In this document: positions 1 through 64,000 of the stretch, one piece after another
Position numbering within the stretch: the first letter of the stretch is position 1
Layout of the letters: each line of letters starts with the position of its first letter
Source of the DNA: Escherichia coli
GTDB lineage: Bacteria > Pseudomonadota > Gammaproteobacteria > Enterobacterales > Enterobacteriaceae
Reading direction: 5' to 3' (one strand)
Length of the DNA stretch: 64,000 nt
NCBI RefSeq assembly: GCF_036507355.1
Contig: NZ_AP027877.1
Notes under the pieces: model-generated
Told to the model about the DNA's origin: nothing
The model's database searches: none
Seen by the model: the letters and a program-made list of their open reading frames with translations, nothing else
Program-made: the position numbers and the translations under genes

Positions 1-217
1 GCAGCTCCGTATCGTCGTCAGGAATGCTGGCATCGGGCTTTACCTCGTACAGCGCCCCCTCTACCTGATCAATCAACCGCTGTTGGTCATTTTGCGCCAT
101 ATTGCGAAGCATTGCAGTGACGATAATCTCCAAAGCTTCTACCTGCGCACACAGTTCTTTCGACTCTTCTTCTTTTTGGGCAAGCTTAAATAACAACTCA
201 GCAATGAGATTTTTCAT
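1..217 (-). CDS. iraP: Anti-adaptor protein IraP, 5' part only (C-terminus lies beyond the window start)
   Basis: Reverse-strand translation from the ATG at 217..215 reads [42 protein letters not shown]..., matching IraP as recalled; divergent from ddlA. Confidence 0.8.
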
Positions 218-679
218 GTCTGTATTTCCTTATCCAAAGTATGGAGAAGTTAACATTATATTTCACAACTTCATAGTGTCTGGAAGTATTATTTTTATGA
301 CAAAGGAAATACTTTGCGCAAATATTTTTTGTTTGATTACCAGCGAAACGTTTCTCTTATTTAAATAATTACCCACACAAAATATAGGCTTTTAATTATC
401 AACCTTTATTATAAATAAAAGTTATGAAATATATTCTCTTCGTTAACTTATAATTAAGAGAAAAAAACTCACCGCATGGCCATTTAAGCCAGGAATAAAT
501 TAGCTTCCCGTTCATCATTTTTGTGATCTTGCGCACATCTTTGAGATAACGCACTTTCTTCACCAGTACGTTGCACGCTTTGTCAGCAGAAGATTGCAAC
601 AATCTTTCAGAAGGCCGCGAATCCCCCGTTTTGTCGTGGTAATGTATGCACTTTGTGTTAGACGGGATAGGTTTATAAG

Positions 680-1774
680 ATGGAAAAACTGCGGGTAGGA
701 ATCGTTTTTGGTGGTAAATCAGCGGAACATGAAGTGTCTCTGCAATCGGCAAAAAACATTGTCGATGCCATTGATAAAAGTCGCTTCGACGTTGTGCTGC
801 TGGGCATTGATAAACAAGGGCAATGGCACGTCAGCGATGCCAGCAATTATCTGCTAAATGCAGACGATCCTGCCCATATTGCGTTGCGCCCTTCGGCGAC
901 CAGCCTCGCCCAGGTGCCAGGTAAACATGAGCATCAGCTTATCGACGCGCAAAACGGTCAGCCGTTGCCGACGGTGGATGTCATTTTCCCGATTGTCCAC
1001 GGTACGCTGGGCGAAGATGGTTCCTTGCAGGGAATGCTGCGGGTCGCCAATTTACCGTTTGTAGGTTCTGATGTTCTGGCTTCAGCAGCCTGTATGGATA
1101 AAGATGTCACCAAACGTCTGCTACGCGATGCCGGGCTGAACATTGCGCCATTTATTACCCTGACGCGCGCTAATCGTCACAACATCAGTTTTGCCGAAGT
1201 GGAGTCTAAACTGGGGTTACCACTGTTTGTAAAACCGGCTAATCAGGGCTCTTCTGTTGGTGTCAGCAAAGTAACCAGTGAAGAACAGTACGCAATTGCC
1301 GTCGATCTGGCGTTCGAGTTCGATCATAAAGTGATCGTTGAGCAAGGGATCAAAGGTCGTGAGATCGAATGCGCAGTTCTGGGCAACGACAATCCGCAAG
1401 CCAGCACCTGTGGCGAGATCGTACTCACCAGCGATTTCTATGCCTACGACACCAAGTACATTGACGAAGATGGCGCGAAAGTGGTAGTTCCGGCAGCCAT
1501 TGCGCCAGAAATCAACGATAAGATCCGGGCGATTGCCGTTCAGGCTTATCAGACGTTGGGATGCGCAGGCATGGCGCGTGTAGACGTGTTTTTAACCCCA
1601 GAGAACGAAGTGGTGATCAACGAGATCAACACCCTGCCTGGCTTCACCAACATCAGTATGTATCCGAAGCTGTGGCAAGCCAGCGGTTTGGGTTACACCG
1701 ATCTGATCACACGTTTGATTGAACTGGCGCTGGAGCGTCACGCTGCGGATAACGCATTGAAAACCACAATGTAA
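680..1774 (+). CDS. ddlA: D-alanine--D-alanine ligase A
   Basis: 364-aa [23 protein letters not shown]... with ATP-grasp ligase features; length and sequence as recalled for DdlA. Confidence 0.95.
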
Positions 1775-1780
1775 TATTTT

Positions 1781-1820
1781 AACGCCCGATAATATTCTTA
1801 TTGGGCGTTTTCAGTTTCTT
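1781..1820 (+). terminator. Probable intrinsic terminator after ddlA
   Basis: Imperfect hairpin aacgcccgataa / ttattgggcgtt (1781-1809, loop tattc) followed by a T-rich run tttcagtttctt; overlaps the yaiZ stop on the other strand. Confidence 0.45.
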
Positions 1821-2010
1821 CATCGCGACGACGAATAATCAACCCCGCCAGCCAGAAACTAATCACCCACGTCACCAGACCGACGGCATAGGTCTGCCAA
1901 CCTTTTGCTTCAAATCCCAGTAACCCCACCACGCCATTAAGAATGAATATAAGGCCAATGGCGAACGCATAGTAGTGCCAGTCACGGCGGATTTTTACAG
2001 GCAGATTCAT
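1798..2010 (-). CDS. yaiZ: Small inner-membrane protein YaiZ (DUF2754-like)
   Basis: 70-aa hydrophobic product MNLPVKIRRDWHYYAFAIGLIFILNG... starting at an internal Met of the 114-aa track ORF. Confidence 0.75.
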   Translation of the reverse strand: MNLPVKIRRDWHYYAFAIGLIFILNGVVGLLGFEAKGWQTYAVGLVTWVISFWLAGLIIRRRDEETENAQ

Positions 2011-2269
2011 GGCTGCTCCGTTAACGAAAAACAACATCCTTGCATATTCTGCAACAACCGTCTGTGGTGTAGACAACATTTTCGCAATTGTTAATAAATT
2101 TAACTTAAAGTTGCTATTTTGTGACTCGCAACGAAGATTCACGCTTCGGGAATATTCCCAACATCAATTTACCATGATTCTGATATTGACAATCTAAATG
2201 ACCTGTCAGACTTGCCATAAGCCGCTGGTATCACACCAGAAGAGAAGCAGATGACTTCCGGAGGTTTTT

Positions 2270-2578
2270 ATGGCTGATTTCACCCTGTCAAAATCGCTGT
2301 TTAGCGGAAAATATCGCAATGCCTCTTCAACGCCTGGCAACATTGCCTATGCGTTGTTTGTGCTGTTTTGCTTTTGGGCTGGGGCGCAATTGCTGAACCT
2401 GTTAGTGCATGCGCCCGGCGTCTATGAGCGTTTAATGCAGGTCCAGGAAACAGGTCGCCCACGGGTGGAAATTGGTTTAGGTGTCGGCACCATTTTCGGG
2501 CTGATCCCGTTTTTAGTAGGCTGCCTCATTTTTGCAGTGGTGGCGCTATGGCTGCACTGGCGACATCGCCGCCAGTAA
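2270..2578 (+). CDS. yaiY: Small inner-membrane protein YaiY (DUF2755-like)
   Basis: 102-aa [23 protein letters not shown]... with two hydrophobic segments; divergent from yaiZ. Confidence 0.8.
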
Positions 2579-2636
2579 GATTTACGTTGCCAGATACGGC
2601 CTAAAACGCCTTATCTGGCATGACATTCCTGTTTAA

Positions 2637-3731
2637 TCACTGTTTCATACAACGCGCCCGCCGTTCGTCTACGCGCTTCGCAAACCAGGCCGTAGTCAGG
2701 TTGCGGGTGATTTTCGGGCTTTCCAGTTGAATGCCAGGCAACATTTCGCGGGGGAGTGATTTACCCGTTTTCGCTTCGGCAAGTTGATAAACTTTCTTGT
2801 ACAGCGCCGTCTCCTCAAAAGAGAAGCTGTCACCTTTCTCTAGCTGACGACGAATTTCGCTGTCGCTCATCCCCAGTTTTGCCGCCAGTTTGCGCGTTGC
2901 CAGTTCGGTTTTCCCGGGTTCTTTACTGTCGTAACGAATTAAATCACCGTCCAGTGCCAGCTTCACGCCGCTGGCCTTACTGACCGCGTTCTGAAACGCG
3001 GCATTACGGCTGGCATACCAGCCAGCGTTAAAATCAGCAAAACGGTATATCGGTGCGCTATAACTGGCGGGATAATTCAGTAAATGGTAAGTACCAAACC
3101 ACAACCCGCCGCGGCGACTAAAGACTTCCTGACGGACTGTACCGTCCATTTTCCACGGATACCCTTTGGTATGCTGTTCGGCAAAAGCAATGCTGACCTG
3201 CATCGGCCCACCGGTGCGCACCGGATTAAGCGAACCAAACAGCGTCTGCCCCATTGGCACCATGCTGATCAGATCGTCAAAAATCGCGCTCAATTGCTTT
3301 TCTGTACGCACCGAATCTAACCGTTCGCTATAACTTTTGCCGTTTGGCGATTTGATTTTTAGCGCGGTATGAACCAGAAAAGCAGGAATGTGCATCCGTT
3401 CAGCACGACGGTCAATCTCTTGCCAGGCGATCTTGCTTAAGCCCGGAACGGCCGGATCTGCCTGATAATTTGACTCCTGCTGCGCCATCGCCAGCACCGA
3501 GCAGACGTTTTCCAGCGTCGGTGCCAGCCCCTGACTTTCAAAGGTGATGGCGAGATCTTTCGCCCAAGCATCGCGGTCTTTCACGCTCGCAGGCATCTTC
3601 TGCCGCACGACGCTCGCCACATCTATCTCTTTTTCGCCCTTTTTCAACGGTTGCGGAGCCCGACTACTACACCCCGCTAAAACCAGAACCGCCAACAATG
3701 ACAGCGAAGATAGAGGATTGACGCGCGACAT
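2637..3731 (-). CDS. yaiW: Outer-membrane lipoprotein YaiW
   Basis: 364-aa ORF with lipoprotein signal MSRVNPLSSLSLLAVLVLAGCSS (lipobox LAGC); immediately downstream of sbmA. Confidence 0.85.
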   Translation of the reverse strand: MSRVNPLSSLSLLAVLVLAGCSSRAPQPLKKGEKEIDVASVVRQKMPASVKDRDAWAKDLAITFESQGLAPTLENVCSVLAMAQQESNYQADPAVPGLSKIAWQEIDRRAERMHIPAFLVHTALKIKSPNGKSYSERLDSVRTEKQLSAIFDDLISMVPMGQTLFGSLNPVRTGGPMQVSIAFAEQHTKGYPWKMDGTVRQEVFSRRGGLWFGTYHLLNYPASYSAPIYRFADFNAGWYASRNAAFQNAVSKASGVKLALDGDLIRYDSKEPGKTELATRKLAAKLGMSDSEIRRQLEKGDSFSFEETALYKKVYQLAEAKTGKSLPREMLPGIQLESPKITRNLTTAWFAKRVDERRARCMKQ

Positions 3732-3743
3732 TACTTCTCCTTT

Positions 3744-4964
3744 TTAGCTCAAGGTATGGGTTACTTCCTGAATTTTGTCACCATCCAGCTCATGTTCAAA
3801 GCTGCGCAGACGTTTGTAGATAGACATCAACTCAACCAGTGTGGTCCATGAGTTAATCAGGTACTGGAAAGCACCGCGAACCTGACCAAAAACGTTGGTA
3901 ATCTGCGTCATCAGGCCGAGCGTAATCGTACCGGCAACAATTGACGGAAACAGCAAGAACAAACCGAAAACGTTATCGACCTGCAAATAGAGAATGCGAG
4001 CGATGTTGAAATACATATAGTGAAAATAGAGGCGGAAATAGTTTTTCCGTACGGCGCTAAACAGCTCGCGTACCGTTGGCGGCGTCGCGCGCGTGGCATC
4101 GTCTTCACCATAAACCAGCTCTTTACGGTAGGCAGCCTCTACACGCTGGTTTTTAAACTCCAGCCCCGGCAGTTTGATCCCTACCACTGCCAGCAATCCG
4201 GTCCCCATCAGCGACCAGACGATAGCGGCAATCACCAGACCATACGGAATGTGCCCGATAATCGGCAGCTCCGGCACATGCGCGGAGAGCGTTACCAGCA
4301 CCGGCAGGAAGGCGATCAACGTCATGATGGCGTTGATAAAACTGACCCCCATATTCTCCAGCGTTGAAGCAAAACGCATGGTGTCTTCCTGCACACGCTG
4401 TGCGGCGCCTTCGATATGACGCAGTTGTTGCCAGTTCGCCATGTAATATTCGTTCATCGCCGTACGCCAGCGGAACACGTAGTGACTGACAAAGAAGTTA
4501 TTCAGCACACTGATCACTACCGCGATCAGCGCAATCCCCAGAAAGACGCCCACTTCGCGGTAAAATTGTTCGATAGTGACTTTATGCGGCGAACTTAGCG
4601 CGGTTTGAATCAGATCATAGAACGGTGCATACCAGGCGTTGACGGCAACCCCGACTTCCACCAAAAACCAGGTGACGAAGATGATCAGTGCAGTACCGAG
4701 TATTGACCAGTATTGCCAACGGTGCGGGCTGTAGATAAACCAGAACAATGCAAAAAGTCCTACGCAAACAATGTAGTAAGCGTAAAAAATCAGGAAATCC
4801 AACGACCAGAAACGCGCGGCGCTAATCGGGATCTGCCCGGAAGCGCCGGTGATACGCGCCACCCAGTCACCCCCACCGGCTTGCCAGAAGATAACGGCAA
4901 TCAATGCCCAAACAAAGGCCGAGAGAAAAAACGTTCCCGGCTTTGGGAAAAAAGACTTAAACAT
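3744..4964 (-). CDS. sbmA: Peptide antibiotic/microcin transporter SbmA
   Basis: 406 aa from [31 protein letters not shown]...; polytopic membrane protein; track ORF has a 2-codon upstream extension. Confidence 0.95.
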
Positions 4965-5315
4965 ATGCACTCCTGCTAACTTCTTATCGTTTTAACAACT
5001 GCTGTGTATTAACCGCATGACCGCTACAAAGCGTCAGCCAAATGAAACCGCCCATTGTGACCCATAGCAAGGCGCTTAGTTCGCCAGCCTGGCCATAAGA
5101 ATTGTTTCGACGGATTTCACAAACCAAAGATTGTTTACATAAGCGGATTAACACGCGCAGGATCACAAATGCAGGCATTGGTGAGCAGGAAAAAGATCGT
5201 GTTTACGCGCCGTTACGTTTTTAACACTATTATTGCACTAATGCGCCCTTTGCAATCCATCAATGAGTAGTATAAATACGCTCAGTTACCTTCATTCAAT
5301 TTATGGACACCACCG

Positions 5316-6473
5316 TTGAAACGTAGTCTGCTTTTTTCTGCCGTGCTGTGTGCGGCGTCATTGACCTCCGTCCATGCGGCGCAGCCGATCACTGAACCGG
5401 AGTTTGCCTCTGATATTGTCGATCGTTATGCCGATCATATTTTTTACGGCAGCGGTGCCACGGGGATGGCGCTGGTTGTTATCGACGGTAACCAGCGCGT
5501 CTTTCGCAGTTATGGCGAAACGCGACCTGGTAATAACGTTCGCCCGCAGCTGGATTCGGTCGTGCGTATTGCTTCCCTCACCAAGCTAATGACCAGTGAG
5601 ATGCTGGTGAAATTGCTCGACCAGGGGACCGTGAAGTTAAACGATCCGCTAAGTAAATATGCTCCGCCAGGCGCACGCGTGCCAACCTACAATGGGACGC
5701 CCATTACGCTGGTCAATCTGGCAACCCATACCAGCGCCCTGCCCCGTGAACAGCCCGGTGGCGCGGCACATCGTCCGGTGTTTGTCTGGCCAACGCGCGA
5801 GCAACGCTGGAAATACCTTTCTACGGCGAAGCTGAAAGCCGCGCCAGGCAGTCAGGCGGCGTACTCTAACCTTGCGTTCGACCTGCTGGCAGATGCACTG
5901 GCGAATGCGTCCGGCAAGCCTTATACCCAGTTGTTTGAAGAGCAGATTACCCGTCCATTGGGGATGAAAGACACCACCTACACCCCCTCACCGGATCAGT
6001 GCCGCCGTTTAATGGTTGCTGAGCGCGGTGCCAGTCCGTGCAATAACACGCTGGCGGCAATTGGCAGCGGCGGCGTCTATTCCACGCCTGGCGATATGAT
6101 GCGCTGGATGCAGCAGTATTTGTCATCTGATTTTTATCAGCGCAGTAACCAGGCAGATCGCATGCAGACGTTGATTTATCAGCGCGCGCAGTTTACGAAA
6201 GTGATTGGCATGGATGTCCCCGGCAAAGCGGATGCGCTTGGTTTAGGCTGGGTATATATGGCCCCGAAAGAGGGTCGTCCGGGGATTATTCAGAAGACAG
6301 GTGGTGGTGGCGGTTTCATTACCTATATGGCGATGATCCCGCAGAAGAATATTGGCGCGTTTGTGGTGGTCACTCGTTCGCCGTTGACGCGCTTTAAAAA
6401 TATGAGCGATGGCATCAATGATCTGGTGACCGAGCTAAGCGGGAATAAACCGTTGGTTATCCCCGCGTCCTGA
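5316..6473 (+). CDS. ampH: Penicillin-binding protein AmpH (class C beta-lactamase-like DD-peptidase)
   Basis: 385-aa ORF with TTG start, signal peptide MKRSLLFSAVLCAASLTSVHA and serine-hydrolase motif ASLTK. Confidence 0.9.
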   Translation: MKRSLLFSAVLCAASLTSVHAAQPITEPEFASDIVDRYADHIFYGSGATGMALVVIDGNQRVFRSYGETRPGNNVRPQLDSVVRIASLTKLMTSEMLVKLLDQGTVKLNDPLSKYAPPGARVPTYNGTPITLVNLATHTSALPREQPGGAAHRPVFVWPTREQRWKYLSTAKLKAAPGSQAAYSNLAFDLLADALANASGKPYTQLFEEQITRPLGMKDTTYTPSPDQCRRLMVAERGASPCNNTLAAIGSGGVYSTPGDMMRWMQQYLSSDFYQRSNQADRMQTLIYQRAQFTKVIGMDVPGKADALGLGWVYMAPKEGRPGIIQKTGGGGGFITYMAMIPQKNIGAFVVVTRSPLTRFKNMSDGINDLVTELSGNKPLVIPAS

Positions 6474-6663
6474 TTAATACTCTGAAGGCAAACGGTTGAT
6501 AGCGACCAGTTTGCCTTTATTCATTTCGATATAGCCGCCTTTACGCAAAGCAGCGAGAACTTCTGCGACGACAGAACGCGATATGCGTGTACGTTGATGG
6601 ATATAATTCATCACACCAATACGTGATCGCAATTCTTCATTCCAGTCAATCATTGATAATAAC

Positions 6664-6722
<59 letters not shown>

Positions 6723-6856
6723 AATTCTATTTTGCCAGGCTAACCAGTAAAAAGCGTCTCGCCAGAGTTGATTTTGTTCAATAAGCGTAATGGTTTGTTT
6801 GGCTGGTAGATGATATCCCGTACAATTTCCTTCTGATATTAATTTGTATGGTATAT

Positions 6857-6865
6857 CGTTTTTCA
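6857..6865. repeat. IS1 target-site duplication, left copy (CGTTTTTCA)
   Basis: 9 bp immediately left of the IS1 inverted repeat, identical to 7634..7642. Confidence 0.85.
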
Positions 6866-6920
6866 GGTGATGCTGCCAACTTACTGATTTAGTGTATGAT
6901 GGTGTTTTTGAGGTGCTCCA

Positions 6921-7196
6921 GTGGCTTCTGTTTCTATCAGCTGTCCCTCCTGTTCAGCTACTGACGGGGTGGTGCGTAACGGCAAAAGCACCGCCGGACA
7001 TCAGCGCTATCTCTGCTCTCACTGCCGTAAAACATGGCAACTGCAGTTCACTTACACCGCTTCTCAACCCGGTACGCACCAGAAAATCATTGATATGGCC
7101 ATGAATGGCGTTGGATGCCGGGCAACAGCCCGCATTATGGGCGTTGGCCTCAACACGATTTTACGTCACTTAAAAAACTCAGGCCGCAGTCGGTAA
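6921..7196 (+). CDS. insA: IS1 protein InsA
   Basis: 91-aa [43 protein letters not shown]... (zinc-finger/HTH InsA). Confidence 0.9.
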
Positions 7197-7618
7197 CCTC
7201 GCGCATACAGCCGGGCAGTGACGTCATCGTCTGCGCGGAAATGGACGAACAGTGGGGCTATGTCGGGGCTAAATCGCGCCAGCGCTGGCTGTTTTACGCG
7301 TATGACAGGCTCCGGAAGACGGTTGTTGCGCACGTATTCGGTGAACGCACGATGGCGACGCTGGGGCGTCTTATGAGCCTGCTGTCACCCTTTGACGTGG
7401 TGATATGGATGACGGATGGCTGGCCGCTGTATGAATCCCGCCTGAAGGGAAAGCTGCACGTAATCAGCAAGCGATATACGCAGCGAATTGAGCGGCATAA
7501 CCTGAATCTGAGGCAGCACCTGGCACGGCTGGGACGGAAGTCGCTGTCGTTCTCAAAATCGGTGGAGCTGCATGACAAAGTCATCGGGCATTATCTGAAC
7601 ATAAAACACTATCAATAA
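7115..7618 (+). CDS. insB: IS1 InsB reading frame (transposase made as InsAB' by -1 frameshift)
   Basis: 167-aa -1-frame ORF overlapping the insA 3' end; slippery A6C motif TTAAAAAACTC at about 7171-7180. Confidence 0.85.
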
Positions 7619-7633
7619 GTTGGAGTCATTACC

Positions 7634-7642
7634 CGTTTTTCA
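7634..7642. repeat. IS1 target-site duplication, right copy (CGTTTTTCA)
   Basis: 9 bp immediately right of the IS1 end, identical to 6857..6865. Confidence 0.85.
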
Positions 7643-7821
7643 TTAAACCATCAGCCAGCCCCATAATATAAGGAGCCTGGGTAATACCGATAAGTACGTT
7701 TTCTTCTCTACGCAGAGAGATAACGCCCTCTAAAATAACGAAAGTATCTTCGCTATTGACATCACTGGAAAATATAACTTGCTTTTCATTATTAAACTCG
7801 AAGCGCGTACCGTATCTGGAC

Positions 7822-7939
<118 letters not shown>

Positions 7940-7961
7940 TATTTCTTCGGAGTGAAGAATA

Positions 7962-8132
<171 letters not shown>

Positions 8133-8150
8133 TGAATCGCCACGGATAAT

Positions 8151-8963
8151 CTAGACACTTCCGAGCCGTTGATAATACTGGTTTTCATATTCTGTCGGTG
8201 ACATCTGATCGCTGGAACCATGCCGACGCTTACTGTTATAAAACATTTCGATGTAATCAAAAATATCGCTGCGGGCTTCTTCCCGCGTTCCGTAGATCTT
8301 TTTCTTTATCCGTTCGCGTTTCAACAACTGGAAAAAGCTTTCTGCAACCGCATTATCATGGCAGTTACCGCGACGGCTCATGCTGCCATCCAGGCCGTGT
8401 GATTTCAGGAACGACTGCCACTCATGGCTTGTGTACTGACTGCCCTGATCCGAATGAACCAGCACCTGTTTTTGGGGATTACGGCGCCATACAGCCATCA
8501 GCAGTGCGTTCAGGACAATGTCCTTTGTCATCCGGGATTGCATGGACCAGCCGATAATTTTGCGTGAGAACAGATCAACAACCACGGCAAGATACAGCCA
8601 GCCTTCGTGGGTCCTGATGTAGGTTATGTCCGTTACCCAACGCTTATCCGGAGCATCCGGATTGAACTGTCGCTGGAGCCTGTTGGGCGACACGATACTG
8701 GCCTCGCCTTTACGTGCCCGCGGGCTCCGGTATCCGACCTGAGCCTTTATCCCGACACGTTTCATCAGTCGCCAGACTCTGTTCACTCCGCACTGTTGCC
8801 CGCTGTCCCGCAGATCCAGATGGATTTTGCGATAACCATAGACGCATCCCGATTCCAGCCAGAACTGTTTAATCTGCCCTGTCAGCCTCAGGTCTGCCTG
8901 ATGGCGTTGTGAATGCGGCTGCTGAAGCCAGGCGTAAAAACCACTGGGATGAACATCCAGCAC
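8151..8963 (-). CDS. IS3-family transposase OrfB (DDE integrase domain)
   Basis: 270-aa ORF with DDE-type motifs (...WVTDITYIRTHEGWLYLAVVVDLFSRKIIGW..., ...LVHSDQGSQYTS..., ...AVAESFFQLLKRE...). Confidence 0.9.
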   Translation of the reverse strand: MLDVHPSGFYAWLQQPHSQRHQADLRLTGQIKQFWLESGCVYGYRKIHLDLRDSGQQCGVNRVWRLMKRVGIKAQVGYRSPRARKGEASIVSPNRLQRQFNPDAPDKRWVTDITYIRTHEGWLYLAVVVDLFSRKIIGWSMQSRMTKDIVLNALLMAVWRRNPQKQVLVHSDQGSQYTSHEWQSFLKSHGLDGSMSRRGNCHDNAVAESFFQLLKRERIKKKIYGTREEARSDIFDYIEMFYNSKRRHGSSDQMSPTEYENQYYQRLGSV

Positions 8964-9019
8964 CCGACAGAGCAGGCGAACAGGCCAGCAACAGGTGTTG
9001 TCACGGATAAAGGCGTACC

Positions 9020-9304
9020 TCAGTCGGACAGCTTTGCGAAGTACGCCGCGGCTTTTTTTAATATGTCCCGTTCGTCGGTAACCCGCTTCAGCTCTTTCTG
9101 GAGACGGCGGATCTCGGCCTGAGCATCTGACTGTTCTTTATTAGCGGAAGAATCCGGACCGTACTTCTTTATCCAGGCGTAAAGGCTGTGGGTGGTGATA
9201 TCGAGACGTGTTGCAACGCTGGCAACAGAATAACCGCGATCAACAACCTGTTTGACTGCTTCAATTTTAAACTCTTCGGGATAACGCTTACCGCTCATGG
9301 GCAC
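9020..9304 (-). CDS. IS3-family OrfA (HTH/leucine-zipper protein)
   Basis: 94-aa ORF MPMSGKRYPEEFKIEAVKQVVDRGYSVASVATRLDITTHSLYAWIKKYG... Confidence 0.9.
   Translation of the reverse strand: MPMSGKRYPEEFKIEAVKQVVDRGYSVASVATRLDITTHSLYAWIKKYGPDSSANKEQSDAQAEIRRLQKELKRVTDERDILKKAAAYFAKLSD
9040..9062 (-). other. Probable programmed -1 ribosomal frameshift site of the IS3-family element
   Basis: An A7 run on the coding strand (T7 at 9053-9059 on +) sits in the 0 frame as ttA AAA AAA Gcc near the OrfA 3' end, as in IS3-family OrfAB frameshift windows. Confidence 0.6.
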
Positions 9305-9361
9305 CTCTCTTTAAGCCATCTTAAATGACTCTGAGGTGTCTGTTAAACCCGTGGCGATTCA

Positions 9362-9699
9362 CCATGAATCAGGGAGTTGCTGATGTTCAACTGGTTTGTT
9401 GTTCCATCAGTAAAGTCATGATTCAGGTAATATGTAGAGATAGCCCCGTTAACAGTGTCACCATTAAAGGTGGTATCGAAATCACCGTTTGTGTTGTTAT
9501 AGTAGACAAAGCCACTATAATTCACATAGTTACCATCTACAGTACCCGGTGCATCCATATTGCTCCAGTCAAGAGCAGTAGTTGGATTGTCGTAATAAGT
9601 CCAGGTGTCATAAGTAGTTGCATTAGCCTGAGAGGTGATAGCCAGAGTGCAAGCCAATGCTAATTGTGATACTACAAGTTTCTTTTTCCAGGAGTGCAT
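9362..9699 (-). pseudogene. 5' remnant of an autotransporter-like gene (yaiT-like), signal peptide and start of passenger
   Basis: ORF begins MHSWKKKLVVSQLALACTLAITSQANA (Sec signal) followed by a Tyr/Asn/Thr/Asp-rich segment; the frame runs into the IS terminal repeat and stops. Confidence 0.55.
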
Positions 9700-10223
9700 T
9701 TGTCATCCCTCCTCAGGGACGTAATAAGTTGATCCATCAATTATCAATGCATAGAAAACATCTTATGTTTCGCGTTTACGATTATGCGGCGTTATAGAGG
9801 AATGGTTCAATTATTCTTTCCCCTAAGTCCGATTGCGGACATATATAAAAATATCTATACGCACAAAGAATAAGTTGACAAAAACACTGCATTTCAACAC
9901 GTTAATGAAATCATTAATTTTGAATTATAGATCCTGAAAATACCAAAACAACAAATCAGACAAATAATTTATCAATAAACAATGAACTTTAAGTAATTCA
10001 ATTTTTGACAGTTCAACCAAATTAGCAAAAATAATAACCAGCACCTATAAATAAAAATTAAAAATATTTTCAGTGAATATGAAATTATTGCTATTTCTAT
10101 TACAAAGATGTCCTGGCCTCTCTTCCATTCTCTTCTTGTCAACATCGCGACAACTTTCGTAAAACATCCCCACCCTGCTTCAGGTATACTATGCCCCTCG
10201 ATTCCACAAACATCAGGCAGACC

Positions 10224-11198
10224 ATGACAGACTTAATCCAACGCCCTCGTCGCCTGCGCAAATCTCCTGCGCTGCGCGCTATGTTTGAAGAGACAACACT
10301 TAGCCTTAACGACCTGGTGTTGCCGATCTTTGTTGAAGAAGAAATTGACGACTACAAAGCCGTTGAAGCCATGCCAGGCGTGATGCGCATTCCAGAGAAA
10401 CATCTGGCACGCGAAATTGAACGCATCGCCAACGCCGGTATTCGTTCCGTGATGACTTTTGGCATCTCTCACCATACCGATGAAACCGGCAGCGATGCCT
10501 GGCGGGAAGATGGACTGGTGGCGCGTATGTCGCGCATCTGCAAGCAGACAGTGCCAGAAATGATTGTCATGTCAGACACCTGTTTCTGTGAATACACTTC
10601 TCACGGTCACTGCGGTGTGCTGTGCGAGCATGGCGTCGACAACGACGCGACTCTGGAAAATTTAGGCAAGCAAGCCGTGGTTGCAGCTGCTGCAGGTGCA
10701 GACTTCATCGCCCCTTCCGCCGCGATGGATGGCCAGGTACAGGCGATTCGCCAGGCGCTGGACGCTGCTGGCTTTAAAGATACGGCGATTATGTCGTATT
10801 CGACCAAGTTCGCCTCCTCCTTTTATGGTCCGTTCCGTGAAGCTGCCGGAAGCGCATTAAAAGGCGACCGCAAAAGCTATCAGATGAACCCAATGAACCG
10901 TCGTGAGGCGATTCGTGAGTCACTGCTGGATGAAGCCCAGGGCGCAGACTGCCTGATGGTTAAACCTGCTGGAGCGTACCTCGACATCGTGCGTGAGCTG
11001 CGTGAACGTACTGAATTGCCGATTGGCGCGTATCAGGTGAGCGGTGAGTACGCGATGATTAAGTTCGCCGCGCTGGCGGGTGCTATAGATGAAGAGAAAG
11101 TGGTGCTCGAAAGCTTAGGTTCGATTAAGCGTGCGGGTGCGGATCTGATTTTCAGCTACTTTGCGCTGGATTTGGCTGAGAAGAAGATTCTGCGTTAA
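10224..11198 (+). CDS. hemB: Porphobilinogen synthase (delta-aminolevulinic acid dehydratase)
   Basis: 324 aa from [40 protein letters not shown]...; track ORF starts 11 codons upstream. Confidence 0.95.
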
Positions 11199-11244
11199 TT
11201 TTGTTTCCTCTCAGAAAGGGGGAGTTAACCTGTTGAAAGTACGG

Positions 11245-11298
11245 TGAACGCCCCCTCACCCTAACCCTCTCCCCAAGGGGGCGAGGGGACCGTCCACT
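11245..11298. repeat. GC-rich imperfect palindromic element between convergent hemB and tauD (Box C-like)
   Basis: gccccctcaccctaaccctctccccaagggggcgaggggaccgtcc; arms cccctcaccc / ggggcgagggg are near-complementary. Confidence 0.3.
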
Positions 11299-11304
11299 CT
11301 CGTA

Positions 11305-12156
11305 TTACCCCGCCCGATAAAACGGTTTATCCCCAAGAATCGTCGCCCGATGCATTATCCGTCGCTGTGGCAGGTAATCGGCATTGGCATAGTGCTGGGT
11401 CACGCGGTTATCCCAAATCGCAATATCATTTGGTTGCCAGCGCCAGCGCACCTGAAACTCCGGTTTGGTGATATGGGCAAACAAAAAACTTAACAAGGCT
11501 TCGCTCTCTTTCTCGCTCACATCAACAATTCGCGTAGTAAAGCCTTCATTCACAAACAGCGCCTGTTTACCGCTCACCGGATGCGTTCGCACCACCGGAT
11601 GTAGCAACGGCGGATTTTTCGCGACCGCCTCGCGCCAGCGTTGATGTTCCTCCTCGGTTTTGCGGTATTTGTATTCCGGGAACGATTTACGGAAATCATG
11701 CTCCGCACGCAGCCCGCTCAGCAGCTGGCGGAAGGGAACAGAGAGCGCCTCATAGGCCGCAATACCGCTGGTCCAGAGCGTATCACCGCCGGTCGAAGGT
11801 AACTCTTTAGCTGCCAGAATCGCCCCTGCGGGTGGCGTTTCAATAAATGTCACATCGGTATGCCAGTTGTCGTTATCTGGCGGATTATCGTTATGGGTAT
11901 CCAGCACGATGATCTCGTCAACCCCTTCGGCATGAGGGTAAACAGGGTGAATATGCAGTTCGCCAAAACGCTGGGCCAGCGCGCGTTGCTGCAGCGGCGT
12001 AATAGCTTGATCGCGCAGAAACACCACCTGATGGCGCAGCACCGCATGGTAAAGCTGTTCAAACTGATTATCGCTTAACGGGCGCGTCAGGTCGGCACCC
12101 GAAATTTGTGCGCCAATATACGGCCCCAGCGGGGTAATACTCAGACGTTCACTCAT
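11305..12156 (-). CDS. tauD: Taurine dioxygenase (alpha-ketoglutarate dependent)
   Basis: 283-aa [53 protein letters not shown]... Confidence 0.95.
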
Positions 12157-12980
12157 TGTACTTCTCCATGCCAGGGCGACAGGCGGCGCTGTAACGCGCG
12201 CAGACCCAGTTCTAAAAGAAAGGCGATAATCGCAATCACCGCGATCCCCGCCAGCACCACGTCAGTCGCGAGAAATTCACCCGCTGACTGAACCATAAAT
12301 CCTAAACCGCGTGTCGCGGCAATCAGCTCCGCCGCCACCAGCGTAGACCAGCCCACACCCAGACCAATACGTAATCCGGTGAGGATTTCCGGCAGAGCGC
12401 CGGGCAAAATGACAAACCACAGCACCTGCGCACGGCTGGCACCCAGCGACTGGGCGGCACGAATGCGAACCTGCTGCGCGCTTTTCACCCCTGCCAGCGC
12501 CGACATCGCCACCGGCGCAAAAATCGCTAAATAGATCAGTAAGACCTTCGAGGTTTCGCCAATACCAAACCAGATCACCATCAGCGGCAAATAAGCCAGC
12601 GGCGGCACCGGACGATAAAGTTCGATTACCGGATCCAGAATGCCGCGCACCGTCGGGCTTAGCCCCATGGTGATCCCGACCGGAATGCCGATCAACACCG
12701 CCGCGAGTAGCGCCAGCACAATGCGCGTCAGGCTGGCTGCCAGATGCTGCCACAGCGTGGCGTCCATAAATCCCTGCGGTCCGGCAATGGTGAGCAGTTT
12801 TGCCAGTACTTGTTGCGGCGGCGGCAAAAACAGCGGGCTAATCAGTTGCAGCGCCGCCACCGTCCACCATACAGTGAGTAAAACCGCTAACGTGCCAATG
12901 CTTAAGGTCACCTGACGCGAGAGCGGCCAGCGCCATTTCAGCCGCCGCGAATGCAGTTTTTCATTAATGAGCACACTCAT
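12153..12980 (-). CDS. tauC: Taurine ABC transporter permease
   Basis: 275-aa polytopic ORF; start overlaps the tauB stop and stop overlaps the tauD start. Confidence 0.95.
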
Positions 12981-13744
12981 GAGAACGCCTCCCGTTGCTC
13001 AAATACGCGGCTTAAAACATATTCGCGCATGGCGATGAATTGTGGATCGGACTTGATGCTGCGGCTCGACTCTCCCGCAACAAAGCGGCGAGCAAAGTTG
13101 AGCGGCAGCCGCTCCAGCACACGTCCAGGGCCGGATGAAAGCAGAACCAATTCAGTCGCCATAAACACCGCTTCTTCTATATCGTGGGTAATCAACAGCA
13201 CCTGCTTGCCCGTCTCCTGCCAGAGTTTCAGCAGCAGGGTTTGCATCTGGTCGCGGGTGAAGGCGTCCAGCGCACCAAACGGTTCGTCGAGTAATAACAG
13301 CTGGGGATTCGCCGCCAGCGCGCGGGCAATGCCCACCCGCTGACGTTGACCGCCGGAAAGCTGCCAGATGTAGCGTTTTTCTGCGCCTTCCAGCCCCACT
13401 TTTTTCAGCATCTGGTGCGCGATTTCCAGTCGCTGCATTTTCTCTATACCTGCCAATTGCAGGCCGAACGCCACGTTGTCCTGTACATTGCGCCACGGTA
13501 GTAGCCCTTCATTCTGAAAAACTACGCCACGCTCTGCTCCCGGTCCCTCAATACGCTTACCCGCCAGTTGAATGCTGCCATGCTGATAAGGTACAAAACC
13601 GGCAATCAGATTCAGCAGGGTGGTTTTACCGCAGCCGGACGGCCCCAGCACCACCAGTAGCTCGCCGCTTTCCAGCGTCAGGTTGATATCTTCCAGTGCC
13701 GGTTTGCCGCCATAATCGGCGTAAAGATGAGAGATTTGCAGCAT
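12977..13744 (-). CDS. tauB: Taurine ABC transporter ATP-binding protein
   Basis: 255-aa ORF with Walker [10 protein letters not shown], signature LSGGQRQR and Walker B LLLDEP. Confidence 0.95.
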
Positions 13745-13756
13745 CTGCGCCTCCTT

Positions 13757-14719
13757 TTATTGCACGAAGCGCGAGGTAACGTACTGGCTGTAATCATTCG
13801 CTACAGCCGGGACCTTGCCCTGCTCTTTCAAAAACTGCGCGGTGTCGATGATCGCTTTGTTCACCGGTCCGGTCAGTTCTGCCGTTTGTTGCTGCGGCGT
13901 CAGATAGGTATTCCCCTTCACCAGCCCCGGAACGTCACCTTCAGGCACGCCGCTTAAACGCGCCAGTTTGCTGATGTTTTCCGGCTGTTTCAGCCACACG
14001 TCTGGGTTAGCAATGTACGGTTGCTGAGCATCGATGGCGCTTTTAGCGAACGCTTTCACGACCTCAGGATGTTTCTCGGCAAAATCTTTGCGCACCACCC
14101 AGACGTCCAGCGTTGGCGCGCCCCACTGTCCGACCTGTTCAGAATCGGTCAACACCTTGCCGTCTTTTTCCAGGGCGTTAACCGCCGGTGCCCAGACATA
14201 AGCACCATCAATATCTCCCCGCTGCCAGGCAGCGATAATCGCGGGCGGCTGCAGGTTCACAATCTCCACTTGCCCGGGTTTAATGCCCCAGTGTTTCAGC
14301 GCCGCCAGCAGGCTGTAGTGGGTGGTGGAGATAAATGGTACGGCGATGCGTTTGCCAATCAGATCTTCCGGTTTGCTGATAGTTTTCTTTACCACCAGCG
14401 CTTCGGAGTTACCCAGTTTTGACGCCAGCAAGAAGACTTCAATCGGCACCTGTTGGCTGGCTGCAACCGCTAACGGGCTGGAACCGAGGTTGCCGATTTG
14501 CACGTCGCCTGAAGCCAGCGCCCGCACGATGCTGGCTCCGCTGTCAAACTTACGCCAGTCCACGGTTGCTCCGCTTTCTTTAGCAAAGGTGTTGTCGGCC
14601 TGAGCCACTTTCGCCGGTTCGGCTGAGGTTTGATACGCCACGGTGACGTTCACCGCCTGCGCCTGAAAAGCGATGAATGCCAGTGCGGCAAGAAGAGTAT
14701 TACGCGATGAAATTGCCAT
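13757..14719 (-). CDS. tauA: Taurine ABC transporter periplasmic binding protein
   Basis: 320-aa ORF with signal peptide MAISSRNTLLAALAFIAFQAQA. Confidence 0.95.
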   Translation of the reverse strand: MAISSRNTLLAALAFIAFQAQAVNVTVAYQTSAEPAKVAQADNTFAKESGATVDWRKFDSGASIVRALASGDVQIGNLGSSPLAVAASQQVPIEVFLLASKLGNSEALVVKKTISKPEDLIGKRIAVPFISTTHYSLLAALKHWGIKPGQVEIVNLQPPAIIAAWQRGDIDGAYVWAPAVNALEKDGKVLTDSEQVGQWGAPTLDVWVVRKDFAEKHPEVVKAFAKSAIDAQQPYIANPDVWLKQPENISKLARLSGVPEGDVPGLVKGNTYLTPQQQTAELTGPVNKAIIDTAQFLKEQGKVPAVANDYSQYVTSRFVQ

Positions 14720-15021
14720 GATTGTCTGCTCCCCTGTCTTGTTATGGGAGCAGTATTTCGTTGCGGGTCAGTTTGATAAAGGAATTAAAAGGTCTTGTTA
14801 AGAACAAAGCGTTTTTAGAAAAAAATCGGCAATGGTTAGCGAGTTTGCGCATTTTGCGGTTTTGGCGAACGTATCCCGCCGGTTCACAAGCCAGATAATA
14901 TGTGCGCGCTCCGGCAAATTATTGCCATTTTGTTACATCCATTCCATATCTGTCGCTGGTTGATTGCCAGCGCCGCGCCGTGATGCATGATAGGAGAATT
15001 AGATAATAAGAGAAGAAAAGT

Positions 15022-15651
15022 ATGATTCGGGTAGTGCTGGTGGATGACCATGTGGTGGTGCGCTCTGGCTTCGCACAATTACTCTCTCTGGAAGACGATC
15101 TGGAGGTCATTGGTCAGTACAGTAGTGCCGCGCAGGCATGGTCGGCATTAATCCGTGATGACGTCAATGTTGCCGTCATTGATATTGCCATGCCGGACGA
15201 AAACGGCCTCAGTTTGCTTAAGCGCCTGCGTGCACAAAAACCGCAATTTCGCGCCATTATTCTTAGCATTTATGACGCGCCAACCTTTGTGCAAAGCGCG
15301 CTGGATGCCGGTGCCAGCGGGTATTTAACCAAACGCTGTGGGCCGGAAGAGTTAGTGCAGGCGGTGCGCTCGGTCGGGCTGGGCGGGCATTATCTCTGTG
15401 CCGATGCGATTCGGGCTTTACGCGGCGGCGGGCAATCCGCCCAGGCGCTGGAAATTCTCACCCCGCGAGAACGTGAAGTGTTTGATTTACTTGTCAAAGG
15501 AGACAGCGTTAAAGAGATCGCCTTTAAACTCGAACTCAGTCATAAAACGGTACATGTGCATCGCGCCAATGTGCTGGGAAAACTGAACTGCCATAGCACC
15601 ATTGAACTGGTACATTTTGCGCTCGACCACCATCTGCTGGCGGGGCATTAA
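15022..15651 (+). CDS. NarL/FixJ-family response regulator, UhpA paralogue
   Basis: 209-aa ORF MIRVVLVDDHVVVRSGFAQLL... (receiver domain) with a C-terminal LuxR-type HTH (...VKEIAFKLELSHKTVHVHRANVLGKL...); similar to UhpA as recalled but distinct. Confidence 0.85.
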   Translation: MIRVVLVDDHVVVRSGFAQLLSLEDDLEVIGQYSSAAQAWSALIRDDVNVAVIDIAMPDENGLSLLKRLRAQKPQFRAIILSIYDAPTFVQSALDAGASGYLTKRCGPEELVQAVRSVGLGGHYLCADAIRALRGGGQSAQALEILTPREREVFDLLVKGDSVKEIAFKLELSHKTVHVHRANVLGKLNCHSTIELVHFALDHHLLAGH

Positions 15652-17192
15652 TGTCGCGCAATCTTCGTCATTGGGTGATTTCGCTGTTTATTGTGCTGGC
15701 CTGGGGAACCGGCTGGCTGATGCTGTGGACGCTCAGCTTTTATCTGACCAATAACGGTCAACAGGCGGTGTTGTTTCTCCCGCAGGGAGTTTATCTCGCC
15801 CTTGTTATTTTGCTCTCTCGCCGCTACTGGCCTGCGTTGGTGCTCCCCCCTTTGCTGATGATGTTCTGGCTCCATAGTGAACAGCTATTGAACGGTTATC
15901 TCATGCTGGCAACGCCGATTATTAGCCTGTTTCCTGTCCTCCTTGCGCAAAACTTCTGGCACCGTTTTCCACTTTACTGGCAGCGTCTGACGTTGCTGTT
16001 AGCCACTGTCACGGCAGCTTCATTGTTGAATACCGCCCTGCTCTCCCCTTTTATGTCAGGCCCAATAATGCTGCCGGGTTTGACCTCATTTACCGGCGGC
16101 GTATTACTGACGCCGTTTGTCTATCTTATCTTTGAGTTTCTGCGCCAGCAGCATCGCTACCAGCTCCTGGGACTCGATACGCATAATCCCCCCTTGCGTA
16201 CCTCTTTAATCATCTGGTGTAGCCTGTTTTTTATTATTGGTATCGGCACTCAGATGGTGCTGTCACCTGAAATTGAACGTCTGCTGTTGATCGTGGTCTT
16301 TTTGCCCAATGTGGTGATGGCGTGGAAATTTGGCTGGCAAGGTGGCGTACTCTCCGGGCTTTTGGGCAGCATGATGATCACCATCGCCCGCCAGATTGGC
16401 GTGGGCTTTAGTAACCTGGTGGAGCTGGAGATTTTCCTCGCGACCCAGGCCTTGCTGGGAATTGGCCTGGGCATTGCCATCAGTCGCCAGCAACATCTGG
16501 CGCTAAACCTGCACCATTACCGACAACGGCTGGAGGCCGAGCTGGCAGCGCGGCGGGCATTGGCGGAAAAGCTGATCCACACCGAGGAGGACACGCGAAA
16601 AAACCTGGCGCGAGAGCTGCACGACGAAATCGGTCAGAACATCACCGCCATTCAGATCCAGTCGCAACTGGTGAAGCGGGCGCGTGATCCGGCGCAAATT
16701 CAATCCGCAGCCAGCCAAATCAATGAGCTCGCCCGCCGCATTCATCTCTCCACCCGCCAATTGCTGCGCCAGTTGCGGCCTCCCGCGCTTGATGAACTGA
16801 CATTTCGCGAAGCGTTGTTGCATCTGATTAATGAATTTGCCTTTAGTGAACGCGGCATTCATTGCCAGTTTGCCTATCAACTGAACTCCACACCAGAAAA
16901 CGAAACGGTGCGCTTTACCTTGTATCGGTTATTACAGGAGTTGCTCAATAACGTCTGTAAACACGCCGAAGCCAGCGAAGTGACGATTATCCTGCGCCAG
17001 CAGGGAGAGGTATTGCATCTGGAAGTCAGCGACAACGGTGTGGGGATCGCCAGCGGGAAAATGGCCGGATTTGGCATTCAGGGGATGCGTGAGCGCGTCA
17101 GCGCCCTGGGCGGCGACTTAACGCTCGAAAAACAGCACGGCACGCGGGTAATTGTTAACTTGCCCACATTTTTGCAACAAATCGCCGGATAA
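15651..17192 (+). CDS. Sensor histidine kinase, UhpB paralogue (polytopic N-terminal domain, HisKA_3, HATPase)
   Basis: 513-aa ORF; about 8 hydrophobic segments in the N-terminal half, H-box ELHDEIGQ, G-box DNGVGI; start overlaps the regulator stop (TAATG). Confidence 0.85.
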   Translation: MSRNLRHWVISLFIVLAWGTGWLMLWTLSFYLTNNGQQAVLFLPQGVYLALVILLSRRYWPALVLPPLLMMFWLHSEQLLNGYLMLATPIISLFPVLLAQNFWHRFPLYWQRLTLLLATVTAASLLNTALLSPFMSGPIMLPGLTSFTGGVLLTPFVYLIFEFLRQQHRYQLLGLDTHNPPLRTSLIIWCSLFFIIGIGTQMVLSPEIERLLLIVVFLPNVVMAWKFGWQGGVLSGLLGSMMITIARQIGVGFSNLVELEIFLATQALLGIGLGIAISRQQHLALNLHHYRQRLEAELAARRALAEKLIHTEEDTRKNLARELHDEIGQNITAIQIQSQLVKRARDPAQIQSAASQINELARRIHLSTRQLLRQLRPPALDELTFREALLHLINEFAFSERGIHCQFAYQLNSTPENETVRFTLYRLLQELLNNVCKHAEASEVTIILRQQGEVLHLEVSDNGVGIASGKMAGFGIQGMRERVSALGGDLTLEKQHGTRVIVNLPTFLQQIAG

Positions 17193-17264
17193 CCAGGAAA
17201 AAGTCTTAGGTATCCCGGATTTTCTCTCATCCCCTTTCACTTTCATTTTCATATAGTCAGCAAC

Positions 17265-18581
17265 ATGGAGACAACCATGCACGCGCGTTCAGCGAGAGAA
17301 ATTAATCAATGCTACCGGACATTACGTCCGCGATTGCTGATGTGCATGATTATTGGCTACGCCGCATTTTATCTGACGCGAAAAAGCGTGAATTACGTCC
17401 TTCCGGCGCTACAAACCGACCTCGGACTGGATAAAGGCGACATTGGCCTGCTGGGTTCGCTGTTTTATCTCAGCTACGGATTGTCGAAATTTACCGCCGG
17501 ACTGTGGCATGACAGCCACGGACAACGCGGTTTTATGGGCGTCGGCTTGTTCGCCACCGGGTTATTGAACGTGGTGTTTGCCTTTGGCGAATCACTTACG
17601 CTTCTGCTTGTGGTCTGGACACTGAACGGTTTTTTTCAGGGCTGGGGATGGCCACCGTGTGCCCGCTTGCTGACCCACTGGTACTCACGCAATGAGCGCG
17701 GTTTCTGGTGGGGCTGCTGGAATATGTCGATCAACATTGGCGGAGCGATTATTCCGCTGATTAGCGCCTTTGCCGCCCACTGGTGGGGCTGGCAGGCCGC
17801 GATGCTGACACCGGGGATAATCAGCATGGCATTAGGGATCTGGTTAACGCTACAACTCAAAGGCACGCCCCAGGAAGAGGGATTACCGACAGTTGGTCAC
17901 TGGCGTCACGATCCGCTGGAGTTACGTCAGGAACAACAAAGTCCGCCGATGGGGCTGTGGCAAATGTTGCGCACCACCATGCTGCAAAATCCGCTGATCT
18001 GGCTACTGGGCGTCTCTTATGTACTGGTTTATGTGATCCGGATTGCGCTTAACGACTGGGGCAATATCTGGCTGACGGAAAGCCACGGTGTCAACCTGCT
18101 CAGCGCCAACGCCACGGTAATGCTGTTTGAAGTGGGCGGCTTACTCGGCGCGTTATTTGCCGGATGGGGATCGGATTTGCTGTTTAGCGGGCAACGAGCG
18201 CCAATGATTTTGCTGTTCACGTTGGGGTTGATGGTGTCAGTCGCCGCACTGTGGCTGGCACCGGTTCATCACTACGCTCTGCTGGCAGTGTGCTTTTTTA
18301 CCGTGGGCTTTTTCGTCTTTGGCCCACAAATGCTGATTGGACTTGCGGCGGTGGAGTGTGGGCACAAAGCTGCGGCGGGTTCAATCACCGGATTTCTCGG
18401 CCTGTTCGCTTACCTTGGCGCGGCGCTGGCAGGCTGGCCGCTGTCGCTGGTCATCGAACGCTACGGCTGGCCGGGAATGTTCAGTTTACTCTCGGTCGCC
18501 GCAGTACTTATGGGTTTACTGCTGATGCCGTTACTGATGGCGGGCATCACCACCACTCACGCTCGAAGGATAAAACAATGA
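17265..18581 (+). CDS. MFS protein, UhpC/UhpT-like (sugar-phosphate sensor or transporter)
   Basis: 438-aa 12-TM-like ORF adjacent to the UhpA/UhpB-like pair. Confidence 0.8.
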   Translation: METTMHARSAREINQCYRTLRPRLLMCMIIGYAAFYLTRKSVNYVLPALQTDLGLDKGDIGLLGSLFYLSYGLSKFTAGLWHDSHGQRGFMGVGLFATGLLNVVFAFGESLTLLLVVWTLNGFFQGWGWPPCARLLTHWYSRNERGFWWGCWNMSINIGGAIIPLISAFAAHWWGWQAAMLTPGIISMALGIWLTLQLKGTPQEEGLPTVGHWRHDPLELRQEQQSPPMGLWQMLRTTMLQNPLIWLLGVSYVLVYVIRIALNDWGNIWLTESHGVNLLSANATVMLFEVGGLLGALFAGWGSDLLFSGQRAPMILLFTLGLMVSVAALWLAPVHHYALLAVCFFTVGFFVFGPQMLIGLAAVECGHKAAAGSITGFLGLFAYLGAALAGWPLSLVIERYGWPGMFSLLSVAAVLMGLLLMPLLMAGITTTHARRIKQ

Positions 18582-19609
18582 AAATGACCTTTACCTCTAC
18601 TCTGATTGCTTCTGCCGTTGCGCTGGCGACTTTAACGGGTGCCGCGCAGGCAAAAGGCCGGCTGGTGGTCTATTGCAGCGCCACCAATGAAATGTGTGAG
18701 GCCGAAACCAAAGCGTTTGGCGAGAAATATGATGTAAAAACCTCGTTTATCCGCAACGGTTCCGGAAGCACCCTGGCAAAAGTCGATGCTGAAAAGAAAA
18801 ACCCCCAGGCTGACGTCTGGTACGGCGGCACTTTAGACCCGCAATCGCAGGCTGGCGAGATGGGCCTGCTACAGGCGTATAAATCCCCTAACCTTGAGCA
18901 GATCATGGAGAAATTCCGCGATCCGGCAAAAGTGAAAGGGAATCTGTCCTCTGCCGTTTATGTGGGGATCCTCGGTTTTGGCGTAAACACCGATCGTCTG
19001 AAAGAGAAAAACCTGCCGGTGCCGAAGTGCTGGAAAGATCTCACCAAACCGGAATATAAAGGCGAAATTCAAATTGCCGATCCGCAAAGTTCCGGTACTG
19101 CCTACACCGCCCTGGCTACTTTTGCGCAGCTGTGGGGGGAAGATCAGGCCTTTGATTATCTAAAACAACTGAACGCCAACGTCTCTCAGTACACCAAATC
19201 AGGCATAGCCCCGGCACGTAACGCCGCCCGTGGCGAAACGGCGATTGGTATTGGCTTCCTGCATGACTACTCGCTGGAAAAAGAACAGGGCGCGCCGCTG
19301 GAGTTGATTTCCCCGTGTGAAGGTACAGGCTACGAAATTGGCGGCGTCAGCATTCTGAAAGGCGCGCGCAACCTCGACAACGCCAAACTGTTTGTGGACT
19401 GGGTATTATCAAAAGAAGCGCAGGAACTGGCATGGAAGAAAGGGAAGTCTTATCAGATCCTGACCAATACCACCGCCGAAACGTCGCCAAACTCACTGAA
19501 GCTCGACGACCTGAAATTAATCAACTACGACATGGACAAATACGGTTCCACGGATGTTCGTAAGGCATTGATTAATAAATGGGTTAGCGAAGTAAAAATG
19601 GGTAAATAA
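18578..19609 (+). CDS. afuA: ABC transporter periplasmic binding protein, AfuA/FbpA-like
   Basis: 343 aa from MKMTFTSTLIASAVALATLTGAAQA (signal peptide); the track ORF 18251..19609 is an upstream alternate-start extension. Confidence 0.85.
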   Translation: MKMTFTSTLIASAVALATLTGAAQAKGRLVVYCSATNEMCEAETKAFGEKYDVKTSFIRNGSGSTLAKVDAEKKNPQADVWYGGTLDPQSQAGEMGLLQAYKSPNLEQIMEKFRDPAKVKGNLSSAVYVGILGFGVNTDRLKEKNLPVPKCWKDLTKPEYKGEIQIADPQSSGTAYTALATFAQLWGEDQAFDYLKQLNANVSQYTKSGIAPARNAARGETAIGIGFLHDYSLEKEQGAPLELISPCEGTGYEIGGVSILKGARNLDNAKLFVDWVLSKEAQELAWKKGKSYQILTNTTAETSPNSLKLDDLKLINYDMDKYGSTDVRKALINKWVSEVKMGK

Positions 19610-19677
19610 ACCCGCATTAGGCGCATTTGCCGGGTGCAGCGCAGACGCCTGCCCCGGCCAACCATACCGGAACTGCT

Positions 19678-21756
19678 ATGTCACAGACACTTGCACTCCA
19701 TCCCGTGAAAAAGCGGGATGCGATTTTCCTTTGGGTTTTGCTGGGCTGGCTGGCATTTATACTGTTGCCGAGCTGGAGCCTCGATTATGGCCTGCTGGAG
19801 TCCACGAGTGATGAGATCCTCGAGGCTTATGGCTGGTCGCATTTTAATATCAGCTGGCTGTGGTATTTGTTACCGAGTCTGTTGCTGGTTCGCCCGTTTC
19901 GTGAGGCCACACGCGAACAGCGTAGTCGTCATTATTTTGATGCCGGCTGGGCATTGCTCTGTATGGCGTTTATCGTCATCAGCGCCACCGTGGTTGGACG
20001 CGGTTTAGGCTACGCCGCCATCGTGCTGTTTGTCGAACTAGGCGCGATTATGACGCTGGCCTTAACCCGCCTCGAATGGCTGGGTGGCGACCGCTTCGTG
20101 ATCGGCTCACTGATTGCGATTGTGGCGCTGATTGGCATTTTTATCGTCTGGCCGAGCATCGCCATTTTTATCCCGATGTTCACCAACGACGCGGGAGAGT
20201 TCGCCCCGCTGGCGTTTATGACCGTGCTCTCGCAGGCACATATTGTTCAGGTGATCGTCAACTCTATCGTCTTGTCGATAGCGGTGGGGATAGGCTGTAC
20301 TTTCTTCGGCCTGGTGCTGGCGATTTATACCACGCGCATCGCTAAACGCAGCGCCATTATTGGTCGCATCTTTTCCATTTTGCCCATCGTTACGCCACCG
20401 TTTGTGGTCGGCTTAGGCGTGACGCTCATGATGGGGCGCTCCGGCTATGTTACGGAATTTATGGTGGAGTGGTTTGGGCTGACCAACACCAACTGGCTGT
20501 ACGGTTTTACCGGGATCTGGCTGGCACAGGTTCTGGCATTCACGCCAATGGCATTTATGATCCTCGACGGGGCCATTAAAACCATTCATCCCTCGCTGGA
20601 AGAGGCCTCCTACACCCTGCGCGCCAGCCGCTGGCAAACCTTTAACGGCGTGTTTGTGCCGTTGTTGAAGCCCGCACTCGCCAATGCCTTTTTAATCGTC
20701 GTGGTACAGTCACTGGCTGATTTCAGTAACCCGCTGGTACTTGGCGGTAACTTCGACGTACTGGCGACGCAAATTTACTTCTATATTACCGGCTCGCAGC
20801 TGGATTATCAGGCCGCCAGCACCCTTGGCGCTTTCCTGCTGCTGTTCTCGCTGCTGGTGTTCTGCATCCAGTATATGTGGATTGGTAAACGCTCTTACGT
20901 CACGGTTTCCGGCAAATCCTACCGTGGCGACGTCCAGCCGCTACCGGTCACCCTGGTGTGGAGCGTGGTCGCCATACTTGCGATATGGATTGCCTTTAAC
21001 GCCCTGCTCTACGGCAGCATTTTCTACGGCAGCTTCACGGTGAACTGGGGCGTGGACTACACCCTGACGCTGGATAACTTTATCAAGCTATTTGGTCAGG
21101 GAATGAGCGACGGCGCCTGGCCTTCACTGCTGGATACCCTGCTCTACGCCGGGATTGCCGCTCCCATTACCGCTATCTTTGGCCTGCTCATCGCCTGGGT
21201 GGTGGTGCGTCAACAATTCAAAGGCAAAAAGACCATCGAGTTCACCACCATGCTGTGCTTTGCCGTACCGGGTACGGTGGCGGGCGTTTCGTATATTCTT
21301 GCCTTTAACAGCGCTCCGGTTTATCTCACCGGAACGGCGGCAATTGTGATTATCTCGATGGTGATGCGTAACGTTCCGGTGGGTATTCGCGCCGGGATTG
21401 CGGGTCTGGGGCAGATCGACAAATCGCTGGATGAAGCCTCACTCAGCCTGCGCGCGGGTTCACTGCGAACCATTACGCACATTTTACTGCCGCTGCTGCG
21501 CCCGGCCATTCTCTCGGCCCTGATCTACAGCTTTGTGCGGGCCATCACGACGGTCAGCGCCATCGTCTTTCTCGTCACGCCGGACACCCGCGTGGCAACC
21601 GCCTACATTCTTAACCGCGTTGAAGACGGCGAATATGGCGTAGCCATCGCCTATGGTTCGATTCTGATCGTGGTGATGCTGGCGATTATTTTCCTCTTTG
21701 ACTGGCTGATCGGAGAAGCTCGTATCTCCCGTTCTAAAGCCAAAAACCAGGCGTAA
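19678..21756 (+). CDS. afuB: ABC transporter permease, AfuB/FbpB-like (duplicated transmembrane domain)
   Basis: About 692 aa from [24 protein letters not shown]...; large polytopic permease. Confidence 0.85.
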
Positions 21757-22814
21757 TGGAGCGCACTATGAGTCAGAAAAATTTTGTTGAACTGCGCAAC
21801 GTCACTAAACGATTCGGCAGTAATACGGTTATCGACAATATCAATCTCACCATTCCACAAGGGCAAATGGTGACGCTGCTCGGTCCTTCCGGCTGTGGCA
21901 AAACCACCATTTTGCGTCTGGTTGCCGGGCTGGAAAAACCGAGCGAAGGGCAAATTTTTATTGATGGCGAAGATGTCACGCATCGTTCCATTCAACAGCG
22001 CGATATCTGCATGGTGTTTCAGTCATACGCTCTGTTCCCGCATATGTCGCTGGGTGAAAACGTTGGCTACGGGCTGAAGATGCTTGGCGTGTCGCGTAGC
22101 GAAGTGAAACAGCGGGTGAAGGAGGCGCTGGCAATGGTGGATCTGGAAGGCTTCGAGGACCGCTATGTCGATCAGATTTCCGGTGGTCAGCAACAGCGTG
22201 TGGCACTGGCCCGCGCGTTGATCCTCAAGCCAAAGGTGCTGCTGTTTGATGAGCCGTTAAGTAACCTCGATGCCAACCTGCGCCGCAGTATGCGCGATAA
22301 GATCCGCGAGCTGCAAAAGCAGTTTAATATCACGTCGCTCTACGTCACTCACGATCAAAGTGAAGCTTTCGCGGTGTCCGACACTGTGCTGGTGATGAAT
22401 AAAGGTCACATCATGCAGATTGGCTCACCGCAGGATCTCTATCGTCAGCCAGCCTCCCGATTTATGGCAAGTTTTATGGGCGACGCCAACCTGTTCCCGG
22501 CGAACTTTAGCGAAGAGTATGTCGATATCTACGGTTATCGCCTGCCGCGCGCGGCGCATTTCCCGGCGCAAGGTAGCGGCACCGTCGGCGTTCGCCCGGA
22601 AGCCATCACCTTAAGCAATCACGGCGAAGAGAGTCAGCGTTGTGTTATTCGCCATGTCGCCTACATGGGGCCGCAGTACGAAGTGACCGTAGAGTGGCAT
22701 GGACAGGAGATTTTATTACAAGTAAACGCCACCCGTTTACAGCCCGATATTGGTGAGCACTATTACCTCGAAATCCATCCTTACGGGATGTTTGTTTTAG
22801 CGGATGCGGCATAA
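21756..22814 (+). CDS. afuC: ABC transporter ATP-binding protein, AfuC/FbpC-like
   Basis: 352-aa ORF with Walker [10 protein letters not shown], signature [14 protein letters not shown] and Walker B LLFDEP; the true start may be MSQKNF at 21768. Confidence 0.9.
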
Positions 22815-22896
22815 AAATAGCACATAAACGGTCCCCATCTGTCTTGAGGGACCGTTCACCTGGTTAGGCTTCGGACAACAATTATTCTCCAGTGTT

Positions 22897-22949
22897 ATAT
22901 ACTATAGGGGGGTATGCATTGACATATAGCATACCCCCCTATAGTATAT
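22897..22949 (+). promoter_or_regulatory. frmRAB promoter/operator: perfect 21-bp inverted repeat with G6/C6 tracts
   Basis: atatactataggggggtatgc (22897-22917) and its exact reverse complement (22929-22949) flank an 11-bp spacer attgacatata containing TTGACA; TATAGT/TAGTAT -10-like hexamers in the right arm; 25 bp upstream of the frmR ATG. Confidence 0.7.
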
Positions 22950-22973
22950 TGCGTGCAGATGATGAGGTGCGAA

Positions 22974-23249
22974 ATGCCCAGTACTCCGGAAGAGAAGAAA
23001 AAGGTCCTTACTCGAGTTCGTCGTATTCGGGGGCAGATTGATGCTCTGGAACGGTCGCTGGAGGGTGATGCCGAATGCCGTGCCGTACTCCAACAGATCG
23101 CTGCCGTTCGGGGCGCGGCTAATGGGCTGATGGCAGAAGTGCTTGAAAGCCATATCCGGGAAACGTTTGACCGAAATGACTGCTACAGCCGCGAAGTCAG
23201 CCAATCCGTTGACGACACTATTGAACTGGTTCGTGCCTATCTTAAATAG
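22974..23249 (+). CDS. frmR: Formaldehyde-responsive repressor FrmR (CsoR/RcnR family)
   Basis: 91 aa from [48 protein letters not shown]... Confidence 0.9.
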
Positions 23250-23253
23250 CTGA

Positions 23254-24393
<1,140 letters not shown>

Positions 24394-24485
24394 TTGCCCG
24401 CAGGTATACCCCGTCCACTTCAGACGGGGTTCTTAATACTCTCCCCGGGCAGCCGTCCGGGGGATTAACCGTGAGATAATGACTG

Positions 24486-25319
24486 ATGGAACTCATTGAA
24501 AAACATGCCAGCTTTGGCGGCTGGCAAAATGTGTATCGGCATTATTCCCAATCATTGAAATGTGAAATGAATGTCGGCGTCTATCTCCCGCCAAAGGCCG
24601 CAGGTGAAAAATTACCGGTGCTGTACTGGCTTTCGGGCCTGACCTGCAATGAGCAGAATTTCATTACTAAATCGGGGATGCAGCGTTACGCGGCTGAGCA
24701 CAACATTATTGTTGTTGCGCCGGACACCAGTCCGCGAGGCAGTCATGTCGCAAATGCCGACCGTTACGATCTCGGGCAAGGTGCCGGGTTTTACCTGAAC
24801 GCAACGCAAGCGCCGTGGAATGAACATTACAAAATGTATGACTATATCCGCAACGAGCTGCCGGATTTAGTGATGCATCATTTTCCGGCAACGGCCAAAA
24901 AGTCTATCTCTGGTCATTCTATGGGCGGGCTGGGCGCGCTGGTGCTGGCGTTACGTAACCCAGATGAATATGTCAGCGTCTCGGCGTTTTCGCCCATTGT
25001 CTCCCCATCGCAAGTGCCGTGGGGACAGCAAGCCTTTGCTGCATATCTTGGTGAAAATAAAGATGCCTGGTTGGATTACGACCCGGTGAGTCTTATTTCA
25101 CAAGGTCAACGCGTTGCGGAAATCATGGTTGATCAGGGGTTGAGTGATGATTTTTACGCAGAACAGCTGCGGACTCCAAATCTTGAAAAGATCTGCCAGG
25201 AGATGAATATCAAGACGTTAATCCGTTATCACGAGGGTTACGACCACAGCTATTATTTTGTCTCCAGTTTTATTGGCGAGCATATTGCCTACCACGCCAA
25301 TAAACTGAATATGCGTTGA
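24486..25319 (+). CDS. frmB: S-formylglutathione hydrolase (esterase D family)
   Basis: 277-aa ORF with serine-hydrolase motif GHSMGG. Confidence 0.95.
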   Translation: MELIEKHASFGGWQNVYRHYSQSLKCEMNVGVYLPPKAAGEKLPVLYWLSGLTCNEQNFITKSGMQRYAAEHNIIVVAPDTSPRGSHVANADRYDLGQGAGFYLNATQAPWNEHYKMYDYIRNELPDLVMHHFPATAKKSISGHSMGGLGALVLALRNPDEYVSVSAFSPIVSPSQVPWGQQAFAAYLGENKDAWLDYDPVSLISQGQRVAEIMVDQGLSDDFYAEQLRTPNLEKICQEMNIKTLIRYHEGYDHSYYFVSSFIGEHIAYHANKLNMR

Positions 25320-25324
25320 TAATA

Positions 25325-25440
25325 GTGCACGACTGCCGGATGCGGCGTGAACGCCTTATCCGCCTACATTTCGCCCGCAGGCCGTAGGCATGATAAGACG
25401 CGCATAGCGTCGCATCAGGCATCTGCGCACGACTTATCTA
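25325..25440. repeat. REP/BIME palindromic units
   Basis: gccggatgcggcgtgaacgccttatccgcctac ... gcatgataagacgcgcatagcgtcgcatcaggcat; characteristic REP consensus blocks. Confidence 0.8.
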
Positions 25441-25443
25441 TGT

Positions 25444-25983
25444 TTACCACATCAAATCATCAGGCACTTTGAAGTCGGCATACGGATCGTCTTCATCCTG
25501 CTCTTCGGCACTGAGCGCGCTGTGCAACACAATACTGCTGGCATCACGCTGAGCAATTTTATCGGCAACGCTGGCGGGAATAATGGCGTATTCACCTTCG
25601 CTATTGTTATCGACCAACAAGCGGGCAATCGCCAGACGACCATTAATCAACTGCGCTTGTGTGAGCTTATCGACAAAAATCTTCTTAATCAGATTGCCGT
25701 CAGTGAAGTTAAAACCAATATCGCCATTGGCAATGGTGATTCGGTTCATTTCAATGAGCTGCTTCACCTGGGCTTTATATTCTTTCGCCAACGCCGCTTG
25801 TTTTTGCTGTTCGCTAAGCTGTTTATCACGCTCAAGCTGTGCCTTTTTATTTTCTTCTACCGCAGCCCGAGCTTCACGCGCCTGAACGCGCGATTTTTTC
25901 GCCGTTCTCTCGACCTTCGCCGCTTTTTTGCTGGTGACTAATCCTGCTTTGAGCAACTGCTCTTGTAAGGTAAGTTTTGCCAT
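25444..25983 (-). CDS. yaiL: Uncharacterised DUF2058-like protein YaiL
   Basis: About 179 aa from MAKLTLQEQLLKAGLVTSKKAAKVERTAKKSRVQAREARAAVEE...; the track ORF extends upstream to 26100. Confidence 0.85.
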   Translation of the reverse strand: MAKLTLQEQLLKAGLVTSKKAAKVERTAKKSRVQAREARAAVEENKKAQLERDKQLSEQQKQAALAKEYKAQVKQLIEMNRITIANGDIGFNFTDGNLIKKIFVDKLTQAQLINGRLAIARLLVDNNSEGEYAIIPASVADKIAQRDASSIVLHSALSAEEQDEDDPYADFKVPDDLMW

Positions 25984-26084
25984 CTTTGTTTCCAAACCCG
26001 CTGAATAATTTTTAGCGAGTATACCTGCAAACGCCGTGGGTGTATTGGGGGCAAGTCCCTTTCGCCCCTGCTTAATAAGGCGCG

Positions 26085-27296
26085 TCAGGCATCGGCACAC
26101 GGCTGCATTCTTGATCTCCGACTCATCAAAATAAACACCGCCAACCCAGCAACAAGAATACCCGGTGCAGAAGCGGCCATTACGCCGACCGTGCCAGTGC
26201 CTAATGCCAGCATTTTCCCGGCCAGTAACGGACCGCTCATAGCCCCCAGACGCCCTACCGCCACGGCTGTTCCCACACCTGTTGCGCGGATCTGCGAACT
26301 GTAAAACAACGGTGCCAGGGCATACAAAACGCTTTGCCCACCTGTCGCAAACAACCCCGCGACAAATCCCGCCAGCAACATACCGTTAAATGACGACACC
26401 GTTCCAAGCGCCAGCAGCGAAGCTAACATGCCGCTATAAATCAGTAGCGACATGGTTACTGGACGCAGCTTATCCATCAATGCGCCCAACATTAACGTCC
26501 CGCTTGCCGCCCCCATTTGCAGTGCAAACATCACCCCTGCCGCCTGCGATGGCTGGAATCCTTGCTCCACCAAAAGCAGCGGTAGCCAGTTGATCAACAT
26601 GTAGACCACCAGCAGAGTGAAGAAATAACACAACCACACCAGCAGCGTCGCGGTTGCCGTTTCTGGCGCAAATAACGCACGCAGTGGTGGCGCAGCCTGT
26701 TTTTCGCCAGCGAAAACCGCCGACTCCGGCAGCCAGCGCATTAATAGCGGCACCAGAATCAACGGCACCACACCACCTACCCAAAACACCGTTTGCCATG
26801 CTAAGTTTGCCCCCGCGAAACCCAGTGTCGCCGCCAGCGCCGCGCCAATGGGAACACCGCAATACATCAGGCTCACTGCCGTCCCACGAAAACGTGGACC
26901 CGCGGCTTCAGACGTCAGGGCGATAAGATTCGGCAACGCCGCCCCCAGCCCGACACCGGTCATCAGCCGCGCAAAGACCAGTGAGGGGAAATCCCAGGCA
27001 ATCGCCGTTGCCAGCGAGAACAAACCAAACAGCGCAACTGAGCCAATCAAAATGCGCTTGCGACCATAACGGTCCGCCAGCATTCCGCCAACCAACGCGC
27101 CGGGTAGTAAACCGAGTATTCCGGCGCTGAATATCCAGCCCATTTGCATTTTATCGAGTGCGAAAGCCTGGGCGATGCCACCCGCCGCAATGCCAGCCGC
27201 CTGAAGATCCAGCCCTTCCATCAGAGCGACCAAAAAACAAAGCCCGATGGTCAGCATCAGGCGGGATGAAGATGATGAAGGGGTACGAGTCGACAT
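26085..27296 (-). CDS. mhpT: 3-hydroxyphenylpropionate transporter (MFS)
   Basis: 403 aa from MSTRTPSSSSSRLMLTIGLCFLVALMEGLDLQAAG...; the track ORF extends 23 codons upstream. Confidence 0.9.
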   Translation of the reverse strand: MSTRTPSSSSSRLMLTIGLCFLVALMEGLDLQAAGIAAGGIAQAFALDKMQMGWIFSAGILGLLPGALVGGMLADRYGRKRILIGSVALFGLFSLATAIAWDFPSLVFARLMTGVGLGAALPNLIALTSEAAGPRFRGTAVSLMYCGVPIGAALAATLGFAGANLAWQTVFWVGGVVPLILVPLLMRWLPESAVFAGEKQAAPPLRALFAPETATATLLVWLCYFFTLLVVYMLINWLPLLLVEQGFQPSQAAGVMFALQMGAASGTLMLGALMDKLRPVTMSLLIYSGMLASLLALGTVSSFNGMLLAGFVAGLFATGGQSVLYALAPLFYSSQIRATGVGTAVAVGRLGAMSGPLLAGKMLALGTGTVGVMAASAPGILVAGLAVFILMSRRSRMQPCADA

Positions 27297-27365
27297 AAGA
27301 TGAACCTCGTTGCGAGTGCAGGTGAATCGCGACTGATACATTGCCAGCCGCGTAATCAGAACCAT

Positions 27366-27545
<180 letters not shown>

Positions 27546-27572
27546 CAAAATGCACGTTCTCGGCAGTCAATA

Positions 27573-28582
27573 TTATTTGTTGTTGCGCAGATCCAGCGCC
27601 ACGTCGACGATCATATCCTCCTGGCCACCAACCATCCGGCGTTTGCCCAGCTCAACGAGAATATCCACCGCGCTTAAGCCATAACGCGCCGCCGCCGTTT
27701 CACAGTGACGCAGGAAGCTGGAGTAAACACCAGCGTATCCCAGCGCCAGCGTTTCGCGATCGACTCGTACCGGTCGATCCTGCAACGGACGCACCAGGTC
27801 GTCAGCGGCATCCATTAACGCATAGAGATCGGCCCCATGCTGCCAACCCAGTTTATCCACGGCGGCAATAAATACTTCCAGCGGCGCGTTACCTGCGCCC
27901 GCGCCCATTCCCGCGAGGCTGGCGTCGATTCGGTCGCAGCCCTCTTCCACCGCCGCGATAGAGTTCGCCACGCCAAGACTCAGGTTATGGTGAGCGTGCA
28001 TGCCGGTTTGCGTTTCTGGTTTCAGCACTGCTTTCAGGGCGCGGAAACGGTCACGGATATCGCTCATGTTCATCGCACCGCCAGAATCCACCACATAAAT
28101 GCAGGTCGCACCGTAGCCTTCCATCAGCTTTGCCTGCTTGGCGAGATTCTCCGGCGTGGTCATATGGCTCATCATCAGAAAACCAACGGTGTCCATTCCG
28201 AGCTCGCGGGCATACTGAATATGCTGGGCGGAAACATCAGCTTCGGTACAGTGCGTAGCCACACGAACCACCCGCGCGCCAGCCTGCCAGGCATTTTTCA
28301 GATCGTGAATAGTGCCGATTCCTGGCAGCAACAACGTCGCGATTTTGGCGTGCTTCACCACATCCGCCGCTGCTTCAATCCATTCAAGGTCGCTATGTGC
28401 GCCGAAATCATAGTTAAAGCTGGAACCCTGCAAACCGTCGCCGTGGGCCACTTCAATCGAATCCACGCGGGCATCGTCCAGTGCTTTGGCAATCTGGCGA
28501 ACGTTTTCCAGCGAATACTGATGACGAATGGCGTGCATACCGTCACGCAACGTGACGTCCGAAATATAAAGTTTTTTACCGT

Positions 28583-28586
<4 letters not shown>
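27573..28586 (-). CDS. mhpE: 4-hydroxy-2-oxovalerate aldolase
   Basis: 337-aa [40 protein letters not shown]... Confidence 0.95.
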
Positions 28587-30348
<1,762 letters not shown>

Positions 30349-31215
30349 TTAAGCACGTGCGAGGAAATTCAGCACCAGTTGATTGAAAGCGTCGGCATGT
30401 TCCCACTGCGCCCAGTGACCACAGTCGCGGAAGATATGCAGTTCAGAACCGGCAATGCCGGACAGCAGACGCAGACCCGCATCCATCGGCACAAAGCGGT
30501 CGTTGCGCCCCCAGACAATCAGGGTTTGCGCTTTGATTTCCGCCAGACGTGGGCCAAAATCCGGGAACTGTTTCGGATTAGCTTCCAGGCTCTTAACGAA
30601 ATTTTCCAGGTGATCGCGGCGCGACAGCATATTATTCAGGCGCGCTTCAAACAGGGCGTCGGTCAAATCGCTGGTATCAAAAACGAAGATATCCATCATC
30701 AGCTTCAGGTTTTCGATAGTCGGCTGACGATAAAGCTGATTCAGTCGCTTAATACCTTCGGTTGGCATCGGCGTAAACAAACTCATGCCGCCCGTACCGC
30801 CGCCCATCAGCACCAGTTTGCCGACGCGCTCCGGCCAGTTAAGGGTGAACGCCACAGAACTATGGCCACCCATCGAGTTGCCCAGCAGGTGGATTTTGGC
30901 GATATCCAGTTGATCCACCACGCTTTTCAGGATTCGTGCATTAAGATCCGATCGCGAACCACTATTAACGATCGAATCGCTCTTGCCCCAACCCGGACAA
31001 TCCAGCAGGATCACCCGATAGCCCGCCTCTACCAGCGGATCGATATTGCGGCTGAAGTTCGCCCAGCCAGTAGCACCCGGGCCGGAACCATGCAGCAGGA
31101 CAACGGTTTCGTCGCCTTGTCCGCAGTCATTAAAATGGATGCGCAGCGTTTTACCCGCTTCTTCTACATTCAGAAAACGGCTGGTGGCGGCTTCGGTTTG
31201 TGGCTGATAACTCAT
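30349..31215 (-). CDS. mhpC: 2-hydroxy-6-ketonona-2,4-dienedioate hydrolase (alpha/beta hydrolase)
   Basis: 288 aa from [34 protein letters not shown]...; motif GNSMGG; the track ORF starts 21 codons upstream. Confidence 0.9.
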
Positions 31216-31232
31216 CATCTTCTCCTGCATAT

Positions 31233-32177
31233 TCAGTTCTCTGTTCTGGCGCTTAACGAGCCAAATCCGGCAATCCACTCCGGGATTGGGCGGTAATAAC
31301 GCCCTTCGCTACGCCAGTTGCCAAATGCAGAAATAGCGGCAAAAGCGGCGACCCAGGTTTTGATTTCATGTGTCGACTTTCCGGCAATGGCGGAAAGCTC
31401 TTCGTTACTGACGGCATCCAGTTCCTGTATGCGTCCCTGCTCCAGCAAAGTCATGAACTGGTTATCCCAAATCGGGTTGAGCGGATGCAGAGTTCTCTGA
31501 TCCTCAACAAACTTCTCAGCGGCGCTAATCACCCGTTGCTGACGCAATTCGCGCTCACTGGCGGGTAAATCTTTCCCGCTCCCCAACAGGCGGTCGCGCA
31601 TATGGGCATCGGCTTTCGCCAGTTCGGGCACCGGCGGCTGATGGGAAAGCCCACCGGAACCCAGGAACAGCACGCGTTTATTGAGAGTGCTGGTGAAACG
31701 TCCAATGGCTTCACCCAACATGCGGGTACGCTGGAAACCGGGCAGCGGCGTGGCGACACCGTTGATGAACACAGGCAGAACTGGCACCTTATCCAGCCCA
31801 CCGAGCAGGAACTCCAGCGGCTGGGCGAACCCGTGGTCCACCTGCATACAGTAAGAAACGGCAAGATCGATCCCGCTCTTCATGACGGCATGCGCACAGG
31901 CCTCCGCCAGCTCCACAGGCACTGGCAGCTCTCCTGCCGCACTGCCGAAATCACCAATTGCCGTCGCTCCAACGCCTAAACAGAACGGTGGCATCACGTC
32001 ATAGAAAAAGCCGTTGTAGTGATCTGGCGCAAACAGCACCACCAGTTCAGGGGAGAAAGCCGCAATACGCTCGCGGGCGCTGGCAATCACGCCATTGACC
32101 TCATCGAGTACCTCTTGTGCCGGGTCGACATACCCCACCAGCGGCGAGTGGGAAAGACAATGAAGATAAGCGTGCAT
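31233..32177 (-). CDS. mhpB: 3-carboxyethylcatechol 2,3-dioxygenase (extradiol)
   Basis: 314-aa [35 protein letters not shown]... Confidence 0.95.
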
Positions 32178-32178
32178 A

Positions 32179-33843
32179 TCAGGCTACCTTTTCGACAGAA
32201 ACGTCGGCATCAGGGCGGGTCAGCGTCATCACCGACGCCAGTTTATTCAGGGTCTTGCCCAGGGTTTGCGGAATGGCGGTGGCGGCAACAAAGCGATCCG
32301 GGCGCATCACCACCAGCGAAGCATTGTGTTGCGCGAACCAGCTACGCAGGCGACCTTGCGTATCCCCCACGCGTAGTACGCCGTCGTGGTTATCCTGTGC
32401 GGTATGAATTTGCACTTCCGGCACCACCTGAATGAAGCGTGTGCCCAACGCGCGCCACTGCTGGATTTGCTCGTCGCTCATCCCCCACAGTGGATTGCAT
32501 CCCCAGCCAATTACCGCGAAGTTCGCGCCGATCGCGTTATCGAGCAGCGTCGCGTCGCCGTTTTCCAGCGTGACTTTCGGCTGAATAAACATCTTGCCGA
32601 CCGGAGAGTGCTTCGCTTCGCCCTCACGTACCAGCGCACCGCCGTAATATTGCGGCATCGGCTTGAAGCGCATTTCGAGGAAGTAGCGTTTTACTGGCGG
32701 CAGATAATTCAGCAGCCAGGAAACGCCGTCACGTAACGTACCCTGCCAGCGTTTCGGCGGAGCCAGCACGTTGCCCGCCGTCACGGACAGGTCAATCATC
32801 GCTTTGGCGTGATCGCGACGTTCTTGTTGATAGGTATCGAGCAGCGCATCGCGGGCTTTCCCCTGGATAACCAACGCCAGTTTCCATGCGAGGTTAAAGG
32901 CGTCGCGCATGCCACTGTTATAGCCCTGCCCCTGCCATACCGGCATGATGTGCGCGGCATCGCCCGCCAGCAGTACGCGATCAATACGGAAACGTTGCGC
33001 CAGTCGCGCGTTGTGGGTGTAGACACGCTGGCGAATCAATTCAACATTGTCCGGATTAGGCAGCACTTTGCTTAACAGCTTGCGCATATTTTGCGGCTCA
33101 CGCAGCTGTTCTTCGGTTTCTCCTGGCATCACCATAAATTCAAAGCGACGTACCGCATGAGGTAGCGCGGCAGAAACATACGGGCGCACCGGATCGCAAC
33201 ACAAATAGATATGCGGCGTACTTAACGGATCGTTGGCGATATCTACCACAATCCACTGATTTGGCGCAGTTTTACCTTCAAACGGCACATTCAGGGTGCG
33301 ACGGACAAAACTTGCCCCACCATCACAGGCCACCAGCCACTGGGCTTTGACTATTTCCCGCTGCCCTTCTGCCGTTTTCAGGTGCAAGGTCACTTCGTCA
33401 TCTTGCTGACTGAAGGCCTCCAGCTCGCGGGAAAACAAGCAGCGCACATTCGGAAAACGCGACACCCCTTCCAGCATCACCGCATCGACCTGCGGCTGAA
33501 TAAAGGCGTTACGGCGCGGCCAGCCAAATTCATCGGTCATTGGCTGAATATCAGCAAAACAGCGGCCCTTCGGGGTGAGAAAACGCATCGCGTGCCACGG
33601 CGTTGTATGCGGCAGAACATTATCGACCAGGCCGACCGACTGCATGGTGCGCAGCGCCTCGTCATCAATACCAATCGCACGCGGGTAGTCGATCAACTTA
33701 TCGAGTTTCTCCACCACCAGCACGTCAATGCCCATCTGGCCGAGATAGTTCGCCATCATCAGCCCGACCGGACCGGCACCAGCGATCGCCACCTGAACGC
33801 TATGGTTAACAGCAGGCTGGATGTCAGGGTGTTGTATTGCCAT
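32179..33843 (-). CDS. mhpA: 3-(3-hydroxyphenyl)propionate hydroxylase (FAD monooxygenase)
   Basis: 554-aa ORF with FAD-binding fingerprint [29 protein letters not shown]. Confidence 0.95.
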
Positions 33844-34033
33844 TTCAGTACCTCACGACTCGGACAAAATGCCGTTGCGCGCACAGTACAGCGCAACTTA
33901 TTTTGTTAAAAACATGTAAATGATTTTTTATTGTGCGCTCAGTATAGGAAGGGTGTTTTCGGCTACAATCAAAACATGCCCGAATGTGCACTAGGTGCAC
34001 AACGTTGTTTTAACTATAGAAATGTCAATTAAT
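33844..34033. promoter_or_regulatory. Divergent mhpR / mhpABCDFE control region
   Basis: 190-bp AT-rich intergenic region between divergently oriented mhpA and mhpR; individual sites not resolved by eye. Confidence 0.5.
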
Positions 34034-34867
34034 ATGCAGAACAATGAGCAGACGGAATACAAAACCGTGCGCGGCTTAACCCGCGGTCTAATGTTATTAA
34101 ATATGTTAAATAAACTTGACGGCGGTGCCAGCGTCGGGCTGCTGGCGGAACTCAGCGGCCTGCATCGCACCACTGTGCGGCGACTGCTGGAGACGCTGCA
34201 GGAAGAGGGATATGTCCGGCGTAGTCCCTCCGATGATAGTTTTCGTCTGACCATCAAAGTGCGGCAATTAAGCGAAGGATTTCGTGACGAACAGTGGATT
34301 TCTGCACTGGCGGCCCCACTGCTGGGCGATCTGTTACGCGAAGTGGTATGGCCGACAGATGTGTCCACGCTGGATGTTGATGCAATGGTGGTACGCGAAA
34401 CCACCCACCGTTTCAGCCGCTTATCCTTTCACCGGGCAATGGTCGGGCGACGTTTGCCGCTTCTGAAAACCGCCTCGGGCCTTACCTGGCTGGCCTTTTG
34501 CCCGGAACAAGAACGCAAGGAATTAATCGAGATGTTAGCCTCCCGCCCCGGTGATGACTATCAACTGGCACGAGAACCGTTAAAGCTGGAAGCCATTCTG
34601 GCGCGCGCGCGCAAAGAGGGTTACGGACAGAACTACCGCGGCTGGGATCAGGAGGAGAAGATCGCCTCTATCGCCGTACCGCTGCGCAGTGAACAACGGG
34701 TGATTGGCTGTCTGAATCTGGTGTATATGGCGAGCGCAATGACCATCGAACAGGCCGCGGAAAAGCATCTTCCGGCACTACAACGGGTAGCAAAACAGAT
34801 CGAAGAAGGGGTTGAATCGCAGGCTATTCTGGTGGCCGGACGGCGAAGCGGCGTGCATTTACGCTAG
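34034..34867 (+). CDS. mhpR: IclR-family activator of the mhp operon
   Basis: 277 aa from MQNNEQTEYKTVRGLTRGLMLLNMLNKLDGGASVGLLAELSGLHRTTVRRLLETL... (IclR HTH plus effector domain). Confidence 0.9.
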   Translation: MQNNEQTEYKTVRGLTRGLMLLNMLNKLDGGASVGLLAELSGLHRTTVRRLLETLQEEGYVRRSPSDDSFRLTIKVRQLSEGFRDEQWISALAAPLLGDLLREVVWPTDVSTLDVDAMVVRETTHRFSRLSFHRAMVGRRLPLLKTASGLTWLAFCPEQERKELIEMLASRPGDDYQLAREPLKLEAILARARKEGYGQNYRGWDQEEKIASIAVPLRSEQRVIGCLNLVYMASAMTIEQAAEKHLPALQRVAKQIEEGVESQAILVAGRRSGVHLR

Positions 34868-34981
34868 TTACGCCAATGTGTAATTTGGCCCATTCTCATC
34901 GTTATTCGCCCATTTGCCCACATGCACAGCACGGGCTGCACGCTACGCTAATGACATCAATACTGTGATGTGGAGCAAATC

Positions 34982-35758
34982 ATGAAAATTACGCAAATTC
35001 GTAATGCCACCCAAATTATCCAATACGCTGGCAAAACATTTCTTATCGACCCGTTACTCGCGCCTAAAGGAAGTTATCCGGGTTTTGCCGGAACGGCACG
35101 CGCAGAAATCCGCAATCCAACGGTAGAATTACCGTGCGATTTAACAACGTTACTCAACGTTGACGCCCTAATCGTGACCCATTTGCATGAAGATCATTGG
35201 GACGAAACAGCCTCCCGCGTCGTCCCTAAAGATAAACTGATTTATGTGCAAAATGAGCAAGATGCGGAATCACTGAATAAACAAGGATTTACGCATCTTA
35301 CCGTACTTACCGACGAGACTAAATTTGGCGATATTACTCTGCATAAAACGACAGGGCAGCACGGCTCCGATCGCACCTATGCCGACCCGGCGATGGCGAA
35401 GCGTTTAGGCGCAGCCTGCGGCGTTGTTTTCCAGCACCCGACAGAGAAAACGCTCTATCTGGCTGGCGATACCCTCTGGCGTGACGACGTCGAGGCTACA
35501 ATGCTAACTTTCCAACCAGAAGTGGTTGTGTTGAATGCCGGATTTGCGCATGTTCTGGGGCATGGCGCGATAATTATGGGAGCAGAAGATATTCTCAAAA
35601 CACATTTTACCCTGCCAGAAGCGCAAATTGTCGCGACACATATGGAGGCCGTAAACCACTGTTTGCTGACGCGTGATGCGCTCAAGGAATACGCCAGAGA
35701 TAATCAAATTATCGAATTTGTGAACGTACCAGAAGATGGTGAAACGTTGACATTCTAA
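34982..35758 (+). CDS. Metallo-beta-lactamase-fold hydrolase (HxHxDH motif), function unknown
   Basis: About 258 aa from MKITQIRNATQIIQYAGKTFLIDPLL... with metal-binding motif THLHEDHWD; not part of the K-12 mhpR-lacI interval as I recall it. Confidence 0.75.
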   Translation: MKITQIRNATQIIQYAGKTFLIDPLLAPKGSYPGFAGTARAEIRNPTVELPCDLTTLLNVDALIVTHLHEDHWDETASRVVPKDKLIYVQNEQDAESLNKQGFTHLTVLTDETKFGDITLHKTTGQHGSDRTYADPAMAKRLGAACGVVFQHPTEKTLYLAGDTLWRDDVEATMLTFQPEVVVLNAGFAHVLGHGAIIMGAEDILKTHFTLPEAQIVATHMEAVNHCLLTRDALKEYARDNQIIEFVNVPEDGETLTF

Positions 35759-35777
35759 TTCGGAGATAAAGAGTGTT

Positions 35778-36731
35778 ATGCGCCCGCTAACTGTTGCCAT
35801 TATCGCCGTTGCCGGTTTTAGTCCTTTTCACCTTTCCGTACCGTTTATCGTATTTAGCGAAAAAATGGCGGAGAAAAAACACTTTCACGTAATTATCTGC
35901 GCTGAAAAGCCGGGAAACGTGGACTCTGCCGATGGGTTTTCCGTAACCGCCACCCATGACTATACCGCAGTCATCCAGGCGGATATTGTGATAATTCCTT
36001 ACTGGGGAACAATTACACAAAAACCGCCACAAAAACTGCTGGAAGCCTTAACGACCGCACGGGATAACGGCGCACAGATTGTCGGGCTTTGCCTGGGCAC
36101 GTTTGTGCTCGGCTATGCAGGTTTACTGAAAAATAAGCGTGCCGCCACGCACTGGGAGTTCGAGCGTGAATTTCAGGCACGTTTTCCACAAACACATCTG
36201 GATATTAACGCGTTGTACGTAGACGATGACGGCATTATTACCTCTGCCGGTACTGCCGCGGCGCTGGATTGCTGTTTGTATATTGTTCGGCAACATTTTG
36301 GCAGCGACTATGCTAACCATATTGCCCGACGGATGGTCGTACCGCCATATCGCACCGGCGGTCAGGCGCAGTTTATTGAGCAACCAGTGCCGAAAAATAC
36401 CCATGATGAACGCATTAATCTCCTGCTGGATTACCTGCGGCAAAACATTGCGCAACAGCATGATCTCGACTCGCTGGCGCAGCGAGTAATGATGAGTCGC
36501 CGCACATTAACTCGCCATTTTATGAAAGCGACCGGTTCGAGTATCGCCGAATGGCTCATTACTGAACGCTTACGCCGTAGCCAGGAACTGTTGGGATCCA
36601 GTCAGTTGCCCGTTGAGCGGATAGCGGCTGAGGTGGGTTTTCTCTCACCTGTGACCTGGCGTCAGCATTTTAAATCTCACTTCGGCGTCAGCCCCGCCGA
36701 ATGGCGCAAAACCTTTCGCGGTATGGCATGA
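35778..36731 (+). CDS. AraC-family regulator with N-terminal DJ-1/PfpI-like domain (GlxA-type)
   Basis: 317-aa ORF; N-terminal class-I glutamine-amidotransferase-like fold with GLCLG elbow; C-terminal AraC HTH (...RRTLTRHFMKATGSSIAEWLITERLRRSQELL...GFLSPVTWRQHFKSHFGVSPAEWRK); its last about 30 nt are the lacI promoter. Confidence 0.8.
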   Translation: MRPLTVAIIAVAGFSPFHLSVPFIVFSEKMAEKKHFHVIICAEKPGNVDSADGFSVTATHDYTAVIQADIVIIPYWGTITQKPPQKLLEALTTARDNGAQIVGLCLGTFVLGYAGLLKNKRAATHWEFEREFQARFPQTHLDINALYVDDDGIITSAGTAAALDCCLYIVRQHFGSDYANHIARRMVVPPYRTGGQAQFIEQPVPKNTHDERINLLLDYLRQNIAQQHDLDSLAQRVMMSRRTLTRHFMKATGSSIAEWLITERLRRSQELLGSSQLPVERIAAEVGFLSPVTWRQHFKSHFGVSPAEWRKTFRGMA

Positions 36732-36745
36732 TAGCGCCCGGAAGA
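36700..36745 (+). promoter_or_regulatory. lacI promoter
   Basis: cgaatGGCGCAAaacctttcgcggtatggCATGATagcgcc matches the canonical lacI promoter (-35 GCGCAA, -10 CATGAT) as recalled. Confidence 0.8.
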
Positions 36746-36767
36746 GAGTCAATTCAGGGTGGTGAAT

Positions 36768-37850
36768 GTGAAACCAGTAACGCTATACGATGTCGCAGAG
36801 TATGCCGGTGTCTCTTATCAGACCGTTTCCCGCGTGGTGAATCAGGCCAGCCACGTTTCTGCGAAAACGCGGGAAAAAGTGGAAGCGGCGATGGCGGAGC
36901 TGAATTACATTCCCAACCGCGTGGCACAACAACTGGCGGGGAAACAGTCGTTGCTGATTGGCGTTGCCACCTCCAGTCTGGCCCTGCACGCGCCGTCGCA
37001 AATTGTCGCGGCGATTAAATCTCGCGCCGATCAACTGGGTGCCAGCGTGGTGGTGTCGATGGTAGAACGAAGCGGCGTCGAAGCCTGTAAAGCGGCGGTG
37101 CACAATCTTCTCGCGCAACGCGTTAGTGGGCTGATCATTAACTATCCGCTGGATGACCAGGATGCCATTGCTGTGGAAGCTGCCTGCGCTAATGTTCCGG
37201 CGTTATTTCTTGATGTCTCTGACCAGACTCCCATCAACAGTATTATTTTCTCCCATGAAGACGGTACGCGACTGGGCGTGGAGCATCTGGTCGCATTGGG
37301 TCACCAGCAAATCGCGCTGTTAGCGGGCCCATTAAGTTCTGTCTCGGCGCGTCTGCGTCTGGCGGGCTGGCATAAATATCTCACTCGCAATCAAATTCAG
37401 CCGATAGCGGAACGGGAGGGCGACTGGAGTGCCATGTCCGGTTTTCAACAAACCATGCAAATGCTAAATGAGGGCATCGTTCCCACTGCGATGCTGGTTG
37501 CCAACGATCAGATGGCGCTGGGCGCAATGCGCGCCATTACCGAATCCGGGTTGCGCGTTGGTGCGGATATCTCGGTAGTGGGATACGACGATACCGAAGA
37601 CAGCTCGTGTTATATCCCGCCGTTAACCACCATCAAACAGGATTTTCGCCTGCTGGGGCAAACCAGCGTGGACCGCTTGCTGCAACTCTCTCAGGGCCAG
37701 GCGGTGAAGGGCAATCAGCTTTTGCCCGTCTCTCTGGTGAAAAGAAAAACCACCCTGGCGCCCAAGACGCAAACCGCCTCTCCCCGCGCGTTGGCCGATT
37801 CATTAATGCAGCTGGCACGGCAAGTTTCCCGACTGGAAAGCGGGCAGTGA
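36768..37850 (+). CDS. lacI: Lactose operon repressor
   Basis: 360 aa from the GTG start VKPVTLYDVAEYAGVSYQTVSRVVNQASHVSAKTREKVEAAMAELNYIPN...; the track ORF starts 3 codons upstream at an alternative GTG. Confidence 0.97.
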   Translation: MKPVTLYDVAEYAGVSYQTVSRVVNQASHVSAKTREKVEAAMAELNYIPNRVAQQLAGKQSLLIGVATSSLALHAPSQIVAAIKSRADQLGASVVVSMVERSGVEACKAAVHNLLAQRVSGLIINYPLDDQDAIAVEAACANVPALFLDVSDQTPINSIIFSHEDGTRLGVEHLVALGHQQIALLAGPLSSVSARLRLAGWHKYLTRNQIQPIAEREGDWSAMSGFQQTMQMLNEGIVPTAMLVANDQMALGAMRAITESGLRVGADISVVGYDDTEDSSCYIPPLTTIKQDFRLLGQTSVDRLLQLSQGQAVKGNQLLPVSLVKRKTTLAPKTQTASPRALADSLMQLARQVSRLESGQ

Positions 37851-37863
37851 GCGCAACGCAATT
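37843..37863 (+). promoter_or_regulatory. lac operator O3
   Basis: ggcagtgagcgcaacgcaatt overlapping the lacI 3' end. Confidence 0.8.
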
Positions 37864-37885
37864 AATGTGAGTCAGCTCACTCATT
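37864..37885 (+). promoter_or_regulatory. CRP (CAP) binding site of the lac promoter
   Basis: aatgTGTGAgtcagcTCACTcatt, TGTGA-N6-TCACT core. Confidence 0.85.
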
Positions 37886-37898
37886 AGGCACCCCAGGC

Positions 37899-37934
37899 TT
37901 TACACTTTATGCGTCCGACTCGTATGTTGTGTGA
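37899..37934 (+). promoter_or_regulatory. lac promoter P1 (-35 TTTACA, -10 TATGTT, 18-bp spacer)
   Basis: tttacactttatgcgtccgactcgTATGTTgtgtga; transcript start at the A of aattgtgagcgg (37935). Confidence 0.9.
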
Positions 37935-41047
<3,113 letters not shown>

Positions 41048-41053
41048 TAATAA

Positions 41054-42352
<1,299 letters not shown>

Positions 42353-42355
42353 GCA

Positions 42356-42400
42356 ATCAATGTCGGATGCGGCGCGAGCGCCTTATCCGACCAACATATC
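42356..42400. repeat. REP element between lacY and lacA
   Basis: tgtcggatgcggcgcgagcgccttatccgacc. Confidence 0.75.
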
Positions 42401-42417
42401 AGGACGGAATGATCGCA

Positions 42418-43027
42418 ATGAACATGTCGATGACAGAAAGAATAAAAGCAGGCAAGCTATTTACCGATATGTGCGAAGGCTTACCGGAAAAAAGACTTCG
42501 TGGGAAAACGTTAATGTATGAGTTTAATCACTCGCATCCATCAGAAGTTGAAAAAAGAGAAAGCCTGATTAAAGAAATGTTTGCCACGGTAGGGGAAAAC
42601 GCCTGGGTAGCCCCCCCGTCTATTTCTCTTACGGTTCCAACATCCATATAGGCCGCAATTTTTATGCAAATTTCAATTTAACCATTGTAGACGACTACAC
42701 GGTAACGATCGGTGATAACGTATTGATTGCACCCAATGTTACTCTTTCCGTTACGGGACACCCTGTACACCATGAATTGAGAAAAACGGTGAGATGTACT
42801 CTTTTCCGATAACGATTGGCAATAATGTCTGGATTGGAAGTCATGTGGTCATTAATCCAGGCGTCACCATCGGGGATAATTCTGTTATTGGCGCGGGTAG
42901 TGTCGTCATAAAAGACATTCCACCAAACGTCGTGGCTGCTGGCGTTCCTTGCCGGGTTATTCGCGAAATAAACGACCGGGATAAGCAATATTATTTCAGA
43001 GATTACAAAGTTGAATCGTCAGTTTAA
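42418..43027 (+). pseudogene. lacA: Galactoside O-acetyltransferase gene with two -1 frameshifts
   Basis: The LacA-like sequence sits in three frames: MNMSMTERIKAGKLF...ENAWV (frame 1, stop at 42649-42651), [55 protein letters not shown] (frame 3), [24 protein letters not shown]...KVESSV (frame 2); the shifts coincide with a C7 run (42611-42617) and an A5 run (42782-42786). Confidence 0.8.
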
Positions 43028-43029
43028 AT

Positions 43030-43105
43030 TATAAAAATTGCCTGATACGCTTCGCTTATCAGGCCTACAAATTCAGTGATCTACGTAGGCCGCATCCGGC
43101 GTGAA
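43030..43105. repeat. REP element(s) between lacA and cynX
   Basis: gcctgatacgcttcgcttatcaggcctac ... gtaggccgcatccggcgtgaac. Confidence 0.75.
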
Positions 43106-43129
43106 CAAAGCGCAGAAACAAGCGTCGCA

Positions 43130-44284
43130 TCATGCCTCTTTGACCCACAGCTGCGGAAAACGTGCTGGTGCAAAACGCAGGGTTATAATCATCAGCCCAA
43201 CGACGCACAGCGCATGAAACGCCCAGTCCATCAGGTAATTGCCGCTGATACTACGCAGCACGCCAGAAAACCACGGGGCAAGCCCGGCGATGATAAAACC
43301 GATCCCCTGCATAAACGCCACCAGCTTGCCAGCAATAGCCGGTTGCACAGAGTGATCGAGAGCCAGCAGCAAACAGAGCGGAAATGCGCCGCCCAGACCT
43401 AAACCACACACCATCGCCCACAATACCGGCAATTGCAGCGGCAGCCAGATAAAGCCGCAGAAACCCACCAGTTGTAACGCCAGTGCCAACAGCAAAAGTT
43501 TGCGCCGATCCTGATGGCGAGCCATAGCAGGCATCAGCAAAGCTCCTGCGGCTTGCCCAAGCGTCATCAATGCCAGCAAGGAACCGCTGTACTGCGCGCT
43601 GGCACCAATCTCAATATAGAAAGCGGGTAACCAGGCAATCAGGCTGGCGTAACCACCGTTAATCAGACCGAAGTAAACACCCAGCGTCCACGCGCGAGGA
43701 GTGAAAACCACGCGAACCGGAGTGGTTGTTGTCTTGTGGGAAGAGGCGACCTCGCGGGTGCTTTGCCACCACCAGGCAAAGAGCGCAACAACGGCAGGCA
43801 GCGCCCACCAGGCGAGTGTTTGATACCAGGTTTCGCTATGTTGAACTAACCAGGGTGTCAGGGCGGCACCAAGCCCACCGCCGCCCATCAGAGCCGCGGA
43901 CCACAGCCCCATCACCAGTGGCGTGCGCTGCTGAAACCGCCGTTTAATCACCGAAGGCATCACCGCCTGAATGATGCCGATCCCCACCCCACCGAGCAGT
44001 GCGCTGCTAAGCAGCAGCGCACTTTGGGGGTAAAGCTCACGCATCAATGCACCGACGGCAATCAGTAACAAACTGATGGCGACGCTGCGACGTTCGCTGA
44101 CATGCTGATGAAGCCAGCTTCCGGCCAGCGCCAGCCCGCCCATGGTAACCACCGGCAGAGCGGTCAACAGGGCAGCCACGCTAAAGCTCATTCCGCTTGC
44201 CTGGCGCAATTGCGGTAGCAGTGGCCCGACGGAGGTGAGCAGTGGTCGCATATTAAGACCAATCAGCACCAGAACCAGCAGCAT
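43130..44284 (-). CDS. cynX: Cyanate transporter (MFS)
   Basis: About 384 aa from MLLVLVLIGLNMRPLLTSVGPLLPQLRQASG...; the track ORF extends to 44311. Confidence 0.9.
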   Translation of the reverse strand: MLLVLVLIGLNMRPLLTSVGPLLPQLRQASGMSFSVAALLTALPVVTMGGLALAGSWLHQHVSERRSVAISLLLIAVGALMRELYPQSALLLSSALLGGVGIGIIQAVMPSVIKRRFQQRTPLVMGLWSAALMGGGGLGAALTPWLVQHSETWYQTLAWWALPAVVALFAWWWQSTREVASSHKTTTTPVRVVFTPRAWTLGVYFGLINGGYASLIAWLPAFYIEIGASAQYSGSLLALMTLGQAAGALLMPAMARHQDRRKLLLLALALQLVGFCGFIWLPLQLPVLWAMVCGLGLGGAFPLCLLLALDHSVQPAIAGKLVAFMQGIGFIIAGLAPWFSGVLRSISGNYLMDWAFHALCVVGLMIITLRFAPARFPQLWVKEA

Positions 44285-44316
44285 CGTGAACGTCTTTTGA
44301 TGGTTACGCATGGCTG

Positions 44317-44805
<489 letters not shown>

Positions 44806-44817
44806 TTAAAAATAAGG

Positions 44818-45477
44818 TTACGCTGCGGTCGGTTGGCGTAGCGGTATGGCACAAACGCGAGGATTAGCGGCCAGTGGCACAAACTGGCGGGTTGCGCCGT
44901 CAAACGCTGCGATGCTGCCGCTTTCAATATCGTAGACCCAGCCGTGCAGGGCGATCCGCCCCTCTTCGAGCGCCAGGCGCACCGATGGATGAGTTTGCAA
45001 ATTAGCCAACTGAGCAATGACGTTTTCACGTACCATCGCCGCAGCTTTTGACGGTAAATCGGAATGCGGGCGCGCCTCATTAACGACGCGGGCTGAATCG
45101 GCATAACGCAGCCAGTGGGAGACGGCAGGCATATGGTCCATGCACTGACAGCTGGCAATGGCGGCCATCGCGCCACAGTTGGAATGACCGCAAATCACAA
45201 TGTCAGATACCCGAAGCGCAGCGACGGCATACTCCACCGAAGCAGAAACGCCACCGGGTTCCGGCCCGTAGGAAGGGACGATATTGCCCGCGTTGCGAAT
45301 AACGAACAGATCGCCAGGCTCACGTTGCGTCACCAGCTCAGGGACCAGACGGCTGTCGGAGCAGGAGATAAAAAGTGTGCGCGGGCTTTGCTGTGTCGCC
45401 AACTGTTTAAATAAGGCTTCCCGCTTCGGAAATGCCTCGCGCTGGAATTTAAGGAATCCATCAATAATCTCTTTCAC
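44818..45477 (-). CDS. cynT: Carbonic anhydrase (beta class)
   Basis: 219-aa ORF with beta-carbonic-anhydrase motifs (CSDSR, HSNCGA). Confidence 0.95.
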
Positions 45478-45586
45478 CGTTAACCTCTATCTGTCTCTGG
45501 AATGAGAGGCAGACTACTCGCCGATTGTCATAAGGTAAAAGTCTCATTTATGATGAGTTCTATTGGATTTACTTATAGGTCGGCGA
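45478..45586. promoter_or_regulatory. Divergent cynR / cynTSX control region
   Basis: Intergenic region between divergent cynT and the LysR-type cynR; individual sites not resolved. Confidence 0.5.
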
Positions 45587-46486
45587 ATGCTCTCTCGACA
45601 TATCAATTATTTTCTTGCCGTGGCTGAACATGGCAGCTTCACCCGTGCCGCCAGTGCGTTGCACGTCTCTCAGCCTGCGCTTTCCCAGCAGATTCGCCAG
45701 TTAGAGGAGAGTTTAGGCGTGCCGCTGTTTGACCGTAGCGGGCGAACGATTCGTCTCACTGATGCAGGAGAAGTCTGGCGACAGTACGCCAGCCGGGCGT
45801 TACAGGAACTGGGGGCGGGTAAACGGGCGATTCATGATGTTGCCGATCTGACGCGAGGATCGCTGCGTATCGCCGTCACCCCCACCTTTACGAGCTACTT
45901 TATCGGCCCCTTAATGGCGGATTTCTATGCGCGCTATCCCGGCATCACGCTCCAGCTACAGGAAATGTCGCAGGAGAAAATCGAAGATCTGCTTTGCCGC
46001 GACGAGTTGGACGTTGGGATTGCCTTCGCGCCTGTGCATTCGCCGGAGCTGGAGGCAATTCCTTTACTGACAGAAAGTTTAGCGTTAGTCGTGGCGCAAC
46101 ATCATCCGCTGGCTGCCTGTGAACAGGTGGCGTTGAGTCGCTTGCATGATGAAAAACTGGTCCTGCTCAGCGCGGAATTTGCCACCAGAGAGCAAATTGA
46201 CCACTACTGCGAGAAAGCGGGGCTGCATCCACAGGTGGTCATTGAGGCGAACTCAATTAGCGCGGTTCTGGAGCTGATTCGCCGCACTTCCCTTTCCACA
46301 TTGTTACCAGCAGCGATTGCCACACAACATGACGGGCTTAAAGCTATTTCTCTTGCCCCGCCACTACTGGAGAGAACGGCGGTTTTGTTGCGGCGGAAAA
46401 ATAGCTGGCAGACAGCCGCCGCGAAGGCATTTTTGCAAATGGCGTTGGATAAATGTGCGGTTGTTGGCGGAAATGAATCGCGGTAA
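45587..46486 (+). CDS. cynR: LysR-type activator of the cyn operon
   Basis: 299 aa from [44 protein letters not shown]...; the track ORF starts 8 codons upstream. Confidence 0.92.
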
Positions 46487-46494
46487 CCACTGAC

Positions 46495-46590
46495 ACAATT
46501 GCCTGATGCGCTACGCTTATCAGGCCTACGAGTTCAGTGCTCTACGTAGGCCGGATAAGGCGTTCACGCCGCATCCGGCATAAACTACGC
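46495..46590. repeat. REP/BIME elements after cynR
   Basis: gcctgatgcgctacgcttatcaggcctac ... gtaggccggataaggcgttcacgccgcatccggca. Confidence 0.8.
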
Positions 46591-46618
46591 TCGCTTTGTC
46601 AACACACAGCCCAGCCGA

Positions 46619-47902
46619 TCACCGTTTGTAATCGATGGCTTCTGGCTGCTCCAGATATACGGTGGTTTGTGCCGGTTGTGTGCTGGCAATCACCTTGCCG
46701 CCACGTACCGAATAACGTACCGGAACCTGACGGCGCAGCGCATCAAATCCATTTTCAGCAGGCAGGATAATCAGGTTGGCGCTGTTTCCGGCGGCAATGC
46801 CGTAATCCTGCAAATTCAACGTCCTGGCGCTGTGGTGGGTGATTAAATTCAGGCCATCGTTAATCTGCCCATAGCCCATCAGCTGGCAAACATGCAGCCC
46901 CATATGCAGCACTTGCAGCATATTCGCCGTTCCCAGCGGATACCACGGATCGAAGACATCATCGTGACCAAAGCAGACGTTAATGCCGGACTCCAGCATC
47001 TCTTTAACGCGCGTGATGCCGCGACGTTTTGGATACGTATCGAAACGCCCTTGCAGATGAATATTGACCAACGGGTTGGCGACAAAGTTAATACCGGACA
47101 TTTTCAGCAAGCGGAACAGGCGTGAGGTATACGCCCCGTTATAGGAGTGCATTGCCGTGGTGTGGCTGGCGGTAACTCGCGCGCCCATGCCTTCACGGTG
47201 CGCCAGGGCAGCAACGGTTTCGACAAAGCGCGACTGTTCGTCATCGATCTCATCACAGTGAACGTCGATCAGACGGTCATATTTTTGCGCCAGGGCGAAG
47301 GTTTTATGCAGCGACTCCACGCCGTATTCACGGGTAAATTCAAAATGCGGAATCGCCCCCACTACGTCTGCCCCTAAGCGTAACGCCTCTTCCAGCAACG
47401 CTTCACCGTTGGGATACGACAAAATCCCTTCCTGAGGGAAGGCGACGATTTGCAGATCAATCCACGGCGCGACTTCCTGCTTCACTTCCAGCATTGCTTT
47501 CAGCGCAGTTAGCGTTGCATCCGAAACATCGACATGGGTACGCACATGCTGAATGCCGTTGGCAATCTGCCATTTCAGCGTTTGCCATGCGCGTTGTTTC
47601 ACATCGTCATGGGTTAATAACGCTTTGCGCTCGGCCCAGCGTTCAATGCCTTCAAACAGCGTGCCGGACTGATTCCAGTTCGGTTGTCCGGCGGTTTGCG
47701 TGGTGTCCAGGTGAATATGTGGCTCCACAAACGGCGGTATAACTAAACCTTGTTCGGCATCCAGGCTGTTTTCAGTTATGGGCATCACCCCGGATTGCAC
47801 ATCAATGGCGCTGATTTTTCCGTCCTGCAGATGAATCTGCCACAGCCCCTCTTTGCCAGGTAACCGGGCGTTAATAATTGTTTGTAAAGCGTTATTCGAC
47901 AC
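46619..47902 (-). CDS. codA: Cytosine deaminase
   Basis: About 427 aa from a GTG start [34 protein letters not shown]...; amidohydrolase motif ([10 protein letters not shown]). Confidence 0.95.
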
Positions 47903-49151
47903 TGTTAGCCTCCACATGCGTCATTGCTGCTGTCGTTTTACGATTCAAAATCGGGTTAAGGATGAGATAGCTCAGCGCGCCACCTAATACCGCGTTGACC
48001 GGAACAATTCCCGGTAACCAGTGGCCTGCAGCAATCCCCAAGGCGACCGCCAGAATCGCCACCCAATTGACACTCATCATACGCGTGGTCGCAAAGTGCT
48101 CATAGCGGCGACGGTTCATCAGATAGTCGGCAATGATCACGCCACCCACCGGAGGAATAGCTGCCGAAAGGAAGGTCAACCAGCCGACAAAATTGTTATA
48201 CAGCCATAATGCGCAGACCGTACCGATAATACCGTTGATTACCGAAAGGGTTTTGCTCGACATACCGGTAATGTTGGCGAAACCTAAACCCGACGCATAG
48301 AGTGCGTTATCGTTGGTGGTCCAGATATTCAGCCCCAGCACCACAATCGCAGGCAACAGCAGGCCCTGAGCAATCATCACATCAGAGATATCCGCCATCC
48401 CCAGTGCCGCAGCGCCCGCTGCACCGAAAATAAACATCAACGAGTTGCCGAGAAAAAAGGCCACCATCGCCACCAGCACCGCCAGTTTGGCATTGCGACC
48501 AAACCGGACAAAGTCGGCGGTGAGCGTACCCGCACTGATAAATGACCCCACAACCAGCGCCAGCGCGACATTGAAATCTAATGGTTGTGCGGGAACGACC
48601 GCTTTTAAGGCGTCCAGGCCGCCCATGCCGTTAACGGCCAGCCACACGGAATAACCGCCAAGACAGGCGATAGCCGGAACCGCAATCACCGAAAGAACCG
48701 TCAGCGCCGAAATGCCAAAGAAGACGGTGACGGTCATCAGTAAACCGGAAACGGCAATCAGCAAATTAATATCCAGCCCGGTTGCCTTACCCACCGGAAT
48801 GGCAAACATCGCCACGCCAACGCCAAACCAGCCAACCTGGGTGCCGCCCAGCAGCAGTGAAGGCAGCCATGAGCCTTTAACACCAAACGAGAAGCGAGCA
48901 AGAAGATGAGTGGTCAGGCCGGTTTTTGCGCCAATGTAACCGAGAAATGAAGTGTAAATACCGAGGAGAAGATTACCGATGAGAACTGCGAGGAAGAAAT
49001 CATGATAGCTAAGACCGGTTCCGAGAGTGCCGCCGGTCCACATACTGGCGGAAAAGAAGGTTAATCCCAGCATGACGAACGTCAATGCCAATACCCCTTT
49101 CCGCGCCGACTGCGGGACTGGCCCCTGGCTAAAGTTGTTATCTTGCGACAC
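47892..49151 (-). CDS. codB: Cytosine permease (NCS1 family)
   Basis: 419-aa polytopic [44 protein letters not shown]... Confidence 0.95.
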
Positions 49152-49299
49152 GAAATTCCCCCTTTTTGCTGTTTGAAACCCAAAAAATCCGCCGCATTCT
49201 ATTCATCTGAAGATAAAAAGCAATCGTTTTCGTGGGGAAATATATTTTTTATATGAATGAGTGCAAAAAGGTGGGGGAAAATTATCGGTGTAAAAACAG

Positions 49300-49565
49300 T
49301 GGGCAGGCATGATAAGACGCGTCAGCGTCGCATCAGGCATCTGAGCATGGTGTCGGATGCGGCGCGAGCGCCTTATCCGACCTACGGTTCAGGCCTGTAG
49401 GCATGATAAGACGCGTCAGCGTCGCATCTGGTATCAGCGCAGGGTGTCGGATGCGACGCGAGCGCCTTATCCGACCTACGGTTCAGGCCTGTAGGCATGA
49501 TAAGACGCGCCAGCGTCGCATCAGGCATCTGCGCACAACTGTCGGATGCGCCACGCGACGCATCC
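49300..49565. repeat. Tandem BIME array (about three REP-pair units, roughly 94-bp period)
   Basis: catgataagacgcg(t/c)cagcgtcgcatc...gtcggatgcg...gcgccttatccgacctacggttcaggcctgtagg repeated head-to-tail between codB and prpE. Confidence 0.85.
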
Positions 49566-49574
49566 GACAATACC

Positions 49575-51461
49575 TTACTCTTCCATCGCCTGGCGGATCT
49601 GATCCAACGACGCCGGATCATCAATGGTCGTCAGATCCCCCGGATCGCGTCCTTCGCAAATCGCCTGGATCGTGCGGCGCAGCATTTTTCCGGATCGCGT
49701 TTTTGGCAATTGCGAGACAAACCAGACGTGCGCCGGGCGGCCAAAGTTGCCAATCTGGCTGTCCACCAGCGCCATAATCGCCTTCTCTTGCGAATGCGCC
49801 ACATCACGATCTTCCAGACTGTCGCTCTCTTTCGGAATGACAAACGCCACCGCCACCTGCCCTTTCAGCGCATCTTTCACCCCAACCACCGCCACTTCGG
49901 CAACGCCCGGATGACTGGAGATACTCTCTTCAATCTCGCGCGTCCCCAGCCGATGCCCGGCAACGTTAATCACATCGTCAGTGCGCCCGAGAATAAAGTG
50001 ATAACCGTCAGCATCGCGGATGCCCCAGTCAAAGGTGGCGTACACCGGGCGGGAAAACAGCGACCAGTACGTCTTCACAAAGCGGTCGTCATCGCCCCAG
50101 ATGGTCTGAATACACCCCGGCGGCAGCGGCCCTTCCACCACCAGCATCCCTTTCTCGTTAACGCCACACGGTTCGCCGGTGACTTCATTAAGCAACTGCA
50201 CGTTATAGCCATACATCGGCACGCCGGGGCTTCCCAGACGCGTCGGCCTGTCGTCCAGACCGCGAGCAATTGCCATAATCGGCCAGCCGGATTCGGTCTG
50301 CCAGTAGTTGTCGATGACCGGCACATCCAGCGTATTGCTCACCCAACTGGCGGTCGGCTCGTCCAGCGGCTCCCCCGCCAGATAGAGAACTTCCAGCGAC
50401 GAAAGATCGTGTTTGCGAATTTCAGCGGTAGGGAATTTTTTCAGCACGCGAATGGCGGTCGGCGCTGAGAACATCCGGCTCACCTGATATTTCTCGACGA
50501 TTTTCCACCACACGCCGCAGTCCGGCCAGGTCGGTAATCCTTCGTAAACGATAGTCGCCATCCCCGCCAGCAGCGGCGCGTAGACGATATACGAATGCCC
50601 CACCACCCAGCCGATATCCGAAGCACAAAAGAACACGCCGCCCGCTTTGCCGCCAAAAATGGTGTCCATCGAGGTCGCCAGCGCCACCGCATATCCGCCA
50701 ACGTCACGCTGCACGCCTTTAGGTTTGCCGGTCGTGCCGGAGGTGTAGAGAATGCAGGAGGTTTCGTTGGATTCCAGCCACGCCACCGGTACCCGCGCGC
50801 CGATGTGTTGATGGCGCAACGACGCGAAATCGACATCCCGCCCGCTGACGCGCGCCATTTTCGCCAGCCCGCGATCCACCAGCAAAACATGGCGTGGCTG
50901 GTGCTGCGCCTGACTTATCGCATCGTCGAGCAATTTTTTATAGGGAATGATTTTGCCACCGCGCGCTCCGGCATCAGCCGAGACAATCAGCACCGGTTTA
51001 GCATCATCAATTCGCGCCGCCACGCTATGAGAGGCAAATCCACCAAACACCACCGAGTGAATAGCGCCAATGCGCGCGCAGGCCAGCAGGGTAATATGCG
51101 CCTCGGCAATCATCGGCATATACACCAGCACCCGATCGCCACGCTGCACGCCCAGCGAGCGCAGCATTGACGCCACCGCGTTTACTTCGTCATGAAGCTG
51201 GCGAAAGGTAAAGGTGCGCTCTTCTTCTGTTTCCGAAGAGACGGCAATCAGCGCCAGCGCCTCTGGCTGTTTCTCCAGCCAGCGATCGATAGCGTTGTGA
51301 CACAAGTTGGTTCGGCCTTCACAAAACCAACGGGCAAACGGCGGATTGCTGTGATCGAGCGTTTGCGTAAAGGGCGTCTGCCAGTCAATACGCCGGGCCT
51401 GCTCGGCCCAGAACTGCTCCGGTTCGTTAATCGAACGCTGATAAAATTCGCTAAAAGACAT
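49575..51461 (-). CDS. prpE: Propionate--CoA ligase
   Basis: 628-aa acyl-CoA synthetase ORF MSFSEFYQRSINEPEQFWAEQARRIDWQTPF... Confidence 0.95.
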   Translation of the reverse strand: MSFSEFYQRSINEPEQFWAEQARRIDWQTPFTQTLDHSNPPFARWFCEGRTNLCHNAIDRWLEKQPEALALIAVSSETEEERTFTFRQLHDEVNAVASMLRSLGVQRGDRVLVYMPMIAEAHITLLACARIGAIHSVVFGGFASHSVAARIDDAKPVLIVSADAGARGGKIIPYKKLLDDAISQAQHQPRHVLLVDRGLAKMARVSGRDVDFASLRHQHIGARVPVAWLESNETSCILYTSGTTGKPKGVQRDVGGYAVALATSMDTIFGGKAGGVFFCASDIGWVVGHSYIVYAPLLAGMATIVYEGLPTWPDCGVWWKIVEKYQVSRMFSAPTAIRVLKKFPTAEIRKHDLSSLEVLYLAGEPLDEPTASWVSNTLDVPVIDNYWQTESGWPIMAIARGLDDRPTRLGSPGVPMYGYNVQLLNEVTGEPCGVNEKGMLVVEGPLPPGCIQTIWGDDDRFVKTYWSLFSRPVYATFDWGIRDADGYHFILGRTDDVINVAGHRLGTREIEESISSHPGVAEVAVVGVKDALKGQVAVAFVIPKESDSLEDRDVAHSQEKAIMALVDSQIGNFGRPAHVWFVSQLPKTRSGKMLRRTIQAICEGRDPGDLTTIDDPASLDQIRQAMEE

Positions 51462-51500
51462 AATGCTCTCCTGTTGAACTTACGCCTTACCGCCGTTTAC

Positions 51501-64000: not shown

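Follow-up and report, generated by a model that had tools for sequence, protein, structure and literature searches.

A copy of IS1 lies between two matching 9-bp sequences in a 64,000-nt stretch of Escherichia coli DNA (contig NZ_AP027877.1; hereafter the window), and this arrangement raises the question of which gene the element interrupts, whether it arrived there by transposition, what would be left of the gene product and how old the resulting allele may be. A first reading made from the letters alone had proposed a recent simple transposition that inactivated yaiV. This gene (K-12 b0375) is now named iprA and is described as a "hydrogen peroxide resistance inhibitor". The explanation favored here, to which a probability of roughly 0.93 was assigned, is that an IS1A-type element transposed into the iprA coding sequence and probably abolished the function of the gene.

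The extent, ends and coding capacity of the element were examined by comparison with annotated IS1 copies, by inspection of its reading frames and by simulation of the frameshift. The features are as follows.

6866..7633, plus strand: IS1 element, IS1A type, 768 bp; full-length 100% match to annotated IS1A-family copies.
6866..6888, plus strand: IRL, the left terminal inverted repeat, GGTGATGCTGCCAACTTACTGAT; 18 of 23 positions agree with IRR.
6921..7196, plus strand: insA, 91 aa, GTG start; repressor and N-terminal transposase part (ORF list, NCBIfam).
6921..7618, plus strand: insAB′, predicted transframe transposase gene, 232 aa after a −1 shift (simulated shift).
7172..7178, plus strand: A6C slippery motif AAAAAAC, −1 programmed frameshift.
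7611..7633, minus strand: IRR, the right terminal inverted repeat, GGTAATGACTCCAACTTATTGAT read inward.

The element begins with GGTGATGCTGCC at 6866 and ends with GGAGTCATTACC at 7633, and this is the single copy of IS1 sequence in the window. Over its full length it is identical to many copies on RefSeq E. coli chromosomes and plasmids, which are labelled 'IS1-like element IS1A family transposase'. Its terminal repeats are the canonical imperfect 23-bp IS1 pair and start with GGT, a trait of the family. The insB frame overlaps insA, is open and ends at 7618; the simulated shift at A6C joined the two frames into InsAB′ without an internal stop, and insAB′, at 698 bp, is as long as the CDS that RefSeq annotates with a 'programmed frameshift' in IS1A copies. 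Both the insA and the insB parts matched the IS1 family transposase model NF033558 of NCBIfam, and the insA product matched the NCBIfam N-terminal part of the IS1 transposase and the IS1/IS1595 zinc-binding domain. IS1A/IS1R of E. coli K-12 and plasmid R100 have the same 768 bp, repeats, insA/insB′ organization, A6C motif, 232-aa InsAB′ and 9-bp duplication; the K-12 IS1A copy is identical at 766/768 positions, differing at IS1 positions 444 and 486, and occupies a different insertion site. The published anatomy of IS1 and the role of the A6C motif likewise agree with the element in the window (PMC12428005). Judged at the level of sequence, the element possesses each testable defining trait of the IS1 family, and the earlier description of a 768-bp IS1 with intact ends and insA/insB was borne out.

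The flanks of the element were compared with the corresponding uninterrupted region of K-12 MG1655. Two further features are needed here.

6857..6865, no strand assigned: target-site duplication CGTTTTTCA, left copy, 9 bp; K-12 has the 9-mer once.
7634..7642, no strand assigned: target-site duplication CGTTTTTCA, right copy, 9 bp; K-12 has the 9-mer once.

The empty site in MG1655 carries CGTTTTTCA as a single sequence at 394739-394747. Positions 1-6865 of the window align to K-12 401603-394739 (99.1% identity, no gaps) and positions 7634-8132 align to K-12 394747-394249, the two blocks sharing exactly 9 bp, which are CGTTTTTCA. Since the overlap is of exactly this size, the repeat represents duplication of the target rather than coincidence; the probability that a specified pair of 9-mers would agree by chance is 4^-9, or ∼4e-6. 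A 9-bp duplication is typical of IS1, and the perfect duplication that had been claimed for this site is confirmed in both copies.

The identity of the interrupted gene was investigated by removing IS1 and one copy of CGTTTTTCA, which restored a continuous ORF of 222 aa on the minus strand. The arithmetic of the fragments is exact: 286 nt and 392 nt, less the 9 nt duplicated, give 669 nt, equal to 222 codons plus the stop. The reconstructed protein is identical to K-12 YaiV/IprA at 221/222 residues, and likewise to O157 IprA (221/222), and between the reconstructed coding sequence (669 nt) and its O157:H7 TR01 counterpart there is a single nucleotide difference. The sole residue change relative to K-12 is N56S; the S56 variant was found in five other genomes compared, and N56S is a common natural polymorphism. 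Apart from IS1 itself, iprA in the window carries no lesion. Against the NCBIfam equivalog for IprA, NF008810, the reconstructed protein scored 457.5 bits (curated cut-off 359 bits) across profile positions 1-207 of 207. RefSeq and EcoCyc-derived annotation use a 207-aa form of iprA, which starts at MLSVVK, 15 codons downstream. An HTH_46 winged helix (Pfam PF15977) was identified at residues 153-220 of the reconstructed protein (E = 1e-30), together with a weak cNMP-binding-like Pfam match at residues 46-124. The order ampH-iprA-ehaB, with ehaB/yaiT upstream and ampH convergent, is that of K-12 and of RefSeq genomes. The sequence-only reading had suggested that yaiV would be continuous after excision, and had named a lack of similarity between the reconstructed ORF and intact YaiV proteins as the result that would count against it; alignment with the uninterrupted K-12 allele and the score against NF008810 showed both the continuity and the similarity. 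Each testable defining trait of IprA is present in the reconstructed gene, the hydrogen peroxide phenotype being taken from the literature.

What the insertion leaves of iprA can be given as three features, all on the strand opposite to insA.

6474..6865, minus strand: iprA 3′ fragment, codons 96-222 and stop, with HTH_46; internal GTG at 6707.
7629..7919, minus strand: truncated ORF, 95 native residues and Gly, TAA inside IRR; 96 aa, or 81 aa counted from MLSVVK.
7634..7919, minus strand: iprA 5′ fragment, codons 1-95 of the 222-aa frame and 1 nt; MLSVVK start at 7874.

IS1 is antiparallel to iprA and is inserted after codon 95 of 222, corresponding to codon 80 in the 207-aa numbering. Read from the iprA start, the frame now runs through ...LMKN and one Gly to a TAA within the right end of IS1. 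A stepwise origin can be proposed for this structure, in which a −1 ribosomal frameshift at A6C would yield the InsAB′ transposase, InsAB′ would link both ends of IS1 to target DNA cut with a 9-bp stagger at CGTTTTTCA (K-12 394739-394747), and gap repair would then double these 9 bp. The outcome is an iprA gene split into a 96-aa stub, which has no C-terminal DNA-binding domain, and a 3′ part severed from its promoter and start codon. IS1 prefers AT-rich DNA targets, and the AT-richness of iprA (39.9% GC, compared with 52.6% for the window) fits this preference. The 'simple transposition' proposed earlier describes only the end product, which is a simple insertion; this structure does not distinguish a cut-and-paste route from a copy-and-paste or replicative one with subsequent resolution, and IS1 has been argued to move mainly replicatively (PMC12428005).

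Since the 96-aa stub lacks the winged-helix domain and the 3′ fragment lacks a promoter and start codon, the iprA allele in the window is expected to be null. At most, the 77-aa HTH fragment might be weakly expressed from its internal GTG. No polar effect is expected, since iprA is followed directly by ampH, which is convergent. Deletion of iprA is reported to confer high resistance to oxidative stress, in the account of Herman et al. (2016, J Bacteriol 198:2166) relayed in PMC11952850, PMC11408624 and PMC12502779, and from this literature on the deletion the strain should show raised hydrogen peroxide resistance. The same regulator is lost in the iprA deletions of Salmonella Typhimurium and E. 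coli described in those accounts of Herman et al.; the mutants there are engineered clean deletions with measured phenotypes, whereas the allele in the window is a natural IS1 disruption known from its sequence.

Two explanations that would remove or alter the knockout were considered and found to be very improbable. An assembly artefact, in which a repeated IS1 copy was misplaced into iprA, gains some credence from the multicopy nature of IS1, which occupies a median of 11 places per genome, and from two homopolymer indels in lacA elsewhere in the window that could be sequencing errors. Both junctions are precise, however, and are accompanied by a perfect duplication of single-copy sequence of a kind that mis-joining does not make, and the same right junction occurs in independent public assemblies; the chance of an artefact is accordingly put close to nil. 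Only slightly less remote is the view that the main role of IS1 here is to supply a mobile promoter or regulatory element to a neighboring gene, and not to knock out iprA. IS1 ends can form hybrid promoters, and a 77-aa ORF with a complete HTH_46 domain persists downstream of IRL. Against this, a promoter scan for outward sites at the IS1 ends found three, compared with 2.6 expected by chance; ampH, beyond the 3′ fragment, is convergent, and ehaB, on the other side, is itself destroyed. Transposition of IS1 into iprA, with an expected null allele, remains the preferred reading.

The age of the allele was addressed by searching for its junctions in other genomes. Searches with chimeric flanks, in both IS1 orientations, found IS1 at the iprA site of the window in 0 of 5,426 complete RefSeq E. 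coli genomes; three apparent one-piece RefSeq matches to the site proved to be insertions lying 11 bp left or 6 bp right of it. An exact 40-mer of the left junction had no match in GTDB species representatives or JGI metagenome contigs. Look-ups of the 96-aa stub, of a frameshifted lacA product and of a 33-aa ORF at the junction returned no match, and the AmpH allele was too widespread to be informative. Exact look-up of the junction-specific 81-aa stub did identify seven short public contigs, including an NCBI draft (GCA_050026955.1, contig JBAOPD010000107.1), Logan assemblies SRR27314789 and ERR7528808, and ENA metagenome assemblies ERZ27283197, ERZ8158335 and ERZ28018877. All six of the contigs examined have the identical right junction, ...ATGAAAAACG joined to GGTAATGACTCC, at the same base, with IS1 in the same orientation, and end inside IS1. 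Relative to the window they carry other alleles at two standing polymorphisms, 7940 and 7968, which lie ∼300 bp from the junction; ehaB, in which 2 of 113 nt differ, is intact in these contigs and largely deleted in the window. The presence of the same right junction on a different flanking haplotype suggests either an older circulating allele or a site that was hit again. An older iprA::IS1 allele circulating in a lineage, inherited or imported by homologous recombination and with the same structure and knockout, is a serious contender at somewhat below even odds: the stub recurs in the seven contigs with identical junction and orientation wherever examined, and flank differences would be expected if the hypervariable ehaB flank had recombined after a single old insertion. 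Weighing against it, the left junction was absent from the complete RefSeq genomes, GTDB representatives and JGI metagenome contigs searched, the contigs of the seven samples stop within IS1, short of the left junction, and an independent second hit explains the haplotype equally well, other IS1 events lying within 3-18 bp of the site. The earlier term 'recent' needs qualification; a recent insertion is plausible and would agree with the perfect duplication, with an IS1 of consensus type and with an otherwise undamaged iprA, but given the right junction on another haplotype in public contigs the event may be older.

Insertion of IS1 into iprA was found to have occurred repeatedly. Among RefSeq complete genomes, IS1 was located in or near iprA in 20 genomes in the orientation seen in the window and in 35 in the opposite orientation, and 24 of these were mapped. 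At least 15 independent simple insertions in iprA were identified, covering both orientations; every one is bounded by a separate duplication of 8 or 9 bp. The inserted variants across RefSeq were IS1A, IS1B and IS1X4-like. Two more insertions are accompanied by adjacent deletions, in N18-04097 and in WS4437A-1, the latter deleted through to hemB. Several events cluster around the site in the window: the deletion endpoint of N18-04097 lies 3 bp away, the insertion of ECCTRSRTH03 6 bp to the right and that of PSS-16 11 bp to the left. Within the searched neighborhood, IS1 lies inside iprA, and not in ampH or ehaB, in 18 of the 20 same-orientation genomes, which the preference of IS1 for AT-rich DNA explains, the neighboring genes being richer in GC (ampH, 55.4%). 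The iprA region is also a target for ISKpn26 (IS5-like), with two RefSeq matches, and in CP026786.1 and CP061527.1 (4.37-4.39 Mb) a divergent IS1-like element occupies another iprA site, with a further IS1 copy at the ehaB end. Several NCBI assemblies have iprA split without any IS, an N-terminal ORF of 107-123 aa preceding the 77-aa HTH fragment; an ORF for this fragment is recorded in 2,350 blocks of the sequence collection.

The other RefSeq iprA::IS1 alleles, which include those of strains SLK172, GDSC2BY4G, L9, 98203, N25, GmM062, 1424KP, LR-06, YY76-1, PSS-16, ECCTRSRTH03, PEC41 and 19KM1766N, resemble that of the window in the gene affected, in the 8- or 9-bp duplication and in the annotation of the two halves as partial pseudogenes. 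All of them differ from it in position, in orientation or in both.

Since this recurrence could be taken as a sign of a hot spot or of selection, the same query design was applied to two control neighborhoods that are likewise AT-rich and dispensable. IS1 was found in 53 genomes at lacA/lacY, a number inflated by HB101-type strains, and in 16 at yahL; no clear excess for iprA over these controls was apparent, and the idea of a hot spot or of selection was not retained. The lacA search returned the laboratory strains HB101, RR1, ET12567 and a Dam/Dcm strain with IS1 inside lacY, beside lacA; the annotated features there include lacA, IS1A and a gene labelled only 'MFS transporter', and this is presumably the classical lacY1 allele. 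It is possible but unsupported, and we consider it unlikely, that loss of iprA is adaptive, with IS1 hits kept by selection for resistance to oxidative stress and not arising as neutral accidents. Such selection would be consistent with the number of independent insertions and deletion-associated events among the 5,426 genomes, with the ISKpn26 insertions, with the point-mutation pseudogenes in other assemblies and the wide occurrence of the 77-aa ORF, with the concentration of same-orientation IS1 inside iprA, and with the oxidative-stress phenotype reported for the deletion in the accounts cited above. The control counts are nevertheless of the same order of magnitude as those for iprA (53 and 16 against 20 and 35), the low GC content of iprA relative to ampH means that target preference alone accounts for the local concentration, and ∼99% of complete genomes retain intact iprA. 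Equally doubtful is a broader proposal, that E. coli and Shigella lose iprA repeatedly for a gain in particular niches and that CGTTTTTCA is a true IS1 hot spot, struck independently on two or more haplotypes with IS1 in one and the same orientation.

Transposition of IS1 into iprA, as favored here, is therefore best regarded as a real and correctly interpreted finding of an ordinary sort. Knockouts of non-essential genes by IS1 are textbook events, and the allele belongs to an already known kind: iprA::IS1 alleles are present in public genomes as partial pseudogenes, and the same junction is present in public assemblies, where it has never been described. A literature search found no paper mentioning both yaiV and IS1. 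For the present genome, the two iprA fragments should be annotated as one IS1-disrupted pseudogene, and the strain is predicted to be without IprA and hence possibly better able to tolerate hydrogen peroxide. The iprA::IS1 junction could be used as a lineage or PCR marker. The many independent IS1 hits in iprA offer a modest lead on parallel gene loss, which the controls suggest mostly reflects the taste of IS1 for AT-rich dispensable DNA, and significance beyond the annotation of this genome is small.

The remainder of the window was compared with K-12 and with other genomes. Its order, ddlA-yaiW-sbmA-ampH-iprA::IS1-ehaB′-hemB-tauDCBA ... mhp-lacIZY-cyn-cod-prp-yahK, is the K-12 order reversed, at 96-99% identity, and the best identity to any complete E. 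coli genome over 21.8 kb was 99.1%. IS1 and one other element are the only two IS copies present. The other, an IS3-family element of 1,229 bp (8133-9361) with terminal repeats TGAATCGCCACGG and orfB at 8151-8963 on the minus strand, lies inside ehaB/yaiT, where it replaces ∼2.4 kb of the gene and leaves remnants of ∼170 bp on the 3′ side (7962-8132) and ∼340 bp on the 5′ side (9362-9700). It is flanked by GTT and CCA; this lack of a 3-bp duplication suggests an IS-mediated deletion or recombination. In K-12 the ehaB/yaiT gene is occupied by another element, IS3B, inserted elsewhere in it.

Several segments of the window have no counterpart in K-12. An 8-kb segment at 14757-22882 occupies the place where yaiS-yaiP-yaiX::IS2-yaiO stands in K-12; its predicted products are a regulator, a sensor kinase and an MFS receptor of UhpA/UhpB/UhpC type, as well as the binding protein, fused permease and ATPase of an ABC transporter, and occurs in several hundred RefSeq E. 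coli genomes. Two genes absent from K-12 lie between mhpR and lacI (34863-36698), of which one (34970-35758) encodes a metal-dependent-hydrolase-like protein and the other (35778-36731) an AraC-family regulator that is FtrA-like and has a DJ-1-like domain. The lacI, lacZ and lacY genes are intact; given this and the presence of just two IS copies in the window, a Shigella origin was considered and set aside. Compared with K-12, the lacA gene (42418-43027) lacks one base in a C-run and another in an A-run (near 42618 and 42782) and is consequently spread over three frames, either as a genuine pseudogene or through homopolymer sequencing error. Beyond yahK, positions 61156-64000 have no K-12 alignment, K-12 having yahJ and the following genes there; sugar-type ABC transporter permeases are encoded on the minus strand at 61085-62071 and 62038-63009. 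An Rfam scan of the window identified only two naRNA4 (REP-derived nucleoid-associated RNA) matches above the gathering score, at 27393-27470 on the plus strand and 49306-49382 on the minus strand, which are ordinary REP elements unrelated to the IS1 insertion.

Follow-up and report, generated by a model that had tools for sequence, protein, structure and literature searches.

The closest described relatives of the locus analysed here, an intergenic region beside hemB in Escherichia coli, are upaC of the UPEC strain CFT073 and yaiU of Salmonella Typhimurium. In UPEC, this locus encodes UpaC, which secondary accounts count among the autotransporters repressed by H-NS (PMC5012682 and PMC6956023, both citing Allsopp et al. 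2012), and EhaB, which is 'also called UpaC', has been described in two forms, EhaB and UpaC being allelic variants of a single gene (PMC8281228). That c0478 is the gene beside hemB in CFT073 follows from secondary statements combined with the locus annotation, and the H-NS-bound fragment is likewise known from secondary statements. The Salmonella gene yaiU is the same as seaB and represents the positional orthologue of ehaB adjoining hemB (PMC13248724). It has been presented as a previously reported H-NS-repressed gene, and the binding of H-NS to its promoter was documented by EMSA, ITC (Kd 0.29-0.46 uM) and ChIP-qPCR, this binding being lowered by c-di-GMP (PMC10657408). For K-12, a genomic-SELEX table places an H-NS site in the yaiU-yaiV spacer, that is, at the opposite end of the gene (PMC3946193). 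Our literature search for yaiT together with H-NS or hns returned nothing relevant.

Other adhesins share several of these characteristics. Like the genes above, upaH, upaG/ehaG, the F9 fimbriae and the cryptic adhesins of K-12 have AT-rich upstream DNA, are cryptic in the laboratory and become derepressed in hns mutants (PMC5012682, PMC6956023). Many of these H-NS-silenced adhesins are accessory or island-borne, whereas the ehaB locus belongs to the E. coli core genome and its synteny extends over several genera.

The divergent region between hemB and ehaB

We analysed a stretch of 64 kb of E. coli DNA (the window), for which the gene map was obtained by transferring with blastn the RefSeq annotation of the closest complete genome, that of E. 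coli Combat11I9. The gene order is iraP-ddlA-yaiZYW-sbmA-ampH-iprA-[autotransporter]-hemB-tauDCBA, followed by lac, cyn, cod and prp and then yah. The number of IS elements had raised the possibility of a Shigella origin, which was discarded because the lac, mhp, prp and cyn operons are intact by the same blastn mapping and the best matches are to E. coli.

The interval 9700-10223 comprises the 524 bp that separate the ATG of an autotransporter remnant (9699, minus strand) from the ATG of hemB (10224, plus strand). It is the longest interval of the window free of annotated genes, as an earlier note on this DNA had stated, the runners-up being codB-prpE (423 bp) and yahM-yahL (412 bp). The equivalent gap in K-12, at 389,728-390,250 of NC_000913.3, measures 523 bp and carries no annotated feature. 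We conclude that 9700-10223 is the divergent regulatory region common to hemB (rightward) and to the adhesin gene ehaB/upaC/yaiT (leftward). The promoter region proposed in the earlier note is indeed one, of the divergent kind and with an AT-rich core upstream of the autotransporter adhesin gene. The following features were recognised in and around it:

8133-9361, minus strand: IS3-family insertion sequence of 1229 bp, replacing ~2.47 kb of the autotransporter gene
~9361-9699, minus strand: 5' remnant of ehaB/upaC/yaiT (339 bp), encoding the signal peptide MHSWKKKLVVSQLALACTLA and the first ~90 passenger residues
9700-9775, minus strand: putative ehaB 5' leader (~76 nt), near-invariant in 17 Escherichia/Citrobacter sequences and in five genera
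9781-9810, minus strand: sigma-70-like ehaB promoter, with -35 TTGAAC (9810-9805), an 18-bp spacer and -10 CATAAT (9786-9781)
9827-9840, no strand assigned: palindrome GTCCGATTGCGGAC, candidate site for a dimeric regulator, with its centre ~59 bp upstream of the presumed ehaB start
9849-10045, no strand assigned: AT-rich core (GC 0.26) upstream of the ehaB promoter, putative H-NS binding/silencing platform
10046-10135, no strand assigned: second AT-rich block (CTATAAATAAAAATTAAAAATATTTTCAGTGAATATGAAATTATTGC...), conserved within Escherichia only
10151-10223, plus strand: putative hemB promoter-proximal region and leader, with elements invariant in Escherichia and Citrobacter
10224-11198, plus strand: hemB, porphobilinogen synthase of 324 aa, 98.9% identical to the annotated hemB of Combat11I9

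The list of open reading frames also gives an older upstream start of hemB at 10191.

The gene to the left of the interval has received several names. RefSeq uses ehaB for the intact gene at this position, the K-12 counterpart is the pseudogene yaiT, and ehaB, upaC and yaiT designate the same gene, which is yaiU/seaB in Salmonella. In the window it is truncated and divergent from hemB, as had been correctly recognised before. E. coli Combat11I9 has an intact version of the gene, coding for 992 aa, and the 5' remnant matches its nt 2641-2979 with 100% identity (blastn). The open frame of the remnant continues into the insertion sequence up to a stop at 9343. The only other surviving piece corresponds to 171 bp of the 3' end (7962-8132). 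The IS3-family element has 38-bp imperfect terminal inverted repeats (8133-8170 and 9324-9361), its OrfA (9020-9304) and OrfB (8151-8963) match NF033516 (IS3 family transposase), and its end also matches plasmids and many other positions in E. coli genomes. An IS1 interrupts iprA. The IS elements at the locus are later insertions into the gene.

Comparison with the two described relatives showed both shared and divergent traits. In CFT073, upaC (Allsopp et al. 2012, Infect Immun 80:321) occupies the same locus and points away from hemB, the 525 bp between the two genes including a GC trough; it differs from the window in having a core of another allele class (~73% identical to that of the window in the B2-type allele) and in being intact, whereas the gene is destroyed here. 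The Salmonella Typhimurium orthologue lies between hemB and iprA, with a gap of 512 bp whose AT-rich core is unalignable with that of E. coli. It shares with the window, almost unchanged, the -35 and -10 hexamers, the outer palindrome arms and the final 55 nt of the leader.

Base composition of the interval

The strong AT bias and the many A/T runs attributed to the interval in the earlier note were confirmed by our measurements. The GC content of 9700-10223 is 0.332, to be compared with 0.526 for the whole window and 0.454 for the rest of its intergenic DNA taken together, and the density of A-tracts reaches its maximum here (20 per 250 bp vs 4.5 +/- 2.6). The AT-rich portion is confined to 9822-10150 (GC 0.28), the two ends (9700-9820 and 10150-10223) having the composition of ordinary intergenic DNA.

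GC profiling, one of the checks suggested in that note, confirmed the observation with some qualifications. On the one hand, the core holds the lowest GC of the window as well as the peak of A-tract density; the minimum over 300 bp in all 64 kb is 0.25, starting at 9801, ~4.9 sd under the mean. On the other hand, the interval taken as a whole is no GC outlier among the intergenic regions of the window (z = -1.6), two shorter ones having equal or lower values. Moreover, the window contains two further AT-rich islands of similar size and class, at 182-512 (GC 0.284) and 59629-59990 (GC 0.315), and the composition of the tract is therefore not special to the hemB/ehaB locus. The AT-rich tract is real yet ordinary, a known kind of element at a known locus.

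Conserved promoter, palindrome and leader of ehaB

We compared sets of 7 E. coli alleles, 17 Escherichia/Citrobacter sequences and 12 sequences from five genera. Across the five genera, the interval is made of three parts, namely an ultraconserved ehaB side (9700-9848), the variable AT-rich core (~9849-10045) and a hemB-proximal block. A 206-bp block at the 5' end of ehaB was found, in single copy, in 5412 of the 5426 complete E. coli genomes (99.7%), with at least 95% identity in 5376 of them. Identity to Salmonella reaches 98% over the final 55 nt of the leader and 97% over the initial 60 nt of coding sequence, against ~45% at four-fold-type silent sites of hemB. Judged from these alignments, the conservation of the leader and early coding sequence reflects a constraint that operates at the nucleotide level.

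The sigma-70-like promoter of ehaB was found by a consensus scan, and both its hexamers are invariant in the five genera, with a spacer that varies. The promoter/terminator scan called three promoter-like sites against 2.8 expected, and conservation backs only the one of ehaB. A strong-looking candidate, TTGACA-16-AAAAAT (10005-10032), was rejected: its position is within the hypervariable core, and alleles of the K-12 type do not conserve it. As for the palindrome, it occurs once in the window against 0.55 times expected by chance, so that its single occurrence is not significant in itself and its weight comes from its conservation. None of the aligned genera departs from its outer arms, GTCC/GGAC; the 4-nt centre is free to vary, and the inner arm base is mostly G but A in K-12 and E. 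whittamii. Invariant hexamers, palindrome arms and leader, together with a variable spacer and centre, form the conservation pattern of a working promoter accompanied by a regulator site. Kept base for base across genera, the promoter, palindrome and leader of ehaB/seaB offer concrete sites for work on adhesin regulation.

The leader would start at ~9775, a position deduced from that of the -10 hexamer. Its predicted fold (z = -1.65) places the Shine-Dalgarno sequence GGAGG (9712-9708) inside a 7-bp hairpin, CGUCCCU/AGGGAUG; another hairpin, UUGA-UGGA-UCAA (9740-9729), has a GGA in its loop. For 10 leaders taken from five genera, RNAalifold returned +0.88 as the covariation term and a double change in 1 of the 28 pairs; the leader shows no covariation because it hardly varies. 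Leaders controlled by CsrA are recognised by CsrA binding together with two or more GGA motifs, of which one occupies a hairpin loop and another overlaps the Shine-Dalgarno sequence. An arrangement of this type, with UUGA-UGGA-UCAA and GAGGAGGGAUG over the Shine-Dalgarno sequence, is predicted from sequence and fold in the ehaB leader, where it is invariant. In our reading, the ehaB leader may therefore resemble those of CsrA-controlled genes, a likeness that we propose as a lead only; a literature search for yaiU or ehaB with CsrA found no paper linking them.

A core of variable sequence, fixed length and fixed composition

Between the allele classes of E. coli, of which there are at least three or four (among them the O157-like class of the window, the K-12 class and the B2 class), the core is 63-74% identical, with a length of 195-198 bp and a GC content of 0.25-0.31. 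Between genera it is unalignable, yet AT-rich in each, its GC content ranging from 17 to 31% across at least five genera. It is found at a median of one place per genome (maximum two). Across E. coli, 379 genomes have a core at least 95% identical to that of the window, 1058 have one with 80-90% identity and 2943 one with 60-80%, and ~1000 genomes have no match. The core of the window is 85% identical to that of E. whittamii and 65% to that of K-12, the respective values for hemB being 95% and 98.8%; by these identities, core alleles cut across species.

Core and passenger alleles are also uncoupled from each other. Combat11I9 and strain 124 have cores 96% identical and passenger sequences ~40-77% identical in 100-bp windows; comparisons among E. 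coli alleles give 40-80% identity for the passenger domain. The simplest reading of the deep core allele classes is relaxed sequence constraint plus recombination; balancing selection or introgression may also lie behind them.

Switched or alternative alleles of intergenic regions have reportedly been found in bacterial pan-genomes, in studies by Oren et al. (2014, PNAS) and Thorpe et al. (2018, Piggy). The locus studied here is like them in that the same genes flank sharply differing classes of segments within one species. Unlike switched alleles, however, the core alleles are homologous and of equal length (63-74% identity, vs ~33% expected for unrelated DNA of this composition), and, unlike in a replacement by unrelated DNA, the middle 200 bp alone varies, both promoters being fixed. 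The core provides a clean natural example of ~200 bp that keep their composition and length at 63-74% identity next to an adjoining 206 bp that are at least 95% identical in 5376/5426 genomes, and it may interest those who work on intergenic evolution.

A joint reading of the two sides of the ehaB upstream region is possible, although we hold it with little confidence. It would combine (i) an undescribed conserved control module of ehaB/seaB, consisting of the palindrome at ~-59 and the leader/early coding sequence, the leader possibly being a CsrA-type translational switch, and (ii) a silencer in which composition and length, not sequence, are selected, with allele classes older than the Escherichia species.

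The AT-rich tract and the adhesin gene

To see how the tract is distributed, we sampled the locus by scanning one genome per species for the N-terminus of HemB. All 15 Escherichia/Citrobacter loci with an autotransporter start (15/15) have a gap of 487-626 bp with the same GC trough, which is also present in Salmonella (512 bp, with a 200-bp core of 17-18% GC), Superficieibacter (600 bp), Phytobacter (471 bp) and CFT073 (525 bp). Overall, gaps range from 471 to 626 bp and mostly from 487 to 525 bp. Citrobacter sp. Cu233 and wls619 are devoid of both iprA and the autotransporter. In these two, ampH ends 156 bp before hemB and the DNA upstream of hemB has no AT-rich tract, its GC content being 46-62% in every 50-bp bin. 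In C. amalonaticus, the autotransporter is decayed and only ~100 bp of AT-rich DNA are left, comparable to the block 10046-10135. Since the tract was lost together with the adhesin gene in two Citrobacter while hemB stayed, the tract belongs to ehaB and hemB does not need it.

Probable silencing by H-NS

The binding of H-NS to AT-rich DNA depends little on sequence, and the protein forms polymers along the DNA. A high AT content over at least ~100 bp near the promoter characterises H-NS-silenced promoters, and the segment 9822-10150 has it, with a GC content of 0.28 vs 0.526. We consider it probable, at roughly three chances in four, that the AT-rich stretch serves as an H-NS landing platform that silences ehaB in intact alleles, by analogy with its orthologues. 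This analysis established the anatomy of the region, its conservation and its co-occurrence with the autotransporter, and the evidence of H-NS binding and repression comes from the papers on the orthologues; the start sites, the occupancy of this strain's DNA by H-NS and what the palindrome and leader do are inferred. The earlier note had called the composition of the region typical of promoter regions that are horizontally acquired and silenced by a nucleoid protein. The second half of this description is supported by orthology, through the H-NS evidence for upaC and yaiU, but the first half is not supported by the distribution of the locus, as discussed below.

Read from the ehaB side, the arrangement would consist of a ~76-nt leader with a strong Shine-Dalgarno sequence, the sigma-70-type promoter, the palindrome, ~200-300 bp of DNA with 23-28% GC, and the promoter and leader of hemB. 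H-NS would nucleate on the AT-rich core and spread across the ehaB promoter. In the intact allele, low GC (39-44%) carries on through the passenger-coding region, and in intact alleles H-NS would spread further into this region, leaving the adhesin cryptic. The repression could be lifted when H-NS binding is weakened under some conditions, or by a dedicated activator that might act at the palindrome; in Salmonella, raised c-di-GMP brings this relief. A core that drifts and recombines with its length and AT content fixed fits with H-NS reading composition and not sequence.

In the strain analysed here, the silencer would be a leftover, given that the IS3-family element has destroyed ehaB. Only the hemB side, that is, the last ~75-155 bp of the interval, would still be needed, with the hemB promoter at the right edge still in use and the silencer vestigial. 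The tract appears to be an expected feature, namely upstream DNA of the H-NS-type silenced kind that goes with a cryptic adhesin gene and occupies the same gap as a housekeeping gene, and no gene is left for it to control here.

Several observations nevertheless weigh against an H-NS platform. AT-richness may also come from mutation bias on unconstrained DNA, there are the two equally AT-rich islands elsewhere in the window, and the interval showed no in-silico hallmark beyond AT-richness itself. The H-NS motif is represented by one site with one mismatch to TCGATAAATT, namely TTGATAAATT (9966-9975, minus strand), which is equalled or beaten in 15% of composition-matched shuffles. The A-tract count of 21 compares with 17.9 +/- 2.1 in dinucleotide shuffles (~1.5 sd above), and no IHF consensus stood out in it above composition-matched shuffles. 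For curvature, whose profiling the earlier note had also recommended, the proxy used was AA/TT periodicity of 10-11 bp, and it showed no excess in the interval. The missing motif and phasing signals are, however, a weak counter-argument, as H-NS binds AT-rich DNA generally.

Alternative explanations

The core might instead be a neutral spacer that has drifted to an AT-rich mutational equilibrium, with H-NS binding incidental and without regulatory effect. Its hypervariability, with 63-74% identity within the species and unalignable sequences between genera, is what such a spacer would display, and neither the H-NS and IHF motifs nor phasing nor promoter-like sites are enriched with respect to shuffles. 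In addition, the tract can vanish while hemB remains. Yet the gap (mostly 487-525 bp), the core (195-198 bp) and the GC content (17-31%) are held in at least five genera despite saturated sequence, the GC content of the tract is far under that of the pooled intergenic DNA (0.454), and orthologous promoters have been found experimentally to be bound and repressed by H-NS. We therefore regard a neutral spacer as improbable, while noting that it is not fully exclusive of an H-NS platform, since H-NS needs only composition.

Alternatively, the tract could be an activating region that boosts the hemB promoter from upstream, in the manner of an UP-element, of curved DNA or of a platform for Fis or IHF. 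On the hemB side, CAACTTTCGTAA (10151-10162), GGTATACT (with the -10-like TATACT at 10185-10190) and TTCGATTCCACAAACATCAGGCA.ACC before the ATG are invariant. Of the two sigma-70 promoters to be expected in a divergent region, the one of ehaB is complete, and that of hemB shows the conserved -10-like TATACT and the upstream CAACTTTCGTAA without a -35. The consensus scan called no hemB promoter at 10151-10223, where a good -35 is missing; the hemB promoter there is putative, with a predicted start at ~10197 on the plus strand. A gene without a recognisable -35 might need help from upstream, and the block 10046-10135 is well conserved within Escherichia (90-99% identity among alleles), so that it could be an upstream element for hemB or else the hemB-side edge of the silencer. 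Nevertheless, this block is not conserved in Citrobacter, though the hemB core elements are, and the two Citrobacter mentioned above keep hemB although only 156 bp of DNA with normal GC content precede it and the AT tract is missing. Furthermore, A-tract phasing was not found, and the AT tract co-occurs with the start of the autotransporter and not with hemB, all of which makes an activating role for hemB quite improbable, more so than a neutral spacer.

Least probable of all is an interval that hides an unannotated small protein, small RNA or mobile-element relic: although ORFs of 34-57 codons are listed (including one of 39 codons that ends in ATGA on the hemB start) and conservation of the ehaB leader greatly exceeds that of neutral sites, the K-12 annotation is empty here, the conserved leader is explained as the ehaB 5' UTR, and the core is single-copy and devoid of terminal repeats. 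The small ORFs at 10108-10227 (plus strand), 9972-10145 (minus strand) and 9657-9797 (plus strand), of 39, 57 and 46 codons, respectively, were discarded on account of stops or frameshifts in other Escherichia alleles. An Rfam scan of 9000-10800 at E <= 1 retrieved no relevant family, the single hit being a chance RT-15 match inside hemB, and the search for repeats or mobile-element relics in the interval retrieved only short repeats at chance level and no terminal repeats.

An old locus shared by five genera

Horizontal acquisition, suggested by the composition of the tract in the earlier note, found no support. The order hemB/autotransporter/iprA/ampH and the AT-rich gap of 471-626 bp are syntenic in Escherichia, Citrobacter, Salmonella, Superficieibacter and Phytobacter. 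The patchy distribution or mobile context that would mark xenogeneic DNA was not found, the position between hemB and iprA being the same in the five genera. By the presence of its ehaB 5' block in 5412/5426 E. coli genomes and its own presence in these five genera, the locus is an old one, kept vertically as part of the core genome. Signs of exchange between genera concern the passenger alleles only, one E. coli passenger allele having 88% protein identity to a Salmonella protein.

Sequence variation between ehaB and hemB

The 524-bp gap between the divergent genes ehaB (- strand, start 9699) and hemB (+ strand, start 10224) holds both strongly conserved and hypervariable sequence. E. coli and Salmonella share 97-98% identity in the ehaB leader (seaB in Salmonella; 9700-9775) and the first 20 codons (9640-9699), both on the - strand, versus ~45% at hemB silent sites. 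The predicted fold of the ehaB leader places its Shine-Dalgarno sequence within a 7-bp hairpin and a GGA in the loop of a second hairpin, a layout that resembles CsrA-controlled leaders. A search of Rfam gave no family match to this leader, and covariation in the hairpins is not possible given the invariant sequence.

The AT-rich core (9849-10045) is hypervariable within E. coli, with 63-74% identity among allele classes and length maintained at 195-198 bp. Its alleles cluster across species: the allele in the window has 85% identity to E. whittamii versus 65% to K-12, a grouping contrary to the hemB tree.

In the closest complete E. coli genome, Combat11I9, ehaB is intact and its 5' end is identical to the remnant in the window; its passenger allele (L001 locus, 3361-6339) shows 88% identity to an autotransporter of Salmonella enterica (P0004). 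Identities of 79-81% were seen for several more full-length representatives of clusters, which carry the names E. coli or Citrobacter. These matches suggest that passenger alleles have been exchanged between genera.

Candidate regulatory site and hemB start

Two further features of the gap are:
9827-9840: palindrome GTCCGATTGCGGAC, upstream of ehaB and ~59 bp from its inferred start
10108-10227: 39-codon upstream ORF with an ATGA overlap with the hemB start codon

The outer arms of the palindrome (GTCC/GGAC) are invariant across the five genera compared while its centre is free to vary, making it a candidate site for a dimeric regulator; IprA, the product of the neighbouring gene, would be a candidate for that role. 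The B2 allele interrupts the 39-codon ORF. An older annotation gives hemB a longer form that starts at the ATG at 10191, immediately after the invariant -10-like TATACT (10185-10190) and with a one-base overlap (10185-10193); this position favours the start at 10224, predicting a protein of 324 aa.

Insertions and deletions at the locus

Two insertion elements were found:
6866-7633: IS1, interrupting iprA
8133-9361: IS3-family element of 1229 bp with 38-bp terminal inverted repeats, replacing ~2.47 kb of missing ehaB

Thus, two neighbouring genes of the locus are inactivated in this strain. The ehaB/IS junction at 9361 is shared by none of the complete E. coli genomes searched, the best match beginning exactly at this position. 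Citrobacter provides natural deletions of the iprA-autotransporter segment: Citrobacter sp. Cu233 and wls619 have 156 bp from the ampH end to hemB, and C. amalonaticus has an autotransporter reduced to a run of broken ORFs extending to 253 bp before hemB.

Other AT-rich islands

Two islands in the window have the same size and GC as the tract upstream of ehaB and are likely further nucleoid-protein targets:
182-512: GC 0.284, upstream of iraP, covering a small hypothetical gene
59629-59990: GC 0.315, at yahL-yahK

Follow-up and report, generated by a model that had tools for sequence, protein, structure and literature searches.

Between the convergent genes hemB and tauD of Escherichia coli lies a GC-rich inverted repeat, and its position at the 3' ends of both genes raises the question of whether it ends or separates their transcripts or is present for another reason. 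We analyzed it within a 64-kb stretch of E. coli DNA (hereafter the window), in which hemB, encoding porphobilinogen synthase, occupies 10191..11198 on the plus strand and tauD, encoding taurine dioxygenase and the last gene of tauABCD, occupies 11305..12156 on the minus strand; both assignments come from the ORF list and the RefSeq annotation of identical DNA, and tauC and tauB are next in line in the ORF list. The 106-bp gap between the two genes, as given in the original prediction, is exact: it spans 11199-11304, the tauD stop codon begins at 11305, and the sequence is base-for-base identical to K-12 MG1655 388647-388752 (window position x = 399951 − K-12 coordinate). In the hemB mRNA, the 3' UTR includes the C-rich version of the element; in the tauD mRNA, it includes the G-rich one.

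Anatomy and family of the element

The 41-mer quoted in the original prediction was found at 11250-11290 with 0 mismatches. It had been described as an imperfect palindrome; inverted arms are indeed present, but the description is incomplete because the element consists of three 9-mers, two of them direct and the third inverted. Arm 1, CCCTCACCC (11253-11261, plus strand), identified from the sequence and the published consensus, is the "third strand" arm and is predicted to be single-stranded on the 5' side of the hairpin in the hemB mRNA. TAA separates it from arm 2, CCCTCTCCC (11265-11273, plus strand), a direct copy of arm 1 that forms the 5' arm of the hairpin according to the sequence and the folds. 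After CAAGG follows the inverted arm 3, GGGCGAGGG (11279-11287, plus strand), the 3' arm of the hairpin, whose pairing partner can be either arm 2 or arm 1, as judged from inverted repeats and folds. The core as a whole covers 11252..11287 and reads CCCTCGCCCCCTTGGGGAGAGGGTTAGGGTGAGGGG on the minus strand; it is of type A with one mismatched triplet and holds the HPG1 motif GGGAGAGGGTTAGGGTGAGGG. The tail, GACCGTCCACTCTCGTA (11288..11304, plus strand), abuts the tauD stop codon and is partly common to other copies (GGGGACYGWYC...). The left half of the gap (11199..11251) is unique sequence, no repeats of which were found elsewhere in E. coli by blastn, and repeat finding located in it an imperfect inverted repeat, 11217-11230/11243-11256, whose right arm enters the start of the element.

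We compared the core with the published consensus for TMECO (Holder et al. 2015, PMC4666352). Used as a regular expression, this consensus, 5'-CCCTCNCCC N3-6 GGGNGAGGG N3 GGGNGAGGG[G/T/C/-]-3', fits the minus strand from 11287 to 11253 with the trailing G. The core is exactly TMECO no. 5, at K-12 388664-388699 and of type A mm (Holder et al. 2015, Table 1, PMC4666352), and the same site is HPGQ no. 13, tauD/hemB, with its midpoint at 388688 (Kaplan et al. 2016, Table 1, PMC5100583). According to Holder et al. (PMC4666352), TMECO are the elements first named BoxC (Bergler 1992) and later PIT (Hoyne et al. 2000), and Petrillo et al. 2008, citing Bachellier, list 32 copies from the literature for BoxC, a family of 56-bp repeats. 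The stretch with similarity to other copies in blastn, ~11251-11303 or 53 bp, agrees with this ~56-bp unit. When the gap was searched by blastn against 5,426 complete E. coli genomes, all but one (5,425) gave matches, at 88,123 places in total; the median was 17 per genome and the highest count 33. The genome-wide search for the motif that the original prediction had proposed thus finds it to be multi-copy and not a sequence occurring only once in the genome. Other copies that we read, at gabT-gabP, tusA/zntA, dolP/yraQ, and ytfQ-ytfR, have the common consensus CCCCTCACCCTAACCCTCTCCCCARAGGGGMGAGGGGACYG. The Box C unit consists of a 36-nt three-arm core and a ~17-nt tail and is present in ~15-30 copies in most E. 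coli genomes. The element is extragenic, lying wholly between the stop codons of hemB and tauD. We conclude that the motif is almost certainly a member of the Box C family, for which PIT elements and TMECO are further names, and the "Box C-type repeat" of the original prediction proved to be correct.

The alternative that the sequence is a chance GC-rich palindrome without relatives can be dismissed altogether. It would account for the folding of the whole gap, since RNA folds of the full gap gave z scores of -0.41 (plus strand) and -1.86 (minus strand) relative to shuffles, so that the plus strand is no better than shuffles and the minus strand only slightly better. The 43-nt core scored -1.65 and -3.21 on the plus and minus strands, respectively. 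What excludes chance is the 88,123 matching places, the exact identity to a catalogued family member, and the occurrence of the motif in 0 of 100 shuffles of the window; the evidence beyond chance is repetition, not folding energy. A search of Rfam found no family near the threshold, and its best match, to an unrelated family, reached 17.5 bits against a 40-bit cut-off. The window itself contains a single copy of the element.

The element is therefore already known as a catalogued Box C copy, with an identical core, an intergenic position, many copies, and a strain-variable locus, and in none of these respects does it differ from the family. Box C is said to have been described by Bergler et al. 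1992 and Bachellier et al. 1999, and PIT elements by Hoyne et al. 2000 and Hoyne & Maher 2002. The HPG1 switch concerns the same physical sequence, as the core contains its 21-mer; Kaplan et al. 2016 (PMC5100583) reported HPG1 as unrelated to known motifs and made no connection to Box C or PIT. New here are the allele frequencies at the locus, the link to 3'-end maps, the core outside Proteobacteria, and the association with DUF559 genes.

Transcript ends and alleles at the hemB/tauD spacer

According to the original prediction, the palindrome probably serves as a shared terminator or insulator; we took this to mean a bidirectional intrinsic terminator, or an insulator, at which both the hemB and tauD transcripts end. 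Its placement between convergent genes, just past a stop codon, resembles that of an intrinsic terminator, and the GC-rich hairpins are strong and stable, with folding energies of -18.9 kcal/mol (hemB strand) and -27.8 kcal/mol (tauD strand). K-12 HPG1 copies also show a bias in placement, with 6 of 16 between convergent genes and only 1 between divergent genes (Kaplan et al. 2016, PMC5100583). However, neither strand has a U-run 3' of the hairpin: the hemB strand goes on with ACCGUCCACUCUCG and the tauD strand with GUUCACCGUACUUUC, and the U-tract and A-tract that would flank an intrinsic terminator are both absent. A scan with a consensus terminator found no site within the gap. Published reporter tests are likewise negative. 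As far as the summary by Holder et al. 2015 (PMC4666352) goes, Hoyne & Maher 2002 observed no promoter or terminator activity of PIT elements, RNA polymerase and reverse transcriptase were unaffected by them, and replication and conjugation showed no in-vivo effect.

We also consulted the 3' end mapping that the original prediction had suggested as a check. The curated K-12 Term-seq lists for three conditions (Adams et al. 2021 eLife) hold no 3' end at 3886xx-3887xx, the coordinates of the gap; these lists comprise only the ~1,000 dominant ends per condition, and absence from them therefore says little in either direction. The same study places a Rho-dependent termination region, identified in a bicyclomycin experiment, with its peak at K-12 388499 (-), corresponding to ~11452 (11440..11465) on the plus strand of the window (Supplementary file 2; Rho score 3.8, p 2e-9). 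Its coordinate is coarse because it derives from 800-nt windows, and it lies ~160 nt beyond the element, antisense within tauD. Since no end was listed in the gap and a Rho region lies downstream, hemB transcription appears to run past the element before Rho ends it.

The locus itself varies between strains. The K-12-type gap is present in 3,598 of the 5,426 E. coli genomes, and the element is absent from the locus in ~34%, the remaining genomes having a 39-bp or other allele; the aligned gaps measure 39, 105/106, or 157 bp, and the K-12-type gap at 11199..11304 is accordingly one of at least three alleles. ST131 and SCU-204 are examples of strains with the unrelated 39-bp spacer TGTTCATTATGCCGGGTTATCCAACCCGGCATTTCCCCC, which has a perfect 10-bp hairpin of its own (z -4.6 and -4.1). 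A few genomes have the 157-bp gap, with 51 extra bp inside the element tail. Because about a third of the strains lack it, the element is dispensable at this locus and any role that it plays is replaceable, and because strains without Box C have a different perfect hairpin, some hairpin is kept at the junction. In a comparison of 56 strains, Holder et al. 2015 (PMC4666352) found much greater variability at TMECO loci than in control intergenic regions. Box C loci, hemB/tauD included, are unusually polymorphic between strains.

Taken together, the missing U-runs, the empty scan, the negative assays, and the ~34% of strains without the element do not support a shared terminator or insulator, and we regard this reading as very improbable. 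In this tolerant 3'-to-3' spacer, the element is a passenger repeat and no dedicated hemB/tauD terminator or insulator. As it is a catalogued repeat for which the terminator idea had already been tested with a negative outcome, it should be annotated as Box C/TMECO and not as a terminator.

A weaker form of the idea survives, in which the hairpin fixes or protects the hemB 3' end, by analogy with other copies, and is not itself the terminator. In the Term-seq data of Adams et al., three other copies have RNA 3' ends just past the hairpin: at the lldD copy, the end at 3781065(+) lies 4 nt beyond the hairpin's last G; at the copy at 4231270(-), it also lies 4 nt after the hairpin; and at the cstA-ybdD copy, the end at 632098(+) lies 11 nt after it. 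These ends could be counted in favor of a terminator, but the lldD end has an intrinsic-terminator score of only 1.3, below the threshold of 3, and lies inside a Rho region. Term-seq 3'-end rows contained the 15-mer of the C-rich strand in 4 cases and that of the G-rich strand in 0. The hemB mRNA carries the element in the C-rich orientation, as do the transcripts with mapped ends.

In Rho-terminated mRNAs and at REP elements, exonucleolytic trimming back to a stable stem leaves 3' ends at the foot of a hairpin, and once Rho has terminated a transcript, a REP hairpin in the RNA can define its 3' end. The ends mapped beside the other Box C copies, at a U-less hairpin and, for lldD, inside a Rho region, suggest the same pattern of exonuclease trimming to a stem. 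Given the shared C-rich orientation and by analogy with the three copies in this one dataset, the hemB mRNA 3' end is predicted near 11291. In the hemB mRNA, arms 2 and 3 would form a 9-10 bp G:C hairpin with a C-rich, G-free single strand ahead of it. Transcription would continue past this hairpin into antisense tauD, where Rho would end the transcript, and the hairpin would most likely block 3'-to-5' exonucleases, leaving a stable hemB 3' end a few nt after GAGGGGAC. The C-rich, G-free stretch CCCCCUCACCCUAA may, more speculatively, aid Rho loading. In the tauD mRNA, the G-rich strand would form the even stronger predicted hairpin or possibly a G-quadruplex. A hairpin that protects the 3' end is our best functional guess for the element in the hemB mRNA, and we put it forward tentatively, as slightly short of an even chance. 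Stable RNA ends past the hairpin, in the C-rich orientation only, offer a clue to the effect of the element on mRNAs, for which hemB is a candidate.

The element resembles REP/BIME sequences in being a short GC-rich extragenic palindrome that is tolerated at gene 3' ends and that occurs as singlets and inverted doublets. It differs from REP in that its sequence is unrelated, it has no GTAG head, and it has three arms instead of two.

Relatives outside E. coli and association with DUF559 genes

To our knowledge, Box C/TMECO have had no known origin for ~30 years, and neither their spread nor their instability from strain to strain has been explained. The hemB/tauD element is ordinary in itself, and the follow-up of its family leads to a hypothesis for the origin of Box C. 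We searched for the pattern GGGAGAGGGNNNGGGTGAGGG in one genome per species; the matches listed come from ~14 genomes outside the Enterobacteriaceae, which are to be read as a sample and not as a taxonomic census. At least 141 matches were obtained, and the pattern was multi-copy in Alpha-, Gamma-, and Deltaproteobacteria. Among the matches listed, it was also multi-copy in Verrucomicrobia, Armatimonadota, a Nitrospirales MAG, and a Candidatus Gracilibacteria MAG, the last of which is AT-rich (28% GC). The third arm, which is outside the search pattern, was present in nearly every match listed. Holder et al. 2015 (PMC4666352) had counted 3,610 copies across 262 genomes of Proteobacteria, 143 of them for Enterobacter asburiae LF7a, and reported that Salmonella has none. 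Judged from these sequence matches, the core outside Proteobacteria extends the distribution that they reported.

One E. coli copy, Box C no. 9, adjoins ycjD, the E. coli DUF559 gene, whose product belongs to PF04480 and is a predicted Vsr-related PD-(D/E)XK nuclease. The 3' end of ycjD coincides with a Box C-like hairpin, which supplies its last codons (SPSP*). We read 13 DUF559 genes at the DNA level: Afipia L048; the metagenomic genes L137-L140 and L143; Enterobacter asburiae L141; L145-L148, which were picked because their predicted proteins lack a Box C-derived peptide; an insertion in Gracilibacteria; and E. coli ycjD. All 13 had at least one flanking Box C-type element, and ~10 had elements on both sides. 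Inverted copies bracket the gene in Afipia L048, L137-L139, L143, and L145-L148, and only the right-hand element is present in E. coli ycjD and Enterobacter L141. Elements and ORF are ordered C-G-G element, ORF, C-C-G element: the C-G-G element lies 0-30 nt before the start codon, and the C-C-G element makes up the last codons. The sequences of the arms co-vary between families.

At the protein level, PSP(R/Q)PSP, the C-strand of Box C read in frame, forms the C-terminus of approximately 75 of the 120 nearest YcjD homologues, and among 146 representatives, chosen as diverse DUF559 proteins at 50% identity or less, Box C-derived peptides stood beside the domain in 28 (strict) to 48 (relaxed), compared with 0.2-0.75 for shuffled flanks. 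As these peptides occur in three frames, it is the DNA that is conserved and not the peptide. The DUF559 family as a whole comprises 24,577 clusters at 50% identity, and our literature search found no paper linking it with Box C repeats.

These observations point to a reading in which a selfish DUF559 element (YcjD-like, with a Vsr-fold PD-(D/E)XK nuclease) has Box C elements as its terminal inverted repeats or as its target sites. E. coli doublets, a type B, C-G-G element and a type A, C-C-G element separated by 16..27 nt, have the architecture of the bracketed DUF559 unit without the gene. They would be gene-less, MITE-like derivatives, and single copies such as that at hemB/tauD would be solo ends; this reading is compatible with the functional ones given above. 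The occurrence of the Enterobacter DUF559 homologue at a locus other than that of E. coli ycjD is also in its favor. The arrangement is like that of REP/BIME and their RAYT (an IS200/IS605-like TnpA), where a single-copy gene of nuclease type is flanked by inverted repeat copies. It differs from the REP/RAYT pair in that the Box C-associated gene encodes a Vsr-like PD-(D/E)XK protein of DUF559 and not a Y1 transposase, and mobilization of Box C is putative.

Several observations weigh on the other side. We found neither a pair of filled and empty sites nor a target-site duplication for the DUF559 units, and E. coli ycjD is flanked on the right only. The fabI/eef junction of IAI39 speaks neither for nor against the reading: divergence from K-12 starts ~40 nt before Box C no. 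9, and the fabI side has no Box C. By summary counts, 3,378 of the 5,426 E. coli genomes have ycjD, and many Box C copies are also present in strains that lack the gene; O157:H7 and other strains have no ycjD at the fabI locus yet retain ~14 places matching the gap, which breaks a strict correlation. Among the matches listed, the 1.05 Mb of DNA surrounding 141 motif copies contained only 2 DUF559 genes. Alternatively, the elements beside the gene could serve as its expression signals or mark sites at which it preferentially inserts. Holder et al. 2015 (PMC4666352) saw no link of TMECO to transposons, phages, or plasmids.

We examined the hemB/tauD gap for traces of a former unit. An alignment of its left half (11199-11251), as a candidate decayed type-B doublet partner, to five doublets did not outscore shuffles (p 0.13-0.58), and a six-frame translation of the gap, searched against 120 YcjD homologues for a remnant of a DUF559 gene, matched only the peptides encoded by Box C. 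Because the gap shows no trace of a partner or gene, the origin of the hemB/tauD copy as a solo end is drawn from the family and not from the locus.

On balance, we hold it possible, at somewhat less than even probability, that Box C elements are the ends or target sites of a selfish DUF559 element. We give the same tentative standing to its extension that doublets are derivatives of the unit and singles its solo ends, and to the broader proposal that Box C/TMECO are ends or homing targets of a widespread element whose full unit is C-G-G element, DUF559 endonuclease gene, C-C-G element. Box C-type repeats bracketing small DUF559 endonuclease genes across bacteria may thus explain the spread of Box C; if so, the hypervariability of Box C would reflect breakage and repair driven by the endonuclease. 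The association also provides a candidate trans-acting protein for Box C and a possible role for a very large family of "unknown function". The account as a whole, a Box C passenger with read-through and Rho termination of hemB, a 3'-end barrier, and a solo-end origin, is the explanation that we favor, with moderate confidence.

Another reading places the effect of the element at the level of DNA structure, as a non-B element (a purine-motif triplex or a G-quadruplex/hairpin switch) that stalls replication, promotes rearrangement, or switches local expression. The minus strand has a G-quadruplex motif (G>=3, loops 1-7), GGGG-AGA-GGG-TTA-GGG-TGA-GGGGG, with four G-tracts and 3-nt loops. CD and NMR detected a triplex for a TMECO type A mm oligonucleotide with a Tm of about 74 °C (Holder et al. 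2015, PMC4666352), HPG1 showed a G4/hairpin equilibrium (Kaplan et al. 2016, PMC5100583), and for the full oligonucleotide, NMR favored the triplex over G4 (Holder et al. 2015, PMC4666352). These published data suggest that the G-rich DNA strand can form an intrastrand triplex in vitro. The hypervariability of TMECO loci among the 56 strains (PMC4666352) and the alleles at hemB/tauD, numbering at least three and including one with a 51-bp insertion in the element tail, would also suit an unstable structure, but such variability is equally expected of any mobile or recombining repeat. Moreover, in-vivo DMS footprinting detected no triplex (Holder et al. 2015, PMC4666352), and in the part of the PIT work summarized there, replication, conjugation, and expression were unaffected in vivo. 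The conservation of the arms across phyla and their co-variation beside DUF559 genes argue for recognition by a protein rather than for structure alone. We therefore consider a non-B function unlikely, though less so than a shared terminator.

In the Gracilibacteria MAG, with translation in code 25, 16 of 20 cores are inside ORFs of at least 100 codons; translation continues across them in several frames, giving PHPNPLPEGEG, LTPTLSQRERE, or SLSLWERVGVR. Judged by eye from their motifs, the ORFs interrupted in this way resemble those of IleRS, LepA, a MiaB-like enzyme, and a RumA-like methyltransferase. The insertion in the RumA-like ORF comprises a complete DUF559 domain with a Box C-type element on either side. 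Rickettsia palindromic elements (RPE) insert in frame into genes, and the Gracilibacteria cores resemble them in lying within housekeeping ORFs that are read through in several frames. The E. coli Box C copies, that at hemB/tauD included, differ from RPE in being strictly intergenic.

Alleles of the hemB–tauD spacer and the upstream ORFs

The spacer between hemB and tauD (11199-11304 of the window) occurs as at least three alleles across E. coli. The 105/106-bp allele, which carries the Box C, accounts for approximately 66% of E. coli genomes, and a 39-bp allele of unrelated sequence, containing a perfect 10-bp hairpin, is found in most of the remaining genomes, including ST131. The third allele, of 157 bp, is present in a few genomes and has 51 bp inserted into the Box C tail; this insert duplicates approximately 15 nt of the tail.

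The hemB ORF, counted from its first ATG (10191-10223 region), encodes 335 amino acid residues, whereas the RefSeq hemB CDS is 975 nt (324 residues); translation as annotated therefore begins 11 codons further into this ORF. Upstream of hemB on the minus strand, an IS3-family orfA-like ORF (MPMSGKRYPEEFKIEAVKQVVDRGYSVASV..., 9020-9304) is adjoined by another minus-strand ORF with a signal peptide and an autotransporter-like start (9343-9699). The stretch 9020-9700 is probably yaiT, which in K-12 is a pseudogene interrupted by an IS element.

Box C-type elements at DUF559 genes

Inverted Box C-type elements bracket DUF559 (YcjD-like) endonuclease genes with the polarity [C-G-G]-ORF-[C-C-G]. The loci examined lie in an Afipia sequence (L048, 3167-3608), within a Gracilibacteria MAG (L098, 7113-7555), and in L137-L148. 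In the fabI–ycjD region (L136, 1205-1430), E. coli ycjD terminates within a Box C-like hairpin; next to this hairpin come a 45-nt incomplete copy of its 3' end and, beyond that, Box C no. 9. Across fabI–ycjD–sapF (L136 and L144), approximately 38% of E. coli genomes, among them those of IAI39, O157:H7, and certain APEC, cease to resemble K-12 at a point some 40 nt short of Box C no. 9; beside fabI in these genomes, a TetR/RND efflux (eef-like) island replaces ycjD.

At another E. coli site, the fepB–entC Box C doublet (L132), the fepB leader transcript ends just short of the doublet, which it would read in G-strand orientation: a very strong RNA 3' end reported by Adams et al. (K-12 624680, minus strand, approximately 100,000 reads) precedes the doublet's first arm by 5 nt.

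Box C cores outside Proteobacteria

Among the matches listed in the scan (L011-L130), the Box C core is multicopy in Verrucomicrobia, Armatimonadota, Nitrospirales, and Candidatus Gracilibacteria, the third arm, absent from the search pattern, is also present in nearly all of the matches, and longer genome-specific repeats enclose the core in some genomes. The MAG GL140_5 has two Box C subfamilies that differ in the upstream hairpin (GCGGGCGGAGCCCGC versus GTGGGCAAGCCCAC) by compensatory changes.

In the Candidatus Gracilibacteria MAG JALNXF01 (L086-L102; 28% GC), 16 of the 20 cores fall within long ORFs under code 25, which by eye resemble IleRS, LepA, MiaB-like, RumA-like, alanine racemase-like, and glycosyltransferase-like. 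These ORFs are translated through the cores in differing frames and strands, a pattern resembling that of a repeat inserted in frame within housekeeping genes.

Follow-up and report, generated by a model that had tools for sequence, protein, structure and literature searches.

Several described systems resemble the locus analyzed here. The nearest is O-island 20 (OI-20) of Escherichia coli O157:H7, composed of fusR (Z0463), fusK (Z0462), z0461 and afuABC (Z0460-Z0458). Pacheco et al. (2012), as cited in PMC11644481 and PMC6199705, report L-fucose as the signal of FusK in O157:H7 and FusR as a repressor, rather than an activator, of z0461, the fuc genes and ler. The AfuABC transporter has been characterized in two orthologues: that of Actinobacillus pleuropneumoniae allows an E. 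coli uhpT mutant to grow on G6P and F6P again, that of Citrobacter rodentium (>83% identical to EHEC) acts likewise, and only these two orthologues are on record as binding and transporting G6P, F6P and S7P (PMC4546632). In the same study AfuA was found to bind sugar phosphates and not iron (Sit et al.). At uhpT of E. coli K-12 the CAP position is -103, on the upstream side of the UhpA site (PMC5352689). A system for the uptake of hexose-6-phosphate, VCA0682-VCA0687, has also been reported in Vibrio cholerae (Moisi et al. 2013).

In the window (the whole 64,000-nucleotide stretch of E. coli DNA that was analyzed), positions 15022-22814 were filled by six co-oriented plus-strand ORFs, in agreement with the RefSeq annotation of near-identical genomes, and flanked by tauA on the minus strand (13757-14719) and by frmR (about 22974-23249). 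The features, with the basis of each assignment, were as follows.

14858..22881, no strand: island extent (BLAST against an E. coli genome with an empty tauA-frmR site and against K-12)
15022..15651, plus strand: fusR (Z0463/ECs_0418), NarL/UhpA-family response regulator, 209 aa (NCBIfam, comparison with K-12 UhpA)
15651..17192, plus strand: fusK (Z0462/ECs_0417), MASE1 membrane histidine kinase, 513 aa (Pfam, NCBIfam)
17277..18581, plus strand: z0461 (ECs_0416), MFS protein of UhpC type, organophosphate:phosphate antiporter family, 434 aa (NCBIfam)
18578..19609, plus strand: afuA (ECs_0415), predicted periplasmic sugar-phosphate binding protein, 343 aa (PDB matches, ligand residues)
19678..21756, plus strand: afuB (ECs_0414), fused double-domain ABC permease, 692 aa (profile matches)
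21768..22814, plus strand: afuC (ECs_0413), ABC ATPase, 348 aa (NCBIfam PRK11432)

The region is OI-20, fusR-fusK-z0461-afuA-afuB-afuC, an already described island whose gene organization is not new. It shared 98.93% DNA identity over 8601 bp with ECs_0418-ECs_0413 of O157:H7 Sakai at the same tauA-frmR site, with the same genes in the same order; the strain background differs, and function is in no way distinct. AfuA and Z0461 matched their Sakai counterparts at every residue, and the remaining four proteins differed at 1-6 residues (FusR two, FusK four, AfuB six and AfuC one). The best genome matches were non-O157 isolates, e.g. 14EC033 at 99.8%. Of 5426 complete E. coli genomes, 519 carried the module, which is not limited to O157:H7. 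Homology to the window ended at 14857 (empty-site genome) or 14757 (K-12) and restarted at 22882. Neither an integrase, nor an IS element, nor flanking direct repeats were found at the island ends, and GC content (52-57%) was not anomalous. K-12 MG1655 carries yaiO, yaiX::IS2A, yaiP and yaiS between frmR and tauA, and has elsewhere an afuB fragment and afuC beside IS remnants (86% DNA identity, 94% AfuC identity). An earlier note, made from the letters of the window, had given this arrangement correctly and had not identified the locus as OI-20 of EHEC. Its reading of six co-oriented genes and of their families was likewise confirmed by the ORFs, the RefSeq annotation and the NCBIfam and Pfam matches, the NCBIfam family E-values (3e-57 to 6e-211) being far beyond chance.

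Conservation was assessed in the best 80 of 348 AfuA-encoding species genomes, each with an AfuA at least 85% identical. All six genes and their order were kept in 73 of these 80 other Enterobacterales species, and the remaining seven loci were cut by contig ends and consistent with the order as far as they reached. Vibrio carries the same six-gene order, VCA0682-VCA0687 having the architecture of the window, with protein identities of 62% for the regulator, 42% for the kinase, 53% for the MFS protein and 67-76% for the Afu proteins; a 112-bp spacer separates the MFS and binding-protein genes in Vibrio, whereas they overlap in the window. This deep conservation of the six-gene unit across Enterobacterales and Vibrio is new here. 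A FrmA query gave no match downstream of afuC in any other genus examined. In Pasteurellaceae, the one locus examined (Gallibacterium) had afuABC with no Uhp-like trio, and a gene for a class B acid phosphatase came next, so that the coupling of sensor and transporter is not universal.

The first three genes were compared with K-12 UhpABC. The best NCBIfam match of FusR was UhpA (193.8 bits, cut-off 258), with 48% identity to the K-12 protein and identical D54 and recognition helix KTVHVHRAN, and that of FusK was UhpB (381.1 bits, cut-off 408; 35% identity). Both scores lie under the equivalog cut-offs, so FusR and FusK do not classify as orthologues of UhpA and UhpB. FusK comprised MASE1 (11-281), HisKA_3 (316-380) and HATPase_c (423-505) Pfam domains, and its phospho-acceptor H324 is equivalent to H313 of UhpB; the architecture and residues of the UhpABC phosphorelay (MASE1-HisKA_3-HATPase with a phospho-acceptor His, and a REC Asp54 with a GerE-type HTH) are thus present in FusK and FusR. 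Z0461 scored 587.7 bits with the NCBIfam UhpC subfamily, over the cut-off of 564, and was 53% identical to UhpC vs. 29% to UhpT. It keeps arginines equivalent to R46 and R275 of UhpT, which we take to be phosphate-binding. Judged by sequence comparison, FusR, FusK and Z0461 are paralogues of UhpA, UhpB and UhpC (35-53% identity), and the true uhpABCT is located elsewhere in E. coli. Homology comparison therefore bore out the assignment, in the earlier note, of the first three genes as Uhp-like (the closest paralogues of UhpA, UhpB and UhpC) and of the last three as an AfuABC-type importer.

In PGAP and in that note the start of z0461 was placed at 17265, giving 438 aa. The start is likely ATG 17277, as in Sakai, because a GGAG at 17267-17270 is conserved across genera and ATG 17265 is not. 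Of the three start-stop overlaps previously proposed, those of fusR/fusK (TAATG, 15649-15653) and z0461/afuA (ATGA, 18578-18581) were found, and that of afuB/afuC was not: the annotated afuC ATG 21768, preceded by GGAG at 21758-21761, leaves an 11-nt gap after afuB, and the two genes overlap only with an afuC start at ATG 21756.

The operon layout, a binding protein with a fused double permease and an ATPase, is that by which Sit et al. (2015) define AfuABC, and the fused AfuB permease and AfuC ATPase are as in A. pleuropneumoniae AfuABC (PDB 4R72-4R75). AfuA, with a signal peptide ending AQA at residue 25, matched A. pleuropneumoniae AfuA (PDB 4R72-4R75) with E = 1.5e-169 and 8X1A with E = 1.7e-173, and was about 80% identical to the crystallized A. 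pleuropneumoniae protein. Its sugar-coordinating triad H229, D230 and E253 (H205, D206 and E229) and phosphate-contacting S62 and T174 (S37 and T150), as defined in PMC4546632, were all kept. In AfuB, whose ATG at 19678 was conserved in the alignment, two BPD_transp_1-type stretches were found (199-399 and 485-674), and AfuC scored 699.6 bits with NCBIfam PRK11432 (cut-off 496), a family bearing the legacy name "ferric ABC transporter ATP-binding protein". From these matches the window AfuABC is most likely an ATP-driven importer that depends on a binding protein and takes up cyclic hexose and heptose phosphates (G6P, F6P, S7P); a sugar-phosphate substrate, previously offered as a hypothesis, is supported by the experiments on the orthologues and by the conserved ligand residues.

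Two predicted folds were associated with the transporter genes.

19629..19658, plus strand: GC-rich intercistronic hairpin, afuA-afuB (predicted fold)
22830..22854, plus strand: hairpin GGTCCCC...GGGACC 3' of afuC, possible terminator without a T-run (predicted fold)

The stability of the first was not significant vs. shuffles (z = -0.98), and other genera have a stem-loop of differing sequence at the same place; it may serve differential expression or mRNA stability. The second was weak (-17 to -18.5 kcal/mol), was not significant vs. shuffles (z = -1.70) and was absent from the terminator scan listing. Neither promoters nor terminators were enriched over shuffles in the scan of the window.

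Upstream of fusR and of z0461, the following candidate regulatory features were found.

14964..14991, plus strand: putative fusR-fusK promoter, TTGCCA, 16-nt spacer, CATGAT (consensus scan)
17153..17168, plus strand: CRP-like box TGTTAACTTGCCCACA, 8/10 matches to TGTGA-N6-TCACA, within fusK codons 501-506
17193..17210, plus strand: inverted repeat CCAGGAAAAAGTCTTAGG, putative FusR operator, at the first bases past the fusK stop (phylogenetic footprint)
17225..17257, plus strand: putative z0461-afuABC core promoter (cross-genus conserved blocks)

The TTGCCA and -10 block of the putative fusR-fusK promoter were at least 95% conserved in 39 alignable sequences (the window and 38 other-genus loci). 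The CRP-like box had at most two mismatches in 79 of 81 loci, and third-position conservation of fusK codons 500-510 was 0.95-1.00 vs. a gene mean of 0.69, these being the top-ranked windows of the gene; synonymous sites in the region of the box are constrained. The inverted repeat, footprinted in 79 sequences (the window and 78 other-species loci), had the family consensus CYAGGAA-N3-TTCCTRG (CCAGGAA-N3-TTCCTGG type), a pattern with 0.03 matches expected by chance in the window. It was a perfect palindrome in 15 loci, Vibrio among them, and its right half was degenerate in E. coli and the closest genera (2 mismatches). Box and repeat were a constant 40.5 bp apart in 80 of 81 loci, among them Vibrio, where VCA0682-VCA0687 carries a CRP-like box and the palindrome CTAGGAA-N3-TTCCTAG upstream of the MFS gene, as in the window. 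The putative core promoter has TCTCATCC in a poor -35 region (17225-17232) and a -10 TATAGT (17252-17257), and the predicted leader, from the putative TSS, would be only about 13 nt.

The center of the CRP-like box lies at -103.5 from the putative +1, equal to the CAP site of K-12 uhpT (PMC5352689). In sequence layout the putative z0461-afuABC promoter is further like that of uhpT, where CAP sits in the 3' end of the upstream gene, at about -103, followed by an inverted repeat of CCAGG/CCTGG half-sites and a poor -35. The half-sites are spaced as CCAGG-N7-CCTGG in the window vs. CCAGG-N5-CCTGG at uhpT, and the putative regulated promoter precedes the MFS gene in the window, the one of K-12 Uhp being downstream of it. 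The conserved composite of CRP-like box and inverted repeat before z0461-afuABC, with its uhpT-like layout, is new here. What the data show are the gene identities, the near-identity with OI-20, the kept ligand residues, the synteny and the composite DNA element; binding of the repeat by FusR, a part for CRP, the position of the TSS, whether control is by activation or by repression, and the nature of the signal are inferences. In published work ECs0416 and afuA rise jointly at glucose exhaustion, afuA 37-fold (PMC2241611), as expected of a CRP-dependent operon.

The reading that we favor, at a probability of roughly 0.7, is that FusR, FusK and Z0461 constitute a paralogous UhpA/UhpB/UhpC-type sensor joined to the AfuABC importer, the whole being a catabolite-sensitive operon for hexose-phosphate uptake under the control of that sensor. 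Gene order (regulator, kinase, MFS sensor, transporter) is that of K-12 UhpABC-UhpT, with an ATP-driven ABC system in the window vs. the UhpT antiporter in K-12, so that afuABC would replace uhpT in a Uhp-type circuit. Z0461 (UhpC-like MFS) and FusK (MASE1 kinase) would detect an external sugar derivative, FusK H324 would phosphorylate FusR D54, and FusR-P would bind the inverted repeat at 17193-17210. Jointly with CRP-cAMP at the 17153-17168 box, 40.5 bp upstream of the repeat, FusR-P would then control the promoter with a weak -35 and a -10 at 17252-17257. From that putative promoter z0461 and afuABC would be transcribed as a single unit, because z0461 and afuA overlap by ATGA. The conserved synteny and operator support the notion, first raised in the earlier note, of a signal-responsive uptake system. 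No report of induction of z0461 or afuABC by hexose phosphates in E. coli was found in literature searches; the proposed signal is put forward as a hypothesis.

The principal alternative is the L-fucose/FusKR model of Pacheco et al. (2012), as summarized in PMC11644481, PMC6199705 and PMC4810492, in which FusK is a direct L-fucose sensor, FusR represses ler, z0461 and the fuc genes, Z0461 aids fucose import, and afuABC is a neighboring nutrient transporter not specifically controlled by FusKR. As an account of the locus we consider it rather unlikely. The loss of fucose-dependent LEE repression in a fusKR mutant (2026 study, PMC12976359) agrees with it; however, the six-gene unit and the operator before z0461-afuABC are kept in plant-, insect- and water-associated genera. 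The antiporter-type (organophosphate:phosphate) scaffold of Z0461, with arginines aligned to UhpT R46 and R275, would moreover be odd for a neutral deoxy-sugar. Because z0461 and afuA overlap, any control of z0461 extends to afuABC, and in Uhp systems the kinase sees its ligand only with its MFS partner (PMC4546632). A stronger form of the hexose-phosphate reading can be advanced tentatively, at somewhat less than even odds: the trio would primarily sense hexose phosphates and not fucose, and its conserved direct target would be the z0461-afuABC promoter, reached through a composite CRP and FusR operator whose spacing has stayed fixed from Vibrio to E. coli. The fucose/LEE role would then be a lineage-specific overlay or indirect, and the island an old Enterobacteriaceae module beside tauA, not a recent EHEC acquisition.

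Import of another organophosphate, either pyridoxal-5-phosphate (P5PA type) or 2-aminoethylphosphonate (PhnS2 type), is very improbable. The P5PA structure 6WCE was the third-best PDB match of AfuA (E = 1.5e-109), but P5PA has Ala at the D206 and E229 positions (FVHAY, GYALGG), where the window AfuA is AfuA-like (FLHDY, GYEIGG; D230, E253). Similarly, PhnS2 and PhnU2 were the best NCBIfam matches for AfuA and AfuB, but scored far under their cut-offs (238 vs. 393 and 249 vs. 593, respectively). Both the PLP-binding and the phosphonate readings were rejected on the AfuA residues and the NCBIfam score cut-offs.

Ferric-iron uptake of the FbpABC/HitABC type, the legacy reading suggested by the RefSeq name of afuC ("fbpC, ferric ABC transporter ATP-binding protein"), by the over-cut-off NCBIfam equivalog of that name and by the weak homology of AfuA to HitA and FbpA (E about 1e-12), is effectively refuted: the FbpA-type iron-coordinating residues that the earlier note held would speak against its own reading were looked for and are absent, the Tyr-Tyr pair of HitA (INNYYWY) aligning to IGFLHDY and the Glu of its YTEE to Gly (YGGT), with the N-terminal His outside the HitA alignment, and AfuA binds sugar phosphates instead (Sit et al., PMC4546632).

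The results correct a persistent "ferric transporter" annotation. The distribution, conservation and operator described here offer a concrete, testable route by which the published reading of the sensor as a fucose sensor can be reconciled with a Uhp-like, sugar-phosphate one. AfuA is published to be required for C. rodentium to pass from host to host, and FusKR is published to tune EHEC virulence; the locus is relevant to gut colonization.

The stretch between tauA and frmR (15022-22814, + strand) contained six long, co-oriented ORFs, and near-identical RefSeq genomes carried the same gene set (response regulator, MASE1 sensor kinase, uhpC-type MFS protein, ABC substrate-binding protein, ABC permease and 'fbpC' ATPase), in agreement with the six genes between these flanks claimed in the earlier note. 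The island was 98.93% identical to ECs_0418-ECs_0413 of O157:H7 Sakai, with no differences in AfuA and the MFS protein and 1-6 residue differences in each of the other four proteins. Judged by sequence, it is O-island 20, whose genes are fusR (Z0463), fusK (Z0462), z0461 and afuABC (PMC4546632; PMC6199705). Among 5426 complete E. coli genomes the island had 519 carriers, with O157:H7 and O145:H28 strains as well as isolates of patient, fish and waste origin among them; a ~94% allele was present in 68 genomes, and the best matches to the window island were non-O157 strains.

Among the start/stop overlaps previously proposed, those of fusR/fusK (TAATG) and z0461/afuA (ATGA) were present, while afuB and afuC would overlap only if afuC started at the upstream ATG 21756, a start that PGAP and the earlier note permit. 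Conserved GGAG motifs and the cross-genus alignment favored the starts annotated in Sakai for two genes. For afuC, the annotated ATG 21768, preceded by a conserved GGAG (21758-21761), is the more likely start. For z0461, placed at ATG 17265 both by PGAP and by the earlier note, ATG 17277 is most likely, since GGAG 17267-17270 was kept across genera and ATG 17265 was not.

Compared with an empty-site genome, the island extended over 14858-22881; its base composition was ordinary, and neither mobility genes nor flanking repeats were found at the island when the window was compared with empty-site and K-12 genomes. As the earlier note had stated for K-12, MG1655 carries yaiO, yaiX::IS2A, yaiP and yaiS at the tauA-frmR site, and afu remnants elsewhere (an afuB fragment and afuC amid IS remnants). 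Some E. coli genomes had neither the island nor the yaiO-yaiS cassette. In one of them, AVS0343 (locus L004, 1659-1733), a 75-bp filler of unrelated sequence lay between the tauA-side and frmR-side junctions, and this filler is a third allele of the variable site. A near-perfect 53-bp palindrome just upstream of frmR (22897-22949; TATATACTATAGGGGGGTATGC...GCATACCCCCCTATAGTATA), overlapping the region's best promoter-like site, is part of the core sequence found also in K-12 and in genomes with an empty site; it presumably serves as promoter/operator of frmR. Elsewhere in the window, ~6865-9619 aligned with Sakai only piecemeal or not at all; judged by its place relative to the genes that flank it in strain 14EC033, it is the counterpart of the autotransporter adhesin gene ehaB (yaiT), and the window strain seems to have another allele of the passenger domain.

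The best family matches of the regulator, kinase and MFS protein were UhpA, UhpB and UhpC, with identities to the K-12 proteins of 48%, 35% and 53%, respectively (29% for the MFS protein vs. UhpT). Regulator and kinase scored under the UhpA/UhpB equivalog cut-offs, and the MFS protein over that of the UhpC subfamily. FusK comprised MASE1, HisKA_3 and HATPase_c domains, and features conserved with Uhp included D54, the phospho-acceptor His (FusK H324 = UhpB H313) and the recognition helix KTVHVHRAN. The MFS protein also retained the arginines aligned with UhpT R46 and R275, both essential for transport. The trio is thus a paralogue of UhpABC and not the Uhp system itself, which sits elsewhere in E. 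coli.

AfuA matched the crystallised Actinobacillus pleuropneumoniae AfuA (4R72-4R75; E = 1.5e-169), as well as the Vibrio orthologue 8X1A. In the former, S37 and T150 contact the phosphate, and H205, D206 and E229 are essential sugar contacts (Sit et al., PMC4546632); S62, T174, H229, D230 and E253 of the window AfuA align with them. That AfuA binds G6P at nanomolar level, an E. coli uhpT mutant was rescued on G6P and F6P, and Citrobacter rodentium AfuABC, >83% identical to the EHEC proteins, has the same function (PMC4546632). FbpA-type iron ligands, which the earlier note had considered incompatible with its reading, were absent: in the alignment with HitA, other residues take the place of its Tyr-Tyr pair and its ligand Glu, which argues against a ferric-binding protein. 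Identity with the PLP-binding paralogue P5PA is disfavored by retention of an Asp and a Glu missing in P5PA, and phosphonate transporter models scored far under their cut-offs. AfuC (21768-22814) passes the NCBIfam equivalog 'ferric ABC transporter ATP-binding protein' (PRK11432), hence its RefSeq label fbpC; this naming goes back to AfuABC having first been mis-assigned as an iron transporter, and it is carried into every genome with the island.

With each species represented by a single genome, a scan detected an AfuA relative in 348 genomes, and the best 80 of these were retrieved (Citrobacter, Klebsiella, Raoultella, Enterobacter, Serratia, Buttiauxella, Rahnella, Erwinia, Pantoea, Yersinia, Brenneria and others). 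All six genes occurred in identical order and strand in 73 of these 80 best loci, and the remaining seven, ending with the stored sequence, agreed over their extent. A Vibrio cholerae/metoecus locus had the same six-gene order. In contrast, the sole Pasteurellaceae locus examined, from Gallibacterium anatis (L089, 8001-13118), carried afuABC without Uhp-like genes; a co-oriented gene for a class B acid phosphatase comes next, as would suit an organism using organophosphates that are imported or periplasmic. The divergent tauA-fusR adjacency of E. coli (window 13757-15022) recurred in 30/80 loci of other Enterobacterales species (L007-L063; Citrobacter, Klebsiella, Raoultella, Enterobacter, Lelliottia, Leclercia and others), and frmRAB was not found downstream of afuC in loci of other genera, so that, at its tauA end, the insertion site appears to be old.

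When the fusK-z0461 junctions of the window and of 78 loci from other species were aligned, four conserved blocks emerged, listed here together with a CRP-like box in the end of fusK.

Sequence elements at the fusK-z0461 junction
17153-17168, last fusK codons: CRP-like box, TGTTAACTTGCCCACA, matching the CRP consensus at 8/10 positions
17193-17210, directly 3' of the fusK stop: inverted repeat (putative FusR operator), CCAGGAAAAAGTCTTAGG, consensus CYAGGAA-N3-TTCCTRG
-35 region block: conserved TCTCATCC
-10: TATAGT, conserved in the junction alignment
Ribosome-binding site: GGAG, conserved in the junction alignment

Third positions of fusK codons 500-510 were 95-100% conserved, the top stretch of the gene (gene-wide mean 69%). 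The centre-to-centre distance from box to repeat was 40.5 bp in 80/81 loci, including Vibrio, where the kinase stop codon lies elsewhere relative to both elements. If the putative TSS is set 7 nt downstream of the -10, the box is centred at -103.5 and the repeat at -62.5. Measured likewise, the K-12 uhpT promoter has inverted repeats at -65 and -53 and a CAP site centred at -103.5, in line with the published placement of CAP at -103, farther upstream than the UhpA site (PMC5352689). FusR binding to the repeat, a role for CRP and the position of the TSS are inferred. The joint rise of ECs0416 and afuA (the latter 37-fold) in Sakai at glucose exhaustion (PMC2241611) fits CRP control and co-transcription. 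The KTVHVHRAN helix of FusR is identical to that of UhpA (uhpA, 5637-6227 of the K-12 uhp region L002), and the putative operators of both regulators have CCAGG/CCTGG half-sites, spaced N7 vs. N5. Island-bearing strains have uhpABCT as well, so the two circuits could conceivably influence each other. In Entomohabitans teleogrylli (L053, 16540-16556), a second perfect CYAGGAA-N3-TTCCTRG palindrome ~2 kb downstream of afuC could mark another regulator target.

An ancestral circuit for the uptake of sugar phosphates is suggested by conservation of module and operator in genera from plants and the environment, by the organophosphate-antiporter type of Z0461 and by the overlap of z0461 with afuA. 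Published accounts of EHEC conflict with this reading: there, FusK is said to sense L-fucose, FusR to repress ler, z0461 and the fuc genes, and z0461 to help in importing fucose (PMC11644481, PMC6199705, PMC4810492); fucose-dependent LEE repression again required fusKR in a 2026 study (PMC12976359). None of the above evidence disproves a fucose response in EHEC. Review statements that FusKR is confined to O157:H7 or derived from Enterococcus faecalis (PMC11644481, PMC4810492) do not fit the multi-genus synteny, the 519/5426 E. coli carriers or the tauA-fusR adjacency in 30 other Enterobacteriaceae species, and review statements of a recent acquisition are likewise at odds with that adjacency in 30/80 loci.

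The Uhp-like sensor and AfuABC importer read from the sequence thus largely stand; the published signal of the island sensor is a different one, L-fucose, so that a sugar-phosphate signal is still a hypothesis for E. coli. The island was already known, and the six-gene observation is confirmed with minor start-codon corrections; useful additions are the conserved operator of CRP-like box plus repeat and the wide reach of the six-gene synteny.

Follow-up and report, generated by a model that had tools for sequence, protein, structure and literature searches.

A hairpin lies directly downstream of afuC in the DNA analysed here, a 64,000-nt stretch of the Escherichia coli contig NZ_AP027877.1 (hereafter the window), at the edge of the known island OI-20; stem-loops of this ordinary kind are found at operon ends. 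With a probability of roughly 0.55, we read it as a protective 3'-end stem-loop that has no U-run, belongs to the OI-20 transporter transcript (z0461-afuABC) and may also act as a weak terminator. A hairpin at this position is the general rule after afuC in other bacteria. The reading draws on the stability of the stem, which persists in larger folds; on its place 12 nt from the stop codon of afuC, with which a cluster of co-oriented genes ends; on the conservation of position while sequence turns over across 80 afuC loci; on compensatory changes in the stems of Serratia and of Silvania/K. spallanzanii/Intestinirhabdus; on the finding that 1 of 13 E. coli variable sites falls within the 18 stem positions; and on the existence of an established class of such structures (PMC6061677).

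The features of the region are listed here with their coordinates in the window.

14758-22881 (no strand): island OI-20, with fusR, fusK, z0461/uhpC-like, afuA, afuB and afuC, from its junctions and gene content.
21768-22814 (+): afuC (annotated fbpC), the ABC-transporter ATPase gene that closes the OI-20 z0461-afuABC cluster, from the ORF list, the identical O157:H7 TR01 locus as annotated in RefSeq, and Pfam ABC_tran and TOBE_2 on a 99%-identical product.
22827-22835 (+): 5' arm of the hairpin, AACGGTCCC, from the sequence; invariant in 8 of 8 intact E. coli haplotypes.
22836-22847 (+): loop, CATCTGTCTTGA; its first four bases vary among haplotypes, its last eight are invariant, and in some genomes it is the insertion site of an IS50-like element.
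22848-22856 (+): 3' arm of the hairpin, GGGACCGTT, from the sequence; the sole change is G22849A in the 2013C-4282 haplotype.
22857-22881 (+): island-specific spacer 3' of the hairpin, U-poor, with 6 of the 13 intergenic variable sites in the haplotype comparison.
22897-22949 (+): frmR promoter/operator palindrome with 21-nt perfect arms and an 11-nt centre; conserved backbone, common to K-12.
22974-23249 (+): frmR, first gene of frmRAB and next gene downstream of the hairpin, from RefSeq annotation mapped from locus L001 and Pfam Trns_repr_metal.

The window comes from an O157:H7-type E. coli. Its OI-20 island occupies the interval between tauA and frmR, in place of the yaiS-yaiP-yaiX-yaiO genes of K-12, and afuC adjoins frmR in only 450 of 5,426 complete genomes. 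Homology of island-less genomes to the window begins at ~22882, which puts the right junction at ~22881/22882; the left junction is at ~14758 in most genomes. The right junction leaves the frmR promoter/operator whole, with its -35 element (TTGACA) at 22919-22924 and its -10 element (TAGTAT) at 22942-22947. The hairpin is 26 bp inside this junction, and its position at the edge of a variable island was not mentioned in the initial annotation. The 74-nt hairpin region occurs in exactly one copy per genome and is confined to the 450 island-bearing genomes. K-12 has yaiO next to frmR on the upstream side, with an unrelated hairpin of its own. The island was named OI-20 in work that identified AfuABC as a hexose/heptose-phosphate transporter and not an iron transporter, and FusKR was assigned its function along with AfuABC in the OI-20 literature (PMC4546632). 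A bovine-gut RNA-seq paper names z0461 and fusKR, and afuC and frmR are not named there; a Term-seq study of EHEC has also been published (PMC7547250).

Several observations were made on the surrounding DNA. The K-12 spacer between yaiO and frmR (L002:2985-3010) reads TTCACCGGA, compared with TTCACC-[TGGTTAGGCTTC]-GGA at 22857-22882 of the window. Over this very short stretch the comparison merely hints that backbone homology might reach as far as the foot of the 3' arm, interrupted by an indel of 12 nt; the indel is also the most variable stretch among the haplotypes. The window has a perfect match to the lac operator region at 37928-37962 (TGTGTGAAATTGTGAGCGGATAACAATTTCACACA) and so also spans the lac operon. 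REP-type palindromes are found elsewhere in the window, at 2588-2620 and 49540-49569, as are strong terminator-type hairpins at 7892-7921 and 43998-44023.

The two arms form 9 perfect pairs, 6 of them G-C, around a 12-nt loop. The afuC stop codon (TAA, 22812-22814) is separated from the stem by a 12-nt gap. The tail 3' of the stem, CACCTGGTTAGGCTTCGG, has 2 T among its first 8 bases (CACCUGGU, or 2 U in 8 in the RNA) and is thus without a U-run. From the end of the stem to the start of the frmR operator palindrome there are 40 nt, and only ~120 nt separate the hairpin from frmR itself. The initial annotation had described a perfect 9-bp stem with a 12-nt loop at 22827-22856, without a U-run, 13 bp from the afuC stop and 40 bp upstream of the frm operator. 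The sequence bears out this description, with 12 nt intervening after the stop and the stem opening at the 13th base; its gene names also agree with the RefSeq annotation, which gives fbpC (= afuC), then frmR and frmA.

The fold-energy calculation that the same annotation had called for gives -17.0 kcal/mol for the RNA of the 40-nt hairpin. Shuffled sequences give -8.0 +/- 2.3 kcal/mol (z -3.98), and 0 of 200 shuffles folded as well. RNAfold adds two inner pairs, which results in an 11-pair stem with a 7-nt loop and one bulged A; the corresponding DNA fold is -9.8 kcal/mol. When the context is extended to 211 nt the hairpin is kept in both the MFE and the centroid structures. The 76-nt context is, overall, unremarkable when compared with its shuffles (z -0.79).

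Dinucleotide shuffles contain ~5.8 perfect 9-bp stems (3-20-nt loops) per 64 kb and the window contains four distinct stems of exactly 9 bp, so the palindrome alone is not beyond chance. These counts, together with a 76-nt context that folds like shuffles, speak for a chance or relic palindrome that has no present function and is part of a fast-evolving island-edge spacer. We consider that explanation rather unlikely. The weight comes from the position right after the operon end and not from the palindrome itself: the probability of finding such a stem within the 67 nt after the operon, as derived from the shuffle counts, is ~0.006, which argues against chance.

Orthologous loci provide a second line of evidence on this point. 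The comparison covers 80 afuC orthologue loci from species-representative genomes of Enterobacterales, with protein identities of 81-99%; one orthologue locus ends 32 nt after the stop, and the counts refer to the window plus the other 79, that is, 80 loci. Over the 80 loci, the most stable simple hairpin within 60 nt of the afuC stop has a median energy of -18.0 kcal/mol, and two coding controls from the same loci have medians of -10.9 and -12.8 kcal/mol (Mann-Whitney p = 1.5e-20). Hairpins at or below -12 kcal/mol are present at 72 of the 80 loci. At least 5 T in the 8-nt tail after the stem were found at only 6 of 80, so the missing U-run is the rule at the post-afuC position and not the exception.

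The DNA that follows the stop codon is unrelated between genera, yet a strong hairpin is almost always present. Its form differs between lineages. REP-type palindromes are found 3' of afuC in Citrobacter, Klebsiella and Enterobacter; canonical terminators in Silvania, K. spallanzanii, Trabulsiella and E. mori (Enterobacter mori); and unique stems without a U-run in Serratia, Buttiauxella and Photorhabdus. The 10 pairs of the Serratia hairpin, which lacks a U-run, are 100% paired, and 2 of them have changed on both sides; the terminator of Silvania, K. spallanzanii and Intestinirhabdus has 11 pairs, likewise 100% paired, of which 3 have changed on both sides. A stable hairpin at the same place in nearly every orthologous locus, with compensatory changes in two lineages, is difficult to reconcile with a chance or relic palindrome. 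Together these alignments offer good evidence that a stem right after afuC is, in general, under selection, and by analogy only the same might hold for the E. coli stem.

Comparison of the E. coli hairpin region with the post-afuC DNA of the 79 other species gave a best blastn-short E-value of 1.9, and a top Smith-Waterman score of 28, where the maximum has a null mean of 28.6. A 10-mer, CCGTTCACCT, is common to the E. coli region and a repeated element in C. amalonaticus and related loci, and the Serratia hairpin shows some likeness to that of E. coli (AACGGTC...GACCG); neither similarity is significant and neither was taken as a sign of common origin.

The orthologue loci also contain a GC-rich non-coding repeat of ~250-350 nt that lies just 3' of afuC in several genera (C. 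amalonaticus, Silvania and a MAG). It was located at L009:5100-5444 (+) and 5503-5709 (-), L034:5188-5436 (-) and L042:5259-5441 (+), and so is present in both orientations and twice in one locus; related 5' motifs were seen in L051, L052 and L060. The repeat opens with a TTCCGTTCAC...GTGAACGG hairpin, which is followed by a GGGAGGCTCGCCGCCGCCTCCC hairpin, and a search against Rfam matched it to no family at gathering score.

A role on the other strand or at the level of the DNA was also considered; the hairpin would then be a leftward (antisense) terminator, a protein-binding palindrome, or a recombination scar or site of OI-20. When the stem is read on the minus strand, the tail that follows it, UAUGUGCUAUUUUUAUG, is richer in U and more terminator-like than that of the afuC strand, and afuC faces a convergent gene in many other genera, so that the ancestral form may have been a bidirectional terminator. 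In the window, however, the minus strand has neither a gene nor a promoter-like site that faces the hairpin, and the downstream region of no orthologue is significantly homologous. For the DNA-level variants, the distance of 26 bp to the island junction is in their favour, but the island has no integrase or transposase, the window shows no enrichment of the arm motif, and the left end of the island holds neither an arm copy nor flanking repeats (searched at 14600-15100). The hairpin was rejected as a mobile-element end or attachment site, as it has no terminal repeat partner and the island codes only for FusRK, Z0461 and AfuABC. All of these roles are, in our estimate, very improbable.

Variation within E. 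coli was assessed over the 67 intergenic positions on the island side in eight intact haplotypes, and 13 of the 67 positions are variable. The two arms of the stem (18 nt) include 1 variable site, the loop (12 nt) includes 4, all in its first four bases, and the flanks (37 nt) include 8. For the shortage of variable sites in the stem, a one-sided hypergeometric test gives p = 0.076; conservation of the stem within E. coli is thus a weak trend that is not significant. The one stem change, G22849A, belongs to the 2013C-4282 haplotype (two genomes; it matches H106/H107), introduces a C·A mismatch, which makes the fold weaker (-9.7 kcal/mol). No pair is changed on both sides among the E. coli haplotypes.

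In one lineage a 1.5-kb IS50-like element is inserted in the loop (CP057162.1, CP057688.1 and the contig-broken locus L006). It is flanked by a 9-bp target duplication, CTTGTCTTG, whose site is 22838-22846 of the window, and it codes for a 457-aa Tn5-type transposase. On the left the element ends in CTGTCTCTTATACACAAATCC, and on the right in the IS50 inside end, CTGTCTCTTGATCAGATC. It was located at L123:5096-6630 and in L124 (CP057162.1, CP057688.1), and also at the contig ends of L006, L121 and L126. The presence of the element in the loop implies that the hairpin is dispensable at least in this lineage. C22834T, the only substitution in the 5' arm, is confined to the IS-disrupted lineage according to an exact-protein look-up. 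The separated arm reads AACGGTCTC there, and the base that follows the 3' arm also has a C>T change. The stem is intact in the sister lineage, whose AfuC protein is identical. C22834T in the IS-split lineage is consistent with relaxed constraint once the hairpin had been split, and is a single case. A metagenome scan for the C22834T arm, aimed at its 3' partner, returned 28 matches, all of them unrelated and due to chance.

These data bear on the chance or relic explanation in both directions. The lack of covariation in E. coli, the non-significant trend in stem conservation, and the persistence in nature of both the C·A mismatch haplotype and the loop insertion are in its favour, whereas the single variable site of 13 in 18 stem bases, next to hypervariable first four bases of the loop, is not.

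The resemblance of the hairpin to known classes of 3' structures was then evaluated. It shares with canonical intrinsic terminators a GC-rich stem-loop soon after the stop (here at 12 nt and -17 kcal/mol), and some afuC orthologues carry a genuine terminator there. It differs from them in that a U-rich tract of ~7-8 nt directly 3' of the stem is absent on the afuC strand and in that its loop is long (12 nt, or 7 nt plus a bulge). With a tail that is not rich in U, the hairpin would be no more than a weak intrinsic terminator. A terminator consensus scan did not call the hairpin, although the 3-8-nt loop limit of the scan would also exclude a 12-nt loop. The single terminator-like consensus match in the region is at 22776-22800, inside the last afuC codons, where CATCCTTACGGGATG is followed by TTTGTTTTAG. 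It ends 12 nt 5' of the stop codon and would lie under translating ribosomes; one such match was found and 1.0 is expected in shuffles.

E. coli transcripts that depend on Rho have steady-state 3' ends just after stable stem-loops that have no U-tracts (Dar & Sorek 2018, PMC6061677), and these stem-loops block PNPase and RNase II after diffuse termination further downstream (PMC6061677). The post-afuC hairpin has two features of this class, a stable stem-loop 3' of the gene and the lack of a U-rich tail. It also resembles the class in following the last gene and in having a fold energy like those of intrinsic terminators, and differs from it in its marginal downstream C-over-G bias and in the short distance to the next promoter and gene. 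The C/G ratio is 1.12-1.33, with 11-13 YC dimers, in 78-nt windows that start at 22810-22830, and it is <1 further on; around and after the hairpin there is no clear C-over-G region that would be a Rho-utilisation (rut-like) signal.

These properties weigh on the possibility that the hairpin is a true terminator of the afu operon, either non-canonical intrinsic or assisted by Rho/NusG, which insulates frmRAB from induced afu transcription. The GC-rich stem just after the stop fits this possibility, as does the tail, which reads UUCACCUGGUU if the two terminal A-U pairs are left open, and a co-oriented, tightly repressed promoter lies 40-90 nt downstream, so read-through would matter. It is made improbable by the absent U-tract (2 U in the first 8 nt) at a site that the consensus scan does not call, by the lack of a clear rut signature, and by K-12-type strains, which run the same frm promoter behind a different upstream gene and hairpin.

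REP/BIME elements can act as stabilisers of mRNA 3' ends, as in the malE-malF REP. The hairpin is similar to these in being an extragenic palindrome after an ABC-transporter gene, and differs in being single-copy and in having no resemblance to the REP sequences at orthologous loci. Membership in the REP/BIME family was ruled out on the basis of one site per genome in 450 genomes and an arm motif that is not enriched in the window. An Rfam scan of 22600-23100 (E<=10) placed no match on the hairpin and returned only spurious microRNA-type matches, all of them on the frm palindrome. With no Rfam match and no both-side changes among E. coli haplotypes, the hairpin does not qualify as a conserved structured RNA.

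The reading that we prefer, that of a protective 3'-end stem-loop, can be described as a series of steps. Transcription would pass the afuC stop and the RNA would fold into the 11-pair stem of about -17 kcal/mol. The main effect of this stem would likely be that of a barrier to the 3'-to-5' exonucleases PNPase and RNase II. RNA ends formed further downstream, whether through Rho, the frm operator hairpin or bound FrmR, would be trimmed back to a defined and stable 3' end after afuC. In the 211-nt fold the frm palindrome forms a very stable hairpin of >21 bp. Read-through RNA would next meet this palindrome, which as DNA is bound by FrmR, and several barriers may therefore act together. In the cell the stem would set the RNA end, stabilise the message and reduce read-through into frmRAB. 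The initial annotation had proposed a stability element or a factor-dependent terminator. The proposal is reasonable and has partial support from the comparative data. It fits the class of stem-loops that lack a U-run (PMC6061677) and orthologue hairpins that mostly lack one as well, and it is weakened by the lack of a clear rut-like signal, by the non-significant trend in the E. coli stem and by the tolerated IS in the loop.

A more specific scenario, to which we would give little credence, is that the hairpin is a selected insulator made when OI-20 joined the frmRAB backbone. With the FrmR-bound operator hairpin 40 nt on, it would shield the formaldehyde-specific repression of frmRAB from sugar-phosphate-induced afu transcription, and the near-universal post-afuC hairpins of Enterobacterales, most of which lack a U-run, would then reflect a post-transcriptional need specific to the transporter mRNA and not generic operon-end architecture.

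The finding has little importance beyond annotation. Two by-products accompany it: the exact right junction of OI-20 (~22881/22882), with the whole frmR promoter intact, and natural variants, the C·A mismatch haplotype and the IS50-like loop insertion, that could be used as ready-made tests of function. Confirmation of the protective stem-loop would settle where the OI-20 afuABC transcript of EHEC-type E. coli has its 3' boundary and would add one more protective stem-loop without a U-run, one that is unusually close (40 nt) to the operator of the next operon.

Follow-up and report, generated by a model that had tools for sequence, protein, structure and literature searches.

The stretch of Escherichia coli DNA analyzed here (64,000 nucleotides, hereafter the window) carries on its + strand the three genes of the frmRAB operon. 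The first, frmR (22974..23249), encodes a 91-amino-acid protein that keeps Pro2, Cys35, and His60 and matches the NCBIfam model NF008464 with 188 bits against a cut-off of 133. It is followed by frmA (23284..24393), for S-(hydroxymethyl)glutathione dehydrogenase, and frmB (24486..25319), for S-formylglutathione hydrolase, both assigned by NCBIfam equivalog models whose cut-offs they exceed (742 and 396 bits, respectively). FrmR of the window and FrmR of K-12, the protein crystallized under PDB ID 5LBM, are identical at 90 of 91 positions (99%), the difference being I38V. Of 5426 complete E. coli genomes, 5415 carry the locus, as a single copy.

In the window, as in O157:H7, the gene upstream is fbpC, encoding the ferric ABC-transporter ATPase FbpC, whereas K-12 and many other strains have yaiO at this place. 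Homology between the two contexts stops at about position 22882, some 15 bp before the dyad described below, so that alternative upstream neighborhoods directly abut the operator; the dyad itself is unchanged by the exchange of neighbor. Just past the fbpC stop codon lies a GGTCCC...GGGACC hairpin (22828-22854) with a weak T-tract, which is absent from the yaiO-context genomes and is probably the terminator of fbpC.

Upstream of frmR, the repeat search located a dyad of 53 bp (22897..22949), a feature to which no strand applies, in the order ATATACTATAGGGGGGTATGC (22897-22917), ATTGACATATA, and GCATACCCCCCTATAGTATAT (22929-22949). Its two arms of 21 nt are 100% complementary and are separated by an 11-nt gap. 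A perfect 21-bp inverted repeat with G6/C6 tracts and an 11-bp spacer had been claimed in an earlier note on this DNA, and every detail of that description holds, including the distance to frmR: counted from the last base of the dyad to the ATG at 22974, it is 25 nt, as the note had said. Among inverted repeats whose arms lie at most 60 nt apart, the dyad is the longest in the window, the second-longest being found in the lac operator region. When the window was shuffled 12 times, the longest arm among such close repeats measured 9 to 12 nt; analytically, about 9e-7 perfect arms of at least 21 nt are expected. Folded as single-stranded DNA, the region forms a hairpin of -21.5 kcal/mol per strand (z = -7.4).

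Each arm of the dyad in turn contains a short pseudo-palindrome, ATAC-N9-GTAT, the motif that, together with a G/C tract, was taken for our search from Denby et al. 2016 (PMC5146963) and from PMC11127321. The distal FrmR site, site 1, matches this motif at 22899..22915 as ATAC-TATAGGGGG-GTAT, with its G tract on the + strand; the proximal one, site 2, does so at 22931..22947 as ATAC-CCCCCTATA-GTAT. In each site, an off-centre tract of five or six G or C residues adjoins TATA. The site centers, at 22907 and 22939, are 32 bp apart, and the two sites are inverted relative to each other. Three base pairs separate site 1 from the -35 hexamer TTGACA that follows it, and site 2 spans the distal part of the promoter spacer and the whole of the -10 hexamer. 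Throughout the 64-kb window, these two are the only matches to ATAC-N9-GTAT, and a search allowing up to three mismatches returned no further FrmR site.

The dyad thus contains two FrmR sites, between and within which lie the -35 and the -10 of the frmRAB promoter (Pfrm), and it shows the features of a type I operator of the CsoR/RcnR (DUF156) family: both arms present ATAC-N9-GTAT with a G6 or C6 run, the sites flank the -35 and cover the -10 of a core promoter, the first gene of the operon encodes the cognate repressor FrmR, and other taxa keep such sites upstream of their orthologous repressor genes. The element is therefore two complete 17-bp type I operators in inverted orientation and not one oversized operator, which explains its length of 53 bp. 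The earlier note had called this an unusually long perfect dyad: its length is indeed exceptional in the window, but the view of it as a single operator gives way to one of two 17-bp sites.

A promoter scan of 22700-23400 found a single sigma-70-like promoter, TTGACA-17-TAGTAT, matching the consensus at 10 of 12 positions. Its -35 hexamer TTGACA (22919..22924, + strand) lies in the 11-nt spacer between the arms, and its -10 hexamer TAGTAT (22942..22947, + strand) lies 17 nt further on, within the right arm and site 2, which places both hexamers where the earlier note had put them. An alternative -10 hexamer, TATAGT (22940-22945, + strand), would leave a spacer of 15 nt; this is the promoter given by Shimada et al. 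2014 (PMC3946193), TTGACA-15-TATAGT, who reported a SELEX peak of the RpoD holoenzyme in the yaiO-frmR spacer. For K-12, Table S1 of Kim et al. 2012 (PMC3415461) lists an frmR transcription start site (TSS) with a 19-nt 5' untranslated region (UTR), from 8 reads obtained under non-inducing growth conditions, with the upstream sequence ...CCCCCCTATAGTATATTGCATG. Transferred from that strain to the window through an alignment of the two alleles, this start is the G at 22955 (+ strand), 6 nt downstream of the dyad. Relative to 22955, TAGTAT occupies positions -13 to -8 and TTGACA positions -36 to -31, and the dyad is centered at -32. A Shine-Dalgarno-like GAGG (22965..22968, + strand) precedes the frmR ATG by 5 nt.

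The same study reports a second, weaker K-12 frmR start (6 reads, 65-nt UTR; PMC3415461), which maps to 22909, inside the G tract of the left arm; transcripts from this start would carry most of the hairpin. No TSS is listed for the frmR locus in the Cappable-seq supplements. The earlier note had proposed that an frm transcript starting outside the dyad would refute its operator reading. The start at 22955 does lie outside, by 6 nt, yet the proposal was ill-posed: since the -10 hexamer sits in the right arm, the start necessarily falls just past the dyad.

Much of what this anatomy suggests is already known from experiments. Denby et al. 2016 (Sci Rep 6:38879; PMC5146963) recognized a pair of type I FrmR sites in the "large inverted repeat" of the E. 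coli Pfrm. Using BLItz on the K-12 promoter fragment, they measured a Kd of ~220 nM for FrmR and Pfrm, against ~3600 nM for a control promoter DNA. In the same study, formaldehyde abolished FrmR binding and dissociated the preformed FrmR-DNA complex, and in vitro transcription of frmRAB was repressed by FrmR and relieved by formaldehyde (PMC5146963). In Salmonella, Osman 2015/2016 (PMC4528141, PMC5016687) defined the frmRA operator as a C6 tract between the halves of an AT-rich inverted repeat; FrmR binds it at ~100 nM, each 33-bp duplex taking up two tetramers, as followed by anisotropy; mutation of one AT-rich flank abolished binding (PMC4528141). A 2024 biosensor paper (PMC11127321) transferred the two ATAC-N9-GTAT sites to promoter J23100, so that they surrounded its -35 and -10, and obtained FrmR-dependent repression, although its transplants gave mixed results, P93M being unresponsive and a truncated PfrmR that retained both sites having lost repression. 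The latter hints at a contribution of flanking DNA, but natural alleles cease to be homologous about 15 bp upstream of the dyad, which counts against any requirement for a specific flanking sequence. In the PDB, FrmR is present as apo and cross-linked protein only, and no FrmR-DNA structure was found there; nor did the accessible literature yield a nucleotide-resolution FrmR footprint on the E. coli dyad.

The relation of the window allele to these characterized operators is close. Compared with the K-12 Pfrm, it lies at the same locus, upstream of frmR-frmA-frmB, with identical 17-mers, -35, -10, and distance to frmR, and the two alleles are 97.9% identical over 94 bp. They differ at 2 of these 94 positions, neither of them within the 17-bp sites: K-12 has A at C22930, which reduces its arms to 20/21 matches against 21/21 in the window, and a second substitution at 22953. 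Upstream of about 22882, the DNA of the two strains is unrelated. The operator of Salmonella Typhimurium (frmRAPro), ATACCCCCCTATAGTAT, is identical to site 2 at 17 of 17 positions, and it shares the C6 tract, the AT-rich flanks, and the overlap with the -10 region just upstream of frmR. In Salmonella, however, only ...gATAGTATACCCCCCTATAGTATAT... is found, just before the ATG, and the upstream inverted copy is absent, so that no long dyad exists. The Salmonella FrmR is also a more distant homolog (89 bits, where the K-12 protein scores 186), and frmB is missing from the Salmonella operon, according to Osman (PMC4528141).

In view of the publications by Denby, Osman, the biosensor authors, and Shimada, the element and its function have already been described, and its discovery value is accordingly small: the element, the repressor, the chemistry of the effector, and the promoter are all published, and Pfrm is in use as a part of formaldehyde biosensors. 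Our analysis adds the exact coordinates and the placement of the published TSS on the dyad. It also shows that conservation attaches to the two 17-bp sites and not to the perfect 21-nt arms, that the proximal site recurs across Proteobacteria while the distal inverted copy is limited to some lineages of Enterobacterales and Aeromonas, and that a singleton natural allele has a flipped palindrome center.

Taken as a whole, the dyad is very probably the operator-promoter of frmRAB, at which FrmR tetramers on two sites occlude the promoter and from which FrmR dissociates once formaldehyde bridges Pro2 and Cys35. The earlier note's proposal of an autoregulatory FrmR operator enclosing the frmRAB promoter agrees with the published experiments on the K-12 allele. 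The exact anatomy, the identity of the sites to validated ones, and their conservation across species are observed here, whereas published work on K-12 or Salmonella has demonstrated that FrmR binds the promoter fragment and leaves it in the presence of formaldehyde, that it represses both in vitro and in vivo, that the AT-rich flank is needed, and where transcription starts. Without formaldehyde, tetrameric FrmR would sit on the sites and exclude the sigma-70 RNA polymerase, and while bound it would hold frmRAB, including frmR itself, at a low, autoregulated level. Formaldehyde would then link Pro2 to Cys35 between subunits through methylene bridges, remodeling the DNA-binding face; FrmR would leave the DNA, and transcription would begin about 6 nt downstream of the dyad. 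We infer that each site takes one tetramer and that repression occurs by steric occlusion, the stoichiometry being an assumption because the single Salmonella site binds two tetramers.

A different arrangement, in which a single FrmR tetramer or a stack of tetramers bridges sites 1 and 2 and loops or wraps the spacer bearing the -35, was raised as a speculation by Denby et al. 2016 (PMC5146963), because the site centers are ~31 bp apart, as compared with 19 bp in the rcnR-rcnA operator. That operator, as summarized in PMC5146963 from Iwig and Chivers 2009, consists of two type I sites of the form TACT-G6-N-AGTA, each thought to take one tetramer. Within what is described there, RcnR belongs to the same repressor family as FrmR, and its operator resembles the dyad in having two sites per promoter, a TAC-N9-GTA frame, and a G6 tract; it differs in the spacing of its centers (19 bp versus 32 bp), in its flanks and the position of the tract, in responding to Ni/Co instead of formaldehyde, and in forming no long perfect palindrome. 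RcnR is reported to wrap DNA in the same source (PMC5146963), a property that would suit bridging, as would the spacing of 32-34 bp kept between the centers in two-site genera and the loss of repression from the truncated promoter (PMC11127321). Against bridging, many species, including Salmonella, regulate frm with the proximal site alone, the two sites of Erwinia endophytica are direct and not inverted, and a loop of 32 bp would be sterically very tight. We therefore consider bridging unlikely, though it is the most plausible of the alternatives weighed here, and retain the model of two separately occupied sites.

The comparison across species supports the reading as FrmR operators. Scanning one genome per species for the FrmR protein gave 80 frmR loci, whose upstream 160 bp were examined; in approximately 65 of them, ATAC-N9-GTAT with a C/G tract was found within that distance, its center mostly ~35-37 nt before the frmR ATG. 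A single proximal site is present in Brucella/Ochrobactrum, Pseudorhodoferax, Tatumella, Pasteurellaceae, and others, whereas Escherichia, Edwardsiella, an Enterobacter, Providencia, Aeromonas, Serratia, and Morganella have the proximal site together with an upstream inverted copy. In these two-site genera, the -35 lies between the sites and the centers are 32-34 bp apart. Salmonella, whose locus was added to this set from a separate retrieval, has the proximal site alone. The proximal site is thus kept upstream of frmR across Proteobacteria, and the distal site is confined to some lineages of Enterobacterales and Aeromonas. In Erwinia endophytica, two ATAC-N9-GTAT sites lie ~30-80 nt upstream of frmR in direct orientation, which indicates that the inverted symmetry of the pair is not obligatory.

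Within Escherichia, the 17-bp sites are invariant, while the spacer, the inner two arm positions, and the flanks and downstream region vary. The arms of O157:H7, like those of K-12, match at 20 of 21 positions (T for G22929), those of E. albertii at 18 of 21, and those of other genera at 11 to 19 of 21. Of 5416 records, 2263 carry the exact 94-bp allele of the window; the K-12 allele was present in 978. Three further E. coli records, at 90-95% identity, lie outside this comparison. Since the inner arm pairs (22916-22917 and 22929-22930) are polymorphic, the perfect 21/21 dyad is one allele, and since only the 17-bp cores are conserved, selection acts on two 17-bp protein-binding sites. From this sequence comparison, the perfect 53-bp dyad is an allele state of two inverted operators and no separate feature. 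Lineage-specific bases occur on both arms, TATAGGGGGGTAT in Escherichia versus TATAGTGGAGTAT in the cassette of Edwardsiella and Morganella; these shared bases fit both a model in which the two sites track the same protein and one of concerted evolution within the palindrome.

The position of the main TSS bears on any function at the RNA level, such as a terminator of fbpC, an attenuator, a structured leader, or a small RNA. Transcripts reading through from fbpC, or those from the minor start at 22909, would include all or part of the hairpin. However, the main start at 22955 is downstream of the entire dyad, fbpC has a hairpin of its own at ~22828-22854, and the upstream gene of K-12 is a different one (yaiO) with the same dyad, so that we give an RNA-level role practically no weight. 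Specifically, an intrinsic terminator was rejected: the terminator scan was empty at the dyad, whose flanks, TGCGTGCAG on the + strand and AACACTGGAG on the - strand, contain no T-runs. Rfam at the gathering threshold, applied to the whole window, found nothing relevant at the dyad, and Rfam 15 searched by E-value over 22750-23050 gave only miRNA-shaped matches of 20-27 bits, against gathering scores of 73-100.

The break of homology between the fbpC and yaiO contexts at ~22882, 15 bp from the dyad, might recall a dispersed or mobile palindrome (REP/BIME, MITE, or the end of an insertion sequence) or a scar left by the rearrangement of the upstream neighbor. Such an origin is as improbable as a role in RNA, in that the palindrome keeps a fixed distance from frmR in distant genera and is accompanied by neither target-site duplications nor a transposase. 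A dispersed repeat of the REP, BIME, or MITE type was itself rejected, as the sequence occurs at a median of one place per E. coli genome, and a search of the window that tolerated three mismatches revealed no second copy. Matches of the plasmid search were only mislabeled chromosomes and homologs of fbpC.

One natural allele departs from the arrangement described so far. In E. coli FJ_Ec_21 (NZ_CP143627.1, at about 3528805-3528835), the center of the dyad reads GGGGGGTAT-TCTATATGTCAATGC-ATACCCCCC, the exact reverse complement of the K-12 center. The inverted part comprises the spacer and inner arm positions, 11-15 bp including the -35, within the equivalent of window positions 22914-22932 (locus positions 431-449). 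Through this inversion, the promoter has moved to the opposite strand, where TTGACA-17-TAGTAT, again with 10 of 12 consensus matches, is directed away from frmR. A search of the 5426 genomes with both this natural allele and a synthetic perfect-arm inverted allele returned no inverted center other than that of FJ_Ec_21. The FJ_Ec_21 center is either a rare inversion mediated by a hairpin or by template switching, or an assembly artifact. A programmed invertible promoter switch of the fimS type, for which both orientations should be common, the invertible segment should measure hundreds of base pairs, and a recombinase should be adjacent, was rejected: the inversion occurs in 1 of 5426 genomes, it spans 11-15 bp, and no recombinase is found among the fbpC, yaiO, and frmR neighbors.

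One may still ask whether intrastrand template switching or gene conversion keeps the two arms alike and occasionally flips the -35-bearing center, acting as a rare, reversible mutational off-switch. If so, Pfrm would become an equally good promoter firing away from frmRAB, silencing formaldehyde detoxification. We regard this as highly improbable: the idea is drawn from FJ_Ec_21, a single genome in which the center may be an artifact of assembly, and adaptation of both sites to the same protein would account for the similarity of the arms just as well.

The FJ_Ec_21 center is also what intrastrand hairpin formation or template switching would be expected to leave behind, and together with the perfect 21-nt arms and the stability of the hairpin per strand it could point to a palindrome that acts mainly through DNA structure and independently of FrmR, as a cruciform, through coupling to supercoiling, or as a roadblock to replication or transcription. 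An 11-nt spacer, however, disfavors cruciform extrusion. Moreover, it is the 17-bp sites that are conserved and not the perfect arms, as the arm matches in K-12, O157:H7, E. albertii, and the other genera indicate, and single-site species have no long palindrome at all; the inversion, for its part, is a singleton that could have arisen in assembly. A cruciform or roadblock, which the earlier note had suggested, found no support in our analysis and is not needed to account for the anatomy of the dyad, and we judge a primarily structural role even less probable than the off-switch. Two FrmR operators around one promoter remain the preferred description.

Elsewhere in the window, Rfam placed naRNA4 (nucleoid-associated noncoding RNA 4, CssrE; REP-derived) at 27393-27470 on the + strand and at 49306-49382 on the - strand, both above the gathering score. 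The lac promoter and its O1 operator lie at 37890-37975, with lacZ starting at ~37973 on the + strand, and the inverted repeat of this region, 19 nt at 89%, is located around O1. This region presumably differs from that of K-12 by a few single-nucleotide polymorphisms; one of them, GTGTGAAATTGT in place of what we take to be GTGTGGAATTGT in K-12, extends the symmetry around O1 and so yields this repeat.

Follow-up and report, generated by a model that had tools for sequence, protein, structure and literature searches.

Results

Gene Layout between mhpR and lacI

The stretch of Escherichia coli DNA that we analyzed (the window, 64 kb) carries, in the gap between mhpR and lacI, two intact open reading frames (ORFs), both on the + strand and separated by 19 nt. 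By megablast of the window, homology to K-12 ends at 34863 and restarts at 36698; K-12 has ~10 nt in place of 34864-36697, and 76 bp lie between mhpR and lacI in K-12 MG1655. A preliminary description of this DNA had seen the same two co-oriented ORFs 19 bp apart and had judged them to be extra DNA relative to a K-12 gap of <100 bp; our coordinates and alignments agree on both points. It had made this reading depend on K-12 not carrying the same two genes, and the alignment shows that K-12 has neither.

34034..34867, + strand: mhpR, the left flank, with stop codon TAG here versus TGA in K-12-type genomes
34864..36697, + strand: K-12-absent segment, 1834 bp (megablast of the window versus K-12)
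34982-35758, + strand: saxA homologue (ORF1, z0443 of EDL933), 258 aa from ATG
35778-36731, + strand: ovrA (ORF2, z0442), 317 aa, 19 nt after ORF1
36768..37850, + strand: lacI, from the annotation of identical loci, 36 nt downstream of ovrA

The segment is 99.1% identical in nucleotide sequence to EDL933 and other O157:H7 genomes. Section 22 of PMC8565820 gives O-island 19 (OI-19) of EHEC O157:H7 as 1834 bp with z0442 and z0443; with the same locus, the same length, and near-identical sequence, the window segment is OI-19 of E. coli O157:H7. ORF1 and ORF2 are real genes and not chance ORFs, because five E. coli genomes carry both of them intact and dN/dS (0.02-0.20) indicates purifying selection. 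The long opposite-strand ORFs were set aside as shadows of ORF1 and ORF2, whose recurrence across genera is due to overlap alone. An Rfam scan of 34500-37000 matched no RNA family, and consensus promoter and terminator scans returned nothing above shuffled expectation. ORF1 has GGAG 7 nt 5' of its ATG and an in-frame GTG farther upstream, at 34970; the true start of lacI is GTG 36768, the ORF-finder start at 36759 being an upstream in-frame GTG.

ORF1 as a Predicted SaxA-Type Hydrolase

The preliminary call of a metallo-β-lactamase (MBL) fold for ORF1 holds, with a Pfam match to Lactamase_B_2 (2.2e-11) and the metal motif THLHEDHWD in place at residues 66-74 (35177-35203). Residues 1-258 match PDB 6BRM, "isothiocyanate hydrolase SaxA," at E = 4.1e-88 and 54% identity, and PDB 3RPC is matched at E = 2e-72 and 47% identity; the best match outside the SaxA family in the structure search has E = 0.0085, ~70 orders of magnitude off. 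H67, H69, D71, H72, H127, D163, and H220 are invariant in the alignment of ORF1 with 6BRM and 3RPC, and identity to SaxA of the Pseudomonas syringae group is 51%. The protein is cytoplasmic, without a signal peptide. PRK00685/UPF0173 was rejected as a label (score of 53.6 bits, below the cut-off of 144), and no specific NCBIfam model matched. The MBL metal ligands and the end-to-end homology to solved SaxA place ORF1, as a prediction from sequence, in the SaxA family.

Isothiocyanates (ITCs, R-N=C=S), the mustard oils, arise from crucifer glucosinolates. SaxA enzymes are a biochemically and structurally characterized family of ITC hydrolases that convert ITC to an amine and carbonyl sulfide (PMC7303113, PMC7036374), and PMC7036374 reports ITCase activity in each of the five SaxA clusters of enterobacteria. 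ORF1 thus probably destroys mustard-oil ITCs, and the lactones, esters, or aldehydes once suggested as its substrates are not where the homology points. EHEC reviews call z0443 "hypothetical" (PMC8565820 section 22; PMC10877973 section 7), and a literature search for saxA with E. coli O157 gave irrelevant matches only.

OvrA and Its Pairing with SaxA

ORF2 combines two domains, both matched in Pfam, as the "GlxA-type" layout proposed earlier for it required; the PGAP name is likewise "GlxA family transcriptional regulator."

35793-36290, + strand: DJ-1/PfpI-like sensor/dimerization domain of OvrA (DJ-1_PfpI, 3.2e-12, residues 6-171)
36474-36710, + strand: AraC DNA-binding domain of OvrA (HTH_18, 3.4e-19, residues 233-311)

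The GLCLG elbow occupies residues 103-107, and its Cys105 (codon 36090-36092) is invariant, being present in 100% of 72 SaxA-linked OvrA homologues. We rejected this Cys as a specific sign of covalent ITC sensing, since an unrelated P. syringae GATR has the same residue; according to the GATR literature, the elbow Cys is family-wide. Across the whole protein, OvrA shares 44% identity with the regulator encoded divergently from saxA in P. syringae. It scores 324.6 bits against FtrA (NCBIfam NF006902; curated cut-off 425), to which it is related without being a member, and 125.6 bits against GbdR (cut-off 480), and therefore represents a distinct subfamily. Judged by homology, OvrA belongs to the GATR/GlxA family and is of the SaxC type.

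We surveyed 80 loci with SaxA homologues in many genera. In 72 of them, the gene directly adjoining that for the SaxA homologue encodes an OvrA homologue (44-80% identical over the full length), and these paired loci span Enterobacterales, Vibrionaceae, Marinomonas, Idiomarina, Pseudomonas, and Advenella. The compact sensing/detoxification unit suspected in the preliminary description is consistent with this conservation of an enzyme–regulator pair across many genera. A third conserved neighbor was sought around the 80 loci and none was found, an isochorismatase being near saxA in only 8. The P. syringae-group locus has the order DJ-1_PfpI+HTH_18 regulator, SaxA, isochorismatase, which corresponds to saxC-saxA-saxB. 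No saxB (isochorismatase) or efflux (saxD/F/G) gene is present in or beside the E. coli module, which is a minimal saxA-saxC pair.

A Predicted Operator Upstream of saxA

A phylogenetic footprint precedes saxA from Escherichia to Vibrio, Marinomonas, and P. syringae, and overlaps a putative promoter.

34884..34924, + strand: operator-like motif TTTGGCCCATTCTCATCGTTATTCGCCCATTTGCCCACATG, 41 nt, with two TTGnCC boxes as a direct repeat 21 bp apart
34921..34949, + strand: putative saxA promoter, -35-like CATGCA at 34921-34926, 17-nt spacer, -10-like TACGCT at 34944-34949

A position weight matrix (PWM) of this motif scores 38.4 bits at 34884-34924, the sole match >12 bits in the 64-kb window, and finds matches upstream of saxA in 71 of the 80 loci versus 8 others in 1.87 Mb; the PWM was trained on the upstream regions that it scored, a circularity for which the genome-wide background rate controls. 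The 41 nt are a predicted binding site for an OvrA/SaxC-type regulator. They overlap the putative saxA -35 by 4 nt, the geometry of a class II activator, and a consensus scan at this promoter found no strong sigma-70 promoter, as expected if it is activator-dependent. The proposed -10 is kept in Citrobacter as TACGAT.

Ancestry and Loss of the Segment

Complete E. coli genomes with the module number 435 of 5,426 and are mostly O157:H7, O55:H7, and O145; 92% of sequenced E. coli are without it, and two different deletions account for all but ~40 of these. In genomes of the K-12 type, 34 nt remain from the 3' end of ovrA; although they belong to unrelated lineages, these genomes have one deletion junction in common. 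The left breakpoint abuts the mhpR stop codon and is placed approximately, since ~8 nt at the junction (GACACCAT) align to neither flank. Another ~487 of the 5,426 genomes, among them Nissle 1917, UTI89, NC101, and A0 34/86, contain only a B2-type piece of ovrA, which PGAP labels [quoted passage not shown]

36633..36731, + strand: ovrA remnant of B2-type genomes (by alignment), ~99 nt, there joined to yaiL

Because the differing ovrA 3' remnants (34 nt and ~99 nt) are only explicable that way, they indicate deletion. Citrobacter has the synteny mhpR...saxA-ovrA...lacI-lacZ, and dS of saxA and ovrA equals that of the flanks, also in a divergent E. coli lineage. A scan of the segment for integrase, IS, tRNA, flanking repeats, and mobility genes found none, and its GC content of 47-52% is ordinary. 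The segment has none of the mobility genes, boundaries, or odd composition of a genomic island, and Citrobacter carries the module at this same site. On these sequence comparisons, the module is best described as old DNA lost by K-12, not a newly acquired island.

The ovrA–lacI Junction

The 3' end of ovrA runs into a segment that we take to be the lacI promoter.

36704..36740, + strand: lacI promoter, -35 GCGCAA at 36704-36709, -10 CATGAT at 36727-36732, start near G36740

Calos is said to have described, in 1978, both the lacI promoter and the lacIq mutation in its -35. The ovrA stop codon TGA (36729-36731) falls within the -10 hexamer, and K-12 homology restarts 6 nt upstream of the -35. 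The classic lacI promoter occupies the final codons of a gene now missing from K-12, which explains a historical oddity. A terminator search of 35758-36768 on the + strand gave nothing save a weak in-gene match; because no terminator separates ovrA from lacI, read-through from saxA-ovrA into lacI is possible. With its promoter in the ovrA end, lacI may therefore be regulated differently in OI-19-positive strains. We also considered that the promoter was born when E. coli lost a Citrobacter-like methyltransferase gene from between ovrA and lacI; this was not retained, since a contig named C. rodentium is equally fused (saxA-ovrA-33 bp-lacI, the ovrA 3' end again overlapping the lacI promoter), so that the event may have run in either direction.

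OvrA and the LEE

Experiments have shown that OvrA binds the LEE1 promoter and promotes both adherence and colonization (PMC8565820 section 22; PMC10877973 section 7). The preliminary statement that no function is assigned to the pair does not stand: the segment is published OI-19, its regulator is the LEE1 activator OvrA, and its hydrolase falls in the SaxA family. That description had also named, as an outcome that would count against it, two well-characterized proteins in a known pathway; half of this applies, namely to the regulator and the enzyme family, and half does not, namely to the E. coli enzyme and the regulator–enzyme link.

The mapped OvrA site at LEE1, the sole experimentally mapped one, is GACATTTAATGATAATG, which in Sakai lies on the minus strand of the LEE1 promoter, at L091 40468-40484. 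It does not resemble the conserved saxA operator motif, and it follows that OvrA has two binding modes or that one of the assignments is wrong. Across the 50-kb Sakai LEE region the operator PWM reaches a maximum of 1.2 bits, with no copy of the motif, and a native-type OvrA operator at LEE1 was dropped from consideration. The 64-kb window contains no LEE. Because the pair is conserved in dozens of genera without the LEE, control of the LEE is not the ancestral role of OvrA and is probably a later co-option.

Discussion

We consider it quite likely that the pair is a self-contained sax-type ITC detoxification module with an activator-type regulator, at its ancestral site between mhpR and lacI. 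In such a module, cytoplasmic ORF1 would, by homology, turn ITCs into a harmless amine and carbonyl sulfide, and OvrA would be the cognate SaxC-type activator, a dimeric AraC-family protein whose ligand domain is DJ-1/PfpI-like; it would occupy the 41-nt direct-repeat operator that abuts the saxA -35. Its ligand may be the ITC or perhaps the amine formed from it, and liganded OvrA would switch on saxA-ovrA and perhaps, through read-through, lacI. Activation of LEE1 in EHEC would be a secondary, lineage-specific use of OvrA. Most E. coli, K-12 included, would have lost the module by one 1.8-kb deletion ending 6 nt before the lacI -35, and many B2 strains by a separate, larger deletion.

The published view is that OI-19 is a horizontally acquired, EHEC-type island in which OvrA activates LEE1 and z0443 is an irrelevant passenger. 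Section 22 of PMC8565820 and section 7 of PMC10877973 report that an ovrA mutant adheres less and colonizes mice less, in line with the binding of LEE1, and that a z0443 mutant has no virulence phenotype; the concentration of OI-19 in O157:H7, O55:H7, and O145 also fits an EHEC-type element. However, the saxA-ovrA pair is kept in dozens of LEE-free genera, the segment has ordinary GC and lacks integrase, IS, tRNA, and repeats, and ovrA 3' remnants persist in K-12-type and B2-type genomes. The Citrobacter synteny with lacI, the agreement of dS with that of the flanks, and the lack of a conserved operator copy in the LEE point in the same direction. We regard the published view as a whole as very unlikely; activation of the LEE by OvrA is uncontradicted, and only the "acquired island" and the "passenger" are contradicted.

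Bacteria in the guts of herbivores and omnivores meet dietary ITCs, which argues against a second alternative: an enzyme–regulator unit whose gut substrate is another heterocumulene, electrophile, or hydrolysable compound, or whose OvrA senses the amine. A non-ITC substrate is also at odds with the ITCase activity of all five enterobacterial clusters (PMC7036374) and with the conservation of enzyme, regulator, and operator between E. coli and P. syringae, where genetics has established that the sax locus acts in ITC resistance (PMC6922522; PMC12903958). On the other hand, the characterized GATRs (GbdR, CdhR, CahR, ArgR-type) all answer amine-containing compounds (bioRxiv 10.1101/2021.11.02.466972), SaxA itself yields a primary amine, conservation of the elbow Cys is not ITC-specific, and SaxA in non-plant-associated Enterobacterales, outside the plant pathogens, "may serve additional purposes" (PMC7036374). 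Taken together, we hold this alternative to be rather improbable. Concerning regulation, the mild induction of saxA by ITC in P. viridiflava speaks for the ITC module; the small size of that effect, the lack of saxC induction by ITC in the same species (PMC12903958), and the unchanged sulforaphane tolerance after deletion of saxC in Xanthomonas (PMC10098062) count against it.

A bolder extension of the ITC module, which we think unlikely, is that OvrA senses ITC directly, possibly via covalently modified Cys105, that gut ITCs switch on saxA, the LEE, and extra LacI in EHEC, and that the weak lacI promoter of K-12 is the leftover of an operon deletion. If true, crucifer-derived ITCs in the gut would act as a dietary signal. 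For the ITC module itself, z0443 gains a concrete, testable function and OvrA a suggested natural ligand class, which would link diet (crucifer ITCs) to EHEC colonization, and the "acquired island" reading of OI-19 is corrected to that of an ancestral segment. This is a re-annotation with mechanistic leads and no new kind of biology, its parts being ordinary in kind and for the most part known; its modest added value comes from identifying the pair as sax and from tracing how it was deleted.

Relation to Known Systems

The window differs from the EDL933 OI-19 by one residue in OvrA and one in z0443 and comes from another E. coli lineage, with GF4-3 and PapM-32-1 as the nearest complete genomes (99.6%). 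Where the OI-19 literature has an island with a hypothetical z0443, we see an ancestral sax module. Relative to the solved SaxA structures 6BRM and 3RPC, ORF1 aligns over its full length, and the HxHxDH motif and other metal ligands are identical.

As a rule, a GATR occupies the promoter of a neighboring catabolic gene with or without ligand and activates it once ligand is present (bioRxiv 10.1101/2021.11.02.466972). OvrA resembles the GATR/GlxA proteins (GbdR, CdhR, CahR; FtrA) in its DJ-1/PfpI (GATase1-like) N-terminus with elbow Cys, in its C-terminal double HTH, and in adjoining a gene presumably under its control, but its partner enzyme acts on an electrophile, not a quaternary amine. The best solved-structure matches are isonitrile hydratase InhA for the sensor domain (E = 5e-13), with Cys105 aligned on the catalytic Cys101, and AdpA for the DNA-binding domain (E = 4e-23); these are resemblances at the domain level only, and catalysis by OvrA is unsupported.

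The closest parallel in gene content is P. syringae saxC-saxA-saxB, which serves survival in Arabidopsis extracts and has in common with the E. coli module SaxA (51%), the regulator (44%), and the motif before saxA. There, the regulator gene is divergent, whereas that of E. coli is co-oriented and read as co-transcribed; the P. syringae SaxA has a ~33-residue N-terminal signal peptide and is probably periplasmic, whereas the E. coli enzyme has none; and the isochorismatase gene saxB follows saxA in P. syringae and is absent from the E. coli module.

The Extra DNA between mhpR and lacI Is O Island 19

The lac–mhp region of this E. coli chromosome runs in the orientation mhpR → lacI → lacZ, and two co-oriented ORFs lie between mhpR and lacI, which are 76 bp apart in K-12 MG1655:

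34867: end of mhpR, the left flank
34982-35758: ORF1, 258 aa, co-oriented with ORF2
35778-36731: ORF2, 317 aa, starting 19 nt after ORF1; lacI is next

In a whole-window alignment, K-12 homology breaks off at 34863 and restarts at 36698, which makes the extra segment 1834 bp long. The preliminary description had given a K-12 spacing below 100 bp without the two genes, and the alignment agrees on both counts. The pair of ORFs that it placed 19 nt apart is there, as are the motifs that it read: THLHEDHWD of the metallo-β-lactamase fold at residues 66-74 of ORF1 (Pfam Lactamase_B_2), and the GLCLG elbow at residues 103-107 of ORF2, whose Pfam domains (DJ-1_PfpI and HTH_18) include the AraC helix–turn–helix. 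Its view that the pair had no assigned function has to be given up, since these genes comprise a named island, a published regulator, and an enzyme of a characterized family; its suggestion of a sensing/detoxification unit was right in spirit, although not in treating the pair as unassigned.

A full-text search on EDL933 locus tags located reviews in which OI-19, a 1834-bp island of EDL933, consists of z0442 (ovrA, "OI-encoded virulence regulator A"; our ORF2) and z0443 (our ORF1), the latter listed as a hypothetical protein whose function is unknown (PMC8565820, PMC10877973). In these reviews, OvrA binds the LEE1 promoter site 5'-GACATTTAATGATAATG-3', activates ler and the LEE, and promotes adherence and mouse colon colonization, with a like effect in O145:H28, O157:H16, and O55:H7 strains; deletion of z0443 leaves virulence unaffected (PMC8565820, PMC10877973). 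OI-19 in the window is 99.1% identical to that of EDL933 and other O157:H7 genomes, and each protein differs from its EDL933 counterpart by one residue. No connection between z0443 and SaxA was found in the accessible EHEC literature; to the published picture, the present work contributes the assignment of the module to sax, an operator prediction, an argument on ancestry, and an overlap with the lacI promoter.

ORF1 Is a SaxA-Family Hydrolase

SaxA converts isothiocyanates (ITCs) to an amine and carbonyl sulfide (PMC7303113), and saxA, described as "widely distributed among Enterobacterales," falls into five clusters that all keep the catalytic properties (PMC7036374). Against all PDB sequences, the best match of ORF1 is 6BRM, "metal-dependent isothiocyanate hydrolase SaxA" (E = 4.1e-88 over the full length, 54% identity), followed by 3RPC (E = 2e-72, 47% identity) and then by a match at only 0.0085. 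The metal ligands H67, H69, D71, H72, H127, D163, and H220, comprising HxHxDH and the His, Asp, and His that follow it, are invariant across the three proteins. ORF1 has 3912 homologues in the protein database (E <= 1e-20), with 75-81% identity to those of Citrobacter, ~65% to Enterobacter, and ~61% to Klebsiella. By sequence, ORF1 is thus a SaxA-family hydrolase and a candidate ITC hydrolase. The cyanate operon (cynX, cynS, cynT, cynR) lies just past lacA, at 43130-46486; its CynT is a carbonic anhydrase, and carbonyl sulfide, the by-product of SaxA, is a known type of substrate for β-carbonic anhydrases. Chance may account for the closeness of these two N=C=X detoxification systems.

A Conserved Gene Pair with a Predicted Operator

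A scan for SaxA homologues, taking one genome per species, gave 80 loci; at 72, saxA is directly adjoined by a full-length homologue of OvrA (44-80% identity). The regulator gene is downstream and co-oriented, 17-163 nt from saxA, in Enterobacterales, Vibrionaceae, Marinomonas, and Idiomarina, and upstream and divergent in Pseudomonas, Stutzerimonas, and Advenella. Clustering of all ORFs within a few kb at the 80 loci revealed no third conserved neighbor. Long minus-strand ORFs over saxA and ovrA (35455-36461 in the window) recur in 36-37 of the 80 loci (L004-L083); we rejected them as a conserved family, as they are shadows of the two sense genes.

Across genera, the regions upstream of saxA share one block (consensus ATTGGCCCGATTTCATCGATAATTGTCCTTTAGGCCAC) and are otherwise unalignable. 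Within it, two TTGnCC boxes are spaced 21 bp apart, and another conserved box comes ~10 bp after each of them, as anticipated for a pair of AraC-type monomers occupying direct repeats. A 41-nt weight matrix, trained on the same regions that it scores and controlled by its low background rate, places the block on the same strand <=400 bp upstream of saxA in 71 of the 80 loci, with only 8 further matches in 1.87 Mb, several of them at loci with an additional saxA copy. The window has a single occurrence:

34884-34924: operator-like block, 38.4 bits, sole occurrence in the 64-kb window

The promoter-proximal end of the block shares nucleotides with a -35-like hexamer, and a -10-like TACGCT (TACGAT in Citrobacter) stands 17 nt downstream of that hexamer. 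OvrA bound here would act as a class II activator of saxA-ovrA. Such activation fits the behavior reported for the GATR family (DJ-1/PfpI plus AraC regulators), whose members bind the promoter of the adjacent catabolic gene regardless of ligand and need the ligand for activation (bioRxiv 10.1101/2021.11.02.466972).

The published site GACATTTAATGATAATG is present in the Sakai LEE1 promoter (L091 40468-40484, minus strand, which is the ler strand), where it begins within the TTGACA -35 hexamer and spans the spacer, an unusual placement for an activator. The saxA-type operator is absent from the Sakai LEE, the matrix reaching at most 1.2 bits over 50 kb; the LEE1 site therefore bears no sequence relation to the conserved operator. 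Since saxA-ovrA is kept in many LEE-free genera, control of the LEE by OvrA is most simply a later co-option.

Candidate Signals for OvrA

Thiols such as that of the elbow cysteine would react readily with ITCs, so covalent ITC sensing by OvrA is attractive. No substitution of the elbow residue Cys105 occurs among the 72 SaxA-linked regulators, nor of H125, W126, and C165 (C166 is conserved at >=97%); among solved DJ-1-type domains the closest is that of isonitrile hydratase, and its catalytic Cys101 aligns with Cys105. We rejected Cys105 as specific evidence for such sensing, however, because an unrelated neighboring GATR of P. syringae shares it and the elbow cysteine is often conserved across the family (bioRxiv 10.1101/2021.11.02.466972). 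Known GATR ligands are amines (bioRxiv 10.1101/2021.11.02.466972), as is the product of SaxA; thus, sensing of that product by OvrA is a live alternative. Induction as published is weak: in P. viridiflava, ITC induces saxA slightly and saxC not at all (PMC12903958), and sensing of sulforaphane by sax genes was called unknown in 2023 (PMC10098062). A speculative but more interesting reading is that ITCs are the signal of OvrA and hence a signal for LEE expression.

OI-19 Appears to Be Ancestral DNA Lost from Most E. coli

The whole module is present in 435 of 5426 complete E. coli genomes and only its last ~68-99 nt in ~487; most of the remainder are arranged as in K-12. Four lines of evidence favor loss over gain, with OI-19 as ancestral DNA that most E. 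coli have since deleted. K-12-type genomes retain the final 34 nt of ovrA, including the stop codon, with a junction identical in five unrelated strains (K-12, ST131, O111:H8, 405, and PO06101), which indicates one deletion event. B2-type genomes (Nissle 1917, UTI89, NC101, and A0 34/86) have yaiL fused to a longer ovrA remnant of 99 nt, annotated by PGAP as a truncated GlxA-family pseudogene; this remnant is not derivable from the K-12 allele, and the B2-type allele reflects a second and larger deletion, which took out the mhp genes as well. Citrobacter species have the order mhpR ... saxA-ovrA ... lacI-lacZ, and a contig with a protein that NCBI names C. rodentium (L089) has saxA-ovrA-33 bp-lacI-lacZ-lacY. 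Finally, synonymous divergence of saxA and ovrA (0.01-0.12) equals that of the flanking mhpR and lacI, even in the divergent lineage E400634, and composition is ordinary (GC content 47-52%). No mobility genes or boundary repeats were found at the module, and the E. coli copies of both genes are intact and evolve under purifying selection (dN/dS 0.02-0.20).

The lacI Promoter and Other Differences from K-12

Calos in 1978 reportedly placed the lacI promoter at GCGCAA-17 nt-CATGAT, and we take GCGCAA at 36704-36709 and CATGAT at 36727-36732 to be its -35 and -10. Both hexamers fall within the final nine codons of ovrA, whose TGA stop lies inside the -10, and the K-12 deletion reaches to within 6 nt of the -35 on its upstream side. 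The overlap recurs in the C. rodentium-named contig. In the C. freundii complex (L005 7743-8444, L004, L007), a convergent, methyltransferase-like gene of ~233 aa, internally deleted in C. youngae L006, lies between ovrA and lacI, and the ovrA-3'/lacI-promoter segment occurs a second time beside it, in diverged form. Since no terminator-like structure was found between ovrA and lacI in the window, lacI may share the saxA promoter in module carriers and be additionally transcribed from it.

The window differs from K-12 elsewhere. Two single-base A deletions in lacA (42418-43029), near 42610 and 42781 (lacA nt 194 and 366), leave split ORFs at 42367-42651 and 42794-43027, reflecting either a pseudogene or homopolymer assembly errors. 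An 8.1-kb block at 14757-22882 replaces K-12 yaiS-yaiP-yaiX/IS2-yaiO; by NCBIfam, its products are a UhpA/UhpB/UhpC-like two-component sensor set and an ABC transporter resembling AfuABC, and this gene set is found directly upstream of saxA in L089. K-12 alignment is patchy over iprA-yaiT (6865-9416), where K-12 has an IS3-interrupted yaiT autotransporter and the window differs. At 61156-64000, K-12 homology ends at yahK and gives way to ribose/arabinose-type sugar ABC transporter permease genes, which K-12 does not have at this position.

Comparison with the Pseudomonas sax Locus

The founding sax system was represented by a P. syringae-group protein with the UniRef name aliphatic isothiocyanate resistance protein. 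Its locus holds a divergent DJ-1_PfpI+HTH_18 regulator, SaxA (293 aa), and an isochorismatase, which is the order saxC, saxA, saxB. This SaxC is 44% identical to OvrA over its whole length, SaxA is 51% identical to ORF1, and the operator block also occurs between saxC and saxA in P. syringae. Pseudomonas SaxA (L077 5896-6777, L086 5001-5882) is extended at the N-terminus by ~33 residues resembling a signal peptide (MKFTTLPLALGIACGAAAVPAFAG...), whereas enterobacterial SaxA, including ORF1, lacks this extension, which implies that detoxification is probably periplasmic in Pseudomonas and cytoplasmic in enterobacteria. The saxA-ovrA pair is a conserved module equivalent to saxC-saxA.

Follow-up and report, generated by a model that had tools for sequence, protein, structure and literature searches.

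Gene Order and the ovrA Reading Frame

The window (the whole 64-kb stretch of E. coli DNA analyzed here) carries mhpA, mhpR, a gene for an MBL-fold metallo-hydrolase, a gene for an AraC-family regulator, lacI, and lacZ, in this order (Table 1). The hydrolase and regulator genes are z0443 and z0442 (ovrA), which together constitute O-island 19 (OI-19) of EHEC O157:H7, a segment of 1834 bp (PMC8565820). OvrA is an AraC-type activator of LEE1/ler (PMC8565820, PMC10877973). The segment of ~1.83 kb between mhpR and lacI in the window contains both genes and is the same segment as the O-island of EHEC O157:H7, with 99.07% identity to O157:H7 TW14359 over OI-19. PGAP names the regulator either as "GlxA family" or, in some genomes, as ovrA ("OI-19-encoded virulence regulator"); genomes with the latter name share 97.8 to 99.4% identity over OI-19.

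The regulator reading frame is a genuine full-length gene, as seen from an FtrA/GlxA profile match that runs nearly end to end (residues 5 to 314 of 317; E = 6e-97) and from the DJ-1/PfpI (PF01965) and HTH_18 (PF12833) domains recorded for its homologs. Its score against the NCBIfam FtrA equivalog, 324.6 bits, is under the 425-bit cutoff, and we thus classify it as a GlxA/FtrA-like family member rather than as an FtrA equivalog. The protein ends in ...SPAEWRKTFRGMA (also written ...GVSPAEWRKTFRGMA), and the 3' end of the gene reads gcc gaa tgg cgc aaa acc ttt cgc ggt atg gca tga.

Table 1. Features of the mhpR-lacI region and extents of ovrA remnants in other genomes, in window coordinates
Feature	Position	Strand	Basis or remark
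mhpA	32179-33843	-	ORF in the gene order of the window
mhpR	33995-34867	+	Stop TAG 34865-34867; PGAP-style start 34034; left flank of the segment absent from K-12
Segment missing in K-12-type genomes (OI-19)	34868-36693		Net loss 1824 bp; ends placeable only approximately: right, about 36686-36697; left, within a few nt of the mhpR stop
z0443, MBL-fold metallo-hydrolase gene	34982-35758	+	Longest ORF from GTG 34970; name from PMC8565820
ovrA (z0442), GlxA/FtrA-type AraC-family regulator	35778-36731	+	317 aa; DJ-1/PfpI and HTH_18; intact in the window
lacI -35 GCGCAA	36704-36709	+	Trp309 third base, Arg310 codon CGC, Lys311 first two bases
17-nt spacer	36710-36726	+	Codons Lys311 to Ala317; holds TG 36724-36725
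TG-extended -10 TGGCATGAT	36724-36732	+	Contains the ovrA stop codon
lacI -10 CATGAT	36727-36732	+	Encloses the ovrA stop TGA 36729-36731
ovrA-lacI intergenic region and lacI leader	36733-36767	+	Sequence
lacI	36768-37850	+	GTG start at 36768; ORF, gene order
lacZ	37973-41047	+	Gene order
ovrA tail retained as noncoding DNA in K-12, 34 nt	36698-36731	+	Alignment
ovrA tail kept in Escherichia sp. E1V33 and E. whittamii	36694-36731	+	Alignment
86-nt ovrA tail with 1-nt deletion, plasmid-borne lac module	36646-36731	+	~1,300 plasmids, mostly Klebsiella
99-nt ovrA tail, phylogroup B2 (Nissle type)	36633-36731	+	Joined to the yaiL side at 26048; deletion 26049-36632
ovrA pseudogene after yaiL, Escherichia sp. 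MOD1-EC7003	35820-51, 36285-331, 36414-68, 36513-772		Four fragments

Promoter Elements in the ovrA 3' End

A preliminary description of this DNA proposed that the lacI promoter lies inside the 3' coding end of the AraC-family gene, and the positions of the two hexamers within that reading frame and its stop codon bear this out. The promoter overlaps roughly the last 10 to 12 codons of ovrA plus its stop codon, and only 36 nt lie between that stop and the GTG of lacI. We call the site a promoter because of its identity to the experimentally defined lacI promoter (PlacI) of K-12, which has the same hexamers, 17-nt spacer, and distance to the lacI GTG. The arrangement GCGCAA-N17-CATGAT occurs once in the 64-kb window (36704 to 36732), with ~0.07 occurrences expected by chance. 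TG at -15/-14 (T36724 and G36725, before G36726 and CATGAT) places the promoter, by sequence, in the TGn extended -10 class. Transcription of lacI presumably starts near G36740, by comparison with K-12. The -35 matches the consensus at two of six positions, too weak for PlacI to be picked up by a generic consensus promoter scan of the window. A terminator scan of the ovrA-lacI interval returned no terminator-like hairpin, and an Rfam scan of the window returned no RNA gene near the locus.

Comparison with K-12 and the Deletion Junction

The preliminary description gave K-12 as matching this region only from CGAATGG onward, which alignment confirmed. MG1655 is 100% identical to the window from C36698 to the start of lacI (36698 to 36767), and upstream of CGAATGG it has the 3' end of mhpR instead of ovrA sequence, leaving 76 nt between mhpR and lacI. 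The -35, spacer, and -10 are the same in both; however, in K-12 the promoter is intergenic, whereas in the window it sits in the last codons and stop of an intact gene. The K-12-type remnant has the properties of a pseudogene fragment in that it is colinear with, in register with, and near-identical to the 3' end of the intact ortholog that relatives carry at this locus.

A gap of 76 nt was found in all sampled K-12-type deletion alleles, which differ in the bases between the mhpR stop and GAATGG: TAA CGCCGCC in Escherichia sp. E1V33 and E. whittamii, TAA TGCCGCC in E. coli OkiPb01714, TAA TACCGCC in SCPM-O-B-8794, and TGA CACCATC in K-12 and most sampled E. coli. The less-derived alleles of E1V33 and E. 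whittamii already match ovrA from CCGCCGAATGG (36694), 4 nt upstream of the point where the match starts in K-12, and CACCATC of K-12 differs from their CGCCGCC by three transitions. The original break thus lay a few bases upstream of the CGAATGG of K-12. Because three to five substitutions have accumulated there, the junction can be resolved only to a few bases. We rejected a base-exact placement by microhomology, for which a break in the shared CGCC requires four to five later substitutions and one between ACG and T requires three.

In K-12, lacIq is a CG-to-TA change at the -35 and lacIq1 is a deletion (PMC4217526). Transposed to the window, the lacIq change (C36705 to T) equals Arg310Cys in OvrA. 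The stretch cgTTGACAcc spans the mhpR stop and junction in K-12 and is absent from the window. A 15-bp deletion from this stretch in K-12 yields TTGACA, 18 nt, and CATGAT, in agreement with the published description of lacIq1 (PMC4217526). This reconstruction fits an origin in which the TTGACA at the -35 of lacIq1 would be K-12's own mhpR stop and junction.

Outgroup Synteny and the Direction of Change

We scanned one genome per bacterial species with a LacI query and then searched with the neighboring proteins using tblastn. The order MBL-ovrA-lacI-lacZ was found in Citrobacter sedlakii, C. amalonaticus, and C. rodentium and also in the C. freundii group, where one additional gene is inserted; it is shared by at least 15 Citrobacter species representatives. 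All four proteins are about 75 to 83% identical to those of the window, and in C. sedlakii mhpR is directly upstream of the MBL gene. The ovrA-lacI gap is 34 to 36 nt in C. sedlakii, C. amalonaticus, C. rodentium, and two other Citrobacter species, and OvrA ends in EWRKTFRGMA* (C. sedlakii) or EWRKTF(Q/R)GVAS*. The MBL-ovrA-lacI arrangement therefore long predates E. coli. Recent transfer of these loci from E. coli phylogroup E is excluded by the 17 to 25% protein divergence.

Nor does the segment look like a horizontal island. It is present at the same locus in related species, and it lacks mobility genes, an integrase, an IS element, a tRNA or att site, clear direct repeats, and an atypical composition; its content is just two metabolic or regulatory genes. 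Two haplogroups of the full arrangement, one comprising the window and O157 and the other Z0117EC0005 and RMDEC465, are fully colinear and ~2% apart within the segment, which argues against recent acquisition. Taken with flanks that show only imperfect similarity (8 of 9 nt), these observations dispose of the alternative named in the preliminary description, namely, an insert acquired recently with its own flanking repeats. The gene order shows the state with intact ovrA to be ancestral, with the change a deletion and not an insertion. OI-19 is accordingly an ancestral segment that most E. coli have deleted rather than an acquisition.

Arrangements across E. coli and Independent Truncations

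In a survey of 5,426 complete E. coli genomes, the full arrangement with an intact ovrA segment was present in 435, mostly O157:H7 and O145:H28 plus assorted others, as characterized by serotype names only. A second state, typified by Nissle 1917 of phylogroup B2, was present in 487 genomes; here the mhp cluster is missing and the order is yaiL, the last 99 nt of ovrA, and lacI. By subtraction, approximately 4,460 of the 5,426 are K-12-like.

Other truncations occur beyond these. The plasmid-borne lac module with the 86-nt tail also appears in assemblies of Pantoea conspicua and Leclercia NCTC13032, Escherichia sp. MOD1-EC7003 has a multiply deleted ovrA pseudogene, and progressively shorter and decayed ovrA remnants precede lacI in C. 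koseri, Budvicia, Serratia, Salmonella arizonae/diarizonae, and Pseudocitrobacter. At least four independent truncations of ovrA can thus be counted, each with a different tail length, and in all of these the -35 is uncut. The differing lengths imply that the intact gene came first, as does the fact that neither a 99-nt in-frame tail nor a multiply deleted pseudogene can be derived from a K-12-like state. The remnants of 34 to 99 nt are 100% identical to ovrA, which excludes nonhomology. Together with the Citrobacter synteny, these truncations uphold the earlier suggestion that K-12 keeps the remnant of a gene tail after a deletion.

Gene-Derived and lacI-Associated Parts of the Promoter

To separate what belongs to ovrA from what belongs to lacI, we used an anchored multiple alignment of the DNA upstream of lacI in 23 sequences, which represent at least 10 genera. 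The motif T.TG(G)CAT.AT is essentially invariant in all 23 (one G only nearly so); the equivalents of T36724 and G36725 are invariant throughout, and the AAA that closes the -35 is nearly so. Conservation of the -10 holds even where unrelated DNA lies upstream of lacI, and the lacI leader is divergent outside Escherichia.

The -35 and most of the spacer are codons of the conserved C-terminal AraC-HTH motif E-W-R-K-T-F-R, whereas the -10 sits in the last two, nonconserved codons of ovrA and its stop and accompanies lacI in every sampled genus. Leclercia and Enterobacter have ovrA orthologs (~68% identity) with the same domain architecture of FtrA/GlxA-type regulators and the same adjoining MBL-fold gene; they differ from ovrA of the window in having no lacI downstream and no -10 at the stop codon. 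All keep ...GVSPAEWRKTFR and then diverge over their last three to eight residues (MRS*, ANL*, or NASS*). The Leclercia ortholog reads GAG TGG CGC AAA ACG TTC CGT ATG CGA TCG TAG, with GCGCAA present as Trp-Arg-Lys codons and the -10 absent. In the C. freundii group, an opposite-strand gene of ~250 aa lies between ovrA (ending ...TFRG[V/D/A]*) and TGTGGCATCAT, parting the -35 from the -10.

Given a -10 that is invariant with lacI and a GCGCAA that also occurs in an ortholog without lacI, the lacI promoter is a composite, in which an extended -10 core belonging to lacI is combined with a -35 and spacer supplied by upstream coding sequence. Synonymous codons of EWRKTFRG are kept at six to seven of seven to eight positions between E. 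coli and Citrobacter with the tight arrangement, compared with ~50% over the rest of ovrA and three of seven for EWRKTFRG in Leclercia. This retention is suggestive of a dual constraint, on a count of 8 codons in nonindependent species.

The preliminary description went further and suggested that the weak promoter would be a gene fossil. Its interpretation is supported, with refinements. The promoter existed within ovrA before that gene was lost and so did not arise from a dead one. Only the -35 and spacer are conserved ovrA coding sequence, and the -10 occupies nonconserved codons.

Alternative Explanations

O islands are grouped as "horizontally acquired" in the EHEC literature (PMC8565820). 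If OI-19 were a horizontal insertion in the O157 lineage upstream of an existing lacI promoter, K-12 would be ancestral and the ORF would merely read into the promoter. The segment's presence in a small minority of E. coli genomes would agree, as would the flank similarity CGCC(G)AATG, which might pass as a target duplication, and a GC content (0.48 to 0.51) slightly under that of the window (0.526). We nevertheless regard insertion as extremely improbable. It is refuted by the identical gene order in Citrobacter at ortholog-level divergence and by the ovrA remnants, longer than that of K-12 and in frame or decayed, in B2, MOD1-EC7003, and the plasmid modules; moreover, the conserved domain extends across the -35 and spacer with the same codons in an ortholog that has no lacI, and the segment has no integrase, IS element, or tRNA.

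If the order of events is accepted as deletion, the question becomes how lacI is transcribed where ovrA is intact. Expression might come mainly from read-through out of ovrA (or z0443-ovrA), with the -35 and -10 serving as the sole promoter only after deletion. The short distance from the ovrA stop to lacI, the gap devoid of a detected terminator-like hairpin, and the two-of-six match of the -35 are compatible with this. We think it improbable that read-through is the main source, however, as the TG-extended -10 is invariant in all lacI lineages, including those with unrelated DNA or a divergent gene upstream (the C. freundii group, Kluyvera, and Salmonella arizonae), which argues that the -10 acts as a promoter independently of its upstream context. 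In addition, the tail and leader are 100% identical in O157, the window, and K-12.

The history of the K-12-type allele itself is less simple. The deletion is found on flanks that are 4 to 7% diverged (the main E. coli group, E. whittamii, and SCPM-O-B-8794), yet the flanks of full-state O157 E. coli are ~99% identical to those of K-12-type E. coli, and flanking sequence groups by lineage rather than by deletion state. This pattern points to ancient polymorphism with recombination or to recurrent deletion and not to one simple clean event. Recurrence, by repeated deletion between two imperfectly similar stretches (left, ACGCTAGTTACGCC-AATG; right, GCGTCAGCCCCGCCGAATG), would account for the same 76-nt gap on such diverged flanks. 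But all sampled deletion alleles are exactly equal in length, the substitutions at their junctions are graded (TAACGCCGCC, TAATGCCGCC, TAATACCGCC, and TGACACCATC), the flank similarity is weak for a recombination hotspot, and one old allele that homologous recombination spread or maintained fits the data equally well. We therefore consider recurrence unlikely; the equal allele length and graded junctions favor a probable single origin of the K-12-type deletion.

Proposed History of the lacI Promoter

The overlap of promoter and gene, the homology of the remnants, the direction of change, and multiple independent breakpoints are all shown by the comparisons above. We hold it very probable that the lacI promoter was embedded in the tail of an ancestral ovrA that was later deleted in K-12 and most E. 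coli. In the ancestral Escherichia/Citrobacter state, lacI would have followed ovrA by 36 nt, with a sigma-70 promoter overlapping the ovrA 3' end, and RNA polymerase would have started lacI transcription within the end of ovrA from a weak promoter with a TG-extended -10. On the line to K-12 and most E. coli, ~1.82 kb would have been deleted, leaving nothing of z0443 and only the last 34 to 38 nt of ovrA, and other lineages would have lost ovrA through different deletions. The surviving versions would each retain the tail at least to the -35, which we propose is because shorter versions would lose lacI expression.

In ovrA-bearing strains, the embedded promoter is probably used. Because the scan found no terminator between the two genes, lacI could also be partly or largely cotranscribed with ovrA. 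The need to encode Trp-Arg-Lys may have helped to keep the -35 weak; if the -35 had to go on spelling these residues of the DNA-binding domain of OvrA, the lacIq mutation would be OvrA Arg310Cys in such a strain. A broader, tentative proposal, that the weakness of PlacI is a legacy of OvrA coding constraint and that LacI dosage is also coupled to ovrA transcription or translation, seems doubtful to us when both parts are taken together.

Relation to Known Systems and Significance

Taken singly, the lacI promoter, OvrA, and OI-19 are well known, and the B2 fragment is already flagged by PGAP, which annotates the 99-nt tail as an incomplete GlxA-family CDS (pseudogene). A literature search, with the original OvrA paper (J Infect Dis 2020) outside its reach, found no paper that places the lacI promoter inside ovrA or calls it a remnant of that gene, and none that treats OI-19 as ancestral. 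In the literature OI-19 is an O157-versus-K-12 "island," with the lacI promoter unmentioned, whereas here it is a pair of ancestral enterobacterial genes.

Arrangements in which a promoter sits inside an upstream gene, or in which a lost gene leaves a regulatory remnant, are familiar, and the lacI promoter is carried on countless cloning vectors. The lacI case resembles other promoters embedded in the 3' ends of upstream genes, of which only the signal-bearing part outlives loss of the gene. It differs from them in its unusually complete natural deletion series, with four or more breakpoints among lacI modules of the Escherichia type and further ones in other genera, and in concerning a textbook repressor gene. 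The value of the finding lies in explanation and teaching, as an evolutionary footnote without a new mechanism. The breakpoints at 34 to 38, 86, 99, and ~220 nt, with those of other genera, delimit how much upstream sequence lacI needs.

The textbook lacI promoter thereby gains a concrete evolutionary origin, its -35 and spacer being the final conserved codons of an AraC-family gene that has since been deleted. Such an origin offers a simple reason why PlacI is weak and so easily improved. If LacI dosage were coupled to ovrA in EHEC O157:H7, O145:H28, and C. rodentium, the route would be read-through or promoter occlusion, and lactose regulation would be linked to LEE control. Recognition of OI-19 as ancestral alters the view of how OvrA was recruited to LEE control.

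The lacI promoter across junction alleles and species

In the K-12 locus (L001), the mhpR-lacI junction allele cgTTGACAcc places a perfect TTGACA across TGA, the stop codon of mhpR. From this TTGACA to the downstream lacI -10 the distance is 33 nt, so that the 15-bp lacIq1 deletion would leave a spacing of 18 nt. The junction alleles in which mhpR ends in TAA are without this TTGACA.

In loci of the Citrobacter freundii group, ovrA and lacI are separated by a gene of ~250 amino acids on the opposite strand (L009, tabulated below, and also loci L011, L012, L013, L015-L017, L019, L021, L037, and L038). It parts the ancestral lacI -35 from the -10, and TGTGGCATCAT alone is retained upstream of lacI. 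From its DIGCGNG motif, the inserted gene looks like a methyltransferase. In Citrobacter sp. NCU1 (L022), a gene of the MBL fold lies upstream of lacI and no match to ovrA was found; ovrA may have been lost independently once more within Citrobacter.

Fragments 92 to 99% identical to E. coli lacI were found in assemblies of unrelated organisms, namely, Lamprocystis purpurea (L004), a SAR11 single-cell assembly (L049), Mangrovicoccus (L056), and a 5.9-kb “plasmid” of Staphylococcus haemolyticus (H179). The Lamprocystis purpurea locus carries vector-like sequence (...GAGATCCCGGACACCATCGAATGG) upstream of the K-12 junction, and the fragments are probably cloning-vector contamination.

Other features of the window

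The lacA gene (42367-43027) appears to be frameshifted; both open reading frames were assigned to LacA by reference to the K-12 protein. Two matches to naRNA4 (RF02564), a REP-derived nucleoid-associated RNA, were also present, one (27393-27470) flanked by mhpT and the mhp cluster side and the other (49306-49382) close to codBA, and REP-like repeats close to yaiL have matches at several window positions.

Coordinates of features in the window and in one Citrobacter locus
Feature	Sequence	Position	Strand	Description
lacA ORF 1	Window	42367-42651		94 aa; LacA N terminus as far as ...GENAWV, out of frame beyond
lacA ORF 2	Window	42794-43027		77 aa; matches LacA C terminus
naRNA4	Window	27393-27470	+	Rfam match
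naRNA4	Window	49306-49382	-	Rfam match
Inserted gene	L009	6229-6984	-	C. freundii group

Divergence between full-state haplogroups

Comparing the two E. coli haplogroups that keep intact ovrA upstream of lacI (L064 and L065 versus window positions 33400-38150), we found them to be ~5% apart in mhpR and lacI but only ~2% apart within OI-19. The flanks have therefore diverged more than the segment that they enclose, a pattern that suggests recombination or introgression at the mhpR-OI-19-lacI locus.

Follow-up and report, generated by a model that had tools for sequence, protein, structure and literature searches.

The lacA gene of the Escherichia coli genome analysed here is interrupted by two single-base deletions, and it is very probably a genuine, recently formed pseudogene that has been inherited by descent within a small E. 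coli lineage. The window, by which is meant the whole stretch of 64,000 nucleotides that was analysed, carries both deletions within an otherwise conventional lac operon, and the same two lesions are found in separately deposited assemblies of related genomes. This is the ordinary decay of a dispensable gene, already present in GenBank as a hypothetical-protein fragment.

The lac operon and the reading frames of lacA

Translation of the locus in three frames distributes LacA among all of them: frame 1 encodes residues 1-64, frame 3 encodes residues 66-123 and frame 2 encodes residues 125-203. The features of the window on which the argument depends are as follows.

lacZ, 37973-41047, + strand: intact, full-length ORF of 1024 aa
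lacY, 41099-42352, + strand: intact, full-length ORF of 417 aa
lacA pseudogene (galactoside O-acetyltransferase), 42418..43027, + strand: 610 nt where 612 are expected
Fragment A, 42418..42651, + strand: the sole piece with the native start; 64 native residues, then a 13-residue out-of-frame tail, APPSISLTVPTSI, and TAG at 42649-42651
Site 1, 42610..42617, + strand: G followed by C7; the ancestral codon 65 (GAC, Asp) minus its A, with the gap at 42610/42611
Fragment B, 42612..42785, + strand: native codons 66-123 in the second frame, without a start codon of its own; reads on to a stop at 42810-42812
Site 2, 42782..42786, + strand: A5, ancestrally A6 (AGA AAA AAC, Arg122-Lys123-Asn124)
Fragment C, 42788..43027, + strand: native codons 125-203 and the stop in the third frame; a 77-aa ORF from the ATG at 42794
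yahN (LysE-family transporter), 57546-58216: -1 frameshift, C5 to C4, with the lesion at 57910-57913

The ATG at 42418 and the TAG share one frame. An initial annotation of this DNA had already described LacA sequence spread over three frames, with a C7 run at 42611-42617, an A5 run at 42782-42786 and this premature stop, and these coordinates are exact; its statement that lacZ and lacY are intact is equally sound, the lengths of both matching those of annotated references. lacA lies between lacY and cynX, as it does in reference genomes, and the order lacZ-lacY-lacA-(cynX cynS cynT) is that of the annotated references, with lacA as the third gene of lacZYA. The genes cynX, cynS and cynT are on the opposite strand, and beyond them are cynR, codA, codB and the prp operon. 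Codon arithmetic puts the codon for His115, which we take from structural work on LacA (1KRR) to be the catalytic residue, at 42759-42761, inside the start-less fragment B.

Restoring the two missing bases gives a protein of 203 aa that scores 467.1 bits against the NCBIfam equivalog NF007076, across model positions 1-203, and that can be aligned with PDB 1KQA along its entire length. The curated cut-off of this model is 347 bits and applies to the whole-protein score; fragments A and C reach 138.5 and 167.8 bits, respectively, both below it. Since the fragments fall under the cut-off and the repaired gene lies above it, the locus is classed as a pseudogene derived from lacA and not as a functional member of the family, and an uninterrupted ORF of ~203 codons with the hexapeptide-repeat domain and His115 is not found at this locus. 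The start-bearing piece has been deposited as an 80-aa product read from an upstream ATG at 42409 (BED23589.1, 'hypothetical protein VEE46_33570', on a 4.64-Mb contig), and the same 80-aa truncated product is encoded on two further contigs, one of them belonging to GCA_905398585.1.

An Rfam scan of the lacA locus gave no match or other structure, and promoter and terminator scans of both strands of the locus found no site above background. A REP-like repeat is present in the lacY-lacA spacer (42361-42403), and several copies occur in the codB-prpE spacer (49300-49560), where the copy number varies among strains.

Nature of the two lesions and the ancestral allele

Alignment to intact lacA genes of complete genomes reveals exactly two one-base gaps in the lacA of the window. 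The nearest intact allele is carried by a metagenome scaffold (L025), which matches the window over 42353-43130 (778 bases) apart from two bases missing from the window, both of them A, the first at 42610/42611 and the second within the run at 42782-42786. Over the longer interval of 42239-44904 (2,666 bases) the two sequences show zero substitutions, the two lacA deletions being their only differences, which argues that the pseudogene is very young. Because L025 is otherwise identical, the ancestral sequence can be fixed as GTA GAC CCC CCC GTC at site 1 together with A6 at site 2.

At site 1 the intact alleles of L025 and of a second locus, L024, read GTAGACCCCCCCGTC where the window reads GTAGCCCCCCCGTC, and at site 2 every intact allele reads GAGAAAAAACGG where the window reads GAGAAAAACGG. 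Given an ancestor with GAC and C7, site 1 is a loss of the lone A of codon 65 and not a contraction of C8 to C7. Comparison of the alleles thus indicates a deletion that adjoins the homopolymer at site 1, with the C run at its ancestral length of 7, and a plain contraction of A6 to A5 at site 2. Two -1 frameshifts at homopolymer runs had been proposed initially, a description that holds for site 2 and fails for site 1, where a lone A was lost beside an unchanged C7. The intact state had likewise been given as C8 with A6, whereas the true intact state is GACCCCCCC (GAC7) with A6. A C8 run would encode an Ala65 protein, which is absent from a collection of ~15 billion proteins; exact look-up of the reconstructed ancestral proteins in the same collection finds the Glu65 form to be common and the Asp65 form to be rare, with the latter encoded on two contigs, L025 among them.

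Site 1 is variable among intact genes, which read GTA GAA CCA CCC GTC in TUM13936, ATA GAA CCA CCT GTC in strain W, GTA GAA CCC CCC GTC in O157:H7 and GTA GAC CCC CCC GTC in SK1144. The substitutions relative to K-12 that the initial annotation had cited in favour of a real mutation are common natural alleles, seen in intact lacA, and are silent on the deletion. There is a point of method here, in that apparently supporting 'substitutions' proved to be allelic variation and the question was settled by comparison with sister assemblies.

Recurrence of the lesions in sister assemblies

At least three assemblies, each deposited separately, carry both lesions: the window genome (locus tags VEE46_...), GCA_905398585.1 and GCA_016660925.1. 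GCA_905398585.1 matches the window without a single difference across 20,243 bases, both lesions included, and in a further comparison of 21,452 bases a single SNP and a single indel separate the two, namely the changes at 62505 and in yahN; the coordinate offset means that the window cannot be part of the 79-kb contig of that assembly. GCA_016660925.1, to which the PrpD and LacZ alleles led as lineage markers (PrpE is too conserved to single out close relatives), has both lesions together with SNPs of its own at 42953, 49630, 56285 and 58562, and it therefore represents a different isolate. The exact LacZ protein of the window is confined to this lineage (5 contigs), and among the relatives defined by LacZ and PrpD alleles no member carrying only a single lesion was found.

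Beyond this lineage, neither lesion occurs in the 5,426 complete RefSeq E. coli genomes, more than 4,500 of which have lacA as a single uninterrupted frame; among the complete genomes the best match reaches 99.3% across 801 bases, and the corresponding figures are 98.4% for site 1 and 98.6% for site 2, each match falling short by the gap. The exact mutated pattern of site 1 is also missing from a contig set with one genome per species, a result without meaning here, as that set consists of species representatives and the strain is not one of them. An exact search with the 77-aa C-terminal product retrieved mainly contig-edge calls and error-rich long-read assemblies and has no bearing on whether the lesions are real, and searching the literature for the accessions, or for lacA pseudogenes of natural isolates, gave nothing relevant. 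When the window (~64 kb) is compared with close references, yahN alone has a further coding indel, all other gaps being intergenic or within REP repeats.

Since the lesions are reproduced in separate submissions, one of which is a distinct isolate, they are best regarded as inherited mutations and not as base-calling errors. The earlier preference for a genuine pseudogene over an assembly error is thereby upheld, as the two lesions have an identical form, to the base, in assemblies of related isolates that were deposited separately.

Alternative explanations

It is very improbable that the lacA of the organism is in fact intact and that the two missing bases are assembly or base-calling errors at or near homopolymers, even though such tracts are involved at both sites and all four single-base gaps relative to O157:H7 are losses from the window at runs. 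Error-rich long-read assemblies (L006, L007 and L015) produce the same type of contraction at the same spot, with A5 or A4 at site 2, and they resemble the window in that genes of the same operon are split by the loss of single bases at runs of A and C; in those assemblies, however, many neighbouring genes are broken, with lacY and cynX split, whereas in the window the neighbours are whole and several assemblies reproduce the lesions. The C4 run in yahN is private to the window assembly, which may therefore not be wholly error-free, but the lacA lesions are shared with two other separately submitted draft assemblies, and the distinct isolate among them has SNPs of its own. Site 1, as the loss of a lone A beside a run of unchanged length, is moreover unlike the usual homopolymer miscall, and apart from yahN the window has no further coding indel where a poor assembly might have left many broken neighbours.

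A second alternative takes the lesions to be real and inherited but not the outcome of simple neutral decay. A transient mismatch-repair-deficient (mutator) phase, or positive selection for the loss of lacA, could be suspected from two indels with no substitutions in the 2,666 bases compared with L025, an unusual ratio, the more so with both indels in one gene of 612 bases. In the codB-prpE intergenic region, moreover, the G run at 49273 is G5 in the window and in the sister contigs L043 and L044 and G6 in O157:H7 and L024, a lineage-wide homopolymer change from G6 to G5; one member of the lineage adds the private C5-to-C4 change in yahN, and lacA has often been lost outright and independently (~10% of complete genomes). 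The counts are tiny, however, and the ratio is biased, because the locus was flagged for its two frameshifts and L025 was picked as the nearest allele, so that either version of this explanation is unlikely. Selection for the loss of lacA would in any case explain the first hit only, and site 1 is atypical as a product of slippage; no repair genes lie within the window. Functional recoding, in which programmed frameshifting or phase variation at C7 would still give active LacA, is barely credible. The C7 run is moderately prone to slippage, and slipping by +1 there would bring site 1 back into frame, but bypass or reversion would be needed at two separate lesions. The uninterrupted frame of lacA in the more than 4,500 complete genomes, with either lesion in 0 of 5,426, speaks against a conserved frameshift site, and neither an Rfam element or other structure at the locus nor the C8 (Ala65) form in the protein collection was found.

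Proposed course and consequences

The pseudogene is best explained by two separate single-base deletions in an ancestral allele that encoded Asp65. At codon 65 (GAC), directly 5' of C7, the A was lost, and the A6 that spans codons 122-124 became A5. Translation from the native start would then yield only a product of 64 native residues and a nonsense tail of 13 residues, and because it would be without the whole of the hexapeptide-repeat beta-helix, including His115, no transacetylase could be formed from it; LacA enzyme activity is thus predicted to be lost. LacA is not required for lactose catabolism, and as lacA is also the last gene of the operon, lactose use is expected to be unaffected and the functions of lacZ and lacY should persist. 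Relaxed selection is a probable reason for the persistence of the lesions. The strain would accordingly ferment lactose normally while having no thiogalactoside transacetylase.

Compared with the LacA of K-12 (PDB 1KQA/1KRR/1KRU/1KRV; NF007076), the window has the gene at the same locus, last in lacZYA and adjoining cynX, and the repaired protein aligns with 1KQA over all 203 residues with few substitutions; the difference is that in the window the frame is broken twice and the start-bearing fragment ends after 64 native residues. In practical terms the locus should be labelled a lacA pseudogene in place of two 'hypothetical proteins', and there is little import beyond annotation.

Loss of lacA across E. 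coli

A clean deletion of the whole of lacA, with lacY and cynX retained, is present in 532 of the 5,426 complete genomes (~10%) when matches to the junction are counted at full coverage. The junction (L033:18052-18131) leaves lacY ~79 bases from cynX and was seen in four loci (L029, L031, L033 and L034). A deletion of such frequency indicates that lacA is dispensable in nature and that its loss is commonplace. The outcome is the same as in the window, that is, a lacZ+ lacY+ lacA- operon in natural isolates, but by deletion the entire gene is gone (equivalent to 42374-43114 of the window), whereas the window lineage has kept the gene body, which was inactivated by two point deletions along an independent path that is much rarer. 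The pseudogene is thus one more independent example of the ease with which lacA is lost, and it fits the long-standing view of lacA as unneeded for lactose use.

Other features of the window

The frameshift in yahN leaves a truncated N-terminal product, 131 aa long when read from the first ATG and deposited in a 118-aa version as BED23603.1, together with a C-terminal ORF of 60 aa, BED23604.1. The C4 run is private to the window genome, the sister contigs L043, L044 and L045 and all other loci having C5, and the change could equally be a real, recent and private mutation or a residual homopolymer error of the window assembly. A private synonymous SNP lies at 62505 in an ABC-transporter permease gene, with TTG here and CTG (Leu) in L043, L044 and L045.

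An IS3-family element at ~8130-9361 lies in the ehaB autotransporter region (~6865-9619); in strain Res13-Sevr-PER07-33 ehaB is interrupted by an annotated IS3 transposase to which this element aligns, and the flanks do not align to that reference. Between mhpR and lacI (~34982-36731) are genes for an MBL-fold hydrolase and a GlxA-family regulator, which are also found in O157:H7 and which we take to be absent from K-12. Within lacZ, short and highly divergent patches at ~39562-39565 and 40567-40572 show paired, compensating gaps relative to O157:H7, L024 and L025, a pattern that suggests mosaic recombination in an ORF that remains intact at 1024 aa.
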